Shown: positions 1 through 64,000, counted from the first letter of the stretch. The stretch: DNA of 64,000 nucleotides from Clostridia bacterium (GCA_028684095.1 JAQUGQ010000004.1:4937-68936); one strand, 5' to 3'. The notes: generated by a model not told the origin, from the letters alone. Translations and numbers: made by a program.

Positions 1-391
1 AAGTGAAGCTATAAATCTTGAAAAAAAAATCAAGAAAAACGAATTTACACTTGATGATTACTTAGATCAGATGAAGAAGATAAGAAAAATGGGTTCTTTT
101 AAATCTATACTTACAATGTTACCAGGAGTACCAAAGGAATTAAAAGATGCTGATATAGATGAAAAGAAATTACTTAGAATAGATGCAATTATAACTTCAA
201 TGACAAAAAGAGAGAGATTAAATCCAAAAATTTTAGACGGTTCAAGAAGAAAGAGAATTGCAAAAGGTAGTGGAAATAAAGTAGAAGATATAAATAGATT
301 TATGAATCAATTTGTTGAAATGCAAAAGATGATGAAATCTATGACAAATGGTAAAAATCCGTTTGGAAATATGAAAATGCCTAAGTTTTAA
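1..391 (+). CDS. ffh: Signal recognition particle protein Ffh, C-terminal M-domain part; 5' end lies outside the window
   Basis: The frame is open from nt 2 (SEAINLEKKIKKNEFTLDDYLDQMKKIRKMG...). It has a Met-rich M-domain tail, and rpsP lies downstream as in the conserved ffh-rpsP operon. Confidence 0.9.
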   Translation, partial: SEAINLEKKIKKNEFTLDDYLDQMKKIRKMGSFKSILTMLPGVPKELKDADIDEKKLLRIDAIITSMTKRERLNPKILDGSRRKRIAKGSGNKVEDINRFMNQFVEMQKMMKSMTNGKNPFGNMKMPKF

Positions 392-438
392 ATATATTGA
401 AAACAATTTATATGCATTTTAAGGAGGTGAATAATTAA

Positions 439-681
439 ATGGTAAAAATAAGATTAAGAAGAGATGGTGCAAAAAAAGCTCCTTTTTATACTCTTGTCGT
501 TGCTGATTCAAGATTTCCAACTGGTGGAAGATTCCTAGATAAAGTGGGAGTATACAACCCGATGACTGAACCAGCATTTGTAGAAGTAAATAAAGAAAAA
601 GTATTAGAGTGGTTAAAAAAGGGTGCAAAACCTACAGATACAGCTAGAGCACTTATAAAGAAATCAGGAATTGAAATTTAA
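439..681 (+). CDS. rpsP: 30S ribosomal protein S16
   Basis: The product starts MVKIRLRRDGAKKAPFY and is 80 aa. A strong SD (aaggaggtg) lies upstream, and synteny fits. Confidence 0.95.
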   Translation: MVKIRLRRDGAKKAPFYTLVVADSRFPTGGRFLDKVGVYNPMTEPAFVEVNKEKVLEWLKKGAKPTDTARALIKKSGIEI

Positions 682-700
682 GTTTTAAGGAGTAGATATT

Positions 701-937
701 ATGTATAAAGAATTATTAGAATACATTGTTAAAAACCTTGTAAGTAAAGCTGATGAAGTTGTAATTAACGAAATAGAAGTTGAAAACAGAAAAGTTTTAA
801 AATTAAAAGTAGCAAAAGAAGACATGGGTAGAATAATTGGTAAAGAAGGTAGAATAATACGTTCTATTAGAGAAATTATCTATGCATATGCAATGAAAGA
901 TTCAGTTAAAGTTTCAGTTGATATAGAAGAAGTATAA
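701..937 (+). CDS. khpA: KH-domain RNA-binding protein (YlqC/KhpA family)
   Basis: A 78-aa protein with a GRIIGKEGR KH (GXXG) motif, in the conserved position between rpsP and rimM. Confidence 0.8.
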   Translation: MYKELLEYIVKNLVSKADEVVINEIEVENRKVLKLKVAKEDMGRIIGKEGRIIRSIREIIYAYAMKDSVKVSVDIEEV

Positions 938-940
938 GAT

Positions 941-1453
941 ATGGATTCTATAAAGATTGGTCAAATTGTAAATACACATGGTTTAAAAGGTGAAATAAAG
1001 ATATATCCGTACACAGATGATATAGAAGATATTGCTAAATTTAAAAAAATATATCTTGATCCAGAGCTTAAATTAGAATATATAGTTAGGGATTCCAAGA
1101 TAATTAAGAATATGATAGTTTTTAAATTAGCTGGTATTGATACTCTTGAACAAACCAAAAACCTTATGCAGAAGTATATTTATACAAAAAAAGTAAAGAT
1201 TAAAGAAGAAAACACTTATTATATTGAAGATTTAATTAATTTAGATATTTATACTGTAGATGATTTAAATGATTTTTCAAAAGCTTTGTATTTTGGGAAA
1301 TTAGTAAATGTATTTAATTCAGGAGCTAGTGATGTATATGAAGTTAAAACAGAAATTCAAACTGTTTATCTACCTGCTATAAAAGATGTTATACTAAAAA
1401 TTAGTTTAGAAGAAGGAAAAGTATATGTTAAAATAATGGAGGGATTAATTTAA
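941..1453 (+). CDS. rimM: 16S rRNA processing protein RimM
   Basis: The N-terminus (IKIGQIVNTHGLKGEIKIYPYTDD) is typical of RimM, and the gene lies just before trmD. Confidence 0.9.
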   Translation: MDSIKIGQIVNTHGLKGEIKIYPYTDDIEDIAKFKKIYLDPELKLEYIVRDSKIIKNMIVFKLAGIDTLEQTKNLMQKYIYTKKVKIKEENTYYIEDLINLDIYTVDDLNDFSKALYFGKLVNVFNSGASDVYEVKTEIQTVYLPAIKDVILKISLEEGKVYVKIMEGLI

Positions 1454-2143
1454 ATGATTAAGTTCGTAGTTTTAACGTTATTTAATGATATGTTTACATC
1501 TTTTTTAAATACTAGTATAATAAAACGTAGTATAGAAGCAGGTAAATTATCTGTAGAACTAATAGATATTAGAGATTTTTCTGGGTTTAAGAATAAGAAA
1601 GTTGATGATACTCCTTATGGTGGTGGTAATGGTATGGTTATATCAGCCGAGCCAGTAGCTAAAGCTATAGATTTTGCATTAACTTTAATAAAAGACTTAG
1701 AATGTGAAATAATATATATGTCTCCTAGAGGTAATTTATTAAATTATAACATGTGTAAAGAATTTTCTGATGGTTGTAGTAACAAAGCATACATATTAAT
1801 ATGTGGACATTACGAAGGAATTGATGAAAGAGTATTAGAAGAGTATAATATTAAAGAAGTTTCAATTGGTGATTATGTATTAACAGGTGGAGAAATAGCA
1901 GCAATGGTATTTATTGATTCTGTTACAAGATTAGTGCCAGGAATAATAACTGAAGGATCGTTAATAGATGAATCTCATACTAATAAACTTTTAGAATATC
2001 CTCAATATACTAAACCTAGTGTATTTAGAGGTAGAAAAGTTCCTGAAGTACTTCTTTCAGGTCATGATAAAAACATAACTGAATATAGACATAAAAAGTC
2101 TTTAGAGTTAACTTTAAAAAATAGACCGGATTTACTTAAGTAA
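1454..2143 (+). CDS. trmD: tRNA (guanine37-N1)-methyltransferase TrmD
   Basis: TrmD-type motifs (VDDTPYGGGNGMV, GHYEGIDERV, GDYVLTGGE) in a 229-aa product. Confidence 0.95.
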   Translation: MIKFVVLTLFNDMFTSFLNTSIIKRSIEAGKLSVELIDIRDFSGFKNKKVDDTPYGGGNGMVISAEPVAKAIDFALTLIKDLECEIIYMSPRGNLLNYNMCKEFSDGCSNKAYILICGHYEGIDERVLEEYNIKEVSIGDYVLTGGEIAAMVFIDSVTRLVPGIITEGSLIDESHTNKLLEYPQYTKPSVFRGRKVPEVLLSGHDKNITEYRHKKSLELTLKNRPDLLK

Positions 2144-2187
2144 AATTTAAATAAAAAGAATCAAACATAAAAGGAGGGGAAATTAGA

Positions 2188-2532
2188 ATGGACATAATCA
2201 AAGCTATAGAACAAGAATACATGAAAGAAAACGTAGATAAATTTGATGTAGGTGCTACAGTAAAAGTATACGTAAAAATAGTTGAAGGAACTAAAGAGAG
2301 AATTCAAATATTTGAAGGTACAGTTATAAAGAGACAAAATTCAGGTTTAAATGAAACTTTCACAGTAAGAAAAATATCTAACAGTGTTGGAGTTGAAAGA
2401 ACATTTCCTGTTAATTCACCAAAAATCGAAAAGATAGAAGTTACTAGATTAGGTAAAGCTAGAAGAGCAAAACTTTATTATCTAAGAGATAGAGTTGGTA
2501 AATCAGCTAAATTAAAAGAAGTAAAGAAGTAA
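2188..2532 (+). CDS. rplS: 50S ribosomal protein L19
   Basis: Contains [29 protein letters not shown] and RRAKLYYLR; 114 aa. Confidence 0.95.
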
Positions 2533-2609
2533 TATATAATAAGCACCTTATATACTTTATTTGTATAGGGTGTTTAGATATGTGTTAAGTTAATGGAGAT
2601 GAGAATATA

Positions 2610-3476
2610 ATGAATATAAATTGGTATCCTGGGCATATGGTTACAGCTGCTAAATCTATTAGAGAAGATTTAAAATTAATAGATATTGTTGTAGAAGTTT
2701 TAGATGCTAGAATTCCTAAATCTAGTCAAAACTATATAATCGATGAAATGGCAGAAGGTAAAGAAAAAATAGTAGTTCTAAATAAGTATGATATGGCTGA
2801 TAAGATTGAAGTTAGTAAATGGAAAAAATATTTTGAAGATAAAGGTATATCTGTTGTGCTTACAAATGCTCAATCTGGAGATAATATTTCTAAATTACTA
2901 GATACAATAAAGATTGTTGGAACTAAAATATACAAAAAGAAATATGAAAACAAAACTATAGCAATAAAGCCCATATTTAGAGTATTAATTGTTGGAATTC
3001 CCAATGTGGGTAAATCTACTTTGATAAATAAAATTTCTAAAAAGAATTCAGCAAACGTAGGAAATAGACCTGGTGTAACTGTTAGAAAACAATGGATAAG
3101 AGTTGGAGAAAATGTAGAATTACTTGATACTCCTGGACTTTTATGGCCCAGATTAGAAGATGGTAATGCAGGACTCAAACTTGCACTTACTGGAAATATT
3201 AAACAAGAAATATTAGATTTAGAAGAACTATCTGCTGAAGGTGTAAAAATATTAATAAAAAATGAAAGATATAATTTGTTATTTAAAGAAAAATATAAAT
3301 TAAGTGATGAAGATTTAATTAAAGAAGCTCATGAAATAGTAGAAATAATTGGAAGAAAAAAAGGTTGTTTGATTTCTGGTGGAGAAGTTGATCTTGAAAA
3401 AGCTTCAAAAATTTTTCTTGATGATTTCAAAAACGGAAGAATAGGAAATATTAGTTTAGATAGTATTGAAAAATAA
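2610..3476 (+). CDS. rbgA: Ribosome biogenesis GTPase A (YlqF/RbgA), circularly permuted GTPase
   Basis: The N-terminus is NWYPGHM. The G4 motif (LNKYD) precedes G1 (GIPNVGKST) and G3 (DTPG), the permuted order typical of YlqF. Confidence 0.9.
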   Translation: MNINWYPGHMVTAAKSIREDLKLIDIVVEVLDARIPKSSQNYIIDEMAEGKEKIVVLNKYDMADKIEVSKWKKYFEDKGISVVLTNAQSGDNISKLLDTIKIVGTKIYKKKYENKTIAIKPIFRVLIVGIPNVGKSTLINKISKKNSANVGNRPGVTVRKQWIRVGENVELLDTPGLLWPRLEDGNAGLKLALTGNIKQEILDLEELSAEGVKILIKNERYNLLFKEKYKLSDEDLIKEAHEIVEIIGRKKGCLISGGEVDLEKASKIFLDDFKNGRIGNISLDSIEK

Positions 3477-3492
3477 AGAAGGGAATTAAAAT

Positions 3493-4929
3493 ATGGATGA
3501 TAAAAATTTTGTAAAAGAATTAACTAAAATGGATGATAATTTTACTGATTGGTATACAGATGTTATACTAAAATCAGAACTTGTAGATTATGCTCCTGTT
3601 AAAGGTTTCATGGTAATTAGACCATATGGATATGCTTTATGGGAGAATATACAAAAAGTATTAGATGAAAAGTTTAAAGAAACTGGTCACAAAAATGCAT
3701 ACTTTCCTTTACTTATACCAGAATCAATGTTAAATAAAGAAAAAGAACATGTAGCAGGATTTGCACCAGAAGTTGCATGGGTAACTCATGGTGGAGATAA
3801 CAAATTACAAGAAAGACTTTGTATAAGACCTACATCAGAAACTATAATTTGTACAATGTATTCTAAATGGATTAAATCTCACAGAGATTTACCACTACTT
3901 ATAAATCAATGGGCAAATGTAGTAAGATGGGAGAAAACAACAAGACCTTTTTTAAGAACAACAGAATTTTTATGGCAAGAGGGGCATACTTTACATTCTA
4001 CTGCTAATGAAGCAATAGAAGAAACGCTTAGAATGCACAAAATATATGCGGATTTTTGCGAAGAATATTTAGCTATTCCTGTAATCAAAGGTATTAAATC
4101 TGAAAAAGAAAGATTTGCTGGTGCAGTAAGCACATATACAATTGAAGCTTTAATGCATGATGGTAAAGCACTTCAATCTGGTACTTCTCATTATCTTGGA
4201 ACTCATTTTTCTAAAGCATTTGATATAAAGTTCCAAAACAAAGTAGGAAAAGAAGAGCATGCATACCAAACATCTTGGGGAATGTCAACTAGAGTTATTG
4301 GTGGAATAATAATGACTCATGGAGATGATAGAGGTCTTAAATTACCTCCAAATATTGCTCCAATACAAGTAGTTATAGTTCCAATAGCTGGGCAAAAACC
4401 AGGGGTTTTAAATAAAGTAGCAGAACTTAAAAAGGAACTTTCAAGTAAATTTAGAGTTGAATTAGATGATAGAGAAGAATATTCTCCAGGATATAAATTT
4501 AACCATTGGGAATTACGTGGAGTACCAGTTAGAGTTGAAATAGGACCTAGAGATATAGAAAATAATAATTGTATTATATTTAGAAGAGATACACTACAAA
4601 AAGAAACAATTAGTTTAGATACTTTACAAGAACATATAGAAAAACTATTAGTAGATATACAACAAAACATGTTTGAAATGGCTAAAGAAAACACTGAAAA
4701 CTATACATTTGAAGCTAGAAGTTTAGAAGAATATATAAATATATTTGAAACTAAACAAGGCTTTGTTAAAATGATGTGGTGTGGTGATGTAGCATGTGAA
4801 GATAAAATAAAAGATCTTACAGCATCAACTATTAGGTGTATTCCATTTGAAGAGGAACAGTTAGATACTAAATGTGCAATATGTGGAAAAGATTCAAAAC
4901 ATATGGTATATACAGCAAGACAATATTAA
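3493..4929 (+). CDS. proS: Prolyl-tRNA synthetase (478 aa, short archaeal/eukaryote-like class II form)
   Basis: Class II motifs are present (IRPTSET, FLWQEGHT, GTSHYLG), with a C-terminal Cys cluster. Confidence 0.9.
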   Translation: MDDKNFVKELTKMDDNFTDWYTDVILKSELVDYAPVKGFMVIRPYGYALWENIQKVLDEKFKETGHKNAYFPLLIPESMLNKEKEHVAGFAPEVAWVTHGGDNKLQERLCIRPTSETIICTMYSKWIKSHRDLPLLINQWANVVRWEKTTRPFLRTTEFLWQEGHTLHSTANEAIEETLRMHKIYADFCEEYLAIPVIKGIKSEKERFAGAVSTYTIEALMHDGKALQSGTSHYLGTHFSKAFDIKFQNKVGKEEHAYQTSWGMSTRVIGGIIMTHGDDRGLKLPPNIAPIQVVIVPIAGQKPGVLNKVAELKKELSSKFRVELDDREEYSPGYKFNHWELRGVPVRVEIGPRDIENNNCIIFRRDTLQKETISLDTLQEHIEKLLVDIQQNMFEMAKENTENYTFEARSLEEYINIFETKQGFVKMMWCGDVACEDKIKDLTASTIRCIPFEEEQLDTKCAICGKDSKHMVYTARQY

Positions 4930-5147
4930 GATTAAATACAAAATTGGGTTAAAATCAATTATTTATATGTGGCTTCTTCATCAAAATTATAACAATAAAA
5001 TGTTATTAAAAAGATAGTGGTATTATATAATAAATTATTAGACAAATATGTAATTATAAATGAAAACTAATATATTAAATACTTGCTATATAATTATATA
5101 TGTGATATACTTATAATAAGAGTAACATATAAAAGGAGGAAATTAAT

Positions 5148-6095
5148 ATGAATAAAAAAAGTATTTTAAATCAGCAGGTGTTTAATGATATTCAAAGGGC
5201 TGTTAAAATTCAAGTTGAATCGACAAAGGAAATATTCAATTGTACTGATGAAAAAGCATTGTCAGTTTTTTCTAGAGAGTTGACAAAAAATATGATACAA
5301 GCATATCATCAACAATTAAAAACAAATGAAGGATATAGTATAGCAAGTACAAGTGCTAGTAATATGCCTACACGAAATATAAGAGAAGCATTAATTAAAT
5401 CTAATATAAGTGAAAATGGATTATTACCAGAAAAAAGATGTTATCTTGCAGAGTTTTCTGAAGGTGAAGGGTATTTTACTGACCAAAATGAATATGATAA
5501 TGAAAAAAAAGTTGTTGAAAGTAGAATAGCTAATATATTTAATTGGGTTAAAGAAAACGAAGAAACAGATCCTAACTTAAATGAGTTAATGGATATATTT
5601 ATTACAGCAGGTAAATTTGAAAATGATTTATCACAAAATACTATAGAACAGTTACAATATTTAAAAGAGAAAAGAATGGACGACTTAGTAGAAAAAGTTG
5701 GGATAAATAAAGAAGATGAGTTATATAAAATGTGCAATGAAATTTGTGAAAACACATTACAAGGAGTACCAACTACATATTCTACTAATGTTAAGGAATA
5801 TGTTTGTAAATTAGCGGGAGTAAATTTATATATAGGACAAATGAAAAGAGACGATAAAAACTTCTCATATGATAATGAATATGAATTTCAACAAATATCT
5901 ATTTTAAAGAAACAAGCTGAGAAAGAGCAAGTAATGATTCCATTATCTTGTGAAAAGGTTGTTAATAATATAGATAAAAATTTACAAAGAGATAAAGGAT
6001 TTATTGGTGAATTAAAAAAATTAACTGTTGCTGAACCTATAGAATATAGTGATAAAACTAGTGGTGAAGATATAAATATAAAAGAATTAAGTTGA
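5148..6095 (+). CDS. Hypothetical acidic protein, 315 aa, no recognised motif
   Basis: A long ORF with a strong SD (aaaggagga) 7 nt upstream, followed by a terminator hairpin at 6146-6181. Confidence 0.6.
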   Translation: MNKKSILNQQVFNDIQRAVKIQVESTKEIFNCTDEKALSVFSRELTKNMIQAYHQQLKTNEGYSIASTSASNMPTRNIREALIKSNISENGLLPEKRCYLAEFSEGEGYFTDQNEYDNEKKVVESRIANIFNWVKENEETDPNLNELMDIFITAGKFENDLSQNTIEQLQYLKEKRMDDLVEKVGINKEDELYKMCNEICENTLQGVPTTYSTNVKEYVCKLAGVNLYIGQMKRDDKNFSYDNEYEFQQISILKKQAEKEQVMIPLSCEKVVNNIDKNLQRDKGFIGELKKLTVAEPIEYSDKTSGEDINIKELS

Positions 6096-6145
6096 TAATA
6101 AATGAACCATGAATCTCAATGTCAATAATTCTAGGTTTGTTAGAT

Positions 6146-6181
6146 ACAAAAACACTATTGGATATTCAATAGTGTTTTTGT
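6146..6181 (+). terminator. Rho-independent terminator-like hairpin
   Basis: The arms acaaaaacactattg and aatagtgtttttgt flank a 7-nt loop; the T-rich tail is weak. Confidence 0.55.
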
Positions 6182-6319
6182 ATATTATTTTACACTAAAA
6201 TTAGTGCTTAAAATATACATATAATATTTGATTATCTAATTTACTTAATATATAATTATATTAAATATATAAAAAATATAAAGAGAGGAGAGTATGATAT
6301 ATATATCATACAAGAATAA

Positions 6320-7102
6320 ATGGAATATTTATGGCTTAGTATATATGTTAAACTAGATTACTTAACATACATAAACTTACTTAGAGTGTTTAAAGATGTT
6401 AAAGAAATATATTATATATCCAAAGATAAAGATAAAATTTTAAAGATAATTAAATCTAATAGCATATATGTTAGTTATAGTATTTTTTCTAATTTAGTTA
6501 ATTCGCAGTTAAAGGTTAAATCTATAGAGTTGTTTCAAAGTTTATGTGAAAACAGTATTAAAATAATAAACATTCATTCCAAAGAATATCCACAACAGTT
6601 GATAAATGTTTTTAATCCGCCACTAGTTATATTTGCAAGGGGTAATTTATCACTATTGAAAAACAAGAAGGTATACATATATAGTTCAAATAATTTTAGT
6701 ATTACTGGCAAAAGAAAATACTATGAGTTTTATAAATATATGAATAATAATAATATATCAATAGTTAGTGATGAAATAACTGAATATAGTAATATTGTAT
6801 ATTTACCATATATTAAGGAAGTAGAAAGAGAAGATATTCTAATTGTATCAGATAAATTAGAAAAAAATAAATTTATTAATTACGAATATATAACTGGAAT
6901 ATCTGATTGTTTGTTTATACCTGAAACAAATTATAATATTAAAGCTGCAATAATTGTAGATTTAATATTAGAGCAAGGTAAAGATATATTAGTTATTCCT
7001 GGAAGTATATATAATAAAGATTCATATTTTTCTAATTATTTAATTAAAGATGGTGCAATATGTATCACTTCAAAAACAGATTTACTTGAATTTTTCACAT
7101 AA
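6320..7102 (+). CDS. Divergent, short DprA/Smf-like protein (SLOG/Rossmann-like)
   Basis: Contains YPQQLINVFNPPLVIFARGNL, the DprA YP..L..i.dPP.vLf.kG signature. The C-terminal part (DILVIPGSIYN, GAICITS) resembles the end of the DprA Rossmann domain. The GxARGID motif is not recognisable, and the protein is only 260 aa. Confidence 0.5.
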   Translation: MEYLWLSIYVKLDYLTYINLLRVFKDVKEIYYISKDKDKILKIIKSNSIYVSYSIFSNLVNSQLKVKSIELFQSLCENSIKIINIHSKEYPQQLINVFNPPLVIFARGNLSLLKNKKVYIYSSNNFSITGKRKYYEFYKYMNNNNISIVSDEITEYSNIVYLPYIKEVEREDILIVSDKLEKNKFINYEYITGISDCLFIPETNYNIKAAIIVDLILEQGKDILVIPGSIYNKDSYFSNYLIKDGAICITSKTDLLEFFT

Positions 7103-7204
7103 CTATCTTGTATTCTTTAATTATATCAAATAATTTAATTAAACTATTCATAAAAAAGCTTTGGTATAATATATTGTATTAAAGTATTTTATGGAGGTAT
7201 TAAA

Positions 7205-8686
7205 ATGGAGAGAAGAGATATATACAAAGACATTGAAGCTAGAACAGGTGGTGACATATATCTAGGTGTTGTAGGTCCTGTAAGAACAGGTAAGTCAACA
7301 TTTATTAAAAATTTTATGGAGATGTTTGTTATTCCAAATATTGAAAATGAATACAAACAAGATAGAGCAAAAGACGAATTACCACAAAGTGCAGCAGGTA
7401 AGACAATAATGACAACTGAACCAAAGTTTGTTCCTAATGAATCTGTTGAAATAAAACTTGATAATAATGTTAGACTTAAGACTAGATTGGTTGATTGTGT
7501 TGGATATTTAGTTAATGATAGTTTAGGATATATGGAAGGTGACTTACCACGTATGGTAAAAACACCTTGGTCTCTTGAAGAAATGCCGTTTGCAAAAGCA
7601 GCTGAAATAGGAACAAAAAAAGTTATATCAGATCATTCAACAATTGGTCTTGTGGTAACTACTGATGGTAGCATAACTGATATTGAAAGAAATTCCTATG
7701 TTGAAGCAGAAGAGAGAGTAATCAGTGAATTAAAGGATATACATAAACCTTTTGTTATAATGCTTAACTCTATGCATCCATATAGTGAGGAAACAAAAAA
7801 ATTATCCAGAGATTTAGAAGAAAAGTACGATGCACCAGTAATAGCTACAGATGTTCTGAATTTATCAGAAAAGGATGTATCAGGAGTATTTGAAAAAGTA
7901 CTTAGTGAATTTCCAATAACAGAAATAGGGTTTAAAATGCCTAAATGGTTTACTGTGTTAGATTTGAATCACTGGTTGAAACAAGATATGATACAAATTG
8001 TAAAAACATCTTTCGATAAAGACTATTCACTTAGAGAAATTAATGATGTGGTATCAAGAATATCTAAAGAAAATGAAATGATAGATAGAATTTTAGTAGA
8101 TAGTGCAAAAATGGAAGATGGAAGTATAAAAATTGGAATTGAAATTAATCCTTCTATATTTTACAAAGTATTAAGTGAAGTTTCAAATTTTGAAATAACA
8201 TCAGATGGTGATATATTTAAAATTATGAAAGAATATGCTAAAACTAAAATTGAATATGACAAGATAGCAGTAGCACTAGAAGAGGTAAGAATAAAAGGAT
8301 ATGGAATAGTAACTCCACAGATAGATGAACTTAAATTAGAAGAACCAGAGATAGTTAAACAAGGAAGTAAATTTGGTGTTAAATTAAGAGCCAGTGCTCC
8401 ATCGATACATATGATTAGATGTGATGTAGAAACAGAGATTTCGCCTATTGTGGGAAGTGAGAAACAATCTGAAGACTTAGTTAAATATTTACTTAGTGAA
8501 TTTGAAAATGATACTACAAAAATATGGGAATCAAACATATTTGGTAAATCATTACATGAACTTGTTAATGAAGGACTACAAAATAAATTATATAGAATGC
8601 CTGATGAAGCTCAAATGAAGTTACAAGAAACATTACAAAGAATTATAAATGAAGGTAGTGGAGGATTAATTTGCATAATACTTTAG
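7205..8686 (+). CDS. spoIVA: Stage IV sporulation protein A (spore coat morphogenetic ATPase)
   Basis: The N-terminus is DIYKDIEARTGGDIYLGVVGPVRTGKSTFIK with a Walker A motif. The product is 493 aa and ends in GGLICIIL. Confidence 0.95.
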   Translation: MERRDIYKDIEARTGGDIYLGVVGPVRTGKSTFIKNFMEMFVIPNIENEYKQDRAKDELPQSAAGKTIMTTEPKFVPNESVEIKLDNNVRLKTRLVDCVGYLVNDSLGYMEGDLPRMVKTPWSLEEMPFAKAAEIGTKKVISDHSTIGLVVTTDGSITDIERNSYVEAEERVISELKDIHKPFVIMLNSMHPYSEETKKLSRDLEEKYDAPVIATDVLNLSEKDVSGVFEKVLSEFPITEIGFKMPKWFTVLDLNHWLKQDMIQIVKTSFDKDYSLREINDVVSRISKENEMIDRILVDSAKMEDGSIKIGIEINPSIFYKVLSEVSNFEITSDGDIFKIMKEYAKTKIEYDKIAVALEEVRIKGYGIVTPQIDELKLEEPEIVKQGSKFGVKLRASAPSIHMIRCDVETEISPIVGSEKQSEDLVKYLLSEFENDTTKIWESNIFGKSLHELVNEGLQNKLYRMPDEAQMKLQETLQRIINEGSGGLICIIL

Positions 8687-8703
8687 GTATATAAAGAAGA
8701 TAA

Positions 8704-8740
8704 AAATAGGACTTAATTTATTAGGTCCTATTTGTTGTGT
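8704..8740 (+). terminator. Terminator-like hairpin after spoIVA
   Basis: An 8-bp stem (aataggac / gtcctatt) is followed by a T-rich tail. Confidence 0.45.
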
Positions 8741-8821
8741 TATGTTATCTAATATTCTATTTATAATCATAAAATGTATTTGAAACTTGTATATATCTGA
8801 TTTAGATAATTTTTTAATCAC

Positions 8822-8849
8822 ACTTTATTTGAAATATTCTCATATAATA
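8822..8849 (+). promoter_or_regulatory. Candidate sigma-K-type (late mother cell) promoter
   Basis: AC at 8822-8823, a 17-nt spacer, then CATATAATA at 8841-8849 matches AC-17-CATAnnnTA. It sits about 45 nt upstream of the collagen-like gene. Confidence 0.3.
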
Positions 8850-8895
8850 TACAAACAGATAACTGTTTTAATATCATATTAAAGAAGGATAATTA

Positions 8896-9483
8896 ATGAA
8901 AAATTATTTTTATGGTGATTGTACAAATGAACAAGATGAGTGTTTTAGTGAAAATTGTAATATTATTTAACATCATAATTGTTGTCCAATATGTCCACCA
9001 GGACCACCAGGAGTAACAGGACAAATAGGACCAATAGGACCAACAGGAGCGACAGGAGCAACAGGCACTAATGGATTATCTGAATATGCATATATCTATA
9101 ATTTAGCAGCAGAAACAGTAGCTGTGGAAGCTGACATACCATTTAGTGATAATGGTATAATTGTTGGTACTATTGCACATATAGGAGGAACATCTACAAT
9201 ACAGATTGGCACAGCTGGAAACTATGTTATATGGTTTTCTGTTTCAGGAGTAGAACCAGGTCAATTTGCTCTTTTTCAACAGGGATCTCTTGTTGCTGAT
9301 AGTATATATGGCTCAGGAGCTGGAACTCAAATATATTCAGGAATGGTAATCATAACCGCTGCTGCTTCTGATATATTAACTGTTCGTAATCATTCAAGTG
9401 CTGCTGCAGTTACTTTACAAACATTAACTGGTGGGACTCAAATAAATACAAATGCTTCAATATTAATACAAAAAATAAGTTAA
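8896..9483 (+). pseudogene. BclA-like collagen-repeat exosporium protein gene interrupted by an in-frame TAA at 8968-8970
   Basis: An ATG at 8896 follows an SD (aaggat) and encodes MKNYFYGDCTNEQDECFSENCNII, then a stop. The same frame continues HHNCCPICPPGPPGVTGQIGPIGPTGATGATGTNG (GXX collagen triplets). A BclA/C1q-like C-terminal domain follows, ending NASILIQKIS. The first canonical start after the stop is a GTG at 9124, beyond the collagen repeats. Confidence 0.6.
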
Positions 9484-9713
9484 TGAAATATCTTAACGTA
9501 GGTCTATAAGTTATATTCTTATGTATCTACGTTTTATAATAAATGACAATATACTATAATCATTTATTAAATACTTTTTATATATAGTCAATTAAATGTT
9601 ATATAAACATTTGTTATACAATTCTTTAAAGGTTTTGTATAATTTTATTTTGTTTAGTATTATTTTAATATAAAATTAATCAAATAATTATTTTTTATTG
9701 TTTTAACTAGTAA

Positions 9714-9762
9714 TTTGTGATAAAATTCTAATATATTATTAGAAAATAATATAAATCACAAA
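9714..9762. promoter_or_regulatory. Nested palindrome upstream of the EamA transporter gene
   Basis: The outer arms are tttgtgat (9714-9721) and atcacaaa (9755-9762). An inner perfect palindrome, ttctaata-tat-tattagaa, spans 9726-9744. Confidence 0.25.
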
Positions 9763-9802
9763 ATATTAAAACATAGATAAAATTTAGAATGGTAGGATAT
9801 TT

Positions 9803-10736
9803 AATGAAAAAAGAATTAAAAATAGGATATATATGTATAATAATAACAACTATGATTTGGGGTATAGATAATGTTTTGTTTAAAGATATACTAAACTATA
9901 TATCACCCAATATATTATCATTTATAAGGTTTGCAACAGTAATAATAGTAAATAGTCTAATTTTGATAATAACCAGGACAAAAACAGAAAAAAGTTTGAT
10001 AAATAAGGAATATAAAAAGAATATAATATTTATGGGAATATTTATGTTAATAGGATACTTTTTTGTATTTAATGGATTAAGTATATCTAAAGCAACATTA
10101 GTAGAATTTATAAATTCAGGATTAGGTTCTATAATAACTATAATTATTCTTGCTATATTTATAGATAAAGAAAAAAACATAGCAAAAAACAAGTATGTTA
10201 TAAGTGCACTTATAATAGCAGTGATTGGAACTTTTTTTACATCAAATATAAATAATAGTTTGTTTAATTTTAATTTTGATTTAGGAGTATTATATGTACT
10301 GATTGGAACAACCGCGTTTGCTATTTACACTATGCTAATAAGTAAATCCAATCATAAAATTTCAGTATTTAGAATTAATAGAGATTTTACAATTGTAGCT
10401 TTTATACTTATATCAATTATATGTGCTTTTACAAATGAGTTTAAGTTATTATTTCAAATAGATAAATTTATATTGTTAAAAATTATTTTAATATCAATTT
10501 TTGTAGATGTAATAAAAATTGCATGTTATTATAAAACAATAAGAATAATATCAGGTGTGAAGTCGAATATATTCATTTTATCATGTACAATAATAACGGC
10601 TTTTGTATCATATTTTTATTTAAAAGAAACAATAAATAATTTACAGTTGATAGGATGCAGTTTATTATTCATATCAGGAATAATAATATTTACAAAGGAT
10701 TATATTGATGAAAAAAATGTTGCTAATATTGAATAA
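9803..10736 (+). CDS. EamA/DMT-family transporter (about 10 TM segments)
   Basis: The sequence is highly hydrophobic with two EamA-like halves. I prefer the ATG at 9803 (MKKELKIGY); the ORF track starts at 9789. Confidence 0.8.
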
Positions 10737-10864
10737 AAAATAACTGATGAACTATTAGAAGAGGAAAAATAAATCAGTTATCAATAAATTTATATTCTAA
10801 CATTAAATATATAATATGTATAATTTTCGTCTAAATGCAAAACATATACTTAAAAGGTGATTAT

Positions 10865-11425
10865 ATGAATAAAATAATATATCGAATTGTAATTATGTGT
10901 TTTGCAGTTGTATTGCTCGTAACAGGAGCATATATTGGATTAAGAATTAGCGATAATGCAGTAGCAAAAGAAAATGTACTACCGGAACCAATTGATACTG
11001 TTGATGAAACAACAACTGTTGTTTCTATATATAAAAGTGAAGACAAAGATATAGAAGTAACGTATGAAGACTATTATATAAATTGTAAAGAAACTATAAC
11101 TAATAAAAATATAGAGTTTGGTACAACCAAAGAAAAAATTAAAGAAAAAGTTGATAAAGAATATAAGTTAGTTGAAGAAACAGAAAATAGTATTATATTT
11201 AGAAAAGAAATAGATTCTAATTGTCCTAATCACTTTAAACTTTTATTAGAAAAAGGTTATGTTATAATATATCAAATTGTAGATGATGAAATATCCACAA
11301 TTTATAAAAATACAGAAATACCAGAGTCTAATATAAGAGAAGAATTAATTTCTGAATTAAAAAAAGGAATAATGGTAAATACGTTAGAAGATTTAAATAG
11401 TTATATAGAAGATATTGAAAGTTAA
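10865..11425 (+). CDS. Membrane-anchored hypothetical protein, possibly with a BofC-like C-terminal domain
   Basis: An SD (aaaggtga) lies 6 nt before the ATG at 10865. There is an N-terminal TM segment, and the C-terminal part (CPNHFKLLLEKGYVIIYQ...ELKKGIMVNTLEDL) is reminiscent of BofC_C. Confidence 0.55.
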   Translation: MNKIIYRIVIMCFAVVLLVTGAYIGLRISDNAVAKENVLPEPIDTVDETTTVVSIYKSEDKDIEVTYEDYYINCKETITNKNIEFGTTKEKIKEKVDKEYKLVEETENSIIFRKEIDSNCPNHFKLLLEKGYVIIYQIVDDEISTIYKNTEIPESNIREELISELKKGIMVNTLEDLNSYIEDIES

Positions 11426-11438
11426 AGTATTCTTAATT

Positions 11439-11483
11439 AAATAAAGGTTATGTATTAGATATTAATACATAACCTTTATTTTT
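11439..11483. terminator. Bidirectional terminator between convergent genes
   Basis: A perfect 19-bp stem (aaataaaggttatgtatta / taatacataacctttattt) with a 4-nt loop and A/T runs on both sides. Confidence 0.75.
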
Positions 11484-13755
11484 ATATTACAATTATTTTG
11501 TCATCTTGAATATCAATTGTATAATTTTTATTTATCTTTATTTCTTCTTTTAAATATTTAATAGCAATTGTATCTTCAATAGATTTTTGTATAGCTCTTT
11601 TAAGTGGTCTAGCACCAAACTTAGTGTCATATCCAATATTTGAAATATAATTTATAACATTATCTGTAACTTTAAATTTGTAACCTTTTTTAGATGTTTC
11701 TAAAATAAATTCATCTATCATCATTTTGGTAATTTTATTAATACTTTGTTTATCTAATTTGTTAAATAATATAATTTCATCAATTCTATTTAAAAACTCA
11801 GGAGAAAAGAAGTTCTTTAAATTGTCATCTATTTTATTCTTTAGCATATTTTTTTCTATATCATTATTACCAAAACCATATCCATCATTTTTAAAGTTAG
11901 TTCCAATATTAGATGTCATAACAATTATAGTATGTTTAAATGAAACAGCTTTTCCTTGAGAATCTGTTAACTTTCCTTCATCTAATATTTGTAGTAATAC
12001 ATTATATATACTAGAATGTGCTTTTTCAATTTCATCAAATAATATTATACTATATGGATTTCTTCTTACCTTTTCAGTTAATTGACCTGCTTCATCATAT
12101 CCAACATATCCGGGTGGAGAGCCTATTAATTTAGATGTACTATGTGATTCTGAATATTCAGACATATCTAATTTTATAATTGCTTCTTCGTTATCAAATA
12201 ATTCATATGCTAATGCTTTAACTAATGCAGTTTTACCAACACCAGTAGGACCAACAAATATAAAAGAAGGAGGCTTAACTATATTTTGTAGCCCAGCTCT
12301 TTTACGTATTATGGCATTAGAAATAGATTCTACTGCATAATCTTGACCAATTATTCTTTTCTTTAAATTATATTCTAATTTAAGTAGTTTAACTTTATCT
12401 GATGTCTTTATTTTTGTAACCGGTATCTTAGTCCAAAGTTCTACAACTCCAGCTAAATGATTAGAAGTTACTTCTTTTGGTTTAACTTTATCATTTAGGT
12501 TATTTAATTTTACTTTTAACTTGCAAATTGTTTCTTTCAACATTGCAGATTTTTCATAATTAGTATATTCATCTTCTTTGTATACAGGATTATCAATGGT
12601 TTGAGTTTCATCTTCTATTCTTTTTAAAGCATCTTCTAAAGCAGCTATTTCAAATGAAGTTTTAGTAACCTCAGCAAGTAAATTATCATCTAAATTAACT
12701 CTTGAAGCAGCTTCATCAATTAAATCAATTGCTTTATCTGGAAGAAATCTATCATGAATATATTTTACAGATAGTTCTACAGCTTTAACTAATGTTTCAT
12801 CTGGTATAATTACTTTGTGGTAATCTTCATAATATTTTCTAATACCTTTTAAAATTTGGACAGTATCCTCAGAACTTGGTTCATCAATTATAACTGTTTG
12901 GAATCTTCTCTCTAGAGCAGTATCTTTTTCTATGTACTTCCTATATTCTTTTAAAGTAGTAGCACCAATTAGTTGTACATACCCATTTGATAGAGCTGGT
13001 TTTAACATGTTTGCAGCATTCATTGAATTGTCATGATCTTGACCACCAACAATATTATGAACTTCATCTATTGCTAAAATTATATTACCGTGATTTTTAC
13101 ATTCTTCAATAATAGATTTAACTCTAGATTCAAACTGTCCTCTAAATTGAGTTCCAGCTACAAGTGAAGTCATATCTAATAAATACACTTCTTTAGGTAC
13201 TAATTTAGCAGGGATTTTACCTTTTGCTATAGCAATAGCTAGTGCATTTACGAGTGCTGTTTTACCAACACCAGGTTCTCCAATTAAAGCAGGATTGTTT
13301 TTACTTCTTCTATTAAGTATTTGAACAACTCTTTCTAATTCTCTATTTCTACCTACAACCATATCTAATTCATTATTTCTAGCTTTTTCTGTTAAATTAA
13401 TACCATATATATCAAGTGTTTTTGTTTTTTTGTTTGGTTTACTGTTATTCTTTATTTCTTTGTCTTCTATATTTTCTACATTTTCTGAATTAATATTTTC
13501 AAAACTTGCAAATGGGTTAGAACCTAACTCTTCAAGTTTATCTGGGTCTAAATTAGTCATAAATTTATCAAATTGTGATGTTAAATTTTCAAGATCTAAA
13601 TTTCCAACTGATTTAAATTGATCCATCATTGCTTTCATAGGATCTATACCTTTTTCTTTGGCACATTCTAAACATAAAGCAGTTGTATTATTTTGTTCTT
13701 TTATGAATATAACAGCCATATTTTTCTTACATACTGAACATAACAAATATATCAC
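11482..13755 (-). CDS. clpE: Class I Clp/Hsp100 ATPase with N-terminal zinc-ribbon (ClpE-like)
   Basis: The N-terminus has CSVCKK...CLECAKEKG (CxxC...CxxC). Two AAA modules are present (GEPGVGKTA and GPTGVGKTA Walker A motifs) with a coiled-coil linker; 757 aa. Confidence 0.8.
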   Translation of the reverse strand: MIYLLCSVCKKNMAVIFIKEQNNTTALCLECAKEKGIDPMKAMMDQFKSVGNLDLENLTSQFDKFMTNLDPDKLEELGSNPFASFENINSENVENIEDKEIKNNSKPNKKTKTLDIYGINLTEKARNNELDMVVGRNRELERVVQILNRRSKNNPALIGEPGVGKTALVNALAIAIAKGKIPAKLVPKEVYLLDMTSLVAGTQFRGQFESRVKSIIEECKNHGNIILAIDEVHNIVGGQDHDNSMNAANMLKPALSNGYVQLIGATTLKEYRKYIEKDTALERRFQTVIIDEPSSEDTVQILKGIRKYYEDYHKVIIPDETLVKAVELSVKYIHDRFLPDKAIDLIDEAASRVNLDDNLLAEVTKTSFEIAALEDALKRIEDETQTIDNPVYKEDEYTNYEKSAMLKETICKLKVKLNNLNDKVKPKEVTSNHLAGVVELWTKIPVTKIKTSDKVKLLKLEYNLKKRIIGQDYAVESISNAIIRKRAGLQNIVKPPSFIFVGPTGVGKTALVKALAYELFDNEEAIIKLDMSEYSESHSTSKLIGSPPGYVGYDEAGQLTEKVRRNPYSIILFDEIEKAHSSIYNVLLQILDEGKLTDSQGKAVSFKHTIIVMTSNIGTNFKNDGYGFGNNDIEKNMLKNKIDDNLKNFFSPEFLNRIDEIILFNKLDKQSINKITKMMIDEFILETSKKGYKFKVTDNVINYISNIGYDTKFGARPLKRAIQKSIEDTIAIKYLKEEIKINKNYTIDIQDDKIIVI

Positions 13756-13879
13756 TCCTAAATATTACTTATTCAAGCAATAAAATAAGTATACCATAAA
13801 TTTCTTATATTTTCAAGCAATACTTGATTTTTTAAATCATATATGATAAGATATATGTATCTTTAAGGAGATGATATAT

Positions 13880-14476
13880 ATGATATATAATATAGCGATT
13901 TTTGTAATAACATATTTAATATGCAGTATAAGTCCATCGATTGAAATATGTAAAAAGAAGACAGGAGAAGACATACGAAATTTAGGTAGTGGCAATCCAG
14001 GTACAACTAATTCTATAAGAGTACTTGGAAAATTAATGGGTTTTGTTGTTCTTATACTTGATATGATAAAAGTAATAGTTGCATATGGTATAATATTTGG
14101 AATAGCTAAAGTTTTTAAACAAGATACAGAAGTAATGTTTAATTCATTATTTATGATAGCAGCTATTACTGGTCACTGTTATCCAATATATTATGGTTTT
14201 AGAGGTGGAAAAGGTGTAGTAACGATACTTGTTGTAGGGCTTCTTTTAAATTCACAAGTTGCATTAGTTTGTATAATAGCGGGTATTGTTATTATATTGA
14301 TTACAAGAACAGTATCAATAGGTTCAATAGGGGGAGTAATATTATTTAATATTATGATATTTGTTATGTTACAGAAATATATATTACCTGTATTTATAGT
14401 ATCACTAATAATTTTATTCAAACATAGAAAAAATATAACAAGAATCATTCATGGCGAAGAAAATAAATTATTTTGA
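13880..14476 (+). CDS. plsY: Glycerol-3-phosphate acyltransferase PlsY
   Basis: Contains the GSGNPGTTN signature and a multi-TM profile. I prefer the ATG at 13880, 9 nt after the SD (aaggag); the ORF track starts at 13871. Confidence 0.9.
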   Translation: MIYNIAIFVITYLICSISPSIEICKKKTGEDIRNLGSGNPGTTNSIRVLGKLMGFVVLILDMIKVIVAYGIIFGIAKVFKQDTEVMFNSLFMIAAITGHCYPIYYGFRGGKGVVTILVVGLLLNSQVALVCIIAGIVIILITRTVSIGSIGGVILFNIMIFVMLQKYILPVFIVSLIILFKHRKNITRIIHGEENKLF

Positions 14477-14486
14477 GGAGAGAACA

Positions 14487-15485
14487 ATGAAAATTTTAAT
14501 AGATATTGCAGGCGCTGATAAAGGTATCGAACTTCCAATAATTGCTGCTGTAAATATGGTAGATAAAATCGAAGGAAAAATTATATTAGTTGGAAAAACA
14601 GATGATATTAAATTAGTATTAAATAAAATTAATAAAGATGATTATATAAGTAAATTTGAAATATTAGACTGTACAGAATATATAACTAATTATGATGAAC
14701 CTGCATTTGCAATTAAAAACAAAAAAACATCGAATTTAGTTATTGCATTTGAATATATGAGAGAGAATGATAATACAATATTCGTTTCAGCTTCAAATAC
14801 AGGAGCCTTAATGGCTGGAGGTTTACTAAAACTTGGCAGAATAAGAGGAATACATAGACCCGCTTTAATGACTCTTTTACCTACTATAACAGGCAAAGAT
14901 GTTATTTTTTTAGATTCTGGTGCGAATCCAGAGGCTAAAGATATCTCTTTAGTGCAATATGCTAAACTTGGAGAAATATATGCAAAAAATGTACTTGGAA
15001 TATTAAATCCTAGTATTGCACTTTTAAATATAGGAGCTGAAGAAGAGAAGGGTACACCTACATTAAAAGAAACATATAAGCTTTTAAAAGCGAGTTTCCC
15101 TAATTTTACAGGCAATATAGAAGCGAGATACATATTAACTGGAAAAGTTGATGTAATAGTATGTGATGGACTCATGGGCAATATAGCAATTAAATCTTTA
15201 GAAGGTGCAGCATCTGTAATAAAAAATGTAATATCTACAGAGTTTAAAAAAGGATTATTAAATAAAATATCAGGATTAATAGCAAAACCAGTTTTAACTG
15301 GTGCACTCAAAAGGTTTGATTATAAAGAACATGAAGGAGCTGTACTTATTGGTATAAATAAACCAGTTATAAAAGTACATGGTAGTTCATCTATCGTAAC
15401 ATATGAAAAAGCTATTGTGCAAGCCCAAAAAATATTAAAAACAAACATGATTGGTAAAATAGAACAAGAATTAAACAAAGAATAA
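14487..15485 (+). CDS. plsX: Phosphate acyltransferase PlsX
   Basis: The product starts MKILIDIAGADKG and contains VCDGLMGNIAIKSLEG and KVHGSS motifs. An SD (gaggaga) precedes the ATG at 14487. Confidence 0.9.
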   Translation: MKILIDIAGADKGIELPIIAAVNMVDKIEGKIILVGKTDDIKLVLNKINKDDYISKFEILDCTEYITNYDEPAFAIKNKKTSNLVIAFEYMRENDNTIFVSASNTGALMAGGLLKLGRIRGIHRPALMTLLPTITGKDVIFLDSGANPEAKDISLVQYAKLGEIYAKNVLGILNPSIALLNIGAEEEKGTPTLKETYKLLKASFPNFTGNIEARYILTGKVDVIVCDGLMGNIAIKSLEGAASVIKNVISTEFKKGLLNKISGLIAKPVLTGALKRFDYKEHEGAVLIGINKPVIKVHGSSSIVTYEKAIVQAQKILKTNMIGKIEQELNKE

Positions 15486-15531
15486 TGATATTATATAGTT
15501 ACTGGTCATTAATTTATAAGTCTATTAAATA

Positions 15532-15568
15532 AATCGAACTATTAAATAAATAGTTCGATTTTAATTTT
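15532..15568. terminator. Bidirectional terminator (plsX / DUF2207 gene)
   Basis: An 11-bp stem (aatcgaactat / atagttcgatt) with a 7-nt loop. Confidence 0.6.
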
Positions 15569-15584
15569 AGTTAATATATATATA

Positions 15585-17750
15585 TTAGACAAGTGTTAGA
15601 ATCCGCCACCACCGGCCGCCACTGCCACCGCCACCAGAAAAACCACCTCCGCCAAAACTAGAGCCAGAGTTAGAGCCTGTTAAACTCAAATATGAACTTG
15701 AAAAAGACGATATCATATTTTTAAAATTGTTTAAAATATTATCTATGTTAATATCTCTATCTAAACCACTTATATCATAATAAATATTTAAGAAATCATT
15801 AATTTGTGATAAGAAATCACTTAAATCATCTTGTATTTCTAATCCATTTGCATATTGCGAAACATTAGTTATTCCTAGTGCTATAGCAAAAGTTAAATAT
15901 TTTTCCCATAATAATATATCACCAATTTTTTTTTCTTCTAATAAACTTCCGTTTTCTAACTTATCTTGTATAATTTTTAAACTTAAAAAGATTTTGTAGA
16001 TTTTTATATCATGCTTAGACATTAAGTTATCTGTCATTATTATAAGTAATGCCACCATAAACATGACTGTATTTATTATTACATATTCGCTTTTAGTTGT
16101 TAAAAACAGTAAGGTGAATACTGCTGAGGATATAATAGTAAATGTTATAACTGATGCAATTAACTTCTTAGCTGAAAATTTAAATGCTATCTTTACTATA
16201 TATTTTTGCGTACATCTAAATAAATATAATAGAAAGTATATAATATATAATATCATTGGTAAAAATGTTAATGTAGATATAATTATTGCAATAAATATAC
16301 CACTTATATCACTATTGAAAATTGTTATACTTCGAGATAAAGTTGAATTTGCTAGACTAATATTAAATGCCATATTAATAGTTATTATTACGCAAATAAT
16401 TGCAAATAATATATTATTAAAAGCTAGTAATGGCGTACTAACTTTTACAGAATTTGCGCCAAGTTCACTCAGTTTAGTTATTGCAAGAGTATCAATTATT
16501 TTAATTTTTTCAACTGTCATACCATCTTTATTCAATTCTTTGATTTTAGATTGCAATTCTATTTTGTTTGTGTTACCAAAAAATAAATTTATAATATTTC
16601 TTTCAATATCATCTATTACAATATTGTGGGGTATTTTTGTTATCATATATGTTTTTTTAGTAATGCCGGGTATAACCTCCATTTTAAGGACTTTTTTATT
16701 CACTAAATCTAATAGAACGGCTATTATATCTCTAGCATTCATTTCTCTGTTTTGAGCTATACACGCAAGTATCATAGGGTTATATTTATCTAAAAGTTTA
16801 TATTCATCATCATAATAAACCATGAACAGTTTGTCATATTCATATTTTACAAGTAAATATATATAATATAGCACCAAAATTACAGTTATAATTATGAAAA
16901 TATTGTTGATTAATATTCTCATATCGGTTCTATCTTGTAATACTTTTTCTTGATCTAGAACTATTGGAATCGCTTGTATTTTTGAAAATTTATTTGAAAA
17001 TGGTATACTACTATTATCAAACAAAACTCTAAGCGCTACAAATTGTTTTGCATTAATATTAGAATATTGTACATTTATACTATCCCCATTTATTGTTAGT
17101 TTGCCACTTTGATTTCCATGTGTATACGAATATTTAATTTGACTTGGAGATTCAAATTTCAAATCAATATTTAATTTGTTAATTTTACATTCGTAATTTC
17201 CACCTATGAAATTCCAGTAAATTTCTGCTGCATCTATGTGTTTTACGCCTGTATTTACTAATGTATATGAAATTCTAAAGCTTTTGGTTTCATCAGAAGA
17301 AGGTTCATACATCATATACTTTATATAACCGTTAGTTACTTCTTTAGTATATACGTATCTATCACCCAAATTAGCATAATCGACTTCTTTAAGTTCTATA
17401 TCTATACCATCTTTGATTAAATATACTTTGAAATTTTTTATATCAGTATTACCATATAATGTATCAGTAAGTATAGAATCATTAATACTTTTAGATGTAG
17501 TATTAAATGAACTGATGTCATTTATATCTTTTGGTAATGTAATATATACACCATTGTATTTACCATTAAACTTATATTCATTTAACAAGTTTACTTTAAT
17601 ATCTCCATCTTTTTCTACTAAAGCTTGTATATCAAAATTTGTTATAGTAAGTGTTCTGAAGTTAAATACGTGTTTTAGTACATAAAGTGCAATACTAATT
17701 ATCATTATAGCTGCTAATATGACAAATATTAGCTTTATTATTTTATTCAT
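15585..17750 (-). CDS. DUF2207-type membrane protein with Gly-rich C-terminal tail
   Basis: An N-terminal signal anchor is followed by a large extracytoplasmic domain, several TM segments and a terminal GSSFGGGGFSGGGGSGG tail, which is typical of DUF2207. Confidence 0.75.
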   Translation of the reverse strand: MNKIIKLIFVILAAIMIISIALYVLKHVFNFRTLTITNFDIQALVEKDGDIKVNLLNEYKFNGKYNGVYITLPKDINDISSFNTTSKSINDSILTDTLYGNTDIKNFKVYLIKDGIDIELKEVDYANLGDRYVYTKEVTNGYIKYMMYEPSSDETKSFRISYTLVNTGVKHIDAAEIYWNFIGGNYECKINKLNIDLKFESPSQIKYSYTHGNQSGKLTINGDSINVQYSNINAKQFVALRVLFDNSSIPFSNKFSKIQAIPIVLDQEKVLQDRTDMRILINNIFIIITVILVLYYIYLLVKYEYDKLFMVYYDDEYKLLDKYNPMILACIAQNREMNARDIIAVLLDLVNKKVLKMEVIPGITKKTYMITKIPHNIVIDDIERNIINLFFGNTNKIELQSKIKELNKDGMTVEKIKIIDTLAITKLSELGANSVKVSTPLLAFNNILFAIICVIITINMAFNISLANSTLSRSITIFNSDISGIFIAIIISTLTFLPMILYIIYFLLYLFRCTQKYIVKIAFKFSAKKLIASVITFTIISSAVFTLLFLTTKSEYVIINTVMFMVALLIIMTDNLMSKHDIKIYKIFLSLKIIQDKLENGSLLEEKKIGDILLWEKYLTFAIALGITNVSQYANGLEIQDDLSDFLSQINDFLNIYYDISGLDRDINIDNILNNFKNMISSFSSSYLSLTGSNSGSSFGGGGFSGGGGSGGRWWRILTLV

Positions 17751-17877
17751 TCAATTACCGCCAATCTAAACATTATTTATAAATTGTTTTAAATGTAATG
17801 CAATATAATTTAATTGAATTCTACCATATAACAATTTTTTATTCAACAATATTACAAAAAATAGAATATTTTGACAT

Positions 17878-17911
17878 AAAAAAAGTCTAACATCAAAGTT
17901 AGACTTTTTTT
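17878..17911 (-). terminator. Terminator after the nfeD-SPFH operon
   Basis: The stem is aaaaaaagtctaac / gttagacttttttt. Confidence 0.65.
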
Positions 17912-17925
17912 ATTACTTATTTGTT

Positions 17926-18852
17926 TTATTTGAATTTCAACATATCACTTGCTACTCCTAAAGAACCTAATGCTTTAGTTGTATCAAATGGAATAAATAC
18001 TTTGTTTGCTGGACCCATAGATATTTTTTCTAAAGCTTCTAAAGCTTTAATAGAAACTAATCTATCATCAGGTTTAGCATTCATTATAGAAGTATATACA
18101 AGTTCAACTTCTCTAGCTTTAGCATCTGCAACTTTTTTTATTGCATCTGCTGTACCTTCAGCTTCTAATATTTTAGATTCTCTAGAACCCTGTGCTCTAC
18201 GTATACTAGATTCTCTATCAGCTTCAGCTTCAAGTATTGCAGAAGCTTTTTTACCTTCAGCAATTGTAATATCATATTGTCTGATACCTTCAGCTTCAAG
18301 TATTGCAGCTCTTTTTGTTCTCTCTGCATTCATTTGTTTTTCCATTGCATCACGTATATCTATTGGTGGTTTAATATCTTTTATTTCAACTCTATCAACT
18401 TTACAACCCCATCTATCAGTTGCATCATCTAGAACTTGTCTAAGTTGTGTATTTATAGTGTCTCTTGAACTAAATGTACTATCTAAATCAGTTCTACCAA
18501 CGATATCACGAATTGTAGTAATAGCTATGTAACCTATACCTTTTTGAAGACTTTCTATTTCATAAACAGCTTTAACTGGATCTATTATTTGATAGAAAAC
18601 AACAGTATCTATTGTTATAGTAACATTATCTTTTGTTATAACACCTTGAGGTGGTATATCCATAGTTTGTTGTTTCATACTTACTATAGCTCTTACCTTA
18701 TCTACGAAAGGTATAATAAAGTTAAGACCAGGTTGTGCAGTTTGATAATATTTACCGAATCTTTCTATTACATAAACTTCGGATTGTTTAACAACTTTTA
18801 TTGTAAGCAGTGCAATTACTGCTACAATAACTAAAACAAAAATTAATTCCAT
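17926..18852 (-). CDS. SPFH/Band 7 (stomatin-like) membrane protein
   Basis: An N-terminal TM segment is followed by an SPFH core (VIERFGKY...PQGVITKDNV...) and an Ala/Glu-rich coiled tail. It is paired with NfeD upstream. Confidence 0.9.
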   Translation of the reverse strand: MELIFVLVIVAVIALLTIKVVKQSEVYVIERFGKYYQTAQPGLNFIIPFVDKVRAIVSMKQQTMDIPPQGVITKDNVTITIDTVVFYQIIDPVKAVYEIESLQKGIGYIAITTIRDIVGRTDLDSTFSSRDTINTQLRQVLDDATDRWGCKVDRVEIKDIKPPIDIRDAMEKQMNAERTKRAAILEAEGIRQYDITIAEGKKASAILEAEADRESSIRRAQGSRESKILEAEGTADAIKKVADAKAREVELVYTSIMNAKPDDRLVSIKALEALEKISMGPANKVFIPFDTTKALGSLGVASDMLKFK

Positions 18853-18866
18853 GTTATTTCCCCCTT

Positions 18867-19304
18867 TTAAATTTTTTTAACTTTAACTTTAACACCGTCT
18901 ATCGCTTCAATTTCAATATTTGTATCTACAGTTATAATTTCATCTGTAGAAGAAATTGCAGACCATATTTCGCCAGATACTTTAACTTGACCTTTACAAT
19001 TTAAATTATCGATTGTTTTAAGAACTACTCCGCGTTTTCCTATGATACTTCTTACGTTAGTAAGTGTATCATTAGTTTTAAATAATTTACTTGTAAGTGG
19101 TTTTGTAAGTAATATAAGTATAATACTTAATATAGCAAAAACTGTTATCTGAATATGAGTTGGTACTTCTAATACAGCTAAAATAAATGCTATAAAAGCG
19201 GCAACTCCAGGCCAGAACATTAAAAATGATATTGTGAAGATTTCAATTAAAAAGAAAAAACCACAAAGTATAAGCCATGTAATCCACATAGGTAACGAAA
19301 ACAT
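18867..19304 (-). CDS. NfeD-family membrane protein
   Basis: Three or four TM segments precede a C-terminal OB-like part (GKRGVVLKTI...GQVKVSGEIWSA). This is the classic NfeD-stomatin gene pair. Confidence 0.85.
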   Translation of the reverse strand: MFSLPMWITWLILCGFFFLIEIFTISFLMFWPGVAAFIAFILAVLEVPTHIQITVFAILSIILILLTKPLTSKLFKTNDTLTNVRSIIGKRGVVLKTIDNLNCKGQVKVSGEIWSAISSTDEIITVDTNIEIEAIDGVKVKVKKI

Positions 19305-19592
19305 AATATTTTCACCCCTTTCATTTTGGTAAAACGTAAAAACTTATATTTATATTATACTACAAAACTAGTAAAAAATAAAGGAAAAGAATATAAAATA
19401 TTAAAAAAATATAAAATTTCTTAAAAAAACTTGTATTTTTTTAAAGTTTATTATATAATTTAGTCAAATATAAGAAATATGCTTAAAATCATGGACAATT
19501 TGTAATTGTTTCTTGGAATATTATAGATATGTAATATTGCTGACATATAATGTAGTATGTAGTATAATATAGGCAGGTTTATAATCAACAAT

Positions 19593-19621
19593 TTGACAAA
19601 TAGACTTTTGTATGTTATAAT
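19593..19621 (+). promoter_or_regulatory. Consensus sigma-A promoter (TTGACA-17-TATAAT)
   Basis: TTGACA at 19593-19598 and TATAAT at 19616-19621, with a 17-nt spacer. Confidence 0.6.
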
Positions 19622-19658
19622 ATGTGATGTAAATATAAGGAAGGTGCAAGATTAAGTT

Positions 19659-20663
19659 ATGGAAAAAAAGGGTGTGCTCAGTACTCTAAAGTTTATATTT
19701 TTTACAACATTCTTATTGGTATTAATGTTTTCTGCAGTAGTAGTTACTGTATTAAACACATATAAACCTACATTGAGAGTGGTGTTAAATGATAAATTCA
19801 TTGGTTACTTTTCGAATGAAGAAGAATTTGAAGATGTATATAATACTCTAGTTTCAGAAAAAGAGCTAATTGATTCTAACGTTAAAGCATATTTAGATGC
19901 TGAACCAGTATTTACAACTTGTTATATAAGAGATAATCTTATTACTTCACAAAATGTATATACTAGTTTAAGAGCAGAACTAAAAACTGAATATACTATA
20001 TATAACGTTGCTATAAATGATGAAAAAAAAATGATATTTAATAGTCAAGATGAAGCAAATAAATATGTAACTAATTTAAAAAAGGAAGTTCCTAAAGTTA
20101 AATCTGAAGTTACAACAGAAAAAGTTTCTAATCTTGGTGAAATGACTTCTATAGAAGTGGCAGATAATATATTTAAAGATATAGTAAGTAGAAATAAACC
20201 AGTAATTGTTATACCTAAAGTTGTTATACCAAAAGCAACAACAACTAATGAAACTGTTTCAGTTGCAACAGCTAATGTATCAGCAGCACAAGGCGGAATA
20301 TGGCCTACAACTGCTAGGTATATCTCTTCTTCGTTTGGTTATAGAGGGGCATCTCTTCATACAGGTATAGATATAGCTGGTAGAAGTGGAGATCCAATAT
20401 ATGCATATAAATCTGGACTTGTAACATTTTCGGGTTGGGGCGGATCTTATGGTTATATGCTTAAAGTTGATCACGGTAATGGTATTACAACTTGGTATGC
20501 TCATTGTAGTAAATTATTAGTTAATGCTGGTGATTCTGTTGAAATGGGTCAAACAATTGCAAAAGAAGGTACAACTGGTAACTCAACTGGTAACCATTTA
20601 CACTTTGAGTTAAGAATAAACGGTACTGCTGTTAATCCATATGGATATATAATTGGCAGATAA
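19659..20663 (+). CDS. Membrane-anchored M23 (LytM) metallopeptidase
   Basis: An N-terminal TM segment and a C-terminal domain with HTGIDIAG, GYMLKVDHGNG and GNHLHFELRING motifs. Confidence 0.85.
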   Translation: MEKKGVLSTLKFIFFTTFLLVLMFSAVVVTVLNTYKPTLRVVLNDKFIGYFSNEEEFEDVYNTLVSEKELIDSNVKAYLDAEPVFTTCYIRDNLITSQNVYTSLRAELKTEYTIYNVAINDEKKMIFNSQDEANKYVTNLKKEVPKVKSEVTTEKVSNLGEMTSIEVADNIFKDIVSRNKPVIVIPKVVIPKATTTNETVSVATANVSAAQGGIWPTTARYISSSFGYRGASLHTGIDIAGRSGDPIYAYKSGLVTFSGWGGSYGYMLKVDHGNGITTWYAHCSKLLVNAGDSVEMGQTIAKEGTTGNSTGNHLHFELRINGTAVNPYGYIIGR

Positions 20664-20776
20664 TCAATTGATATAAACATATTAAATTATGTATATATAT
20701 ACCTTTTACTCAGATATAATATACCTCATATTATTTCTTAGTTTATAGGAATTATTGAAAAAGGAGGAAATATAAA

Positions 20777-21040
20777 ATGACTAAAGAAAGAAAAGCTGAA
20801 ATTTTAACAACTTATGCAAGAGCAGAGAAAGATACTGGTTCTACAGAAGTACAAGTAGCTTTACTTACAGAAAGAATAAACGAATTGACTGGACATCTTA
20901 AAATTCATAAAAAAGATAACCATTCAAGACGTGGACTTTTAGTAATGGTTGGTAAAAGAAGAAGATTATTAAATTATTTAGAAGCTAAAGATGTATTGAA
21001 ATATAGAGATACAATAGCTAAATTAGGAATAAGAAAATAG
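20777..21040 (+). CDS. rpsO: 30S ribosomal protein S15
   Basis: Contains [35 protein letters not shown]; 87 aa. Confidence 0.95.
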
Positions 21041-21054
21041 TTATAACAAAAAAC

Positions 21055-21092
21055 AAAAATTGTACTGATTTTTTAATTAGTACAATTTTTTT
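21055..21092 (+). terminator. rpsO terminator
   Basis: The stem is aaaaattgtact / agtacaattttt, followed by a T tail. Confidence 0.7.
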
Positions 21093-21122
21093 GCTAAAAA
21101 TAGCAAAAAAATCATAAAAATA

Positions 21123-21151
21123 TTGACAAAAAAATGTATATAAAATATAAT
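21123..21151 (+). promoter_or_regulatory. Sigma-A promoter of paralogue 1 (TTGACA-17-TATAAT)
   Basis: TTGACA at 21123-21128 and TATAAT at 21146-21151. Confidence 0.6.
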
Positions 21152-21215
21152 AGACCTGTTAGTTAATTTATATTGTAATTAGCATAGTTTTTTAAAAAAA
21201 ATGGGGGTATTTTAA

Positions 21216-22526
21216 GTGAAAAGTAAAAAAGGTATATCATTAATTGTATTAGTAATAACAATAATAGTTATAATAATACTAGCAGGAGCAGTAATATTAA
21301 GCTTAGCAACTAATAATCCAATAGAATCAGCAAATGAAGCAACGTTTAAAACAAATGTAGCGGAATATAATTCAGAACTTGCAATAGCTATAGCAAATGA
21401 ATATTTACAAAACAGTTCTTTTGATTCAGCTACATTTGATGCAGGAGTATGGGATGGTACTGGAACTGGAACTGGAACAATAAAACAATATATAACAAGT
21501 ATACCTGAAGTAGATGCAGCAAAATTTGAAATACAATCTAGTAAGTTAGTTTATGTAGGAACAAATGTAACAGAACAAAACTGGGTTACAAGTATGGGTA
21601 TGGTAAATGGAGAAGTAACACCTCCAGAAGAAACAGGACTTGGATTAAATGTAATAGCAACAGATAATGTAACATTTGATGGAGAAGTAGCAGCACATAA
21701 CAATCCAATAATACCAAAAGGATTTATGGCAATAAATACTACTACAACATGGCCAACAGACTGGAATAATGGATTAGTAATAGAAGATGCAAGTGGAAAT
21801 CAATTTGTATGGGTACCAGTAGATGGAACAAATGTGCCATATGCAAAGTGGTGTACAACTAATATATCATATGCATCAACAACAGATGATAGTATACTAT
21901 TAGGTACTGTAGATGAAAATACACAAGTAACAAGTTATGGAGGATTCTATATAGCAAGATATGAATCAATGTTTGACTATAACTCAGGTAGTATAAGAGT
22001 AGCAAGTAAAAAGAGTACAAATAAGACAAGTTTTACAGATTGGTCATCAATAAGAAATGCAACATATAACGGATATTTATGGAACTATATAAATTATACA
22101 GATTCAAAATTATATGCAGAAAATATGGCAGCAAGCTATAGTTATGATGTATTAAAAGTTAAAAGTGGACTTGTAACAGGAACTGAGTGGGATACAGTAA
22201 TGAAATGGATACAAAATGCAAGCATAAGTGTAACAGATAGTAGAACATGGGGTAATCATAGTAATTCAACATCCCCAGCAGATATATCTGGATATTTTGA
22301 TTTACAAATATCTGGATTTAGTGAATATTGGAAAGTAAAAAACATATATGATTTAGCGGGAAATACATGGGAATGGACAAATGAAATCTATAGCTCATAC
22401 CGTGTCAATCGCGGAGGTAGCTACAACTCTAGTGGTAGTACTGGTCCAGTTGCTTATCGTTTCAACAACGTTGTTACTTTAGCTTACAGCGACAGAGGTT
22501 TCCGCACAGTGCTTTATATCCTGTAA
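21216..22526 (+). CDS. Pseudopilin-like N-terminal anchor fused to an FGE-sulfatase/SUMF1 (C-type-lectin fold) domain, paralogue 1
   Basis: A GTG start follows the SD ggggg. The N-terminus (KKGISLIVLVITIIVIIILAGAVILS) resembles the prepilin KG(F/I)(S/T)L(I/V)E... segment. FGE-domain motifs are present: YIARYE, LVTGTEWD, YDLAGNTWEWTNE, RVNRGGSY and RGFR. Confidence 0.8.
   Translation: MKSKKGISLIVLVITIIVIIILAGAVILSLATNNPIESANEATFKTNVAEYNSELAIAIANEYLQNSSFDSATFDAGVWDGTGTGTGTIKQYITSIPEVDAAKFEIQSSKLVYVGTNVTEQNWVTSMGMVNGEVTPPEETGLGLNVIATDNVTFDGEVAAHNNPIIPKGFMAINTTTTWPTDWNNGLVIEDASGNQFVWVPVDGTNVPYAKWCTTNISYASTTDDSILLGTVDENTQVTSYGGFYIARYESMFDYNSGSIRVASKKSTNKTSFTDWSSIRNATYNGYLWNYINYTDSKLYAENMAASYSYDVLKVKSGLVTGTEWDTVMKWIQNASISVTDSRTWGNHSNSTSPADISGYFDLQISGFSEYWKVKNIYDLAGNTWEWTNEIYSSYRVNRGGSYNSSGSTGPVAYRFNNVVTLAYSDRGFRTVLYIL
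22392..22526 (+). other. Variable-region-like 3' end of paralogue 1
   Basis: The composition switches to A-poor, GC-richer codons (cgc, agc, ttc, ctg). This segment is hypervariable relative to paralogue 2, whereas the 57 nt just before it are nearly identical. Confidence 0.5.
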
Positions 22527-22931
22527 CTACTTTGCACTGAAACTAGATTAAAAAAGGTACAATATGGATTAAAAAAAATACAAATAAATATGTTAAGAGA
22601 TAAAATAAGTTTTCTATCTTGCTTAAAAAGGGTATATTTTATTATGCTTTAGATAAAAATGCATTAGTTGTGGAAAATATTGTAAGTAGGATAAAAATAT
22701 GTTTTTCTATAAATGTGTGTAAGGTTGAATTTTCTCTTAATAGTTTAGAAAAATAAAAGAAGAAACTGAAACTAATAGAGTATTTAATTAACAATAAAAA
22801 AATTAAAATCTATGAAGTTAAAAAATATTTAAATGGATATATAGGTTATATGTGACATTTAATAATTAATACTATATAAATTTACAATTTATGTTGATAT
22901 AACTATATTATAACAATTTTTTGAAAATATA

Positions 22932-22959
22932 TTGACAAAAAAAATATATATAATATAAT
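22932..22959 (+). promoter_or_regulatory. Sigma-A promoter of paralogue 2
   Basis: TTGACA at 22932-22937 and TATAAT at 22954-22959, with a 16-nt spacer. Confidence 0.55.
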
Positions 22960-23025
22960 TTAATTGTTAGTTAATTTATATTGTAATTAGCATAGTTTTT
23001 TAAAAGAAAAATGGGGGTATTTTAA

Positions 23026-24312
23026 GTGAAAAGTAAAAAAGGTATATCATTAATAGTATTAGTAATAACAATAATAGTTATAATAATACTAGCAGGAGCA
23101 GTAATATTAAGCTTAGCAACTAATAATCCAATAGAATCAGCAAATGAAGCATTATTTAAAACAAATGTAGATGCATATAATTCAGAGCTTACTCTGGCTA
23201 TATCCAATCAACATTTACAGGATCAATCATTTGATCCAACTACATTTGATAAAGGGGTATGGAATGGTGGAACTATAGGAGAAACAATAAAAAAATATAT
23301 ACCAAGTATAACAGTAGCAGATGGATTAAAATTTGAAATACAAGATAGTAAGTTGGTATATGTAGGAACAAATGAAACAGAACAAGACTGGTTTACAAGT
23401 ATGAGTATGACAAGTGAAGAAGAAACAGGACTTGGATTAGATGTAATAGCAACGGATAATGTAACATTTGATGGAGAGGCAGCTGCATATAATAATCCGA
23501 TAATACCGAAAGGATTTATGGCAATAGAAGATGGAGCAGTATGGCCAACAGATTGGAATGAAGGACTAGTAATAGAAGATGCAAGTGGAAACCAATTTGT
23601 ATGGGTACCAGTAGATGGAACAAATGTATCATATGCAAAGTGGTGTACAATAGGATTCTCTTATGCAAGTACAACAGATGATAGTATACTATCAGGTACG
23701 GTAGATGAAAATACACAAGTAACAAATTATGGTGGCTTTTATATAGCAAGATATGAATCAATGTTTGACTATAACTCAGGAAGTATAAGAGTAGCAAGTA
23801 AAGTTAGTACAAATAAAACAATTTCAAGTTGGACAAGAGATAATTCAAATACAGGATATTTATGGAACTATATAGATTATACAGATGCAAAAACATATTC
23901 AGAAAATATGGGAGCAAGCTATAGTTATGATGCATCAAAAGTTAAAAGTGGACTTGTAACAGGAACACAGTGGGATACTGCAATGAGATGGATTAGTAAT
24001 AATTCAGGACCAAGTGTAACAGATAGTAGAACATGGGGTAATCACTATGATTCAACATCCCCAGCAAATGTATCTGGATTTGGAAGTTTACAAATATCAG
24101 GATTTAATAATAATTGGAAAGCTAAAAATATATATGATTTAGCAGGAAATACATGGGAATGGACAAATGAAATCTATAACTCTGTCCGTGTCAGTCGCGG
24201 AGGCAGCTGCAACGATAGTGGTAGTACTTACCCAGCTGCTTTTCGTTACGACGTAGTTGCTACTAGTACCAACTACCACATAGGTTTCCGTGTAGGGCTT
24301 TATGTATTGTAG
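23026..24312 (+). CDS. Pseudopilin-like anchor fused to an FGE-sulfatase/C-type-lectin-fold domain, paralogue 2
   Basis: Same architecture as 21216-22526, with YIARYE, LVTGTQWD, YDLAGNTWEWTNE, RVSRGGSC and IGFR motifs. Confidence 0.8.
   Translation: MKSKKGISLIVLVITIIVIIILAGAVILSLATNNPIESANEALFKTNVDAYNSELTLAISNQHLQDQSFDPTTFDKGVWNGGTIGETIKKYIPSITVADGLKFEIQDSKLVYVGTNETEQDWFTSMSMTSEEETGLGLDVIATDNVTFDGEAAAYNNPIIPKGFMAIEDGAVWPTDWNEGLVIEDASGNQFVWVPVDGTNVSYAKWCTIGFSYASTTDDSILSGTVDENTQVTNYGGFYIARYESMFDYNSGSIRVASKVSTNKTISSWTRDNSNTGYLWNYIDYTDAKTYSENMGASYSYDASKVKSGLVTGTQWDTAMRWISNNSGPSVTDSRTWGNHYDSTSPANVSGFGSLQISGFNNNWKAKNIYDLAGNTWEWTNEIYNSVRVSRGGSCNDSGSTYPAAFRYDVVATSTNYHIGFRVGLYVL
24178..24312 (+). other. 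Variable-region-like 3' end of paralogue 2
   Basis: The counterpart of 22392-22526, with the same compositional switch. Confidence 0.5.
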
Positions 24313-24532
24313 CTATTTTCCACTGAAATTACATTAGAAAAGGCACAAAATGGATTATAAAAAATAAATATGTAAGAGATAAGATAAATTAACAATTGGA
24401 CGGGTTTTAAAATTAGAATAGTTTTTTAGCATGGTGGAAAACTTGAAATGTAGATAATTAATACTACATAAGTTTTCTAGGCTCATTGTCAATAGTTGGG
24501 TTATAAATTATTAAAAATTGATTAGAGTAACA

Positions 24533-24574
24533 ACAAAAATGGAAGTGATATTTATTACTTTCATTTTTGTTTTC
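24533..24574 (+). terminator. Terminator-like hairpin downstream of paralogue 2
   Basis: A 14-bp stem (acaaaaatggaagt / actttcatttttgt, one G-U pair) with a 10-nt loop and a TTTT tail. Confidence 0.55.
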
Positions 24575-24752
24575 GATAGATTAATAATATACGAGAGTTA
24601 TATTGTTTTTTGAAAAAAGATATGACATTTGGTATATTCATTTGTAATTTTAATGTGTATATCTAATTAAATGCATTATTTTTACACATTTTATTATATC
24701 TTTTATTGCATAAATATGCTATATATGATATAATTTAACCGGGTGAATACAG

Positions 24753-26003
24753 ATGAATATATCAAGAGCAAAGGGAACTAAAGACATATTTTTTGATGAT
24801 ATGAAAATATGGCAATATGTAGAAGAAAACATTAAGGAAATATGTATAAAACATAATATAGATCAAATAAGAACACCAATATTTGAAGATACAACTCTTT
24901 TTTCAAGAAGTGTTGGAGATGAAACAGATATCGTAAATAAAGAAATGTATACTTTTTTAGATAAGGGTAATCGAAGTATTACTTTAAGACCAGAGCTTAC
25001 AGCAGGTGTTGTTAGAGCATATATAGAAAATGGATTTTCTAGTATGTTAACTCCTATAAAGTTATGGTATATTGGAACTATGTATAGATATGAGAAAATG
25101 CAAAAAGGTAGATATAGAGAATTTAGCCAATTTGGAATCGAAGTATTTGGCTCTGATTCATATTTAGCTGACATTGAAGTTATATCTGTAGCTTATGAAT
25201 TATTTAAAAAATTAAGGATATCAGATAAAATAGCTTTGAAAATCAACTCTATTGGTTGTAGCAAGTGTAGGGCTAAATATATAGATACTTTAAAAGAATA
25301 TTTAGTTGATAAAATAGATAATATGTGTGATGATTGTAAAATAAGATATGTTAAAAATCCTATGAGAATAATAGATTGTAAACAAGATAAATGTAAAAGT
25401 GCAAAACAGAACTTACCTATGATTACAGATTATTTGTGTGATGATTGTAGTAAAGATTTTGAAAGTTTGAAACAAACTTTATTTGACGTAGGAATTGAAT
25501 ATGAAATAGATAAAACAATTGTAAGAGGATTAGATTATTATAATAAAACAGTATTTGAATTTATATCTAAGGATTTAGGACTTGCTGTAGGTGGTGGAGG
25601 AAGATATGATACTTTAGTTGAAGTATTAGGTGGAACTCATACACCTGCTATTGGTTTTGGACTTGGCATGGACAGAATTATATTACTTTTAAAAGAATAT
25701 GAATTAGTTAAAAATAATAGAAATGTTGATATATATTTTATAATATTTGATAGTAATATTTTTCCTAAAGTATTCAAATTAACAAATGATTTAAGAGATT
25801 TAGGTTATATTATAGATATAGATATTTGTAATAGGAGTTTTAATGCACAGCTAAAATATGCTAGTAAAATAAAAGCTAGATACATCTGTATTATAGGTGA
25901 AGATGAATTAAAGGAAAATTTATGTGGATTAAAAAATATGAATACATCAGAGCAAATAAAAGTTGATATGTCAGCTGAAGAAATAGGTAATATTTTAAAA
26001 TAA
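24753..26003 (+). CDS. hisS: Histidyl-tRNA synthetase
   Basis: Contains RGTKD-like ISRAKGTKD, LRPELTAGVVRAY, YRYEKMQKGRYREF and GGGGRYD motifs. Confidence 0.95.
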   Translation: MNISRAKGTKDIFFDDMKIWQYVEENIKEICIKHNIDQIRTPIFEDTTLFSRSVGDETDIVNKEMYTFLDKGNRSITLRPELTAGVVRAYIENGFSSMLTPIKLWYIGTMYRYEKMQKGRYREFSQFGIEVFGSDSYLADIEVISVAYELFKKLRISDKIALKINSIGCSKCRAKYIDTLKEYLVDKIDNMCDDCKIRYVKNPMRIIDCKQDKCKSAKQNLPMITDYLCDDCSKDFESLKQTLFDVGIEYEIDKTIVRGLDYYNKTVFEFISKDLGLAVGGGGRYDTLVEVLGGTHTPAIGFGLGMDRIILLLKEYELVKNNRNVDIYFIIFDSNIFPKVFKLTNDLRDLGYIIDIDICNRSFNAQLKYASKIKARYICIIGEDELKENLCGLKNMNTSEQIKVDMSAEEIGNILK

Positions 26004-26027
26004 TTATAGAAAAAGGATGTAAAGAAT

Positions 26028-27788
26028 ATGAATAGATATAGAACACATACATGTAATGAATTAGGATTAGAAGATGAAGGTAAAAAAGTAAAATTAGCAG
26101 GATTTATTAGAACTATAAGGGATTTAGGTGGATTTGTATTTATAGATCTTAAAGATCATTATGGAATTACACAAATTACAACACAAGATGTAAAAATATT
26201 GGAACAGATAAAAAAATTAAATCTAGAATCTACTATTAGTGTAACTGGTAAAGTTGTTAAAAGACCTATTGAAAATGTAAATAATAAAATTGAAACTGGA
26301 AAAGTTGAACTTGTTATAGATACATTAGAAATTTTAAATAATGTTGTAAATTTATTACCATTTGAAATTGAAAAAAGTAGAGAAGTTAGGGAAGACTTAA
26401 GATTAGAATATAGATTTCTAGATCTTAGAAATGATACTGTTCATAAAAAAATAGTATTTAGAAGTCAAGTTCTTAAAACATTAAGAGATAAAATGGATAT
26501 TATGGGATTTATAGAAATACAAACTCCAATACTTACTTCATCATCTCCAGAAGGAGCTCGTGACTTTTTAATTCCTAGTAGAATACATCCAGGTGAATTT
26601 TATGCACTTCCTCAAGCACCACAACAATTCAAACAATTACTTATGATTTCAGGTTTTGATAAATACTATCAAATAGCTCCGTGTTTTAGAGATGAAGATC
26701 CTAGAGCTGATAGATCTCCAGGTGAATTTTATCAACTTGACTTTGAAATGTCATTTGCAGAAGAAGAAGATGTACTAAAAGTACTAGAAGAAGTAATAGG
26801 ATATACTTTTAGTACACTTACAAGTAGTAAAATATCTGAAACTCCATTTGTAAGAATACCATATAGAGAATCTATAGATAAATACGGAAGTGATAAGCCT
26901 GATTTAAGAAATCCTTTGGTTTTGTCAGATTTAACAGAGGTATTTAGTAATACAGATTTTAACGTATTCAAAAATAAAACAATAAAGTGTATTGCAGTAG
27001 ATACTACGACAGTTACTAGAAAATTCTTTGATGAAATGGTTAAATGTGCTAAAGAAGAATTAGGTTTAGGTGGACTAGCATGGATAAAAATAAATGAAGA
27101 TGGAACAATTGCTGGAAGTATAGCCAAATATATAACAGAAGACATACTTACAAAAATTAAAAATATAACAAATGCTAAAGAAGGATATGGATTGTTTTTC
27201 TTAGCTGGTGAATATGAAAAAGTTTGCAGGGAAACTGGAAATGTACGTATAGAATTAGGTAAAAGATTGAACTTAATTGATGATGATATATACAAATTTT
27301 GTTTTGTAATAGATTTTCCTATGTATGAAATAGATGATGATGGAAAAATAGAATTTGCACATAATCCATTTTCTATGCCAAAAGGAGGGTTGGAATCTTT
27401 AGAAAATGTGAAGCCTTTAGATATTTTAGCTCACCAATATGACTTAGTATGTAATGGATATGAAATAGCTTCAGGAGCAGTTAGAAATCACAATACTGAT
27501 GTTATGCTTAAAGCTTTTAAAATAGCTGGATATACAAAAGAACATGTTGAAAATAAATTTGGTGCGTTATTTAATGCATTCAAATATGGTGCTCCACCAC
27601 ATGCAGGAGCAGCTCCTGGTATAGACAGAATAGTAATGTTACTTTGTAAAGAAACAAGTATTCGTGAGGTTATTGCATTTCCTAAAAATAGTAAAGCTAG
27701 AGATTTATTAATGCAAGCACCAAATTTTGTAAATGATCAGCAACTTAAAGATGTTCATATTGAAATTAAAAAAGAGAAAAAAGTTTAA
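26028..27788 (+). CDS. aspS: Aspartyl-tRNA synthetase
   Basis: Contains RTHTCNEL, FRDEDPRADRSPGEFYQLD and GAPPHAGAAPGIDR motifs; 586 aa. Confidence 0.95.
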   Translation: MNRYRTHTCNELGLEDEGKKVKLAGFIRTIRDLGGFVFIDLKDHYGITQITTQDVKILEQIKKLNLESTISVTGKVVKRPIENVNNKIETGKVELVIDTLEILNNVVNLLPFEIEKSREVREDLRLEYRFLDLRNDTVHKKIVFRSQVLKTLRDKMDIMGFIEIQTPILTSSSPEGARDFLIPSRIHPGEFYALPQAPQQFKQLLMISGFDKYYQIAPCFRDEDPRADRSPGEFYQLDFEMSFAEEEDVLKVLEEVIGYTFSTLTSSKISETPFVRIPYRESIDKYGSDKPDLRNPLVLSDLTEVFSNTDFNVFKNKTIKCIAVDTTTVTRKFFDEMVKCAKEELGLGGLAWIKINEDGTIAGSIAKYITEDILTKIKNITNAKEGYGLFFLAGEYEKVCRETGNVRIELGKRLNLIDDDIYKFCFVIDFPMYEIDDDGKIEFAHNPFSMPKGGLESLENVKPLDILAHQYDLVCNGYEIASGAVRNHNTDVMLKAFKIAGYTKEHVENKFGALFNAFKYGAPPHAGAAPGIDRIVMLLCKETSIREVIAFPKNSKARDLLMQAPNFVNDQQLKDVHIEIKKEKKV

Positions 27789-27814
27789 TAAAATATAGAG
27801 ATAAGAGGTAAAAT

Positions 27815-28777
27815 ATGAAAATATCAATACTTGGAACTGGAGCATATGGTATTGCACTAGCAACAGTTTTACATGCAAATAATAACAAGGTGAATATGTG
27901 GACAAAGTATAATGAAGAAGTAGATTCATTATTACTAAGTAGAGAAAGTAAAAGATTATTACCAGGAGTTATTATACAAAAAAACATAATAATTTCTACT
28001 GATTTGAAAAAAAATTTAAGAGGATCTAATGTTATAGTTATGGCTGTACCTATGAATGCTGTAAGAGAAGTTTCAAAGGAATTAGCTAAGTATATAAAAG
28101 AAGATCAAATAATATGTATTGTAACTAAGGGTATAGAAGTAGGTACTGGAAAAAGAATGTCTGAGGTTGTGTATGAAGAAACATGTAGTAACAATATATG
28201 TATGTTGTCTGGACCTTCCTTTGCAATTGAACTTGCAAATAATAATCAACTTGGACTTGTAGCCGCAAGCAATAATCTGGATTTATGTTATACAATAAAG
28301 AAAGTATTTGAAAATGATAATATAACAATATCTGTAACAGAAGATATTGCAGGTATTGAAATATGTTCAAGTGCAAAAAATACATTTGCGATTATTATGG
28401 GAATGTTAGAAGAAAAAAGTGATTCAACTAAAGCAACTATGCTTACAATATTACTAAATGATTTAAGATTAATATGTGAAGTACTAGGTGGAAAAGCAAA
28501 TTCAATATTTACATATGCAGGAATAGGTGATTTTTTACTTACTTGTATGAATATTAAAAGTAGAAATTATACATTTGGCACTTTGATTGCAAAAGGAAAC
28601 ACTAAAGAAAAAGCATTTGAAATTATGGGACTTACTACAATTGAAGGTATATATTCATTAAATTCTATATATGATATGCTAAAAGATAAAAAGATTGAAA
28701 TAAAATCAATAGACATATTATATAACATACTATATAATGATGGATTAAAAGAAGATATATTAAAATGCTTGAAATAA
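27815..28777 (+). CDS. gpsA: NAD(P)H-dependent glycerol-3-phosphate dehydrogenase
   Basis: An N-terminal Rossmann fold (KISILGTGAYG), with GPSFA and KNTFAI motifs. Confidence 0.85.
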   Translation: MKISILGTGAYGIALATVLHANNNKVNMWTKYNEEVDSLLLSRESKRLLPGVIIQKNIIISTDLKKNLRGSNVIVMAVPMNAVREVSKELAKYIKEDQIICIVTKGIEVGTGKRMSEVVYEETCSNNICMLSGPSFAIELANNNQLGLVAASNNLDLCYTIKKVFENDNITISVTEDIAGIEICSSAKNTFAIIMGMLEEKSDSTKATMLTILLNDLRLICEVLGGKANSIFTYAGIGDFLLTCMNIKSRNYTFGTLIAKGNTKEKAFEIMGLTTIEGIYSLNSIYDMLKDKKIEIKSIDILYNILYNDGLKEDILKCLK

Positions 28778-28792
28778 CAGGAGGAAGATATA

Positions 28793-29419
28793 GTGAAACT
28801 AATTGTTGATGACAATAAATTAGATAATATTAAAAGAAAAGCAATAGAGAACTATGTTCCAATACTTCAAGATGATTCTTTAAAATTAATAGAAGTTATC
28901 TTGCATATGATAAAACCTAAAAAGATATTAGAAATAGGAACAGCAGTTGGATATTCAGCAGCTATATTTGCTAAATATTTAGAAATTGATGAAAACAATA
29001 AAGAAGGTAGCTATATAAAAACAATTGAGCGAAATGAAAAAAGATTTAAAGAGGCGACTGAAAATATATTTACTTTGAATTTAACTGAATATATTATACC
29101 TGTTTTTGCAGATGCCACTGAATATTTAACTAATTTAAAAGAAGATGATACATATGATGTTATATTTATTGATGCTGCAAAAGGGCAATACATGGTTTTC
29201 TTAAATGAAGCAAAGAGGCTAATTAAATCAGGTGGTGTTATAATTGCTGATAATGTACTGTTTAAAGGTAGAGTACTTGGTGGGTATAATGAACATAGAC
29301 ATAGAACAGCTGTTACAAGATTACGTGAATATATAGATAATATAAATGATGACAAAACGTTGGATTCAATTTTACTTAATGTAGGTGATGGTGTAGCAAT
29401 TAGTATTGTAAATAAATAA
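28793..29419 (+). CDS. Class I SAM-dependent O-methyltransferase (YrrM / caffeoyl-CoA OMT-like)
   Basis: Contains the SAM-binding motif ILEIGTAVGYS and DVIFIDAAKGQY. The start is a GTG after the SD aggagga. Confidence 0.75.
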   Translation: MKLIVDDNKLDNIKRKAIENYVPILQDDSLKLIEVILHMIKPKKILEIGTAVGYSAAIFAKYLEIDENNKEGSYIKTIERNEKRFKEATENIFTLNLTEYIIPVFADATEYLTNLKEDDTYDVIFIDAAKGQYMVFLNEAKRLIKSGGVIIADNVLFKGRVLGGYNEHRHRTAVTRLREYIDNINDDKTLDSILLNVGDGVAISIVNK

Positions 29420-29433
29420 TTAGGAGGTATTAT

Positions 29434-29853
29434 ATGAAATATTTAAAGAGTGAAAATAAATATATAGTTAGAATAGATAAAGGTGAAGAAGTTGTATACC
29501 AAATACAAAAAATATGTATTGAAAATAATATTACAGCCGGTTCTATAAGTGGTTTGGGGGGTACGAATAGAGTTGTAGTTGGTTTATTAAATACAACCAA
29601 TAACGATTATATATCTAAACAATTTGTTGGTAATTTTGAAATAACTTCTTTGATTGGTAATATATCTAAAATGAATGATGAAGTATATTTACATATTAAT
29701 ATAGCAATATCAGATGAAAATATGAATTTAAATGGAGGACATTTAAATCAATGTTATATAAGCTCTACTTGTGAAGTTATAATTGATGCAATAGATTTAG
29801 ATGTAAATAGAAAATATAATGAAGGAATTGGATTAAACTTGTATGAAATATAA
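29434..29853 (+). CDS. PPC/DUF296-domain protein
   Basis: The pattern (GEEVVYQIQKICIENNITAGSISGLGG...YLHINIAISDE...GGHL) is typical of the PPC (DUF296) fold. Confidence 0.7.
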   Translation: MKYLKSENKYIVRIDKGEEVVYQIQKICIENNITAGSISGLGGTNRVVVGLLNTTNNDYISKQFVGNFEITSLIGNISKMNDEVYLHINIAISDENMNLNGGHLNQCYISSTCEVIIDAIDLDVNRKYNEGIGLNLYEI

Positions 29854-29865
29854 TATATAAAATTA

Positions 29866-29897
29866 AAACGACTTGGAAAATTTTCCAAGTCATTTTA
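29866..29897. terminator. Bidirectional terminator
   Basis: A perfect palindrome (gacttggaaaa / ttttccaagtc) flanked by A and T runs. Confidence 0.7.
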
Positions 29898-29900
29898 ATT

Positions 29901-30314
29901 TTATGATCTTACTATAATCCATGATAAATGTTTGTTATTCTGAGTTATTATTATTCGAATGCCATCGGCATAATGAATCTTGTCCCAAAAATGATTAATA
30001 ATCTCATCACCAGAGAGTATAGCCATATAGCTTTCTACTTTTCCGTTGCTTGCAGCTAATATTTTGACATGTAGTTCTATACAAATATTAGCATAGTATC
30101 CTATACTATCACGTATATATTCCTTCCATATACCTTCAATTATAGATGTAGGAGTGAACCTACTAAGTGGAGTTGCATTTTTTGCAACAGTTATCCGAAC
30201 ATTGTAATCCTCATCAGTCATTAGTAAACTAACAGTTTTTTGACAATTTTTTTTTAGCATGTCAAATTCCTCCTCATTTTTCGTAGGCATTGCCTCCGAA
30301 TTCTCGGATAGCAT
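29901..30314 (-). CDS. Hypothetical protein; the true start is probably the internal Met at 30260
   Basis: No motif recognised. The SD gaggagga lies 7 nt before the third Met (MLKKNCQ...). GC content is visibly higher than in the neighbours. Confidence 0.5.
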   Translation of the reverse strand: MLSENSEAMPTKNEEEFDMLKKNCQKTVSLLMTDEDYNVRITVAKNATPLSRFTPTSIIEGIWKEYIRDSIGYYANICIELHVKILAASNGKVESYMAILSGDEIINHFWDKIHYADGIRIIITQNNKHLSWIIVRS

Positions 30315-30680
30315 AAAAATTTACTATCAAGATATATTATATCATAATTTCGGAAACTTATCAAGAAAACATTGCACAATTAATAAGTCGTTTACAATTT
30401 TAGTAATAAGATATAGTGTTTACTATATGTGAGATAGATAAAATAAAAAAACTAATAAAGTTGATATAATAAATAGTGAACTTATTTTATATGGAACTAT
30501 TGAAACAAATATAGCGATAAATAATCAAGTGAATTGATAATAGATTCATGATGAGGTGCTCCACTTCTATAATAATATTATGTTCTAATTACAATAATAT
30601 TTAACAAATTACTTTACAAATTAATATTTCTGTGTTATAATAATTCGGCATACAAAATATATTATACGAGGAGGTATAAA

Positions 30681-31136
30681 ATGAAAAAACCTAATAATGA
30701 ATTAATAGAAGAATTGATGCGTGCTTTTATGGACTTTAAGAGAAACAAAATTCAAAATATTGCAAGTTGTGAAGGACTTACACATAATGAAAAAATGATT
30801 TTATTTAGTTTACACGACATTTCTAAAGATAATAAAGTTTCACTTTCAGTACTTCGTGAAAGAATGAAGCTTGCACCTTCAACTATCACTCCAATAATTA
30901 CTTTGCTTGAAGAAAAAGAACTTATCGAACGAAATATAGATAAAAATGATAGAAGAAATATATTTTTAAAAATATCACCTAAAGGAGAAGAACAAATTAA
31001 TAGAGTTCAGTTTGAAGTTAAAGAAGTAATGTTTGAATATATTAAATATATGGGAGAAGATGACACAAAACAATTAATAAGATTAATTTCAAAGACAACA
31101 GAATTTTTCACTAGAAAGGAAGATAAAAAATCATGA
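30681..31136 (+). CDS. MarR-family transcriptional regulator
   Basis: A 151-aa protein with a winged-helix region (LTHNEKMILFSL...LAPSTITPIITLLEEKELIERNIDKNDRRN). Its stop overlaps the ABC gene start (ATGA). Confidence 0.85.
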   Translation: MKKPNNELIEELMRAFMDFKRNKIQNIASCEGLTHNEKMILFSLHDISKDNKVSLSVLRERMKLAPSTITPIITLLEEKELIERNIDKNDRRNIFLKISPKGEEQINRVQFEVKEVMFEYIKYMGEDDTKQLIRLISKTTEFFTRKEDKKS

Positions 31137-32872
31137 AGAAAGTTTTACAACATTTAAAACCTTATACTATATCAATAGTTATAGCTATGGGGCTTATTTT
31201 CTTACAAGCAATGGCAAATTTATATTTACCAACGCTTATGTCAGACATAGTAAATAAGGGTGTTATAGGTCAAAGTATGGATAGTGTTTGGAAATATGGC
31301 GGAAATATGCTTCTATTTACAGTTGGAGCAATGATATGTTCAATAATATCAACATATATTGCTTCAAGAGTTGCAGCAGGTCTTGGAAAAAGTTTAAGAA
31401 AAGGTATTTTTACTAAGGTGGAAAGTTTTTCACTTAATGAATTTAATAAAATACAAACATCTTCATTAATAACTCGTACAACAAATGATGTAACACAAAT
31501 ACAAAATTTGACTTTAATGATGATACGTATGATGATACTAGCACCTATGTTGTGTATAGGTGGAATAATTATGGCTACTTCAAAGAATCTACAGCTTTCA
31601 ATATTGTTTGCAGTAGTAATACCTTTGTTATTAGGAGCTATAATATTGCTTGCAAGTAAAATAGTACCATTATTTACACAAATACAAAAAAGAACAGATA
31701 AAATCAATCAAGTTGTTAGAGAAAAACTTACTGGTGTTAGAGTGATACGTGCTTTTGGAACTGAACAATATGAAGGTGAAAGATATGATAGAGCAAATAA
31801 AGATATATATGAATCTTCAATAAAAGCAGCATATATTATGGCTAGTTTAATGCCACTTGTAATGTTTATTATAAATATTTCGACTATTGCTATAGTTTGG
31901 TTTGGAAGCCATTTAATTGGTGATGGAATATTACAAATAGGGGATATGATGGCTTTTATGCAGTATGCAATGCAGGTTTTATTCTCAATACTAATGGTTA
32001 CAATGTTATTTATAATGATACCAAGGGCTATTGTATCTGCTAAAAGAATAAATGAAGTATTAGAAATTGAACCAAGTGTAAAAGATAGCGGAATAGATAT
32101 GGAAAAATGTGTGAAACCTGGTGAAATTGAATTTAAAAATGTTACTTATTCATATGATGAAAGTCCAGAACCAGTATTAAACAATTTAAACTTTAAAATA
32201 AACAAGGGTGAGACAGTTGCCATTATTGGTGGAACTGGAAGTGGAAAAAGTACACTTTTAAATTTAATTCTTAGATTTTATGATGTAACGTCTGGTGAAA
32301 TAATAGTAGGTGGAGTAACTATAAAAGATATAAGTTTAAAGTCACTTAGAAATATGGTAGGTTATGTACCACAAAAAGTTAATTTGTTTTCTGGTAGCAT
32401 AGCAGATAATATACGTTATGGAAAACAAGATGCTACAAATGAAGAGTTAATTGAAGCTAGTAAAATAGCACAAAGTTATGATTTTATATCTTTATTAGAT
32501 AAAGGATTTGATTCTGAGGTGGCTCAAGGTGGAACAAATTATTCGGGTGGACAAAAACAAAGAATATCTATTGCAAGAGCAGTAGTTAAAAAACCAGATA
32601 TATATGTTTTTGATGACAGTTTCTCAGCATTAGATTATACAACAGATAGAAATTTAAGAGAAGCTTTAATAGATAATACAAAAGGTACTACATTAGTTAT
32701 TGTAGCACAAAGAGTAAGTACTATAATGAATGCAGATAAGATTATATTTTTAGAAGAAGGAAATATAATAGCCCAAGGAAAACATCATGAGTTACTTGAA
32801 AGTTGCCAGGCATATAAAGAATTAGTAATGTCACAAATAACCGAAGAGGAGGCGATGAATAGTGGAAAATAA
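31133..32872 (+). CDS. ABC exporter, fused permease/ATPase, subunit 1 of a heterodimer
   Basis: A 6-TM domain plus GGTGSGKST (Walker A), YSGGQKQR (signature) and VFDDSFSALD (Walker B). Confidence 0.9.
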   Translation: MKKVLQHLKPYTISIVIAMGLIFLQAMANLYLPTLMSDIVNKGVIGQSMDSVWKYGGNMLLFTVGAMICSIISTYIASRVAAGLGKSLRKGIFTKVESFSLNEFNKIQTSSLITRTTNDVTQIQNLTLMMIRMMILAPMLCIGGIIMATSKNLQLSILFAVVIPLLLGAIILLASKIVPLFTQIQKRTDKINQVVREKLTGVRVIRAFGTEQYEGERYDRANKDIYESSIKAAYIMASLMPLVMFIINISTIAIVWFGSHLIGDGILQIGDMMAFMQYAMQVLFSILMVTMLFIMIPRAIVSAKRINEVLEIEPSVKDSGIDMEKCVKPGEIEFKNVTYSYDESPEPVLNNLNFKINKGETVAIIGGTGSGKSTLLNLILRFYDVTSGEIIVGGVTIKDISLKSLRNMVGYVPQKVNLFSGSIADNIRYGKQDATNEELIEASKIAQSYDFISLLDKGFDSEVAQGGTNYSGGQKQRISIARAVVKKPDIYVFDDSFSALDYTTDRNLREALIDNTKGTTLVIVAQRVSTIMNADKIIFLEEGNIIAQGKHHELLESCQAYKELVMSQITEEEAMNSGK

Positions 32873-34874
32873 AGAGGAAATAAAAAAAATACCTAAAGGT
32901 CCTATGGGTGGTGGTCCTATGAGAGGGATGGCTCCAGCAGATAAACCTAAAGATTTTAAAGGAACATTTAAAAGATTAATAAAATACATGGGAAAATATA
33001 GTAAGGCAGTAATTGCAATATTATTTATACTTGTTTTAGGAACAATACTTTCAGTAGTATCACCTAAAATACTTGGAAAAGCAACTACAGAACTTGGAAA
33101 TAATATAATGCAAAAAATTGTATATAACAATATTCAAGGTATGCTAGAAAAGATGCCAATTCAAATGAAAAATGCTTTACCAGAAAATGCAACGGTTCAA
33201 ACTTTAATGGATATGAAAGTTGTGCCAGATGAATATATTTCAAAAATACCTGAAGTTGCAAAAGTAATATCATTAAAAGTTGAACCTAAAATTAATTTCA
33301 AGTATATAGGGGAAATTTTACTTGTAATTATTGGGTTATATGTTGTAAGTGCATTATTTACATATATTGCAAACAGGGCTATGGCATATATTTCACAAAA
33401 AGTTACATACAATTTAAGAAAAGAAATGGATCAAAAACTAGATAGATTACCGCTTAAATTTTTTGATAAACATACTCATGGTGAAATTTTAAGTAGGGTA
33501 ACAAATGATATAGATAATATTAGTACAATGTTGCAACAAAGCTTAGTACAAATATTACAATCAATATTTACAATTATAGGAATATTTATAATGATGTTAA
33601 CAATTAGCTTCAGTATGACAGGCGTTGCAATACTTGTTTTGCCGGTTAGTATGATATTTATAATTTCTGTTGTAAAAGCTTCCCAAAAGTACTTTGTTGC
33701 TCAACAAAGGGTACTTGGTGAAATAAATGGACATATCGAAGAAACTTACTCTGGAGACTTGATTGTAAAATCATTTAATATGCAAGAAGCAGAAATCGAA
33801 AAATTTACTAAGATAAATGATGAATTATATAAACATAGTTGGAAATCACAATTTTTATCTGGACTTATGATGCCAATTATAAATGTTATAAATAATTTGG
33901 GATACATAGGAATATGTATACTTGGTGCAAATTTAGCTATACAAGGTAAGATGTCTATCGGTGATATACAAGCTTTCCTTCAATATACAAATCAATTTAC
34001 TCAACCTATTGCTCAAGCAGCACAAATGATGAATATGATACAAGGAACAATTGCTTCAGCAGAAAGAGTTTTTGAAATATTAGATGAGGAAGAAGAATCT
34101 TTAGATGTAAAAAATCCTATAAAACTTGAAAAAGTGAAAGGAAATATAGTTTGTGATGATGTTGAATTTAGTTATAATAAAAATGAAAAATTGATTGAAA
34201 ATTGGAGTTTAAATGTAAAATCTGGTCAAACAGTTGCAATTGTTGGACCTACAGGTGCAGGTAAAACTACAATAGTAAATTTACTTATGAAGTTTTATGA
34301 TATACAAGGTGGAGACATTAGAATTGATGATAAGTCAATAAAAGATATGACAAGAACAGATGTAAGAAAAATGTTTGCTATGGTACTTCAAGATACCTGG
34401 TTATTTAATGGAACTATACGTGAAAATTTAAGATATTCTAAACAAGATGCTTTAGATTCTGAAGTAGAACGAGCAGTATACTTAGCTCATGCAAATCATT
34501 TTATTAAAACTCTACCCGGTGGATATGATTTTGTACTTAATGAAGAAGTAAATAATATATCACAAGGACAAAAACAATTACTTACAATTGCTAGAGCAAT
34601 TCTTGCTGATGCACCAATACTTATACTTGATGAGGCTACTAGTAATGTAGATACGAGAACTGAACAATTAATACAAAAAGCTATGAATAAATTAATGCAA
34701 GGAAGAACAAGTTTTGTAATAGCACATAGATTGTCTACAATTAAAAATGCTGATATTATAATTGTTATGGATCATGGAAGAATAGTAGAACGTGGAAATC
34801 ATGATGAATTACTTGACAAAAATGGGTTATATTCTAAATTATATAATAGTCAGTTTAGTGAAGAAAGTGCATAA
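32862..34874 (+). CDS. ABC exporter, fused permease/ATPase, subunit 2
   Basis: Contains GPTGAGKTT, ISQGQKQL and ILILDEATSNVD. It overlaps the upstream gene by 11 nt. Confidence 0.9.
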   Translation: MENKEEIKKIPKGPMGGGPMRGMAPADKPKDFKGTFKRLIKYMGKYSKAVIAILFILVLGTILSVVSPKILGKATTELGNNIMQKIVYNNIQGMLEKMPIQMKNALPENATVQTLMDMKVVPDEYISKIPEVAKVISLKVEPKINFKYIGEILLVIIGLYVVSALFTYIANRAMAYISQKVTYNLRKEMDQKLDRLPLKFFDKHTHGEILSRVTNDIDNISTMLQQSLVQILQSIFTIIGIFIMMLTISFSMTGVAILVLPVSMIFIISVVKASQKYFVAQQRVLGEINGHIEETYSGDLIVKSFNMQEAEIEKFTKINDELYKHSWKSQFLSGLMMPIINVINNLGYIGICILGANLAIQGKMSIGDIQAFLQYTNQFTQPIAQAAQMMNMIQGTIASAERVFEILDEEEESLDVKNPIKLEKVKGNIVCDDVEFSYNKNEKLIENWSLNVKSGQTVAIVGPTGAGKTTIVNLLMKFYDIQGGDIRIDDKSIKDMTRTDVRKMFAMVLQDTWLFNGTIRENLRYSKQDALDSEVERAVYLAHANHFIKTLPGGYDFVLNEEVNNISQGQKQLLTIARAILADAPILILDEATSNVDTRTEQLIQKAMNKLMQGRTSFVIAHRLSTIKNADIIIVMDHGRIVERGNHDELLDKNGLYSKLYNSQFSEESA

Positions 34875-34894
34875 AACCAAAAAAGTAAAAAATA

Positions 34895-34928
34895 AAAACT
34901 GTAAATTTAAGCAATTTACAGTTTTTTG
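34895..34928. terminator. Bidirectional terminator
   Basis: The stem is aaaaactgtaaatt / aatttacagttttt with a 5-nt loop. Confidence 0.7.
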
Positions 34929-34939
34929 TTTTGTAAAAT

Positions 34940-36640
34940 TTAATCAAATATTGATAAAATACTTACTAACCTTTTGATACCACTTTCTTTGTATAATACA
35001 GGTAAATTTTTTCTTGTTTCACTTAGTATATTATAATCTTCAGATAAATCCATAAGTTGAAGTTTTAAATCTCTGTCAACTTTTATAACATTAGAAGTAT
35101 CCTTGTCAACAATAAGCAAAAAAGTAGAAGATTCAAATTTACAAATAAAGACATTTTCAATATTAATTTTTTTGAAAGTATGAAAAGTATCTTTTAATTT
35201 TGTAAATATACTTTCTATATCATCTGAATTTTTATTTGATACATTAAGTATATGGCGTAGGTTTTTAAGTTTTAAAAATGTGGTGTTTTTAACTAAGTCA
35301 CTCATATCACAATCTAAATTTGAAATATATGCAATTTCAGCAAATTCATTGTTTGAAATTAGAACAAAAGCTTGATTTTCTAAATTTTCTAAGTTTAATA
35401 ATCTTTTGAAAACAGTATCACTGTATACTTTAGCATATTTATCGTTTGTTAATATATAATTTGCTAATGAATATTTTATTTTTTCAATTATGTTTGTACA
35501 AGTTTGTTCGTTGGTATGTATTACATTATGTGATATAGACTCATATATTTCATATTTTAAAGTTTTATTGTGAAGTACTAACATACTTTCTAATTTCTTT
35601 AAATAAACAACATATTTTATTGGAGTATATTTGCTTTTTCTGTCTATAAGTAAATTTACTAGTATTCCTTGAATAGATGAAACATTTATTAATATATTTT
35701 CCTCTAAATTATTTATTTTTTCAGATAAACTTGAGTCTAAATTTAATTCTTGAATTTTATCATCACTTTGTTCGTTCGAATCAAGCTTAGTTAATACTTT
35801 TATTATAATTGATTTTAACTTTTTTTCAGTTTCGAGATACTCACTCAAAACTTCATCTTTAGAAATACAGTGTTTTTTTATTTCAATATAATTATCATTT
35901 AGAAGTTTATTAAAGTAACATAGTTTATTATAATTTGAATACATCCTACTGACATCATCTAATTTTTTAAATATTTCATCTGAATTAATTTTTTTAAACA
36001 ACTTTGTAATATATTTTTTAGGATTATTTTTAAATAGAATAATATACAGTGCTTCTTCATTTATATCTAAGGTAAAACATATTTGTCTAAGTAATTTTCC
36101 TTCCAGAAAATATATATCATTGTCAGATACAACTTGGACACCTAAAAAATCATTTTCATATGTTCTATATGTAGGAACAATAGATAATGTAGTTGGTAGA
36201 GTATATAATATTCTACAAACTAAATTTGATACAATTGCTCTATTTAAACCAAAATTTGAATGTACTATCTTATAATTTTGACTTGATATCGAAGATTTAC
36301 TATATCCCACAGAAAAAACATTTTCAGATATTTCTTTTGTTGTTAATACATATAATAATCTAAGATAAACGGATTGAAGATTTGTTAAATCTTTAATATA
36401 TAATTCTTTTCTTGAGGCATCATAATATCCTGATTTGTAATCAAATTGTTCTGTATTGGATACAACGATAGAATCAATATTATCATATAACACCTTTGAT
36501 AATTTATTTATACTATATTTTGAAATATATCCAAATTCTATAAGTTTATTAAAAAGGCCTAATATAGTTTCAATAAACTGTTCAGACATATTACATTTTT
36601 CTTTTAATTTTTTTAAATATCCATTTGGAATAATTGCCAT
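34940..36640 (-). CDS. Hypothetical protein, 566 aa, no recognised motif
   Basis: A long, uninterrupted, Lys/Asn/Ile-rich ORF transcribed divergently from rmuC. Confidence 0.55.
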   Translation of the reverse strand: MAIIPNGYLKKLKEKCNMSEQFIETILGLFNKLIEFGYISKYSINKLSKVLYDNIDSIVVSNTEQFDYKSGYYDASRKELYIKDLTNLQSVYLRLLYVLTTKEISENVFSVGYSKSSISSQNYKIVHSNFGLNRAIVSNLVCRILYTLPTTLSIVPTYRTYENDFLGVQVVSDNDIYFLEGKLLRQICFTLDINEEALYIILFKNNPKKYITKLFKKINSDEIFKKLDDVSRMYSNYNKLCYFNKLLNDNYIEIKKHCISKDEVLSEYLETEKKLKSIIIKVLTKLDSNEQSDDKIQELNLDSSLSEKINNLEENILINVSSIQGILVNLLIDRKSKYTPIKYVVYLKKLESMLVLHNKTLKYEIYESISHNVIHTNEQTCTNIIEKIKYSLANYILTNDKYAKVYSDTVFKRLLNLENLENQAFVLISNNEFAEIAYISNLDCDMSDLVKNTTFLKLKNLRHILNVSNKNSDDIESIFTKLKDTFHTFKKINIENVFICKFESSTFLLIVDKDTSNVIKVDRDLKLQLMDLSEDYNILSETRKNLPVLYKESGIKRLVSILSIFD

Positions 36641-36848
36641 AATTTAATCCTCCGTATAATATAATTTTACATAATAATTGTACAATAAAAATAAAAAAAA
36701 CACAAGCATATTTATAAAAAAACTATAAAAAGTATATAATTTCATATAATAATTATGCAATAAAAATATAATGTAAAATTAAGTTATATTATTGACAAAT
36801 AAACTTTTGTTTGATATAATAAAATAAATGATAGGAGATAAAAAATAT

Positions 36849-38099
36849 ATGGATATAACAATAATATTACTTTCTATTAGTATAGTTTTATTAATTATAC
36901 TAATAATTTTAAATTTAAAAAATCAAAAGAGTTCTTTGTCACATGAATTTAGACAAGAATTATCTAATATGTTTATGCAAACAAGAGAAGAAATTTCTAG
37001 AAATATAGGTAATAAAATAGTTGAAACAACAAATATACAACAAGTTAGTCTTGCTAATTTAACTAATATGAACGAAAATAAACTTGAAAATATACGTAAA
37101 TCAGTTGAAGATAGATTAACACAAATACAAAAAGATAATAGTGAAAAATTAGAAAAGATGAGACTTACAGTTGATGAGAAACTTCATAATACATTAGAAC
37201 AAAGATTAGGGGAGTCATTTAAGCTAGTAAATGATAGATTAGAATCTGTGTATAAAGGTTTGGGCGAAATGAAAACACTTGCACAAGGTGTAGGTGATTT
37301 GAAAAAAGTTTTTACAAATGTCAAATCTAGGGGATTTTGGGGTGAAATTCAGCTAGGAAATATATTAGATCAGTTTTTAACAAATGATCAATATTTACGT
37401 AGTGTTAAAACAAAACCTAAATCAAATGATTTTGTTGAATTTGCTATAAAATTACCTGGTAGAAATGATAATGAAACAGTGTTATTACCTATTGATTCTA
37501 AGTTTCCTATCGAGGATTATACCCGTTTAGTTGATGCAGAAGAAGTAGGAGATGTAAACTTAGTTAATGAATCTAGAAAGAAACTCGAGAATTCAGTTAA
37601 ATTGTTTGCAAAGGATATACATGATAAATATATAGAAACACCATATACAACAGATTTTGGAATTATGTTTTTACCAACAGAGAGTCTATATTGTGAAATA
37701 GTTAAAAATACTGATTTATGCCAAATTATATCACAAAAATTTAGAGTAGTTATAGCAGGACCTAGTACATTTGTTGCTCTTCTTAATAGCTTACAAATGG
37801 GATTTAGAACATTAGCGATAGAAAAAAGATCTAGTGAAGTATGGCAATTGCTTGGTATGGTTAAATCTGAGTTTAGTAAATTTGGTGATTTGTTAGATAA
37901 AACAAATAAGAAATTACAAGAAATATCAAGTACAATGGAATTAGCTTCTAAAAAAACACGTACAATTCAAAATAAGCTAAAAAAAGTAGAAGTTCTACCT
38001 ATTGGAAATGAATCGGAATTTTATATGCTAGATAATTCAGAGATAGAAGAAGATTTTAATTCTGATGTGGATTTAGATAAAGATAAAGATAAAGAATAA
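36849..38099 (+). CDS. rmuC: DNA recombination protein RmuC
   Basis: An N-terminal TM segment, a long coiled coil, then an RmuC nuclease-like core (GFWGEIQLGNIL...LPIDSKFP...FLPTESLY). Confidence 0.85.
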   Translation: MDITIILLSISIVLLIILIILNLKNQKSSLSHEFRQELSNMFMQTREEISRNIGNKIVETTNIQQVSLANLTNMNENKLENIRKSVEDRLTQIQKDNSEKLEKMRLTVDEKLHNTLEQRLGESFKLVNDRLESVYKGLGEMKTLAQGVGDLKKVFTNVKSRGFWGEIQLGNILDQFLTNDQYLRSVKTKPKSNDFVEFAIKLPGRNDNETVLLPIDSKFPIEDYTRLVDAEEVGDVNLVNESRKKLENSVKLFAKDIHDKYIETPYTTDFGIMFLPTESLYCEIVKNTDLCQIISQKFRVVIAGPSTFVALLNSLQMGFRTLAIEKRSSEVWQLLGMVKSEFSKFGDLLDKTNKKLQEISSTMELASKKTRTIQNKLKKVEVLPIGNESEFYMLDNSEIEEDFNSDVDLDKDKDKE

Positions 38100-38135
38100 A
38101 CTACATTACATAATAGTTAAATTTATCTTTTCCTA

Positions 38136-38164
38136 TTTACAAATGCTACATAATATGTTACAAT
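38136..38164 (+). promoter_or_regulatory. Candidate sigma-A promoter for glmU (TTTACA-17-TGnTACAAT)
   Basis: tttaca at 38136-38141, and an extended -10 (tgttacaat) ending at 38164. Confidence 0.45.
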
Positions 38165-38222
38165 ATCTGTAAACTTAGTTTAAATTTAAGTTCATAGATG
38201 TTTTTAGGAGTGATTTATAAGA

Positions 38223-39590
38223 ATGAATAATGTAAAAGCAATAATATTAGCAGGTGGAAAAGGTACTAGAATGAAATCAGAACTTCCAAAAGTTTTACAT
38301 AAAGTTTACGATAGATGTATAATAGATTACGTATATGATTCGTGTAAACAAGCTGGAATAGATGATATAAGTATAGTAGTAGGTCATAAATATGAAAAAG
38401 TAATTGAACATTTTGGTAAAGAAAATGCTAAATTTTTTATTCAAGAAGAACAACTTGGGACTGGACATGCTGTTATGCAGGTTAAAGATAATATAAAGGA
38501 AAATGATTTAGTTATAGTTATAAATGGTGATATGCCACTTATTTCTTCATTTACTATTAAATCATTCGTTTCATTTTTGCAATTGGGAAATTTTGATGGT
38601 GCTTTAGCATCAGCAGTATTTGATAAAACTCCTAGTTATGGTAGAATTGTACGTGATAATGAAGGAAACTTTTCAAAAATTGTGGAGCAAAAAGATTGTA
38701 ATGAAGATGAGCTAGAAATTGAAGAAGTAAATATAGGACTATACTCTTTTAAAGGTAAACATTTATTAGATTCTTTTTCAAAATTAAATAATAACAATGC
38801 ACAGAAAGAATATTATATAACAGATATTCCATATTACATAATGAATGATGGCGGAAAAGTTGGAGTATATATGTTACAAGATTCAGATGAAACACAAGGA
38901 ATTAATTCAAGATCAGATTTATCTGTAGTAACTAATACTCTTTTGCATAATACAAGAGAAATTCATATGGATAATGGTGTAACATTAATAGATCCTAGTA
39001 ATACATACATAAGCTTAGATGTAGAAATAGGAAAAGATACTATTATATATCCTGGAACTAATATACAAGGTAGAACTAAAATAGGTGAAGGTTGTATAAT
39101 TGGACCAAATTCTACAATAGTATGTAGTGAAATCGGTAATTATGTAATTGTTGAAACAAGTAAAATAGCTTATAGTAAAATAGCAGATAATGCTATAATC
39201 GGACCATTTGCACATATAAGACCAAAATCAAATATAGGTGAATTTTCTAAAGTAGGTAGTTTTGTTGAAACTAAAAATGTAAATATTGGAACAAATACAA
39301 AAGTACCACATTTATCATATATAGGTGATAGTGATGTTGGAAATAATGTTGAAATAGCTTGTGGTGTTATAACTTCAAATATGAATACTAAATGGGAAAA
39401 GAACAGAACTATAATAAAAGATAATGCATTTATTGGTTGTAATTCAGTACTTATTGCCCCTATTACAATAGAAGAGTTTGGGGCTATCGGTGCAGGTTCA
39501 ACTATATCAAAAGACGTTCCAAGTAAAGCACTAGCATTAACTAGATCTGAACTTAAAATAAAAGAAAATTACTATGAAGGTAGAAAATAA
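38223..39590 (+). CDS. glmU: Bifunctional UDP-N-acetylglucosamine pyrophosphorylase / GlcN-1-P N-acetyltransferase
   Basis: The N-terminus has AIILAGGKGTRMKS, and the C-terminal half contains left-handed beta-helix hexapeptide repeats. Confidence 0.9.
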   Translation: MNNVKAIILAGGKGTRMKSELPKVLHKVYDRCIIDYVYDSCKQAGIDDISIVVGHKYEKVIEHFGKENAKFFIQEEQLGTGHAVMQVKDNIKENDLVIVINGDMPLISSFTIKSFVSFLQLGNFDGALASAVFDKTPSYGRIVRDNEGNFSKIVEQKDCNEDELEIEEVNIGLYSFKGKHLLDSFSKLNNNNAQKEYYITDIPYYIMNDGGKVGVYMLQDSDETQGINSRSDLSVVTNTLLHNTREIHMDNGVTLIDPSNTYISLDVEIGKDTIIYPGTNIQGRTKIGEGCIIGPNSTIVCSEIGNYVIVETSKIAYSKIADNAIIGPFAHIRPKSNIGEFSKVGSFVETKNVNIGTNTKVPHLSYIGDSDVGNNVEIACGVITSNMNTKWEKNRTIIKDNAFIGCNSVLIAPITIEEFGAIGAGSTISKDVPSKALALTRSELKIKENYYEGRK

Positions 39591-39612
39591 ATTAATTAAT
39601 GTACATTGAGAG

Positions 39613-39639
39613 AACACAAGATTATAATCTTGTGTTTTT
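39613..39639 (+). terminator. glmU terminator
   Basis: The stem is aacacaagatt / aatcttgtgtt, followed by TTT. Confidence 0.65.
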
Positions 39640-39689
39640 AATATTACTAATAATTTTCATTACTTTTTTATAAATTTGGTCTATAATTA

Positions 39690-39718
39690 TTGACAAACAT
39701 AATAATATATGTTATCAT
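39690..39718 (+). promoter_or_regulatory. Sigma-A promoter for tRNA-Leu (TTGACA-17-TATCAT)
   Basis: TTGACA at 39690-39695 and TATCAT at 39713-39718. The tRNA starts 13 nt later. Confidence 0.55.
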
Positions 39719-39730
39719 ATTAGTGGTAAT

Positions 39731-39815
39731 GCGAGTATGGCGAAATTGGCAGACGCGCCAGACTTAGAATCTGGTACCAACCGGTGTGTAGGTTCAAGTC
39801 CTATTACTCGCACCA
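39731..39815 (+). tRNA. tRNA-Leu (anticodon UAG), class II with long variable arm, CCA encoded
   Basis: The acceptor stem is gcgagta/tactcgc. The anticodon stem ccaga/tctgg carries the loop cTTAGaa. A long variable arm is present, the T arm is ggttcaagtcc, and the 3' end is ACCA. Confidence 0.9.
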
Positions 39816-39818
39816 AAT

Positions 39819-39854
39819 AAAAAAGTTAGCAATGTATAATTGCTAACTTTTTTT
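39819..39854 (+). terminator. tRNA terminator
   Basis: The stem is aaaaaagttagcaat / attgctaactttttt. Confidence 0.75.
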
Positions 39855-39907
39855 ATTTTCAAATTTAGTTGTTTTATTATATTAATGTAAGATAGTTATT
39901 ATTATAA

Positions 39908-39946
39908 AACATATAAATTTAACATATAAATTTAACATATAAATTT
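39908..39946 (+). repeat. Three perfect tandem copies of a 13-bp unit (aacatataaattt)
   Basis: Read directly: copies at 39908-39920, 39921-39933 and 39934-39946. Confidence 0.9.
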
Positions 39947-40026
39947 GTTTTTTGACTAATTTCGACAAAATATTACATTATACTTAGTATATAATGCTGT
40001 TATTAATAAATAAGGAGAATTTATCG

Positions 40027-40083
40027 ATGAGTAAAACATTATATATTAAAAATTTTAATAATAAAGTAAAATTTTATAATTAA
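40027..40083 (+). CDS. Possible 18-codon leader ORF (MSKTLYIKNFNNKVKFYN) upstream of the rhs gene
   Basis: A near-consensus SD (aaggaga) lies 8 nt before the ATG. Too short to judge by composition. Confidence 0.2.
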   Translation: MSKTLYIKNFNNKVKFYN

Positions 40084-40172
40084 AAGAAGAAAATCAGTTT
40101 AGTTCAATAATTGTACAAGCAAGTAAAATTGTTAGGATTAATAATATAATATTTTGATTGGGGTGTATATAT

Positions 40173-40259
40173 ATGTATAGAAGTGTGGTTTTAAAAACTA
40201 TATCAGTAATTGTTATAATGTCTATGGTAATAAATTTGATTCCTCTTAGTGTATATGGA
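40173..40259 (+). other. Predicted Sec signal peptide of the RHS protein
   Basis: The sequence is MYRSVVLKTISVIVIMSMVINLIPLSVYG/KEN, with a basic n-region, a hydrophobic core and a small-residue cleavage context. Confidence 0.6.
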
Positions 40260-43200
40260 AAAGAAAATACTGCTATAAGCACTAAAAAAGAGGATAAAAT
40301 TGTAACAAATACAGAGACTAAAGGGAAAGTAATTGATGAAATAATTGATAAAAGAGAAAGGAATATAAAATATTTTTATCTAAATAATAATACTGTTGAG
40401 GCAGCAATTTATCCAAATGCAGTTCATTATATGCAAGATGGAAAGTGGATAGATATAGATAATAGTTTATCTGAAATAGATGATACAGATGGACAAAAGA
40501 TAGGCGAAAATAAATCAAATAGTTTCAAAGTTAAATTTGCAAAAGAAGCTACAGATAACAAACTAATTAGTATTAAAAGTGATAAAATGGATATAAAATG
40601 GTCACTTGAAGGAGCAGAAACAGCACAAATGCAAACTAATTCACTTGCAGAAGATTTAAATGTTTTGAACAAAAAAGAAGATAAAACATTATTAAAAAAC
40701 ATTTCATCAAGTGTAATATATACGGATATAATGAAAAATGTAGATATATCATATGATATTGTGTCAGAAACTGTAAAAGAAAATATTATTTTAAAAACAG
40801 TTGATGCAGCAGAAAATAAATTTATATTCAATTTAGATATTGGCGATTTAGAAGCTAAATTAAATATAGACAAAAGTATATCAATATATAATTCTAAAAA
40901 TGAATTAGTATCAAAAATTGATGCACCATTCATGTATGATTCGAAACTTGAATATAGTGATGCAGTAGATGTTCTGCTTACTAAAAATAATAAAGAATAT
41001 ACATTGGAAATTAAACCTAATGAAGAATGGCTTAATAATCCAGAAAGGGTATTTCCAGTTAAAATAGACCCAACTGTAAATACATCACTATATTATCAGG
41101 ATATTAAGGATACATATATATATGATGGAGATTATAATAATCCAACAAGATATCAAGCTCATATAGTAAGAGCTGGCGGAGGAATTAGTAAAATTTTTAG
41201 GTCATTAATAAAATTTACACTTCCAACTTTAAATGCTGGGGATCAAGTAATTGATGCACAACTTAATTTATGTAATTACCCTGATACAGAAGAATGGAAT
41301 CCTTGGACAGGACCATTACAAATAAATGTCCATAAAGTAACTAGTGATTGGCAACAAGAAAGCGCTTATTGGTCAAATACTGCAAATATTTATGATCCTA
41401 AAATTGTAGATTACATGACATACCAATATGATGCAAGTAATTCAATGAAACAAAATGCTTGGAACATTACATCAATAGTGAAAGATTGGTATGTAACAGG
41501 AAATAATTACGGATTAATGCTAAAAGAAAATACTGAAGCAATAACAGGACATAATGAAGCATACTTTTTGTCTGCAGATACAACTGCCGCATATTATTTA
41601 AATTATAGACCGGTTGTAACTATTACATATCGTAATCAAACAGGATTAGAAAATTATTGGAGTTACCATAACCAAACAATAGGAAGAGCAGGGACAAGTT
41701 CTATTAATGATTATAACGGCAACCTTGTGTTAACTCATGGTGATGCTGCAACTCCTGGCAACCGTATGCCTGTTTCAATAAACCACGTATTTAATACAAA
41801 TGATAAAAATAAAGATATAGGATTTGGACCTGGATGGAGATTAAATATATCCCAAATGGTTAGTTTAGAGACTATAGGAAGTACACAATATGCAAAGTAT
41901 ATTGATGAAGATGGAACTGCTCACTATTTTTTAAAACAAGGTACAACCAATACATATCTTGATGAAGACGGATTAGGATTAACATTAACATATAATTCAG
42001 ATACAACCTTTACAATGAAAGATAAAGGAGATAATGTATTAACTTTTGAAAAGAAGGTAGTGTCGGGTAGTGATTTATGGCACTTAAATAAGATTACTGA
42101 TGCTAATGGTAATTCAATTAATATAACATTTTTAGCTGGATATCCTAATAATTTTTATATTGACAAGGTAACAGATGGTGCAGGAAGTAAAATTACATTT
42201 GGCTGGGCATATGGATACTTAAATGTAATGATAGATCAGAACTCTAAGGTATTAACTTATGGATATGATGCTAATTGGAAACTAACATCAATCACATATC
42301 CAGATAGTAAACAATCAATATATACATATGATACAAATAGTCTAATGACTAGTGCAAAAAATATTGATAATTCACACGTTGATTATTCATATAATGTAGG
42401 AATGCCATATAGAATAAATACAGTAAAAGAATATAGTACTGCTAATGAACTTGGAAATAGCTTAAGTTTTGTATATGGCAATAATGCAACAACATTCACA
42501 GATAATAAAGGATTCAGTAATACATATTCATTTACTAATGCAGGTCATGCAGTAAGCATCTCAGATTTTGGTAATAATACGAATAATATTAATAATGCAT
42601 ATGGAAAGATGTATAAATATGGTACATCAGGAGGTGAGAATAATAAATTAAAGCTTGAGTCTAAATTAATGACACCAGTAATAAATAGAGTTATAAATTC
42701 TAGTGGTGAGGCAGATGGAAATTGGACGCATTGGTATTGGGGTGTAAATAATGGCTCAATATCAATGACAAACACTCAATCATATTTTGGAAGTAGATCA
42801 ATTAAAGTAGTAGCTAATGGCAATAATTCGACATCTAGAATGTATGGATATCAATGGGCTACATTAGAAAAAGGAAAAACATATACTTTATCAGCATATG
42901 TAAAAACTGAAGGTATTACAAACAATAACGGTGGTGGAGCGATGCCTTTTATTTACTATTATTCACCAACGGGTACTAAGTCGGTTGATGCTACATCAGT
43001 AAATGGAACATCAGATTGGAAAAAATATAGTTGTACATTTACTTATTCTACAGATGCAACAAGCGATGTGGTTATAGCGATGGGAATCAAGACTGAAAAT
43101 GGAACAGCATATTTTGATGGTGTACAACTAGAAGAAGGAGAAACTGCAAATACATATAACTTAATAGAAAATTCTGGTTTTGATAATGGACTTACAAGCT

Positions 43201-46200
43201 GGATAAGAAACTCAGACTGTAATATGACAAATGATAATGTTGTATCAATTCCAACAGGTAATGCAGTCAAAATAACAGGGGAATCAACTAAACGTAAAAA
43301 CATCTGCCAAAATGTTAAAATTTCTGGTAAAAAAGGAGATGTGTTTTCATTATCTGGTTGGGTAAAAAGTAACTCAGTTGCACTAAGTGCACCAAGAGCA
43401 AATAGTATTACAGCAGGGATATGCAGGTTAGATGGTACTTTTCAATGGGTAGATGTCAGTATGAATCCAGATAGTAATACATGGCAATATTCATCAAATG
43501 AATTTGTAGTAGATAGTGACTATAGTTACATAGACATATATATACTATATTATTATAATTCAAATGAAGTATATTTTGATAATATAGGACTTTTCAAAGA
43601 TGATTTTGGACAAAGTTATACATATGATAAAAACGGAAATTTAATATCATCACAAGATATGGCAAAGAAAAATTCATCGATGCAGTATAACGGAAAAAAT
43701 GAATTGTTAAAACAAACTGATCCAAAAGGTGGAAGTTTTACTTATGAATATGACTCAAAAGTAAAAAATAGATTGTTAGTAGCAACAAACAATTCAAAAA
43801 TAAAATATTCATTAGAATACGATGGATATGGTAATACAATAAGTACAACAGTAAATAATACAGATAAAGTTTCAACAACAGTTGTACCAGGTAAAACATA
43901 TCATATAAAATCAAAGAGTAGTGGATTATATATGGATGCTGATAATTGGAGTACGGCAAATGGGACCAATGTACAACAATATCAATTTCATGGTGGAACA
44001 AATCAGCAATGGAAAGCATATGATGCCGGAGATGGATACTACTATTTTAAACCTATTTATTCAGATAATATAACACTTGATACATCAAGTACAACTAATA
44101 ATATTCAGCTTTGGGCTCTTCATGGTGGTGATAACCAGAAATGGAAATTAGAAAAAAATTCTGATGATTCATTTAAAATAATAGTTAAAAGTCAAGAGCA
44201 AACAAATTCTGTAACAGTAGCGGGAGATTCAAAAGTAAATTGTGGAAATATTGGGCAAGAAAAATATGAGAATAAAGAAAGTCAAAGCTTCTATTTTGAA
44301 GAGGTAGGAGTAGATAATTCCATAGATAAATCCATTATTGAATCAGGTGAAGTATTCTATATTAAGTCTAAAAGCAGTGGTTTGTATTTAGATTACGCTA
44401 AAGATTTAAATGGAAATATATTAAGTGATGCAAATGGTGTATATATAGCACAAAGAGAATATAATGCATCAAATTCGCAATTGTGGAGAATATCTAGAAG
44501 AGAAAATGGAACATATAAATTAGTACCTTTAGCTAGTGATACAGGAAGAGCTTTAACGGTATCTGGGAATGTAAATGAAAACAATAGACTCGTTGAGATG
44601 TGGTCATACCATGAAGCAGCACCAGAACAAAATTGGGTAATAACTAAAAAAATAGATGATACATATAGTATTATGTCTAATAGTACACAAAAATATTTGA
44701 CAATATTAAATAATTCGATATTGCCCGAAGCAACAATGGTAATATATAGTTATACTGGTACAGCAAATCAACAATGGTATTTGGAACCAGCTAATATGGT
44801 AAATATAGAAGATACAGCTACATATAAAATTAAGAATAAAAACAGTGGATTGTATGTTGGTGTGAAAGATTCAGGTGACTTTAATGGTACAAATGTAGAA
44901 CAGGTTGCAGCAAGTGATAATTTATCACAACAATGGCAATTTGTAGATTTAAAGAATGGTTATTATAAGCTTATTGCAAAACATAGTGCTACTGAGAGAG
45001 TTATGGATATAACAGATGGAAGTACCGCAGATGGAACTAATGTACAGCTATATCAATCAACTGGGACAAATGGGCAACAGTGGGAAGTAGTACCTATTGG
45101 TAATGGAGCATTTAGTTTAAAACCAAGAAATTGTAGTGGTAAAGAAGCTTTAGATTTATATTGTGGATTGACTGCACCAGGTACAAACATACAGATATGG
45201 AGTTCTCATGGAGAAGGACCTCAACAATTCTATTTAGAGAAGGTAAGTGGACCTACAAGTTCATATATCGAATCAAAAGCTTCATATACAACAGATGGAA
45301 GGTTTTTAAATAAAATAACAGATGCAAGAGGTAAAGAAGTAAGTTATAACTATAACTTTAATGAAACAACAGATACAGGATCAGGTACACTTGCAAGTGT
45401 AGTAGATGCAAAAGGAACAACAACATCATATGAATATGATAATTTAGATAGAATGACAAGTGTAACTTCAGTAACTGATGGAAAAACATATACAAATAGT
45501 TATACATATGTTAATGATAAACTATCAAGTATACTACATAATGGTTTTAATTTAAATTTTGTATACGATAACTTCGGTAATACCAAAGAAGTAAAAGTTG
45601 AAAACCAAACATTAGTAACAAACAACTATGATACAAATAACGGAAACTTAAATAGTGTGTTATATGGAAATAATCAAACAATATCTTATGTATATGATAG
45701 ATTTTCAAGAGTATCTACAAAAACAGGAACTGATGGCACATATAACTATGTTTATGATGCAAAAGGAAATTTAGCAGTAACAAAAGATAATGTAAACAAT
45801 GTAACATACAACTATACATATGATTTAGCAGATAGGCCAGTAAAACTACAAGGAAGTAATGGATACAGTTCACAATATAAATATGACAATAACAGTAATA
45901 TAAACAACATTACATATAACTTTGGTAGTTTATCTAACGCTACAAGTTATGCATATGATAGTGATAACAAAATAACTAATATAAAATGGGATAATGATAA
46001 ATATACAATGTATAACTATGATAAATTAAGCAGATTACAAGATAAGTATTTAAAAAGTGGAACAAATTCATATAAGACAAGTATGACATATGTAAACGAT
46101 GAAACAAATTCATTGAAAACAACAACATTACTAAGTAGTATAAAAAATGGAACAGAAGCGGAAATACTGTATACTTATGATGATAATGGAAATATAGATA

Positions 46201-47630
46201 CAATATCTAAAGATTTTAATTTAAGACAAAGATATTACTATGATGGATTAAATCAATTAGTAAGAGAAAATAATATAGATTTAAACCAAACAATTAGTTA
46301 TACTTACGATACAGGAGGAAATTTAACAAGTAAAGACATATATGAATATACAACAGATATAAGTCTAACAGGACTTACAAAATTGGATACAAAAACTTAT
46401 ACATATGATACAGTATGGAAAGATAAATTAACAAATTATAATGGAAAAGATATAACATACGATAATATAGGAAATCCTTTAACATATGATGGTAATACAT
46501 ATACATGGCAAAATGGGAGACAATTAGCAGGAATAAGTAAAGAAGGTACTAATATATCATATAAGTATAACGATAGTGGAATACGTACACAAAAAACAGT
46601 AAATGGAGTAACAACTAATTACTATCTTGAAGGTGATAAAGTAATATATGAAACAACAGGAACAAACACAACATATTACACATATGATGGAGAAAGTAAT
46701 TTAGTAGGTTTCAAATATAATAACACACAATACTATTATGTAAGAAATGGTCAAGGAGATATAACAGGAATACTTGACAATAACCTAACTAATGTGATAT
46801 CATATACATATGACACATGGGGTAATTTAGTATCAATAAAAGATGCAAGTGGAACAGATGTAACAAGTGATACTACAAGTATAGGAAACATAAACCCATA
46901 CAGATATAGAGGTTATAGATACGATAATGAAACAGGTATGTACTACTTACAAAGTAGATATTACAATCCTGAAACTTGTCGCATGTTAAATGCAGATTCT
47001 ATTTCAGGTCAAGCAGGAGATATACTTTCTACAAACATGTATTCATATTGCAAGAATAATCCTGTAAATTATTGTGATCCAAGTGGACATTTTTCATGGG
47101 CAATTCCGTTTTTAACATCAGCAATAGCTTCAATTGTTACATTATTAGCACCAGTTATTGTAACTGCATTAGTAGTTGTTATAGCTACAGTTGTAACTAT
47201 TGCACTAGGTGATGCTGTTGCAAATGCAATAAAAAAAGATATAGAAAAGAAAGATAAAATCATGAATGGTCCGCATACTGTGTATAGGTTAGTTGATCCT
47301 GATACTAAAGAGACAAAATACGTGGGTAGGACTACTAATCCGGTAGCAAGAGAGCAAGTTCATAAAGCAACACCCGGAAAAACTAATCTAAATTTTGTTC
47401 CAGTTGCTTCTGGACTTACTAGAGAGCAAGCAAGGGGAATGGAACAACAGTTAATCTTGGCATATCAAACAACAAATTTGGTTGACAGACTTAGTGGTGC
47501 TGGAAATAAGATTAATGGGATATCGTCAAAAAATCAAAAATGGGGAATATATATGGAAGCAACTAGAAGTGTTTCTTCTACAGCATATAATCTAATTGAG
47601 GATGAGATATTATATTATTTTATGCAATAG
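40173..47630 (+). CDS. Secreted RHS/YD-repeat polymorphic toxin with lectin modules and a GIY-YIG-like C-terminal nuclease (2485 aa from the ATG at 40173)
   Basis: A Sec-type signal peptide is followed by a DNRLRE-like module (SLIKFTLPTLNAGDQVIDAQLNL). Two CBM4/9-like modules and three ricin-type beta-trefoils (QxW repeats) follow. There are dozens of YxYDxxGN YD repeats, and an RHS core ending PYRYRGYRYDNETGMYYLQSRYYNPETCRML...NPVNYCDPSGH. Confidence 0.9.
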   Translation: MYRSVVLKTISVIVIMSMVINLIPLSVYGKENTAISTKKEDKIVTNTETKGKVIDEIIDKRERNIKYFYLNNNTVEAAIYPNAVHYMQDGKWIDIDNSLSEIDDTDGQKIGENKSNSFKVKFAKEATDNKLISIKSDKMDIKWSLEGAETAQMQTNSLAEDLNVLNKKEDKTLLKNISSSVIYTDIMKNVDISYDIVSETVKENIILKTVDAAENKFIFNLDIGDLEAKLNIDKSISIYNSKNELVSKIDAPFMYDSKLEYSDAVDVLLTKNNKEYTLEIKPNEEWLNNPERVFPVKIDPTVNTSLYYQDIKDTYIYDGDYNNPTRYQAHIVRAGGGISKIFRSLIKFTLPTLNAGDQVIDAQLNLCNYPDTEEWNPWTGPLQINVHKVTSDWQQESAYWSNTANIYDPKIVDYMTYQYDASNSMKQNAWNITSIVKDWYVTGNNYGLMLKENTEAITGHNEAYFLSADTTAAYYLNYRPVVTITYRNQTGLENYWSYHNQTIGRAGTSSINDYNGNLVLTHGDAATPGNRMPVSINHVFNTNDKNKDIGFGPGWRLNISQMVSLETIGSTQYAKYIDEDGTAHYFLKQGTTNTYLDEDGLGLTLTYNSDTTFTMKDKGDNVLTFEKKVVSGSDLWHLNKITDANGNSINITFLAGYPNNFYIDKVTDGAGSKITFGWAYGYLNVMIDQNSKVLTYGYDANWKLTSITYPDSKQSIYTYDTNSLMTSAKNIDNSHVDYSYNVGMPYRINTVKEYSTANELGNSLSFVYGNNATTFTDNKGFSNTYSFTNAGHAVSISDFGNNTNNINNAYGKMYKYGTSGGENNKLKLESKLMTPVINRVINSSGEADGNWTHWYWGVNNGSISMTNTQSYFGSRSIKVVANGNNSTSRMYGYQWATLEKGKTYTLSAYVKTEGITNNNGGGAMPFIYYYSPTGTKSVDATSVNGTSDWKKYSCTFTYSTDATSDVVIAMGIKTENGTAYFDGVQLEEGETANTYNLIENSGFDNGLTSWIRNSDCNMTNDNVVSIPTGNAVKITGESTKRKNICQNVKISGKKGDVFSLSGWVKSNSVALSAPRANSITAGICRLDGTFQWVDVSMNPDSNTWQYSSNEFVVDSDYSYIDIYILYYYNSNEVYFDNIGLFKDDFGQSYTYDKNGNLISSQDMAKKNSSMQYNGKNELLKQTDPKGGSFTYEYDSKVKNRLLVATNNSKIKYSLEYDGYGNTISTTVNNTDKVSTTVVPGKTYHIKSKSSGLYMDADNWSTANGTNVQQYQFHGGTNQQWKAYDAGDGYYYFKPIYSDNITLDTSSTTNNIQLWALHGGDNQKWKLEKNSDDSFKIIVKSQEQTNSVTVAGDSKVNCGNIGQEKYENKESQSFYFEEVGVDNSIDKSIIESGEVFYIKSKSSGLYLDYAKDLNGNILSDANGVYIAQREYNASNSQLWRISRRENGTYKLVPLASDTGRALTVSGNVNENNRLVEMWSYHEAAPEQNWVITKKIDDTYSIMSNSTQKYLTILNNSILPEATMVIYSYTGTANQQWYLEPANMVNIEDTATYKIKNKNSGLYVGVKDSGDFNGTNVEQVAASDNLSQQWQFVDLKNGYYKLIAKHSATERVMDITDGSTADGTNVQLYQSTGTNGQQWEVVPIGNGAFSLKPRNCSGKEALDLYCGLTAPGTNIQIWSSHGEGPQQFYLEKVSGPTSSYIESKASYTTDGRFLNKITDARGKEVSYNYNFNETTDTGSGTLASVVDAKGTTTSYEYDNLDRMTSVTSVTDGKTYTNSYTYVNDKLSSILHNGFNLNFVYDNFGNTKEVKVENQTLVTNNYDTNNGNLNSVLYGNNQTISYVYDRFSRVSTKTGTDGTYNYVYDAKGNLAVTKDNVNNVTYNYTYDLADRPVKLQGSNGYSSQYKYDNNSNINNITYNFGSLSNATSYAYDSDNKITNIKWDNDKYTMYNYDKLSRLQDKYLKSGTNSYKTSMTYVNDETNSLKTTTLLSSIKNGTEAEILYTYDDNGNIDTISKDFNLRQRYYYDGLNQLVRENNIDLNQTISYTYDTGGNLTSKDIYEYTTDISLTGLTKLDTKTYTYDTVWKDKLTNYNGKDITYDNIGNPLTYDGNTYTWQNGRQLAGISKEGTNISYKYNDSGIRTQKTVNGVTTNYYLEGDKVIYETTGTNTTYYTYDGESNLVGFKYNNTQYYYVRNGQGDITGILDNNLTNVISYTYDTWGNLVSIKDASGTDVTSDTTSIGNINPYRYRGYRYDNETGMYYLQSRYYNPETCRMLNADSISGQAGDILSTNMYSYCKNNPVNYCDPSGHFSWAIPFLTSAIASIVTLLAPVIVTALVVVIATVVTIALGDAVANAIKKDIEKKDKIMNGPHTVYRLVDPDTKETKYVGRTTNPVAREQVHKATPGKTNLNFVPVASGLTREQARGMEQQLILAYQTTNLVDRLSGAGNKINGISSKNQKWGIYMEATRSVSSTAYNLIEDEILYYFMQ
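43881..45243 (+). other. Three tandem ricin-B-type (beta-trefoil) lectin domains embedded between YD-repeat blocks
   Basis: The QxW-type motifs recur: NQQWKAY, DNQKWKL, SQLWRIS, EQNWVIT, NQQWYLE, SQQWQFV, GQQWEVV and PQQFYLE. Each domain opens with a YxIKxKxSGLY(L/M/V) strand. Confidence 0.8.
45819..46528 (+). repeat. Homology segment A (copy in the main rhs gene) shared with the orphan cassette
   Basis: Near-identical to 48728-49437 at a constant offset of 2909 nt. Confidence 0.85.
46566..46991 (+). repeat. Homology segment B (copy in the main rhs gene) shared with the orphan cassette
   Basis: Near-identical to 49853-50278 at an offset of 3287 nt. It ends inside the RHS core just before the toxin tips diverge. 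Confidence 0.85.
47076..47090 (+). other. RHS core C-terminal DPxG(H/L) autoproteolysis-type motif (DPSGH)
   Basis: Reads NPVNYCDPSGHF, in the position of the PxxxxDPxGL demarcation of RHS toxins. Confidence 0.7.
47094..47231 (+). other. Hydrophobic Ala/Val/Thr/Ile-rich segment between the RHS core and the toxin domain
   Basis: The sequence is SWAIPFLTSAIASIVTLLAPVIVTALVVVIATVVTIALGDAVANAI. Confidence 0.7.
47268..47627 (+). other. GIY-YIG (URI)-like nuclease toxin domain
   Basis: TVYRLVDPDTKETKYVGRTTNPVAREQVH supplies the GIY...YIG...R...H elements. It is followed by LTREQARGMEQQLILAY (catalytic Glu context) and an NKINGIS Asn. Confidence 0.6.
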
Positions 47631-47646
47631 AAAGGGGAATAAATAA

Positions 47647-48483
47647 ATGGGAGCATGGGGAGTTAAAATATACCAAGATGATGTAGCACTAGATGTGAAA
47701 GAAAAATATATTGATTTGCTCAAAAGAGGAAAATCAAATAAGAGTGCTACTGATAAAATAATTAAAGAGAATGAAGATATAATAAAAGATGAAGAAGATG
47801 CACCAGTATTTTGGTTTTCGTTAGCAAATATACAATGGGATTATGGTATATTATTGCCACAAGTTAAAGAAAAAGCAATAGAATATATAAAAAGTGAAAC
47901 TAACTTAGAAAAGTGGAAAGAAGAAGTCACAGAAAAAGATTATATAAAAAGAAAAAAAGTTCTAGAAGAATTAGAAAGTAAACTTAATTCTAACATGCCG
48001 GAAGAAAAAAAAATAACACCATATAAAATATATACATGTCCGTGGAATATAGGAGATATATTCGCATATAAAATTAAAGGAGATTTATATAAAAACCATT
48101 ATATAGTTTTTGTAAAAGTAGGAAATGATAAATATGCTCCAGCTAGTACTTGTCCTTTGGTATATGTATATAATAAAATATTTAATAATATATTAACAAT
48201 TGAAGAATTAAAAAATATACAATATTTGCCTCAAGCCTATAGACCATCTGCTTATAAAGATCAATACAAAGATTTATTATATAAGTGTTTGATAGGAATA
48301 GAATTTAAAGATAAAAAATTATTAGATAATTTAGTATATTTGGGGAATAATACAGAAATAAATATGCCAGATAATGAAATATGTAATATCTATGATATGG
48401 GTAATAGATCTCTTTGCTTTTTAAAAAAATTTGAAGAAGAACAAATAAAAAGTTATGATGCATGGAAAGGAATAGATTATTAA
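47647..48483 (+). CDS. Putative cognate immunity protein
   Basis: It starts 17 nt after the toxin stop, with the SD aagggga. The N-terminus (MGAWGVKIYQDDVALD) is reminiscent of the DUF4259-type GxWGxxxxDND.A.D signature. Confidence 0.6.
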   Translation: MGAWGVKIYQDDVALDVKEKYIDLLKRGKSNKSATDKIIKENEDIIKDEEDAPVFWFSLANIQWDYGILLPQVKEKAIEYIKSETNLEKWKEEVTEKDYIKRKKVLEELESKLNSNMPEEKKITPYKIYTCPWNIGDIFAYKIKGDLYKNHYIVFVKVGNDKYAPASTCPLVYVYNKIFNNILTIEELKNIQYLPQAYRPSAYKDQYKDLLYKCLIGIEFKDKKLLDNLVYLGNNTEINMPDNEICNIYDMGNRSLCFLKKFEEEQIKSYDAWKGIDY

Positions 48484-48727
48484 TTACTTGTTGTAATATA
48501 AGAATAATTAAATAGGGTTCAAAAAAACAGAAAATTGTGAACTAAAATATAAAGAATACTGAAATTAATTTTGAACTGCACCACAAATGTTAGACAAGAA
48601 TTAGACTAACATTTGGAGGTGTATTTTTATATCTGAATATACAAATGATTTTAACTTAAATTTCACATATGATAGATTTGGCAGAGTAACAACAAAAACC
48701 AGAACTAATGTAACACATAAATATATA

Positions 48728-49437
48728 TATGATTTAGCAGATAGGCCAGTAAAACTACAAGGAAGTAATGGATACAGTTCACAATATAAATATGACAATA
48801 ACAGTAATATAAACAACATTACATATAACTTTGGTAGTTTATCTAATGCTACAAGTTATGCATATGATAGTGATAACAAAGTAACAAATGTAAAATGGGA
48901 TAATGATAAATATACAATGTATAATTATGATAAATTAAGCAGATTACAAGATAAGTATTTAAAAAGCTCATCAAATTCATATAAGACAAGTATGACATAT
49001 GTAAACGATGAAACAAATTCATTGAAAACAACAACATTACTAAGTAGTATAAAAAATGGAACAGAAGCGGAAATACTGTATACTTATGATGATAATGGAA
49101 ATATAGATACAATATCTAAAGATTTTAATTTAAGACAAAGATATTACTATGATGGATTAAATCAATTAGTAAGAGAAAATAATATGGATTTAAACCAAAC
49201 AATTAGTTATACTTATGATACAGGAGGAAATCTAACAAGTAAAGATATATATGAATATACAACAGATATAAGTCTAACAGGACTTACAAAATTGGATACA
49301 AAAACTTATACATATGATACAGTATGGAAAGATAAATTAACAAATTATAATGGAAAAGATATAACATATGATAATATAGGAAATCCATTAACATATGATG
49401 GTAATACATATACATGGCAAAATGGGAGACAACTTGC
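48728..49437 (+). repeat. Homology segment A (orphan copy)
   Basis: See 45819-46528. Confidence 0.85.

Positions 49438-64000: not shown

Follow-up and report, generated by a model that had tools for sequence, protein, structure and literature searches.

The hypervariable 3' ends of two paralogous genes in a clostridial genome were probably written by a diversity-generating retroelement (DGR) whose local cassette has since decayed, which would leave the variable regions (VRs) as orphaned targets. Both genes lie in the window, i.e. the whole 64,000-nt stretch of DNA that was analysed. This reading is carried by the footprint in the VRs, by the homology of the genes to real DGR targets and by the remnants of a cassette beside them. 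The proposal of the initial annotation that the two tails are DGR variable regions is supported by the DGRs present in homologous loci, by the adenine register of the variation and by the fold matches of the encoded proteins.

Both ORFs were confirmed as they had been described, including their GTG starts (Table 1). The encoded proteins begin with a hydrophobic helix, followed by a middle domain and, at the C-terminus, an FGE-sulfatase/CLec-like domain. The C-terminal half matched Pfam FGE-sulfatase (PF03781) with E 8e-5 in paralogue 1, which is just below the gathering score, and with E 1e-7 in paralogue 2, the only one of the two to pass it. The genes are complete ORFs inside a 170-kb contig, with distinct flanks (rpsO upstream and hisS downstream), and a tRNA was the sole match in an Rfam scan of the window.

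Table 1. Position of the two paralogues, their variable regions and the neighbouring features in the window
Feature	Coordinates	Strand	Description
Promoter-like site, gene 1	21123..21151	+	TTGACA, 17 nt, TATAAT; 12/12 consensus matches; consensus match alone
Paralogue 1 (W1)	21216..22526	+	436 aa, GTG start; NCBI PHD15_02425, MDD4386602.1
Variable region 1 (VR1)	22386..22513	+	~128 nt; approximate boundaries, transferred from the homologous VR/TR limits in the L041 and L033 DGRs
Conserved non-coding spacer	22527..22608	+	3' of the VR in many paralogues; contains CACTGAA
Remnant of MSL (MutS_I-like accessory gene)	22619..22750	+	Internally deleted, no ORF
Remnant of DGR RT C-terminus	22775..22876	+	Native stop at 22853-22855; motifs 1-7 deleted
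Promoter-like site, gene 2	22932..22959	+	12/12 consensus matches; consensus match alone
Paralogue 2 (W2)	23026..24312	+	428 aa, GTG start; MDD4386601.1; architecture as paralogue 1
Variable region 2 (VR2)	24172..24299	+	3' end CGTGTAGGGCTTTATGTATTGTA, identical in 6/7 group-A paralogues
Post-VR spacer of gene 2	24313..24479	+	Same module lies ahead of the MSL start codon in L006 and L085; cassette beyond it deleted

The final 135 nt of the two genes differ at 38 sites, distributed 13/16/9 over the three codon positions, which puts 29 on the first two; the hand count of 39 and 30 was slightly off and the pattern stands. These changes affect 26 of the 45 codons. The eight NNC/NNC codon pairs were exactly those listed previously, and the NNT/NNT pairs amount to five instead of three. 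Four differences (22336, 22337, 22343 and 22358), and not two, were counted in the 57 nt preceding positions 22392 and 24178. The density of changes reaches 28% in the tail vs 14% in the gene body. The argument that the third base is held while the first two vary was stated too strongly, because the bias is not peculiar to the tail: the bodies are likewise skewed (63/45/55 differences by codon position; 80 non-synonymous vs 33 synonymous codon differences) and the contrast between tail and body is not significant (Fisher p=0.25). The tail stands out from the body by its density of changes, by its codon switch and by where the changes are placed.

The codon switch to A-poor, GC-richer codons noted at the outset was borne out by the composition and the codon counts. 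GC content rises from 0.31-0.32 in the gene bodies to 0.45-0.48 in the tails, and adenine makes up 0.42 of the former and 0.21-0.24 of the latter. Arginine is encoded by AGA in 82% of cases in the other window genes and in 9/9 cases in the bodies, and by CGT or CGC in 8/9 cases in the tails. TAC accounts for 67% in the tails vs 0-13% elsewhere, and AAC for 86% vs 15%. At third codon positions the tails have 36% C and 14% A, where the values elsewhere are 4-5% and 46-55%. The scaffold codons of the VRs avoid adenine, and this host-foreign codon use is a feature of DGR targets. The last 23 nt of the VR, synonymous sites included, are identical in six of the seven group-A VRs, the bodies of which differ by about 12%; the 3' end of the W1 VR is unlike the rest of group A. 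The CACTGAA motif after the stop codon is present both in this family and in real DGRs. No structure signal for a hairpin was obtained by folding the sequence 3' of the VR, e.g. 22527..22608 (z-scores from -0.9 to +0.8 downstream of the VR).

RT ORFs were found directly downstream of family members in loci of five other genomes, all gut Clostridia MAGs (L031, L033, L034, L041 and L077), and a VR/TR repeat pair was present in each of them. The VR/TR mismatches in these five loci fall on TR adenines in 20/20, 15/16, 11/13, 13/13 and 12/13 cases. The ORFs of L041 matched the Pfam families MutS_I (1.8e-9), bAvd (6.6e-18) and RVT_1 (7.6e-20), and intact accessory genes (bAvd and MSL) are present in L041, L034, L046 and L087. 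The order in the intact relatives is target, MutS-like gene (MSL), bAvd, RT and TR, the cassette lying directly 3' of the target. Clostridium sp. CAG:465 and CAG:440, which we take to belong to the order TANB77, are among the gut relatives of the family.

The adenine register was analysed by aligning seven paralogous VRs of the source genome to the L041 TR, which belongs to family members only 28-36% identical in protein sequence. Columns with at least three alleles lie on TR adenines in 20 of 22 cases vs 17 of the 83 other columns (Fisher p=1.5e-9). When only the window genes were compared, 17 of the 27 differing sites fell on L041 TR adenines vs 20 of the 78 remaining sites (p=8.6e-4). The invariant VR columns are identical to the L041 TR at 42 of 55 positions. 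On average, pairs of VRs diverge by 46% at TR-adenine sites vs 10.9% at their remaining sites, and the gene bodies by 11.9%. Judged by the homologous L041 TR, the variation thus appears to be confined to template-adenine sites, as in DGR targets, and the adenine-directed footprint that had been postulated agrees with this register and with the mismatches of the five homologous loci. For the window VRs this specificity is demonstrated indirectly, through a homologous TR, since their own TR and RT were not found.

The 499-nt spacer between the window genes is a deletion remnant of a DGR cassette, made up of MSL and RT pieces. The MSL remnant showed 61% identity over 44 aa (tblastn, E 1e-11) to the intact sister-lineage MSL P0242 and is 40% identical to the MSL ORF of L041. 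The RT remnant, which retains the last ~30 codons, showed 68% identity over 34 aa (E 1.5e-9) to P0247, the C-terminal half of an RT with YLDD, and 30-36% identity over 50 aa to the five intact RTs; in a larger search against distant RTs this lysine-rich remnant reached E values of only 0.25-0.4. The surviving fragments total ~250 nt and do not include a TR. No intact bAvd or MSL gene beside an RT occurs at the window genes, where there are fragments only. A peptide of the spacer, GIFYYALDKN, was considered as a degenerate YxDD or RT N-terminus and rejected, since the intact cassettes show a MutS-like gene there. The earlier statement that the window holds neither RT nor TR is therefore right for intact genes, but the fragments in the spacer had been overlooked.

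Further remnants were found in two other loci. In L006 they comprise MSL, bAvd (95% over 20 aa) and RT motif 2 (69% over 59 aa, E 1e-19), and L085 has a piece of MSL. Two spacers of L006 show 88-95% identity to that of the window and have its MSL-to-RT deletion junction. A short contig of the sister lineage, L087, carries an intact VR, MSL, bAvd and RT, its TR end being absent.

The search for a TR and RT that had been recommended covered the window and 219 kb of the MAG and gave no match. No intact RT ORF occurs in the window, and in the TR search (blastn with word size 7 plus an ungapped scan allowing mismatches at adenines only) the two VRs matched each other only. Over these 219 kb of MAG sequence the same ungapped scan found no TR, the best candidates being other VRs with at least 14 non-adenine mismatches, and no RT ORF was found in these nine loci, a set without the loci of P0038, P0011, P0006 and P0014. 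The pattern TCGCGGAGGNAGCTNCAACNNTAGTGGTAGTACT, which fixes AGT where the TR probably has AAT, gave no match in genome or viral contigs, and its AAT version, ANTGGTAGTNCTNNYCCAGCTGCTTNTCGT, gave none in viral or metagenome contigs. The single match of GGTTTCCGTGTAGGGCT, in a high-GC phage, was dismissed as chance. A protein query made of the concatenated remnants retrieved the MSL, bAvd and RT of the sister lineage and no PHD15 or PHO88 protein. The L041 RT, searched against a set of 5.8 billion proteins, matched gut RTs alone, all of them with at least 76% identity, a result uninformative for the MAG's own RT. The sister-lineage RT P0241 retrieved the L087 contig and distant gut DGRs from a metagenome collection, and no relatives from a viral collection. 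Because contigs break at the paralogues, an unread or unbinned contig could still carry an intact cassette.

The VR lies at the C-terminal end of a predicted CLec/FGE-sulfatase fold, as in DGR targets; the AF2 model had a mean pLDDT of 71. Foldseek matched CarF, PvdO, OvoA, TvpA (2y3c, E 1.5e-3) and Mtd (1yu2, 1yu0), with modest TM-scores of 0.25-0.5, and together with the Pfam match this agrees with the fold originally assigned. The description of both proteins as pilin-anchored was not established. The prepilin HMMs (N_methyl, TIGR02532) gave no match even at E<=10, where only weak FliL-like transmembrane matches appeared, and the N-terminal motif KKG/ISLIVLV (slash, putative cleavage after Gly) has Val at +5 in place of Glu. 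The model contains helices at residues 9-32 and 35-65, and this long N-terminal helix with its hydrophobic first half has a shape that is not pilin-specific. No pilus genes were present among the ten window ORFs scanned; some homologues carry the JGI labels PilE or PulG.

We propose that the RT would have copied an AAC/AAT-rich TR into cDNA, misincorporating opposite template adenines, and that this cDNA would have overwritten the VR. Such mutagenic retrohoming, if it wrote the last ~128 nt of both genes, would hold the third base and the scaffold codons (CGT, GGC, CCA, GCT) while the first two bases of ~20 codons vary, and would give rise to an A-poor, GC-rich segment with codons foreign to the genome. 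The cassette would once have adjoined the 3' side of the target and then decayed to an MSL fragment and an RT tail, with loss of the TR. The local element is presumably dead and the VRs orphaned, because only fragments of MSL and RT survive and the TR is gone. As regards the initial suggestion that the element is remote, lost or of an unfamiliar kind, the remnants show that the local copy was lost, a remote element is possible and an unfamiliar one is not needed. Some diversification probably continued in trans after the death of the local cassette, because about half of the template-adenine sites differ between the VRs of three paralogue units that have a deletion junction in common; this argument could fail if the spacers had recombined or undergone gene conversion.

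The source MAG (GCA_028704735.1; 26.5% GC; genome perhaps 1.3 Mb or more) contains at least 28 paralogues, interspersed among housekeeping genes, each apparently behind its own strong promoter-like site, and their VRs range from fresh to eroded. The A-poor VRs, the shared 23-nt 3' end and the intact genes led by promoter-like sites fit recent or continuing homing as well as they fit orphaned, inactive targets. An intact DGR elsewhere in this genome or on an unbinned contig, phage or plasmid might still be diversifying the group-A paralogues, one or both window genes among them, in trans, recognising the conserved VR 3' end, and the window remnant would then be one of several dead cassettes; we regard this as possible, though on the unlikely side. 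Cellular DGRs with remote targets are on record (seven such targets in Treponema), as is trans complementation in Bordetella phage (PMC5758913). The GC content of group-A VRs (44-51% vs 30-32% in the bodies) and the 3' end kept in six of seven of them agree with a live element, but the W1 3' end departs from it. The scaffold is less diverged than the body in some pairs (W2-L3a, 4.4% vs 8.2%; L4-L5a, 5.9% vs 15.7%), but on average scaffold and body divergence are about equal. Units with one deletion junction carry very different VRs and the assembly breaks at repeats, but no TR-like sequence occurs in the 219 kb of the MAG, the pattern scans of contig collections were blank and the remnant query retrieved no PHD15 or PHO88 MSL, Avd or RT protein. 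Also against a live element, P0001 and P0008 are identical in both MAG versions, each in a single-member 90% cluster, and the VRs of P0038 and P0050 contain a frameshift or stop. The odd C-terminus of P0038 was examined as a translated TR and rejected, the sequence being that of a VR shifted by 1 nt within a G run. It is doubtful that one unseen DGR, located on an unread contig or a mobile element, still acts on ten to nearly thirty dispersed pilin-like CLec genes as a regulon, each gene with its own promoter, in a genome of roughly 1.3 Mb, with dead cassettes marking the seeding of targets. A related possibility is that the RT was lost and a pre-diversified VR library is used through recombination between paralogues.

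Ordinary mutation with strong diversifying selection on a ligand-binding surface, and gene conversion keeping the scaffold uniform, would dispense with a retroelement. The excess of non-synonymous changes in the bodies (80 vs 33 codons), the lack of a significant difference in codon-position bias between tail and body, and the mosaic paralogues (P0006 resembles a P0005/P0008 chimera) would suit such an origin. We consider it very improbable, as it leaves unexplained the synonymous shift in codon use (CGT/CGC in place of AGA for Arg; 36% instead of 4% C at third positions), the coincidence with TR adenines (p=1.5e-9), the cassette remnants and the intact DGRs of the homologues. That the tails are chimeric, or a collapsed consensus of a repeated family and not real alleles of two loci, is hardly credible: the ORFs are complete, with distinct flanks in a 170-kb contig, identical proteins occur in two MAG records, and the same tail architecture was found in independent assemblies from JGI, ENA and Logan. 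An assembly artefact would find its grounds in the at least 28 near-repeats, in the contigs that end inside paralogues (L003 and L085 ends) and in a patch by which the two MAG versions differ in one paralogue (P0005 vs P0006).

Since DGR surveys start from the RT, the targets of dead or moved elements go uncatalogued. A VR footprint can be recognised without RT or TR, from the codon switch, the NNC/NNT variation and the adenine register of a homologous TR, and cassette remnants can corroborate it. The family documented here is an uncharacterised clostridial one, whose proteins are membrane- or pilin-like at the N-terminus and CLec at the C-terminus, and whose cassette is of the MSL type. The gradient of its VRs from fresh to eroded offers a natural series on how long DGR-written sequence persists after the loss of the element, and also bears on whether cells retain binding proteins diversified in advance as a fixed library. 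Should a live element exist at a remote site, no DGR target set described so far would be larger, and this would be by far the largest trans-acting one; if the RT was lost and the VR library recombines, surface variation would have passed from a retroelement-based to a cassette-based mode.

MSL genes co-occur with avd, and the MSL-containing DGRs of Architecture D include that of Legionella pneumophila (Wu et al. 2018, NAR 46:11). Like these, the intact relatives L041, L034 and L087 combine a MutS_I-like gene, bAvd and RT with an FGE-sulfatase/CLec target whose VR is at the extreme C-terminus, whereas the window cassette, derived from this type, consists of ~250 nt of fragments without TR. TvpA of Treponema denticola is likewise a CLec/FGE-fold surface protein with a C-terminal VR, and a single element there acts on paralogous targets dispersed over the chromosome; that system has an intact RT, a TR, an HRDC accessory gene and lipoprotein targets, 8 in all, in contrast with at least 28 paralogues and no RT found here. 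The AAC-rich template logic, the adenine avoidance of the scaffold and a VR that takes up the final ~130 nt of a CLec fold are shared with the founding DGR, Mtd/Brt of Bordetella phage BPP-1, which, unlike the present case, is phage-borne with a single target and has an experimentally defined IMH and hairpin, no equivalent hairpin being detected here. Thiohalocapsa PB-PSB1 has nine DGR loci and 15 targets, with intact RTs and population-level diversification (bioRxiv 10.1101/2023.09.22.558884). Expansion by intragenomic duplication and loci without RT or TR are common to both genomes, and the authors of that work raise the question of inactive remnants; the present family differs from those conflict-system-linked targets in its surface-type proteins, larger number of targets, much smaller genome and the absence of any intact RT seen. 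DGR targets have been described in Bacteroides type V pili (bioRxiv 10.1101/2024.11.15.621889), and TANB77 pilin-like proteins with a conserved pilus cluster (PMC11680825). Type V pili are unrelated in sequence to the window proteins, which differ from type IV pilins in lacking a prepilin HMM match and in having ISLIV after the cleavage Gly, without Glu at +5. With the modular type IV pilins, such as PilB of S. sanguinis (PMC8179133), they share the N-terminal hydrophobic helix, the long helix and the appended binding module.

Exact counting over the last 135 nt of the two paralogous genes (gene 1 and gene 2, see table) gave 38 differing sites instead of the 39 reported in the initial annotation, which confirmed the divergence of the tails; by codon position these sites were split 13/16/9. 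The eight NNC/NNC codon pairs listed there agreed with our count, whereas five NNT/NNT pairs were found instead of three, and 4 differing sites instead of 2 in the 57 nt upstream of the tails. A surplus of changes in the first two codon positions, which had been offered as the footprint of a diversity-generating retroelement (DGR), exists in the tail, but the bodies show such a surplus too (63/45/55 sites; contrast with the tail p=0.25, not significant), and it is therefore not tail-specific. Diagnostic of the tail are how densely changes occur in it, its switch in codon usage and where its variable sites lie. From bodies to tails, GC rose from 0.31 to 0.45-0.48 and the A fraction fell from 0.42 to 0.21-0.24. 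Arginine was encoded by AGA in 82% of cases in the other window genes and in 9/9 body codons of the two paralogues, versus CGT or CGC in 8/9 of their tail codons; third-position C increased from 4-5% elsewhere to 36% in the tails, and third-position A decreased from about 50% to 14%. The C-terminal half of both products matched the Pfam FGE-sulfatase family (E 8e-5 for gene 1 and 1e-7 for gene 2). In the bodies (21216-22391 and 23026-24177), non-synonymous differences were present in 80 codons and synonymous ones in 33; this excess outside the variable region (VR) suggests that relaxed or diversifying selection may act on the whole ectodomain. The ORF upstream of rpsO (19659-20663, plus strand) is a putative M23-family peptidase by eye, with an N-terminal membrane anchor and HxxxD and HLH-type motifs.

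Features of the two target genes, of their spacer and of the related loci
Feature	Locus	Coordinates	Strand	Remarks
Gene 1	window	21216-22526	+	ORF, 436 aa; between rpsO and hisS/aspS (flank names by eye)
Gene 2	window	23026-24312	+	ORF, 428 aa; between rpsO and hisS/aspS (flank names by eye)
Sigma-70 promoter-like site before gene 1	window	21123-21151	+	12/12 consensus
Sigma-70 promoter-like site before gene 2	window	22932-22959	+	12/12 consensus
MSL remnant	window	22619-22750		61% over 44 aa to sister-lineage MSL, E 1e-11
RT C-terminus remnant	window	22775-22876		68% over 34 aa to sister-lineage RT, E 1.5e-9
MSL start	L006			79% over 43 aa to sister lineage
bAvd piece	L006			95% over 20 aa to sister lineage
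RT piece	L006			69% over 59 aa, E 1e-19
MSL start remnant	L085			
Motif 5' of TR	L041	3422-3451		
Motif 5' of TR	L033	2941-2970		
Motif 5' of TR	L077	12192-12221		
Motif 5' of TR	L034	4550-4579		
Motif 5' of TR	L031	3552-3581		

A search of GTDB species genomes with a profile of the family retrieved 78 loci of uncultured Clostridia, with many gut MAGs among them, including Clostridium sp. CAG:440 and CAG:465, relatives which we take to belong to the order TANB77. An intact reverse transcriptase (RT) ORF was located directly downstream of the family member in five of these loci (L031, L033, L034, L041 and L077), and in all five the 3' end of the gene is directly repeated, over 112-131 nt, in a copy located just past the RT, the template repeat (TR). 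Of the mismatches, 20/20, 15/16, 11/13, 13/13 and 12/13 were at adenines of the RT-proximal copy. Since intact DGRs with mismatches almost only at adenines adjoin five homologues, this is a real DGR target family. The ORFs of L041 matched the Pfam families MutS_I (1.8e-9), bAvd (6.6e-18) and RVT_1 (7.6e-20) in the order target, MutS_I-like accessory gene (MSL), bAvd, RT and TR, and this cassette belongs to the MSL-containing DGR class, named Architecture D (Wu et al. 2018). In the intact relatives the RT stop is followed within about 30-70 nt by the TR. The motif (G)GGGTAAATC(A/G)AAG precedes it immediately in 5/5 intact DGRs, and CTCTAATA(T)TATT...AGATTATATATTTTAAGGAATATA follows it in most of them, L041 departing after CTCTAATA; these conserved flanking motifs may belong to regions of the DGR RNA other than the TR.

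Seven VRs of the source genome, including those of both window genes, are in a common register (group A): some 20 codons of the type nnC, nnT or nAC are set amid fixed CGT, GGA, GGC, CCA and GCT codons. The template deduced from this pattern is ATCTATAGCTCTAACCGTGTCAATCGCGGAGGCAACTACAACAATAATGGTAGTACTAACCCAGCTGCTTATCGTAACAACAACAATAATACTAATGCCAACAACAACATAGGTTTCCGTGTAGGGCT, with C/T wobble possible. The 105-nt VR core of group A was aligned without gaps to the TR of L041, which comes from another genome. Columns with at least three alleles coincided with adenines of this TR in 20 of 22 cases, compared with 17 of the 83 other columns (Fisher 1.5e-9), and 42 of the 55 invariant columns were identical to the foreign TR. 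For the two window genes alone, TR adenines underlay 17/27 differing and 20/78 identical sites (p=8.6e-4). Mean pairwise divergence of the seven VRs was 46% at TR-adenine sites, versus 10.9% at the other VR sites and 11.9% in the bodies. The proposal that the tails are DGR variable regions was thus upheld, both by the real DGRs beside homologues and by the placement of the variable columns on the L041 TR adenines. The footprint is that of a classical DGR with a target of the CLec/FGE class, and homology and footprint both mark the two window genes as DGR target genes.

The initial annotation had also stated that the window contains neither RT nor TR. Neither an RT ORF nor a TR was found across the window, but the 499-nt spacer that separates the genes holds cassette fragments. 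A first search with intact cassettes gave weak matches in this spacer, and beside a paralogue in L006, a locus of the source MAG, it detected an RT motif-2 fragment (E 3e-9; Pfam RVT_1 E 0.07 on a 50-aa piece). When the concatenated remnants were used as protein-database query, intact proteins of a sister lineage were retrieved, namely MSL proteins P0242 and P0246, bAvd P0250 and the RT halves P0241, P0245 and P0247. A 57,214-bp NCBI contig is the longest one for P0250 and also for the 65%-identical target P0012, which suggests that the two may lie on one contig; the short JGI contig L087 carries the intact sister arrangement VR, MSL, bAvd and RT. The MSL, bAvd and RT pieces of L006 are in the correct order, and the window remnant keeps the native RT stop (22853-22855), after which the promoter-like site of gene 2 occupies the place where relatives have the TR. 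Alignment of six spacers revealed nested deletion derivatives of one cassette; two of them, both in L006, match the window copy in an internal MSL deletion and in the MSL-to-RT junction (88-95% identity). Hence, the cassette in the window is present but dead. Since the search of the window for RT, TR and accessory genes yielded these fragments only, the locus does not count as a complete DGR. Partly decayed cassettes adjoin targets in the gut relatives L046, L051 and L065, so that cassette decay seems common in this target family. L046 has MSL and bAvd without RT (11473-12213), L051 has MSL alone (1150-1581), and L065 has bAvd with an N-terminal stub of the RT (10938-11528).

The products of gene 1 and gene 2 are identical to MDD4386602.1 (PHD15_02425) and MDD4386601.1 (neighbouring locus tag) of the source MAG GCA_028704735.1 ('Clostridia bacterium'), and a twin MAG record (tag PHO88) has both proteins too. 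At least 28 paralogues were counted in one MAG from the window, nine fetched loci and the protein list, either single or as tandem arrays with 2-5 or more members, interspersed with housekeeping genes (spoIIIA operon and cysS, ligA and topA, rpoB, gatCAB, argS). All share a conserved body (...NIYDLAGNTWEWTNE) and diverge over the final ~45 codons, where the scaffold R-GG-Y---G---PAA-R---------FR--LY-L is kept and GC ranges from 0.30 to 0.51. A 500-aa member (L006 13720-15222) shares the N-terminal ~130 residues and has a different, longer middle; its C-terminus is divergent and rich in Gly (...FLRGGGYGGTTGVGAFNFNCQNGGPSAMGFRPVLVLSGTL), and its FGE-sulfatase match is weak. One paralogue differs between the MAG records: P0006 (PHO88_03520) has the same VR as P0005 (PHD15_04390; L006 10001-11296) and a body stretch identical to that of window gene 2 (P0008), a mosaic suggestive either of gene conversion between paralogues or of an artefact from polishing or assembly.

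A further question is whether the VRs are still being written. On balance we consider them probably orphaned and no longer diversified, and regard continued diversification by a remote live element as less likely. Against such an element, no TR-like sequence was present in 219 kb of the MAG (about 1/6 of the genome), nor did TR-derived patterns match in any collection scanned. Among the matches to the remnant query, MSL, Avd and RT proteins of the source MAG were absent, even though it found sister-lineage proteins with matches as short as 20 aa. In the source assembly, contigs break at paralogues.

The state of the VRs themselves bears on both sides. Against a live element, the proteins are identical in the two MAG records and the 90% clusters are single-member; the VR of P0038 is broken by a frameshift, and that of P0050 (L086 12590-12750) by a premature TAA past which the remaining VR is in frame, a second pseudogenised VR. 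Also against it, the scaffold has on average diverged about as much as the bodies. A live or recently live remote element is favoured by some pairs in which the scaffold is less diverged than the bodies, by the strong, uneroded avoidance of A in a 26.5%-GC genome and by a 3' end of 23 nt that is identical, synonymous sites included, in 6/7 group-A VRs. Moreover, units derived from one already-degraded cassette have VRs that are only 68-73% identical and spacers that are 88-95% identical, which indicates diversification after the local cassette had died, unless the spacers were reshuffled by recombination.

An AF2 model (mean pLDDT 71) matched the FGE-like structures CarF, PvdO and OvoA and also the solved DGR targets TvpA (2y3c, E 1.5e-3) and Mtd (1yu2), all with modest TM-scores (0.25-0.5). 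The N-terminus (MKSKKG-ISLIVLVITIIVIIILAG..., with model helices at residues 9-32 and 35-65) has a pilin-like look, and some homologues are annotated as PilE or PulG by JGI. Prepilin HMMs, however, did not match the window proteins even at E<=10, and position +5 from the Gly is occupied by Val instead of Glu; the description 'pilin-anchored' of the initial annotation is kept as a reasonable lead. The gut order TANB77 is reported to have a cluster of pilus genes that includes pilin-like proteins (PMC11680825).

New in these data are a clostridial target family not characterised before, its growth to about 28 members within one small genome, and clearly fossilised cassettes next to targets. The locus shows that VRs can be recognised without an RT, and the paralogues provide a natural series of DGR decay.

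Elsewhere in the window, a 2490-aa ORF (40158-47630, plus strand) contains DUF6531, several ricin-type beta-trefoil lectin domains and RHS repeats, the architecture of a putative polymorphic toxin, and is followed by two ORFs without Pfam match (47647-48483 and 48917-50962). A single-module NRPS-like protein with condensation, AMP-binding, PP-binding and terminal reductase domains is encoded at 57376-61683 (plus strand), and a histidine kinase gene (61625-63637, plus strand) comes after it.
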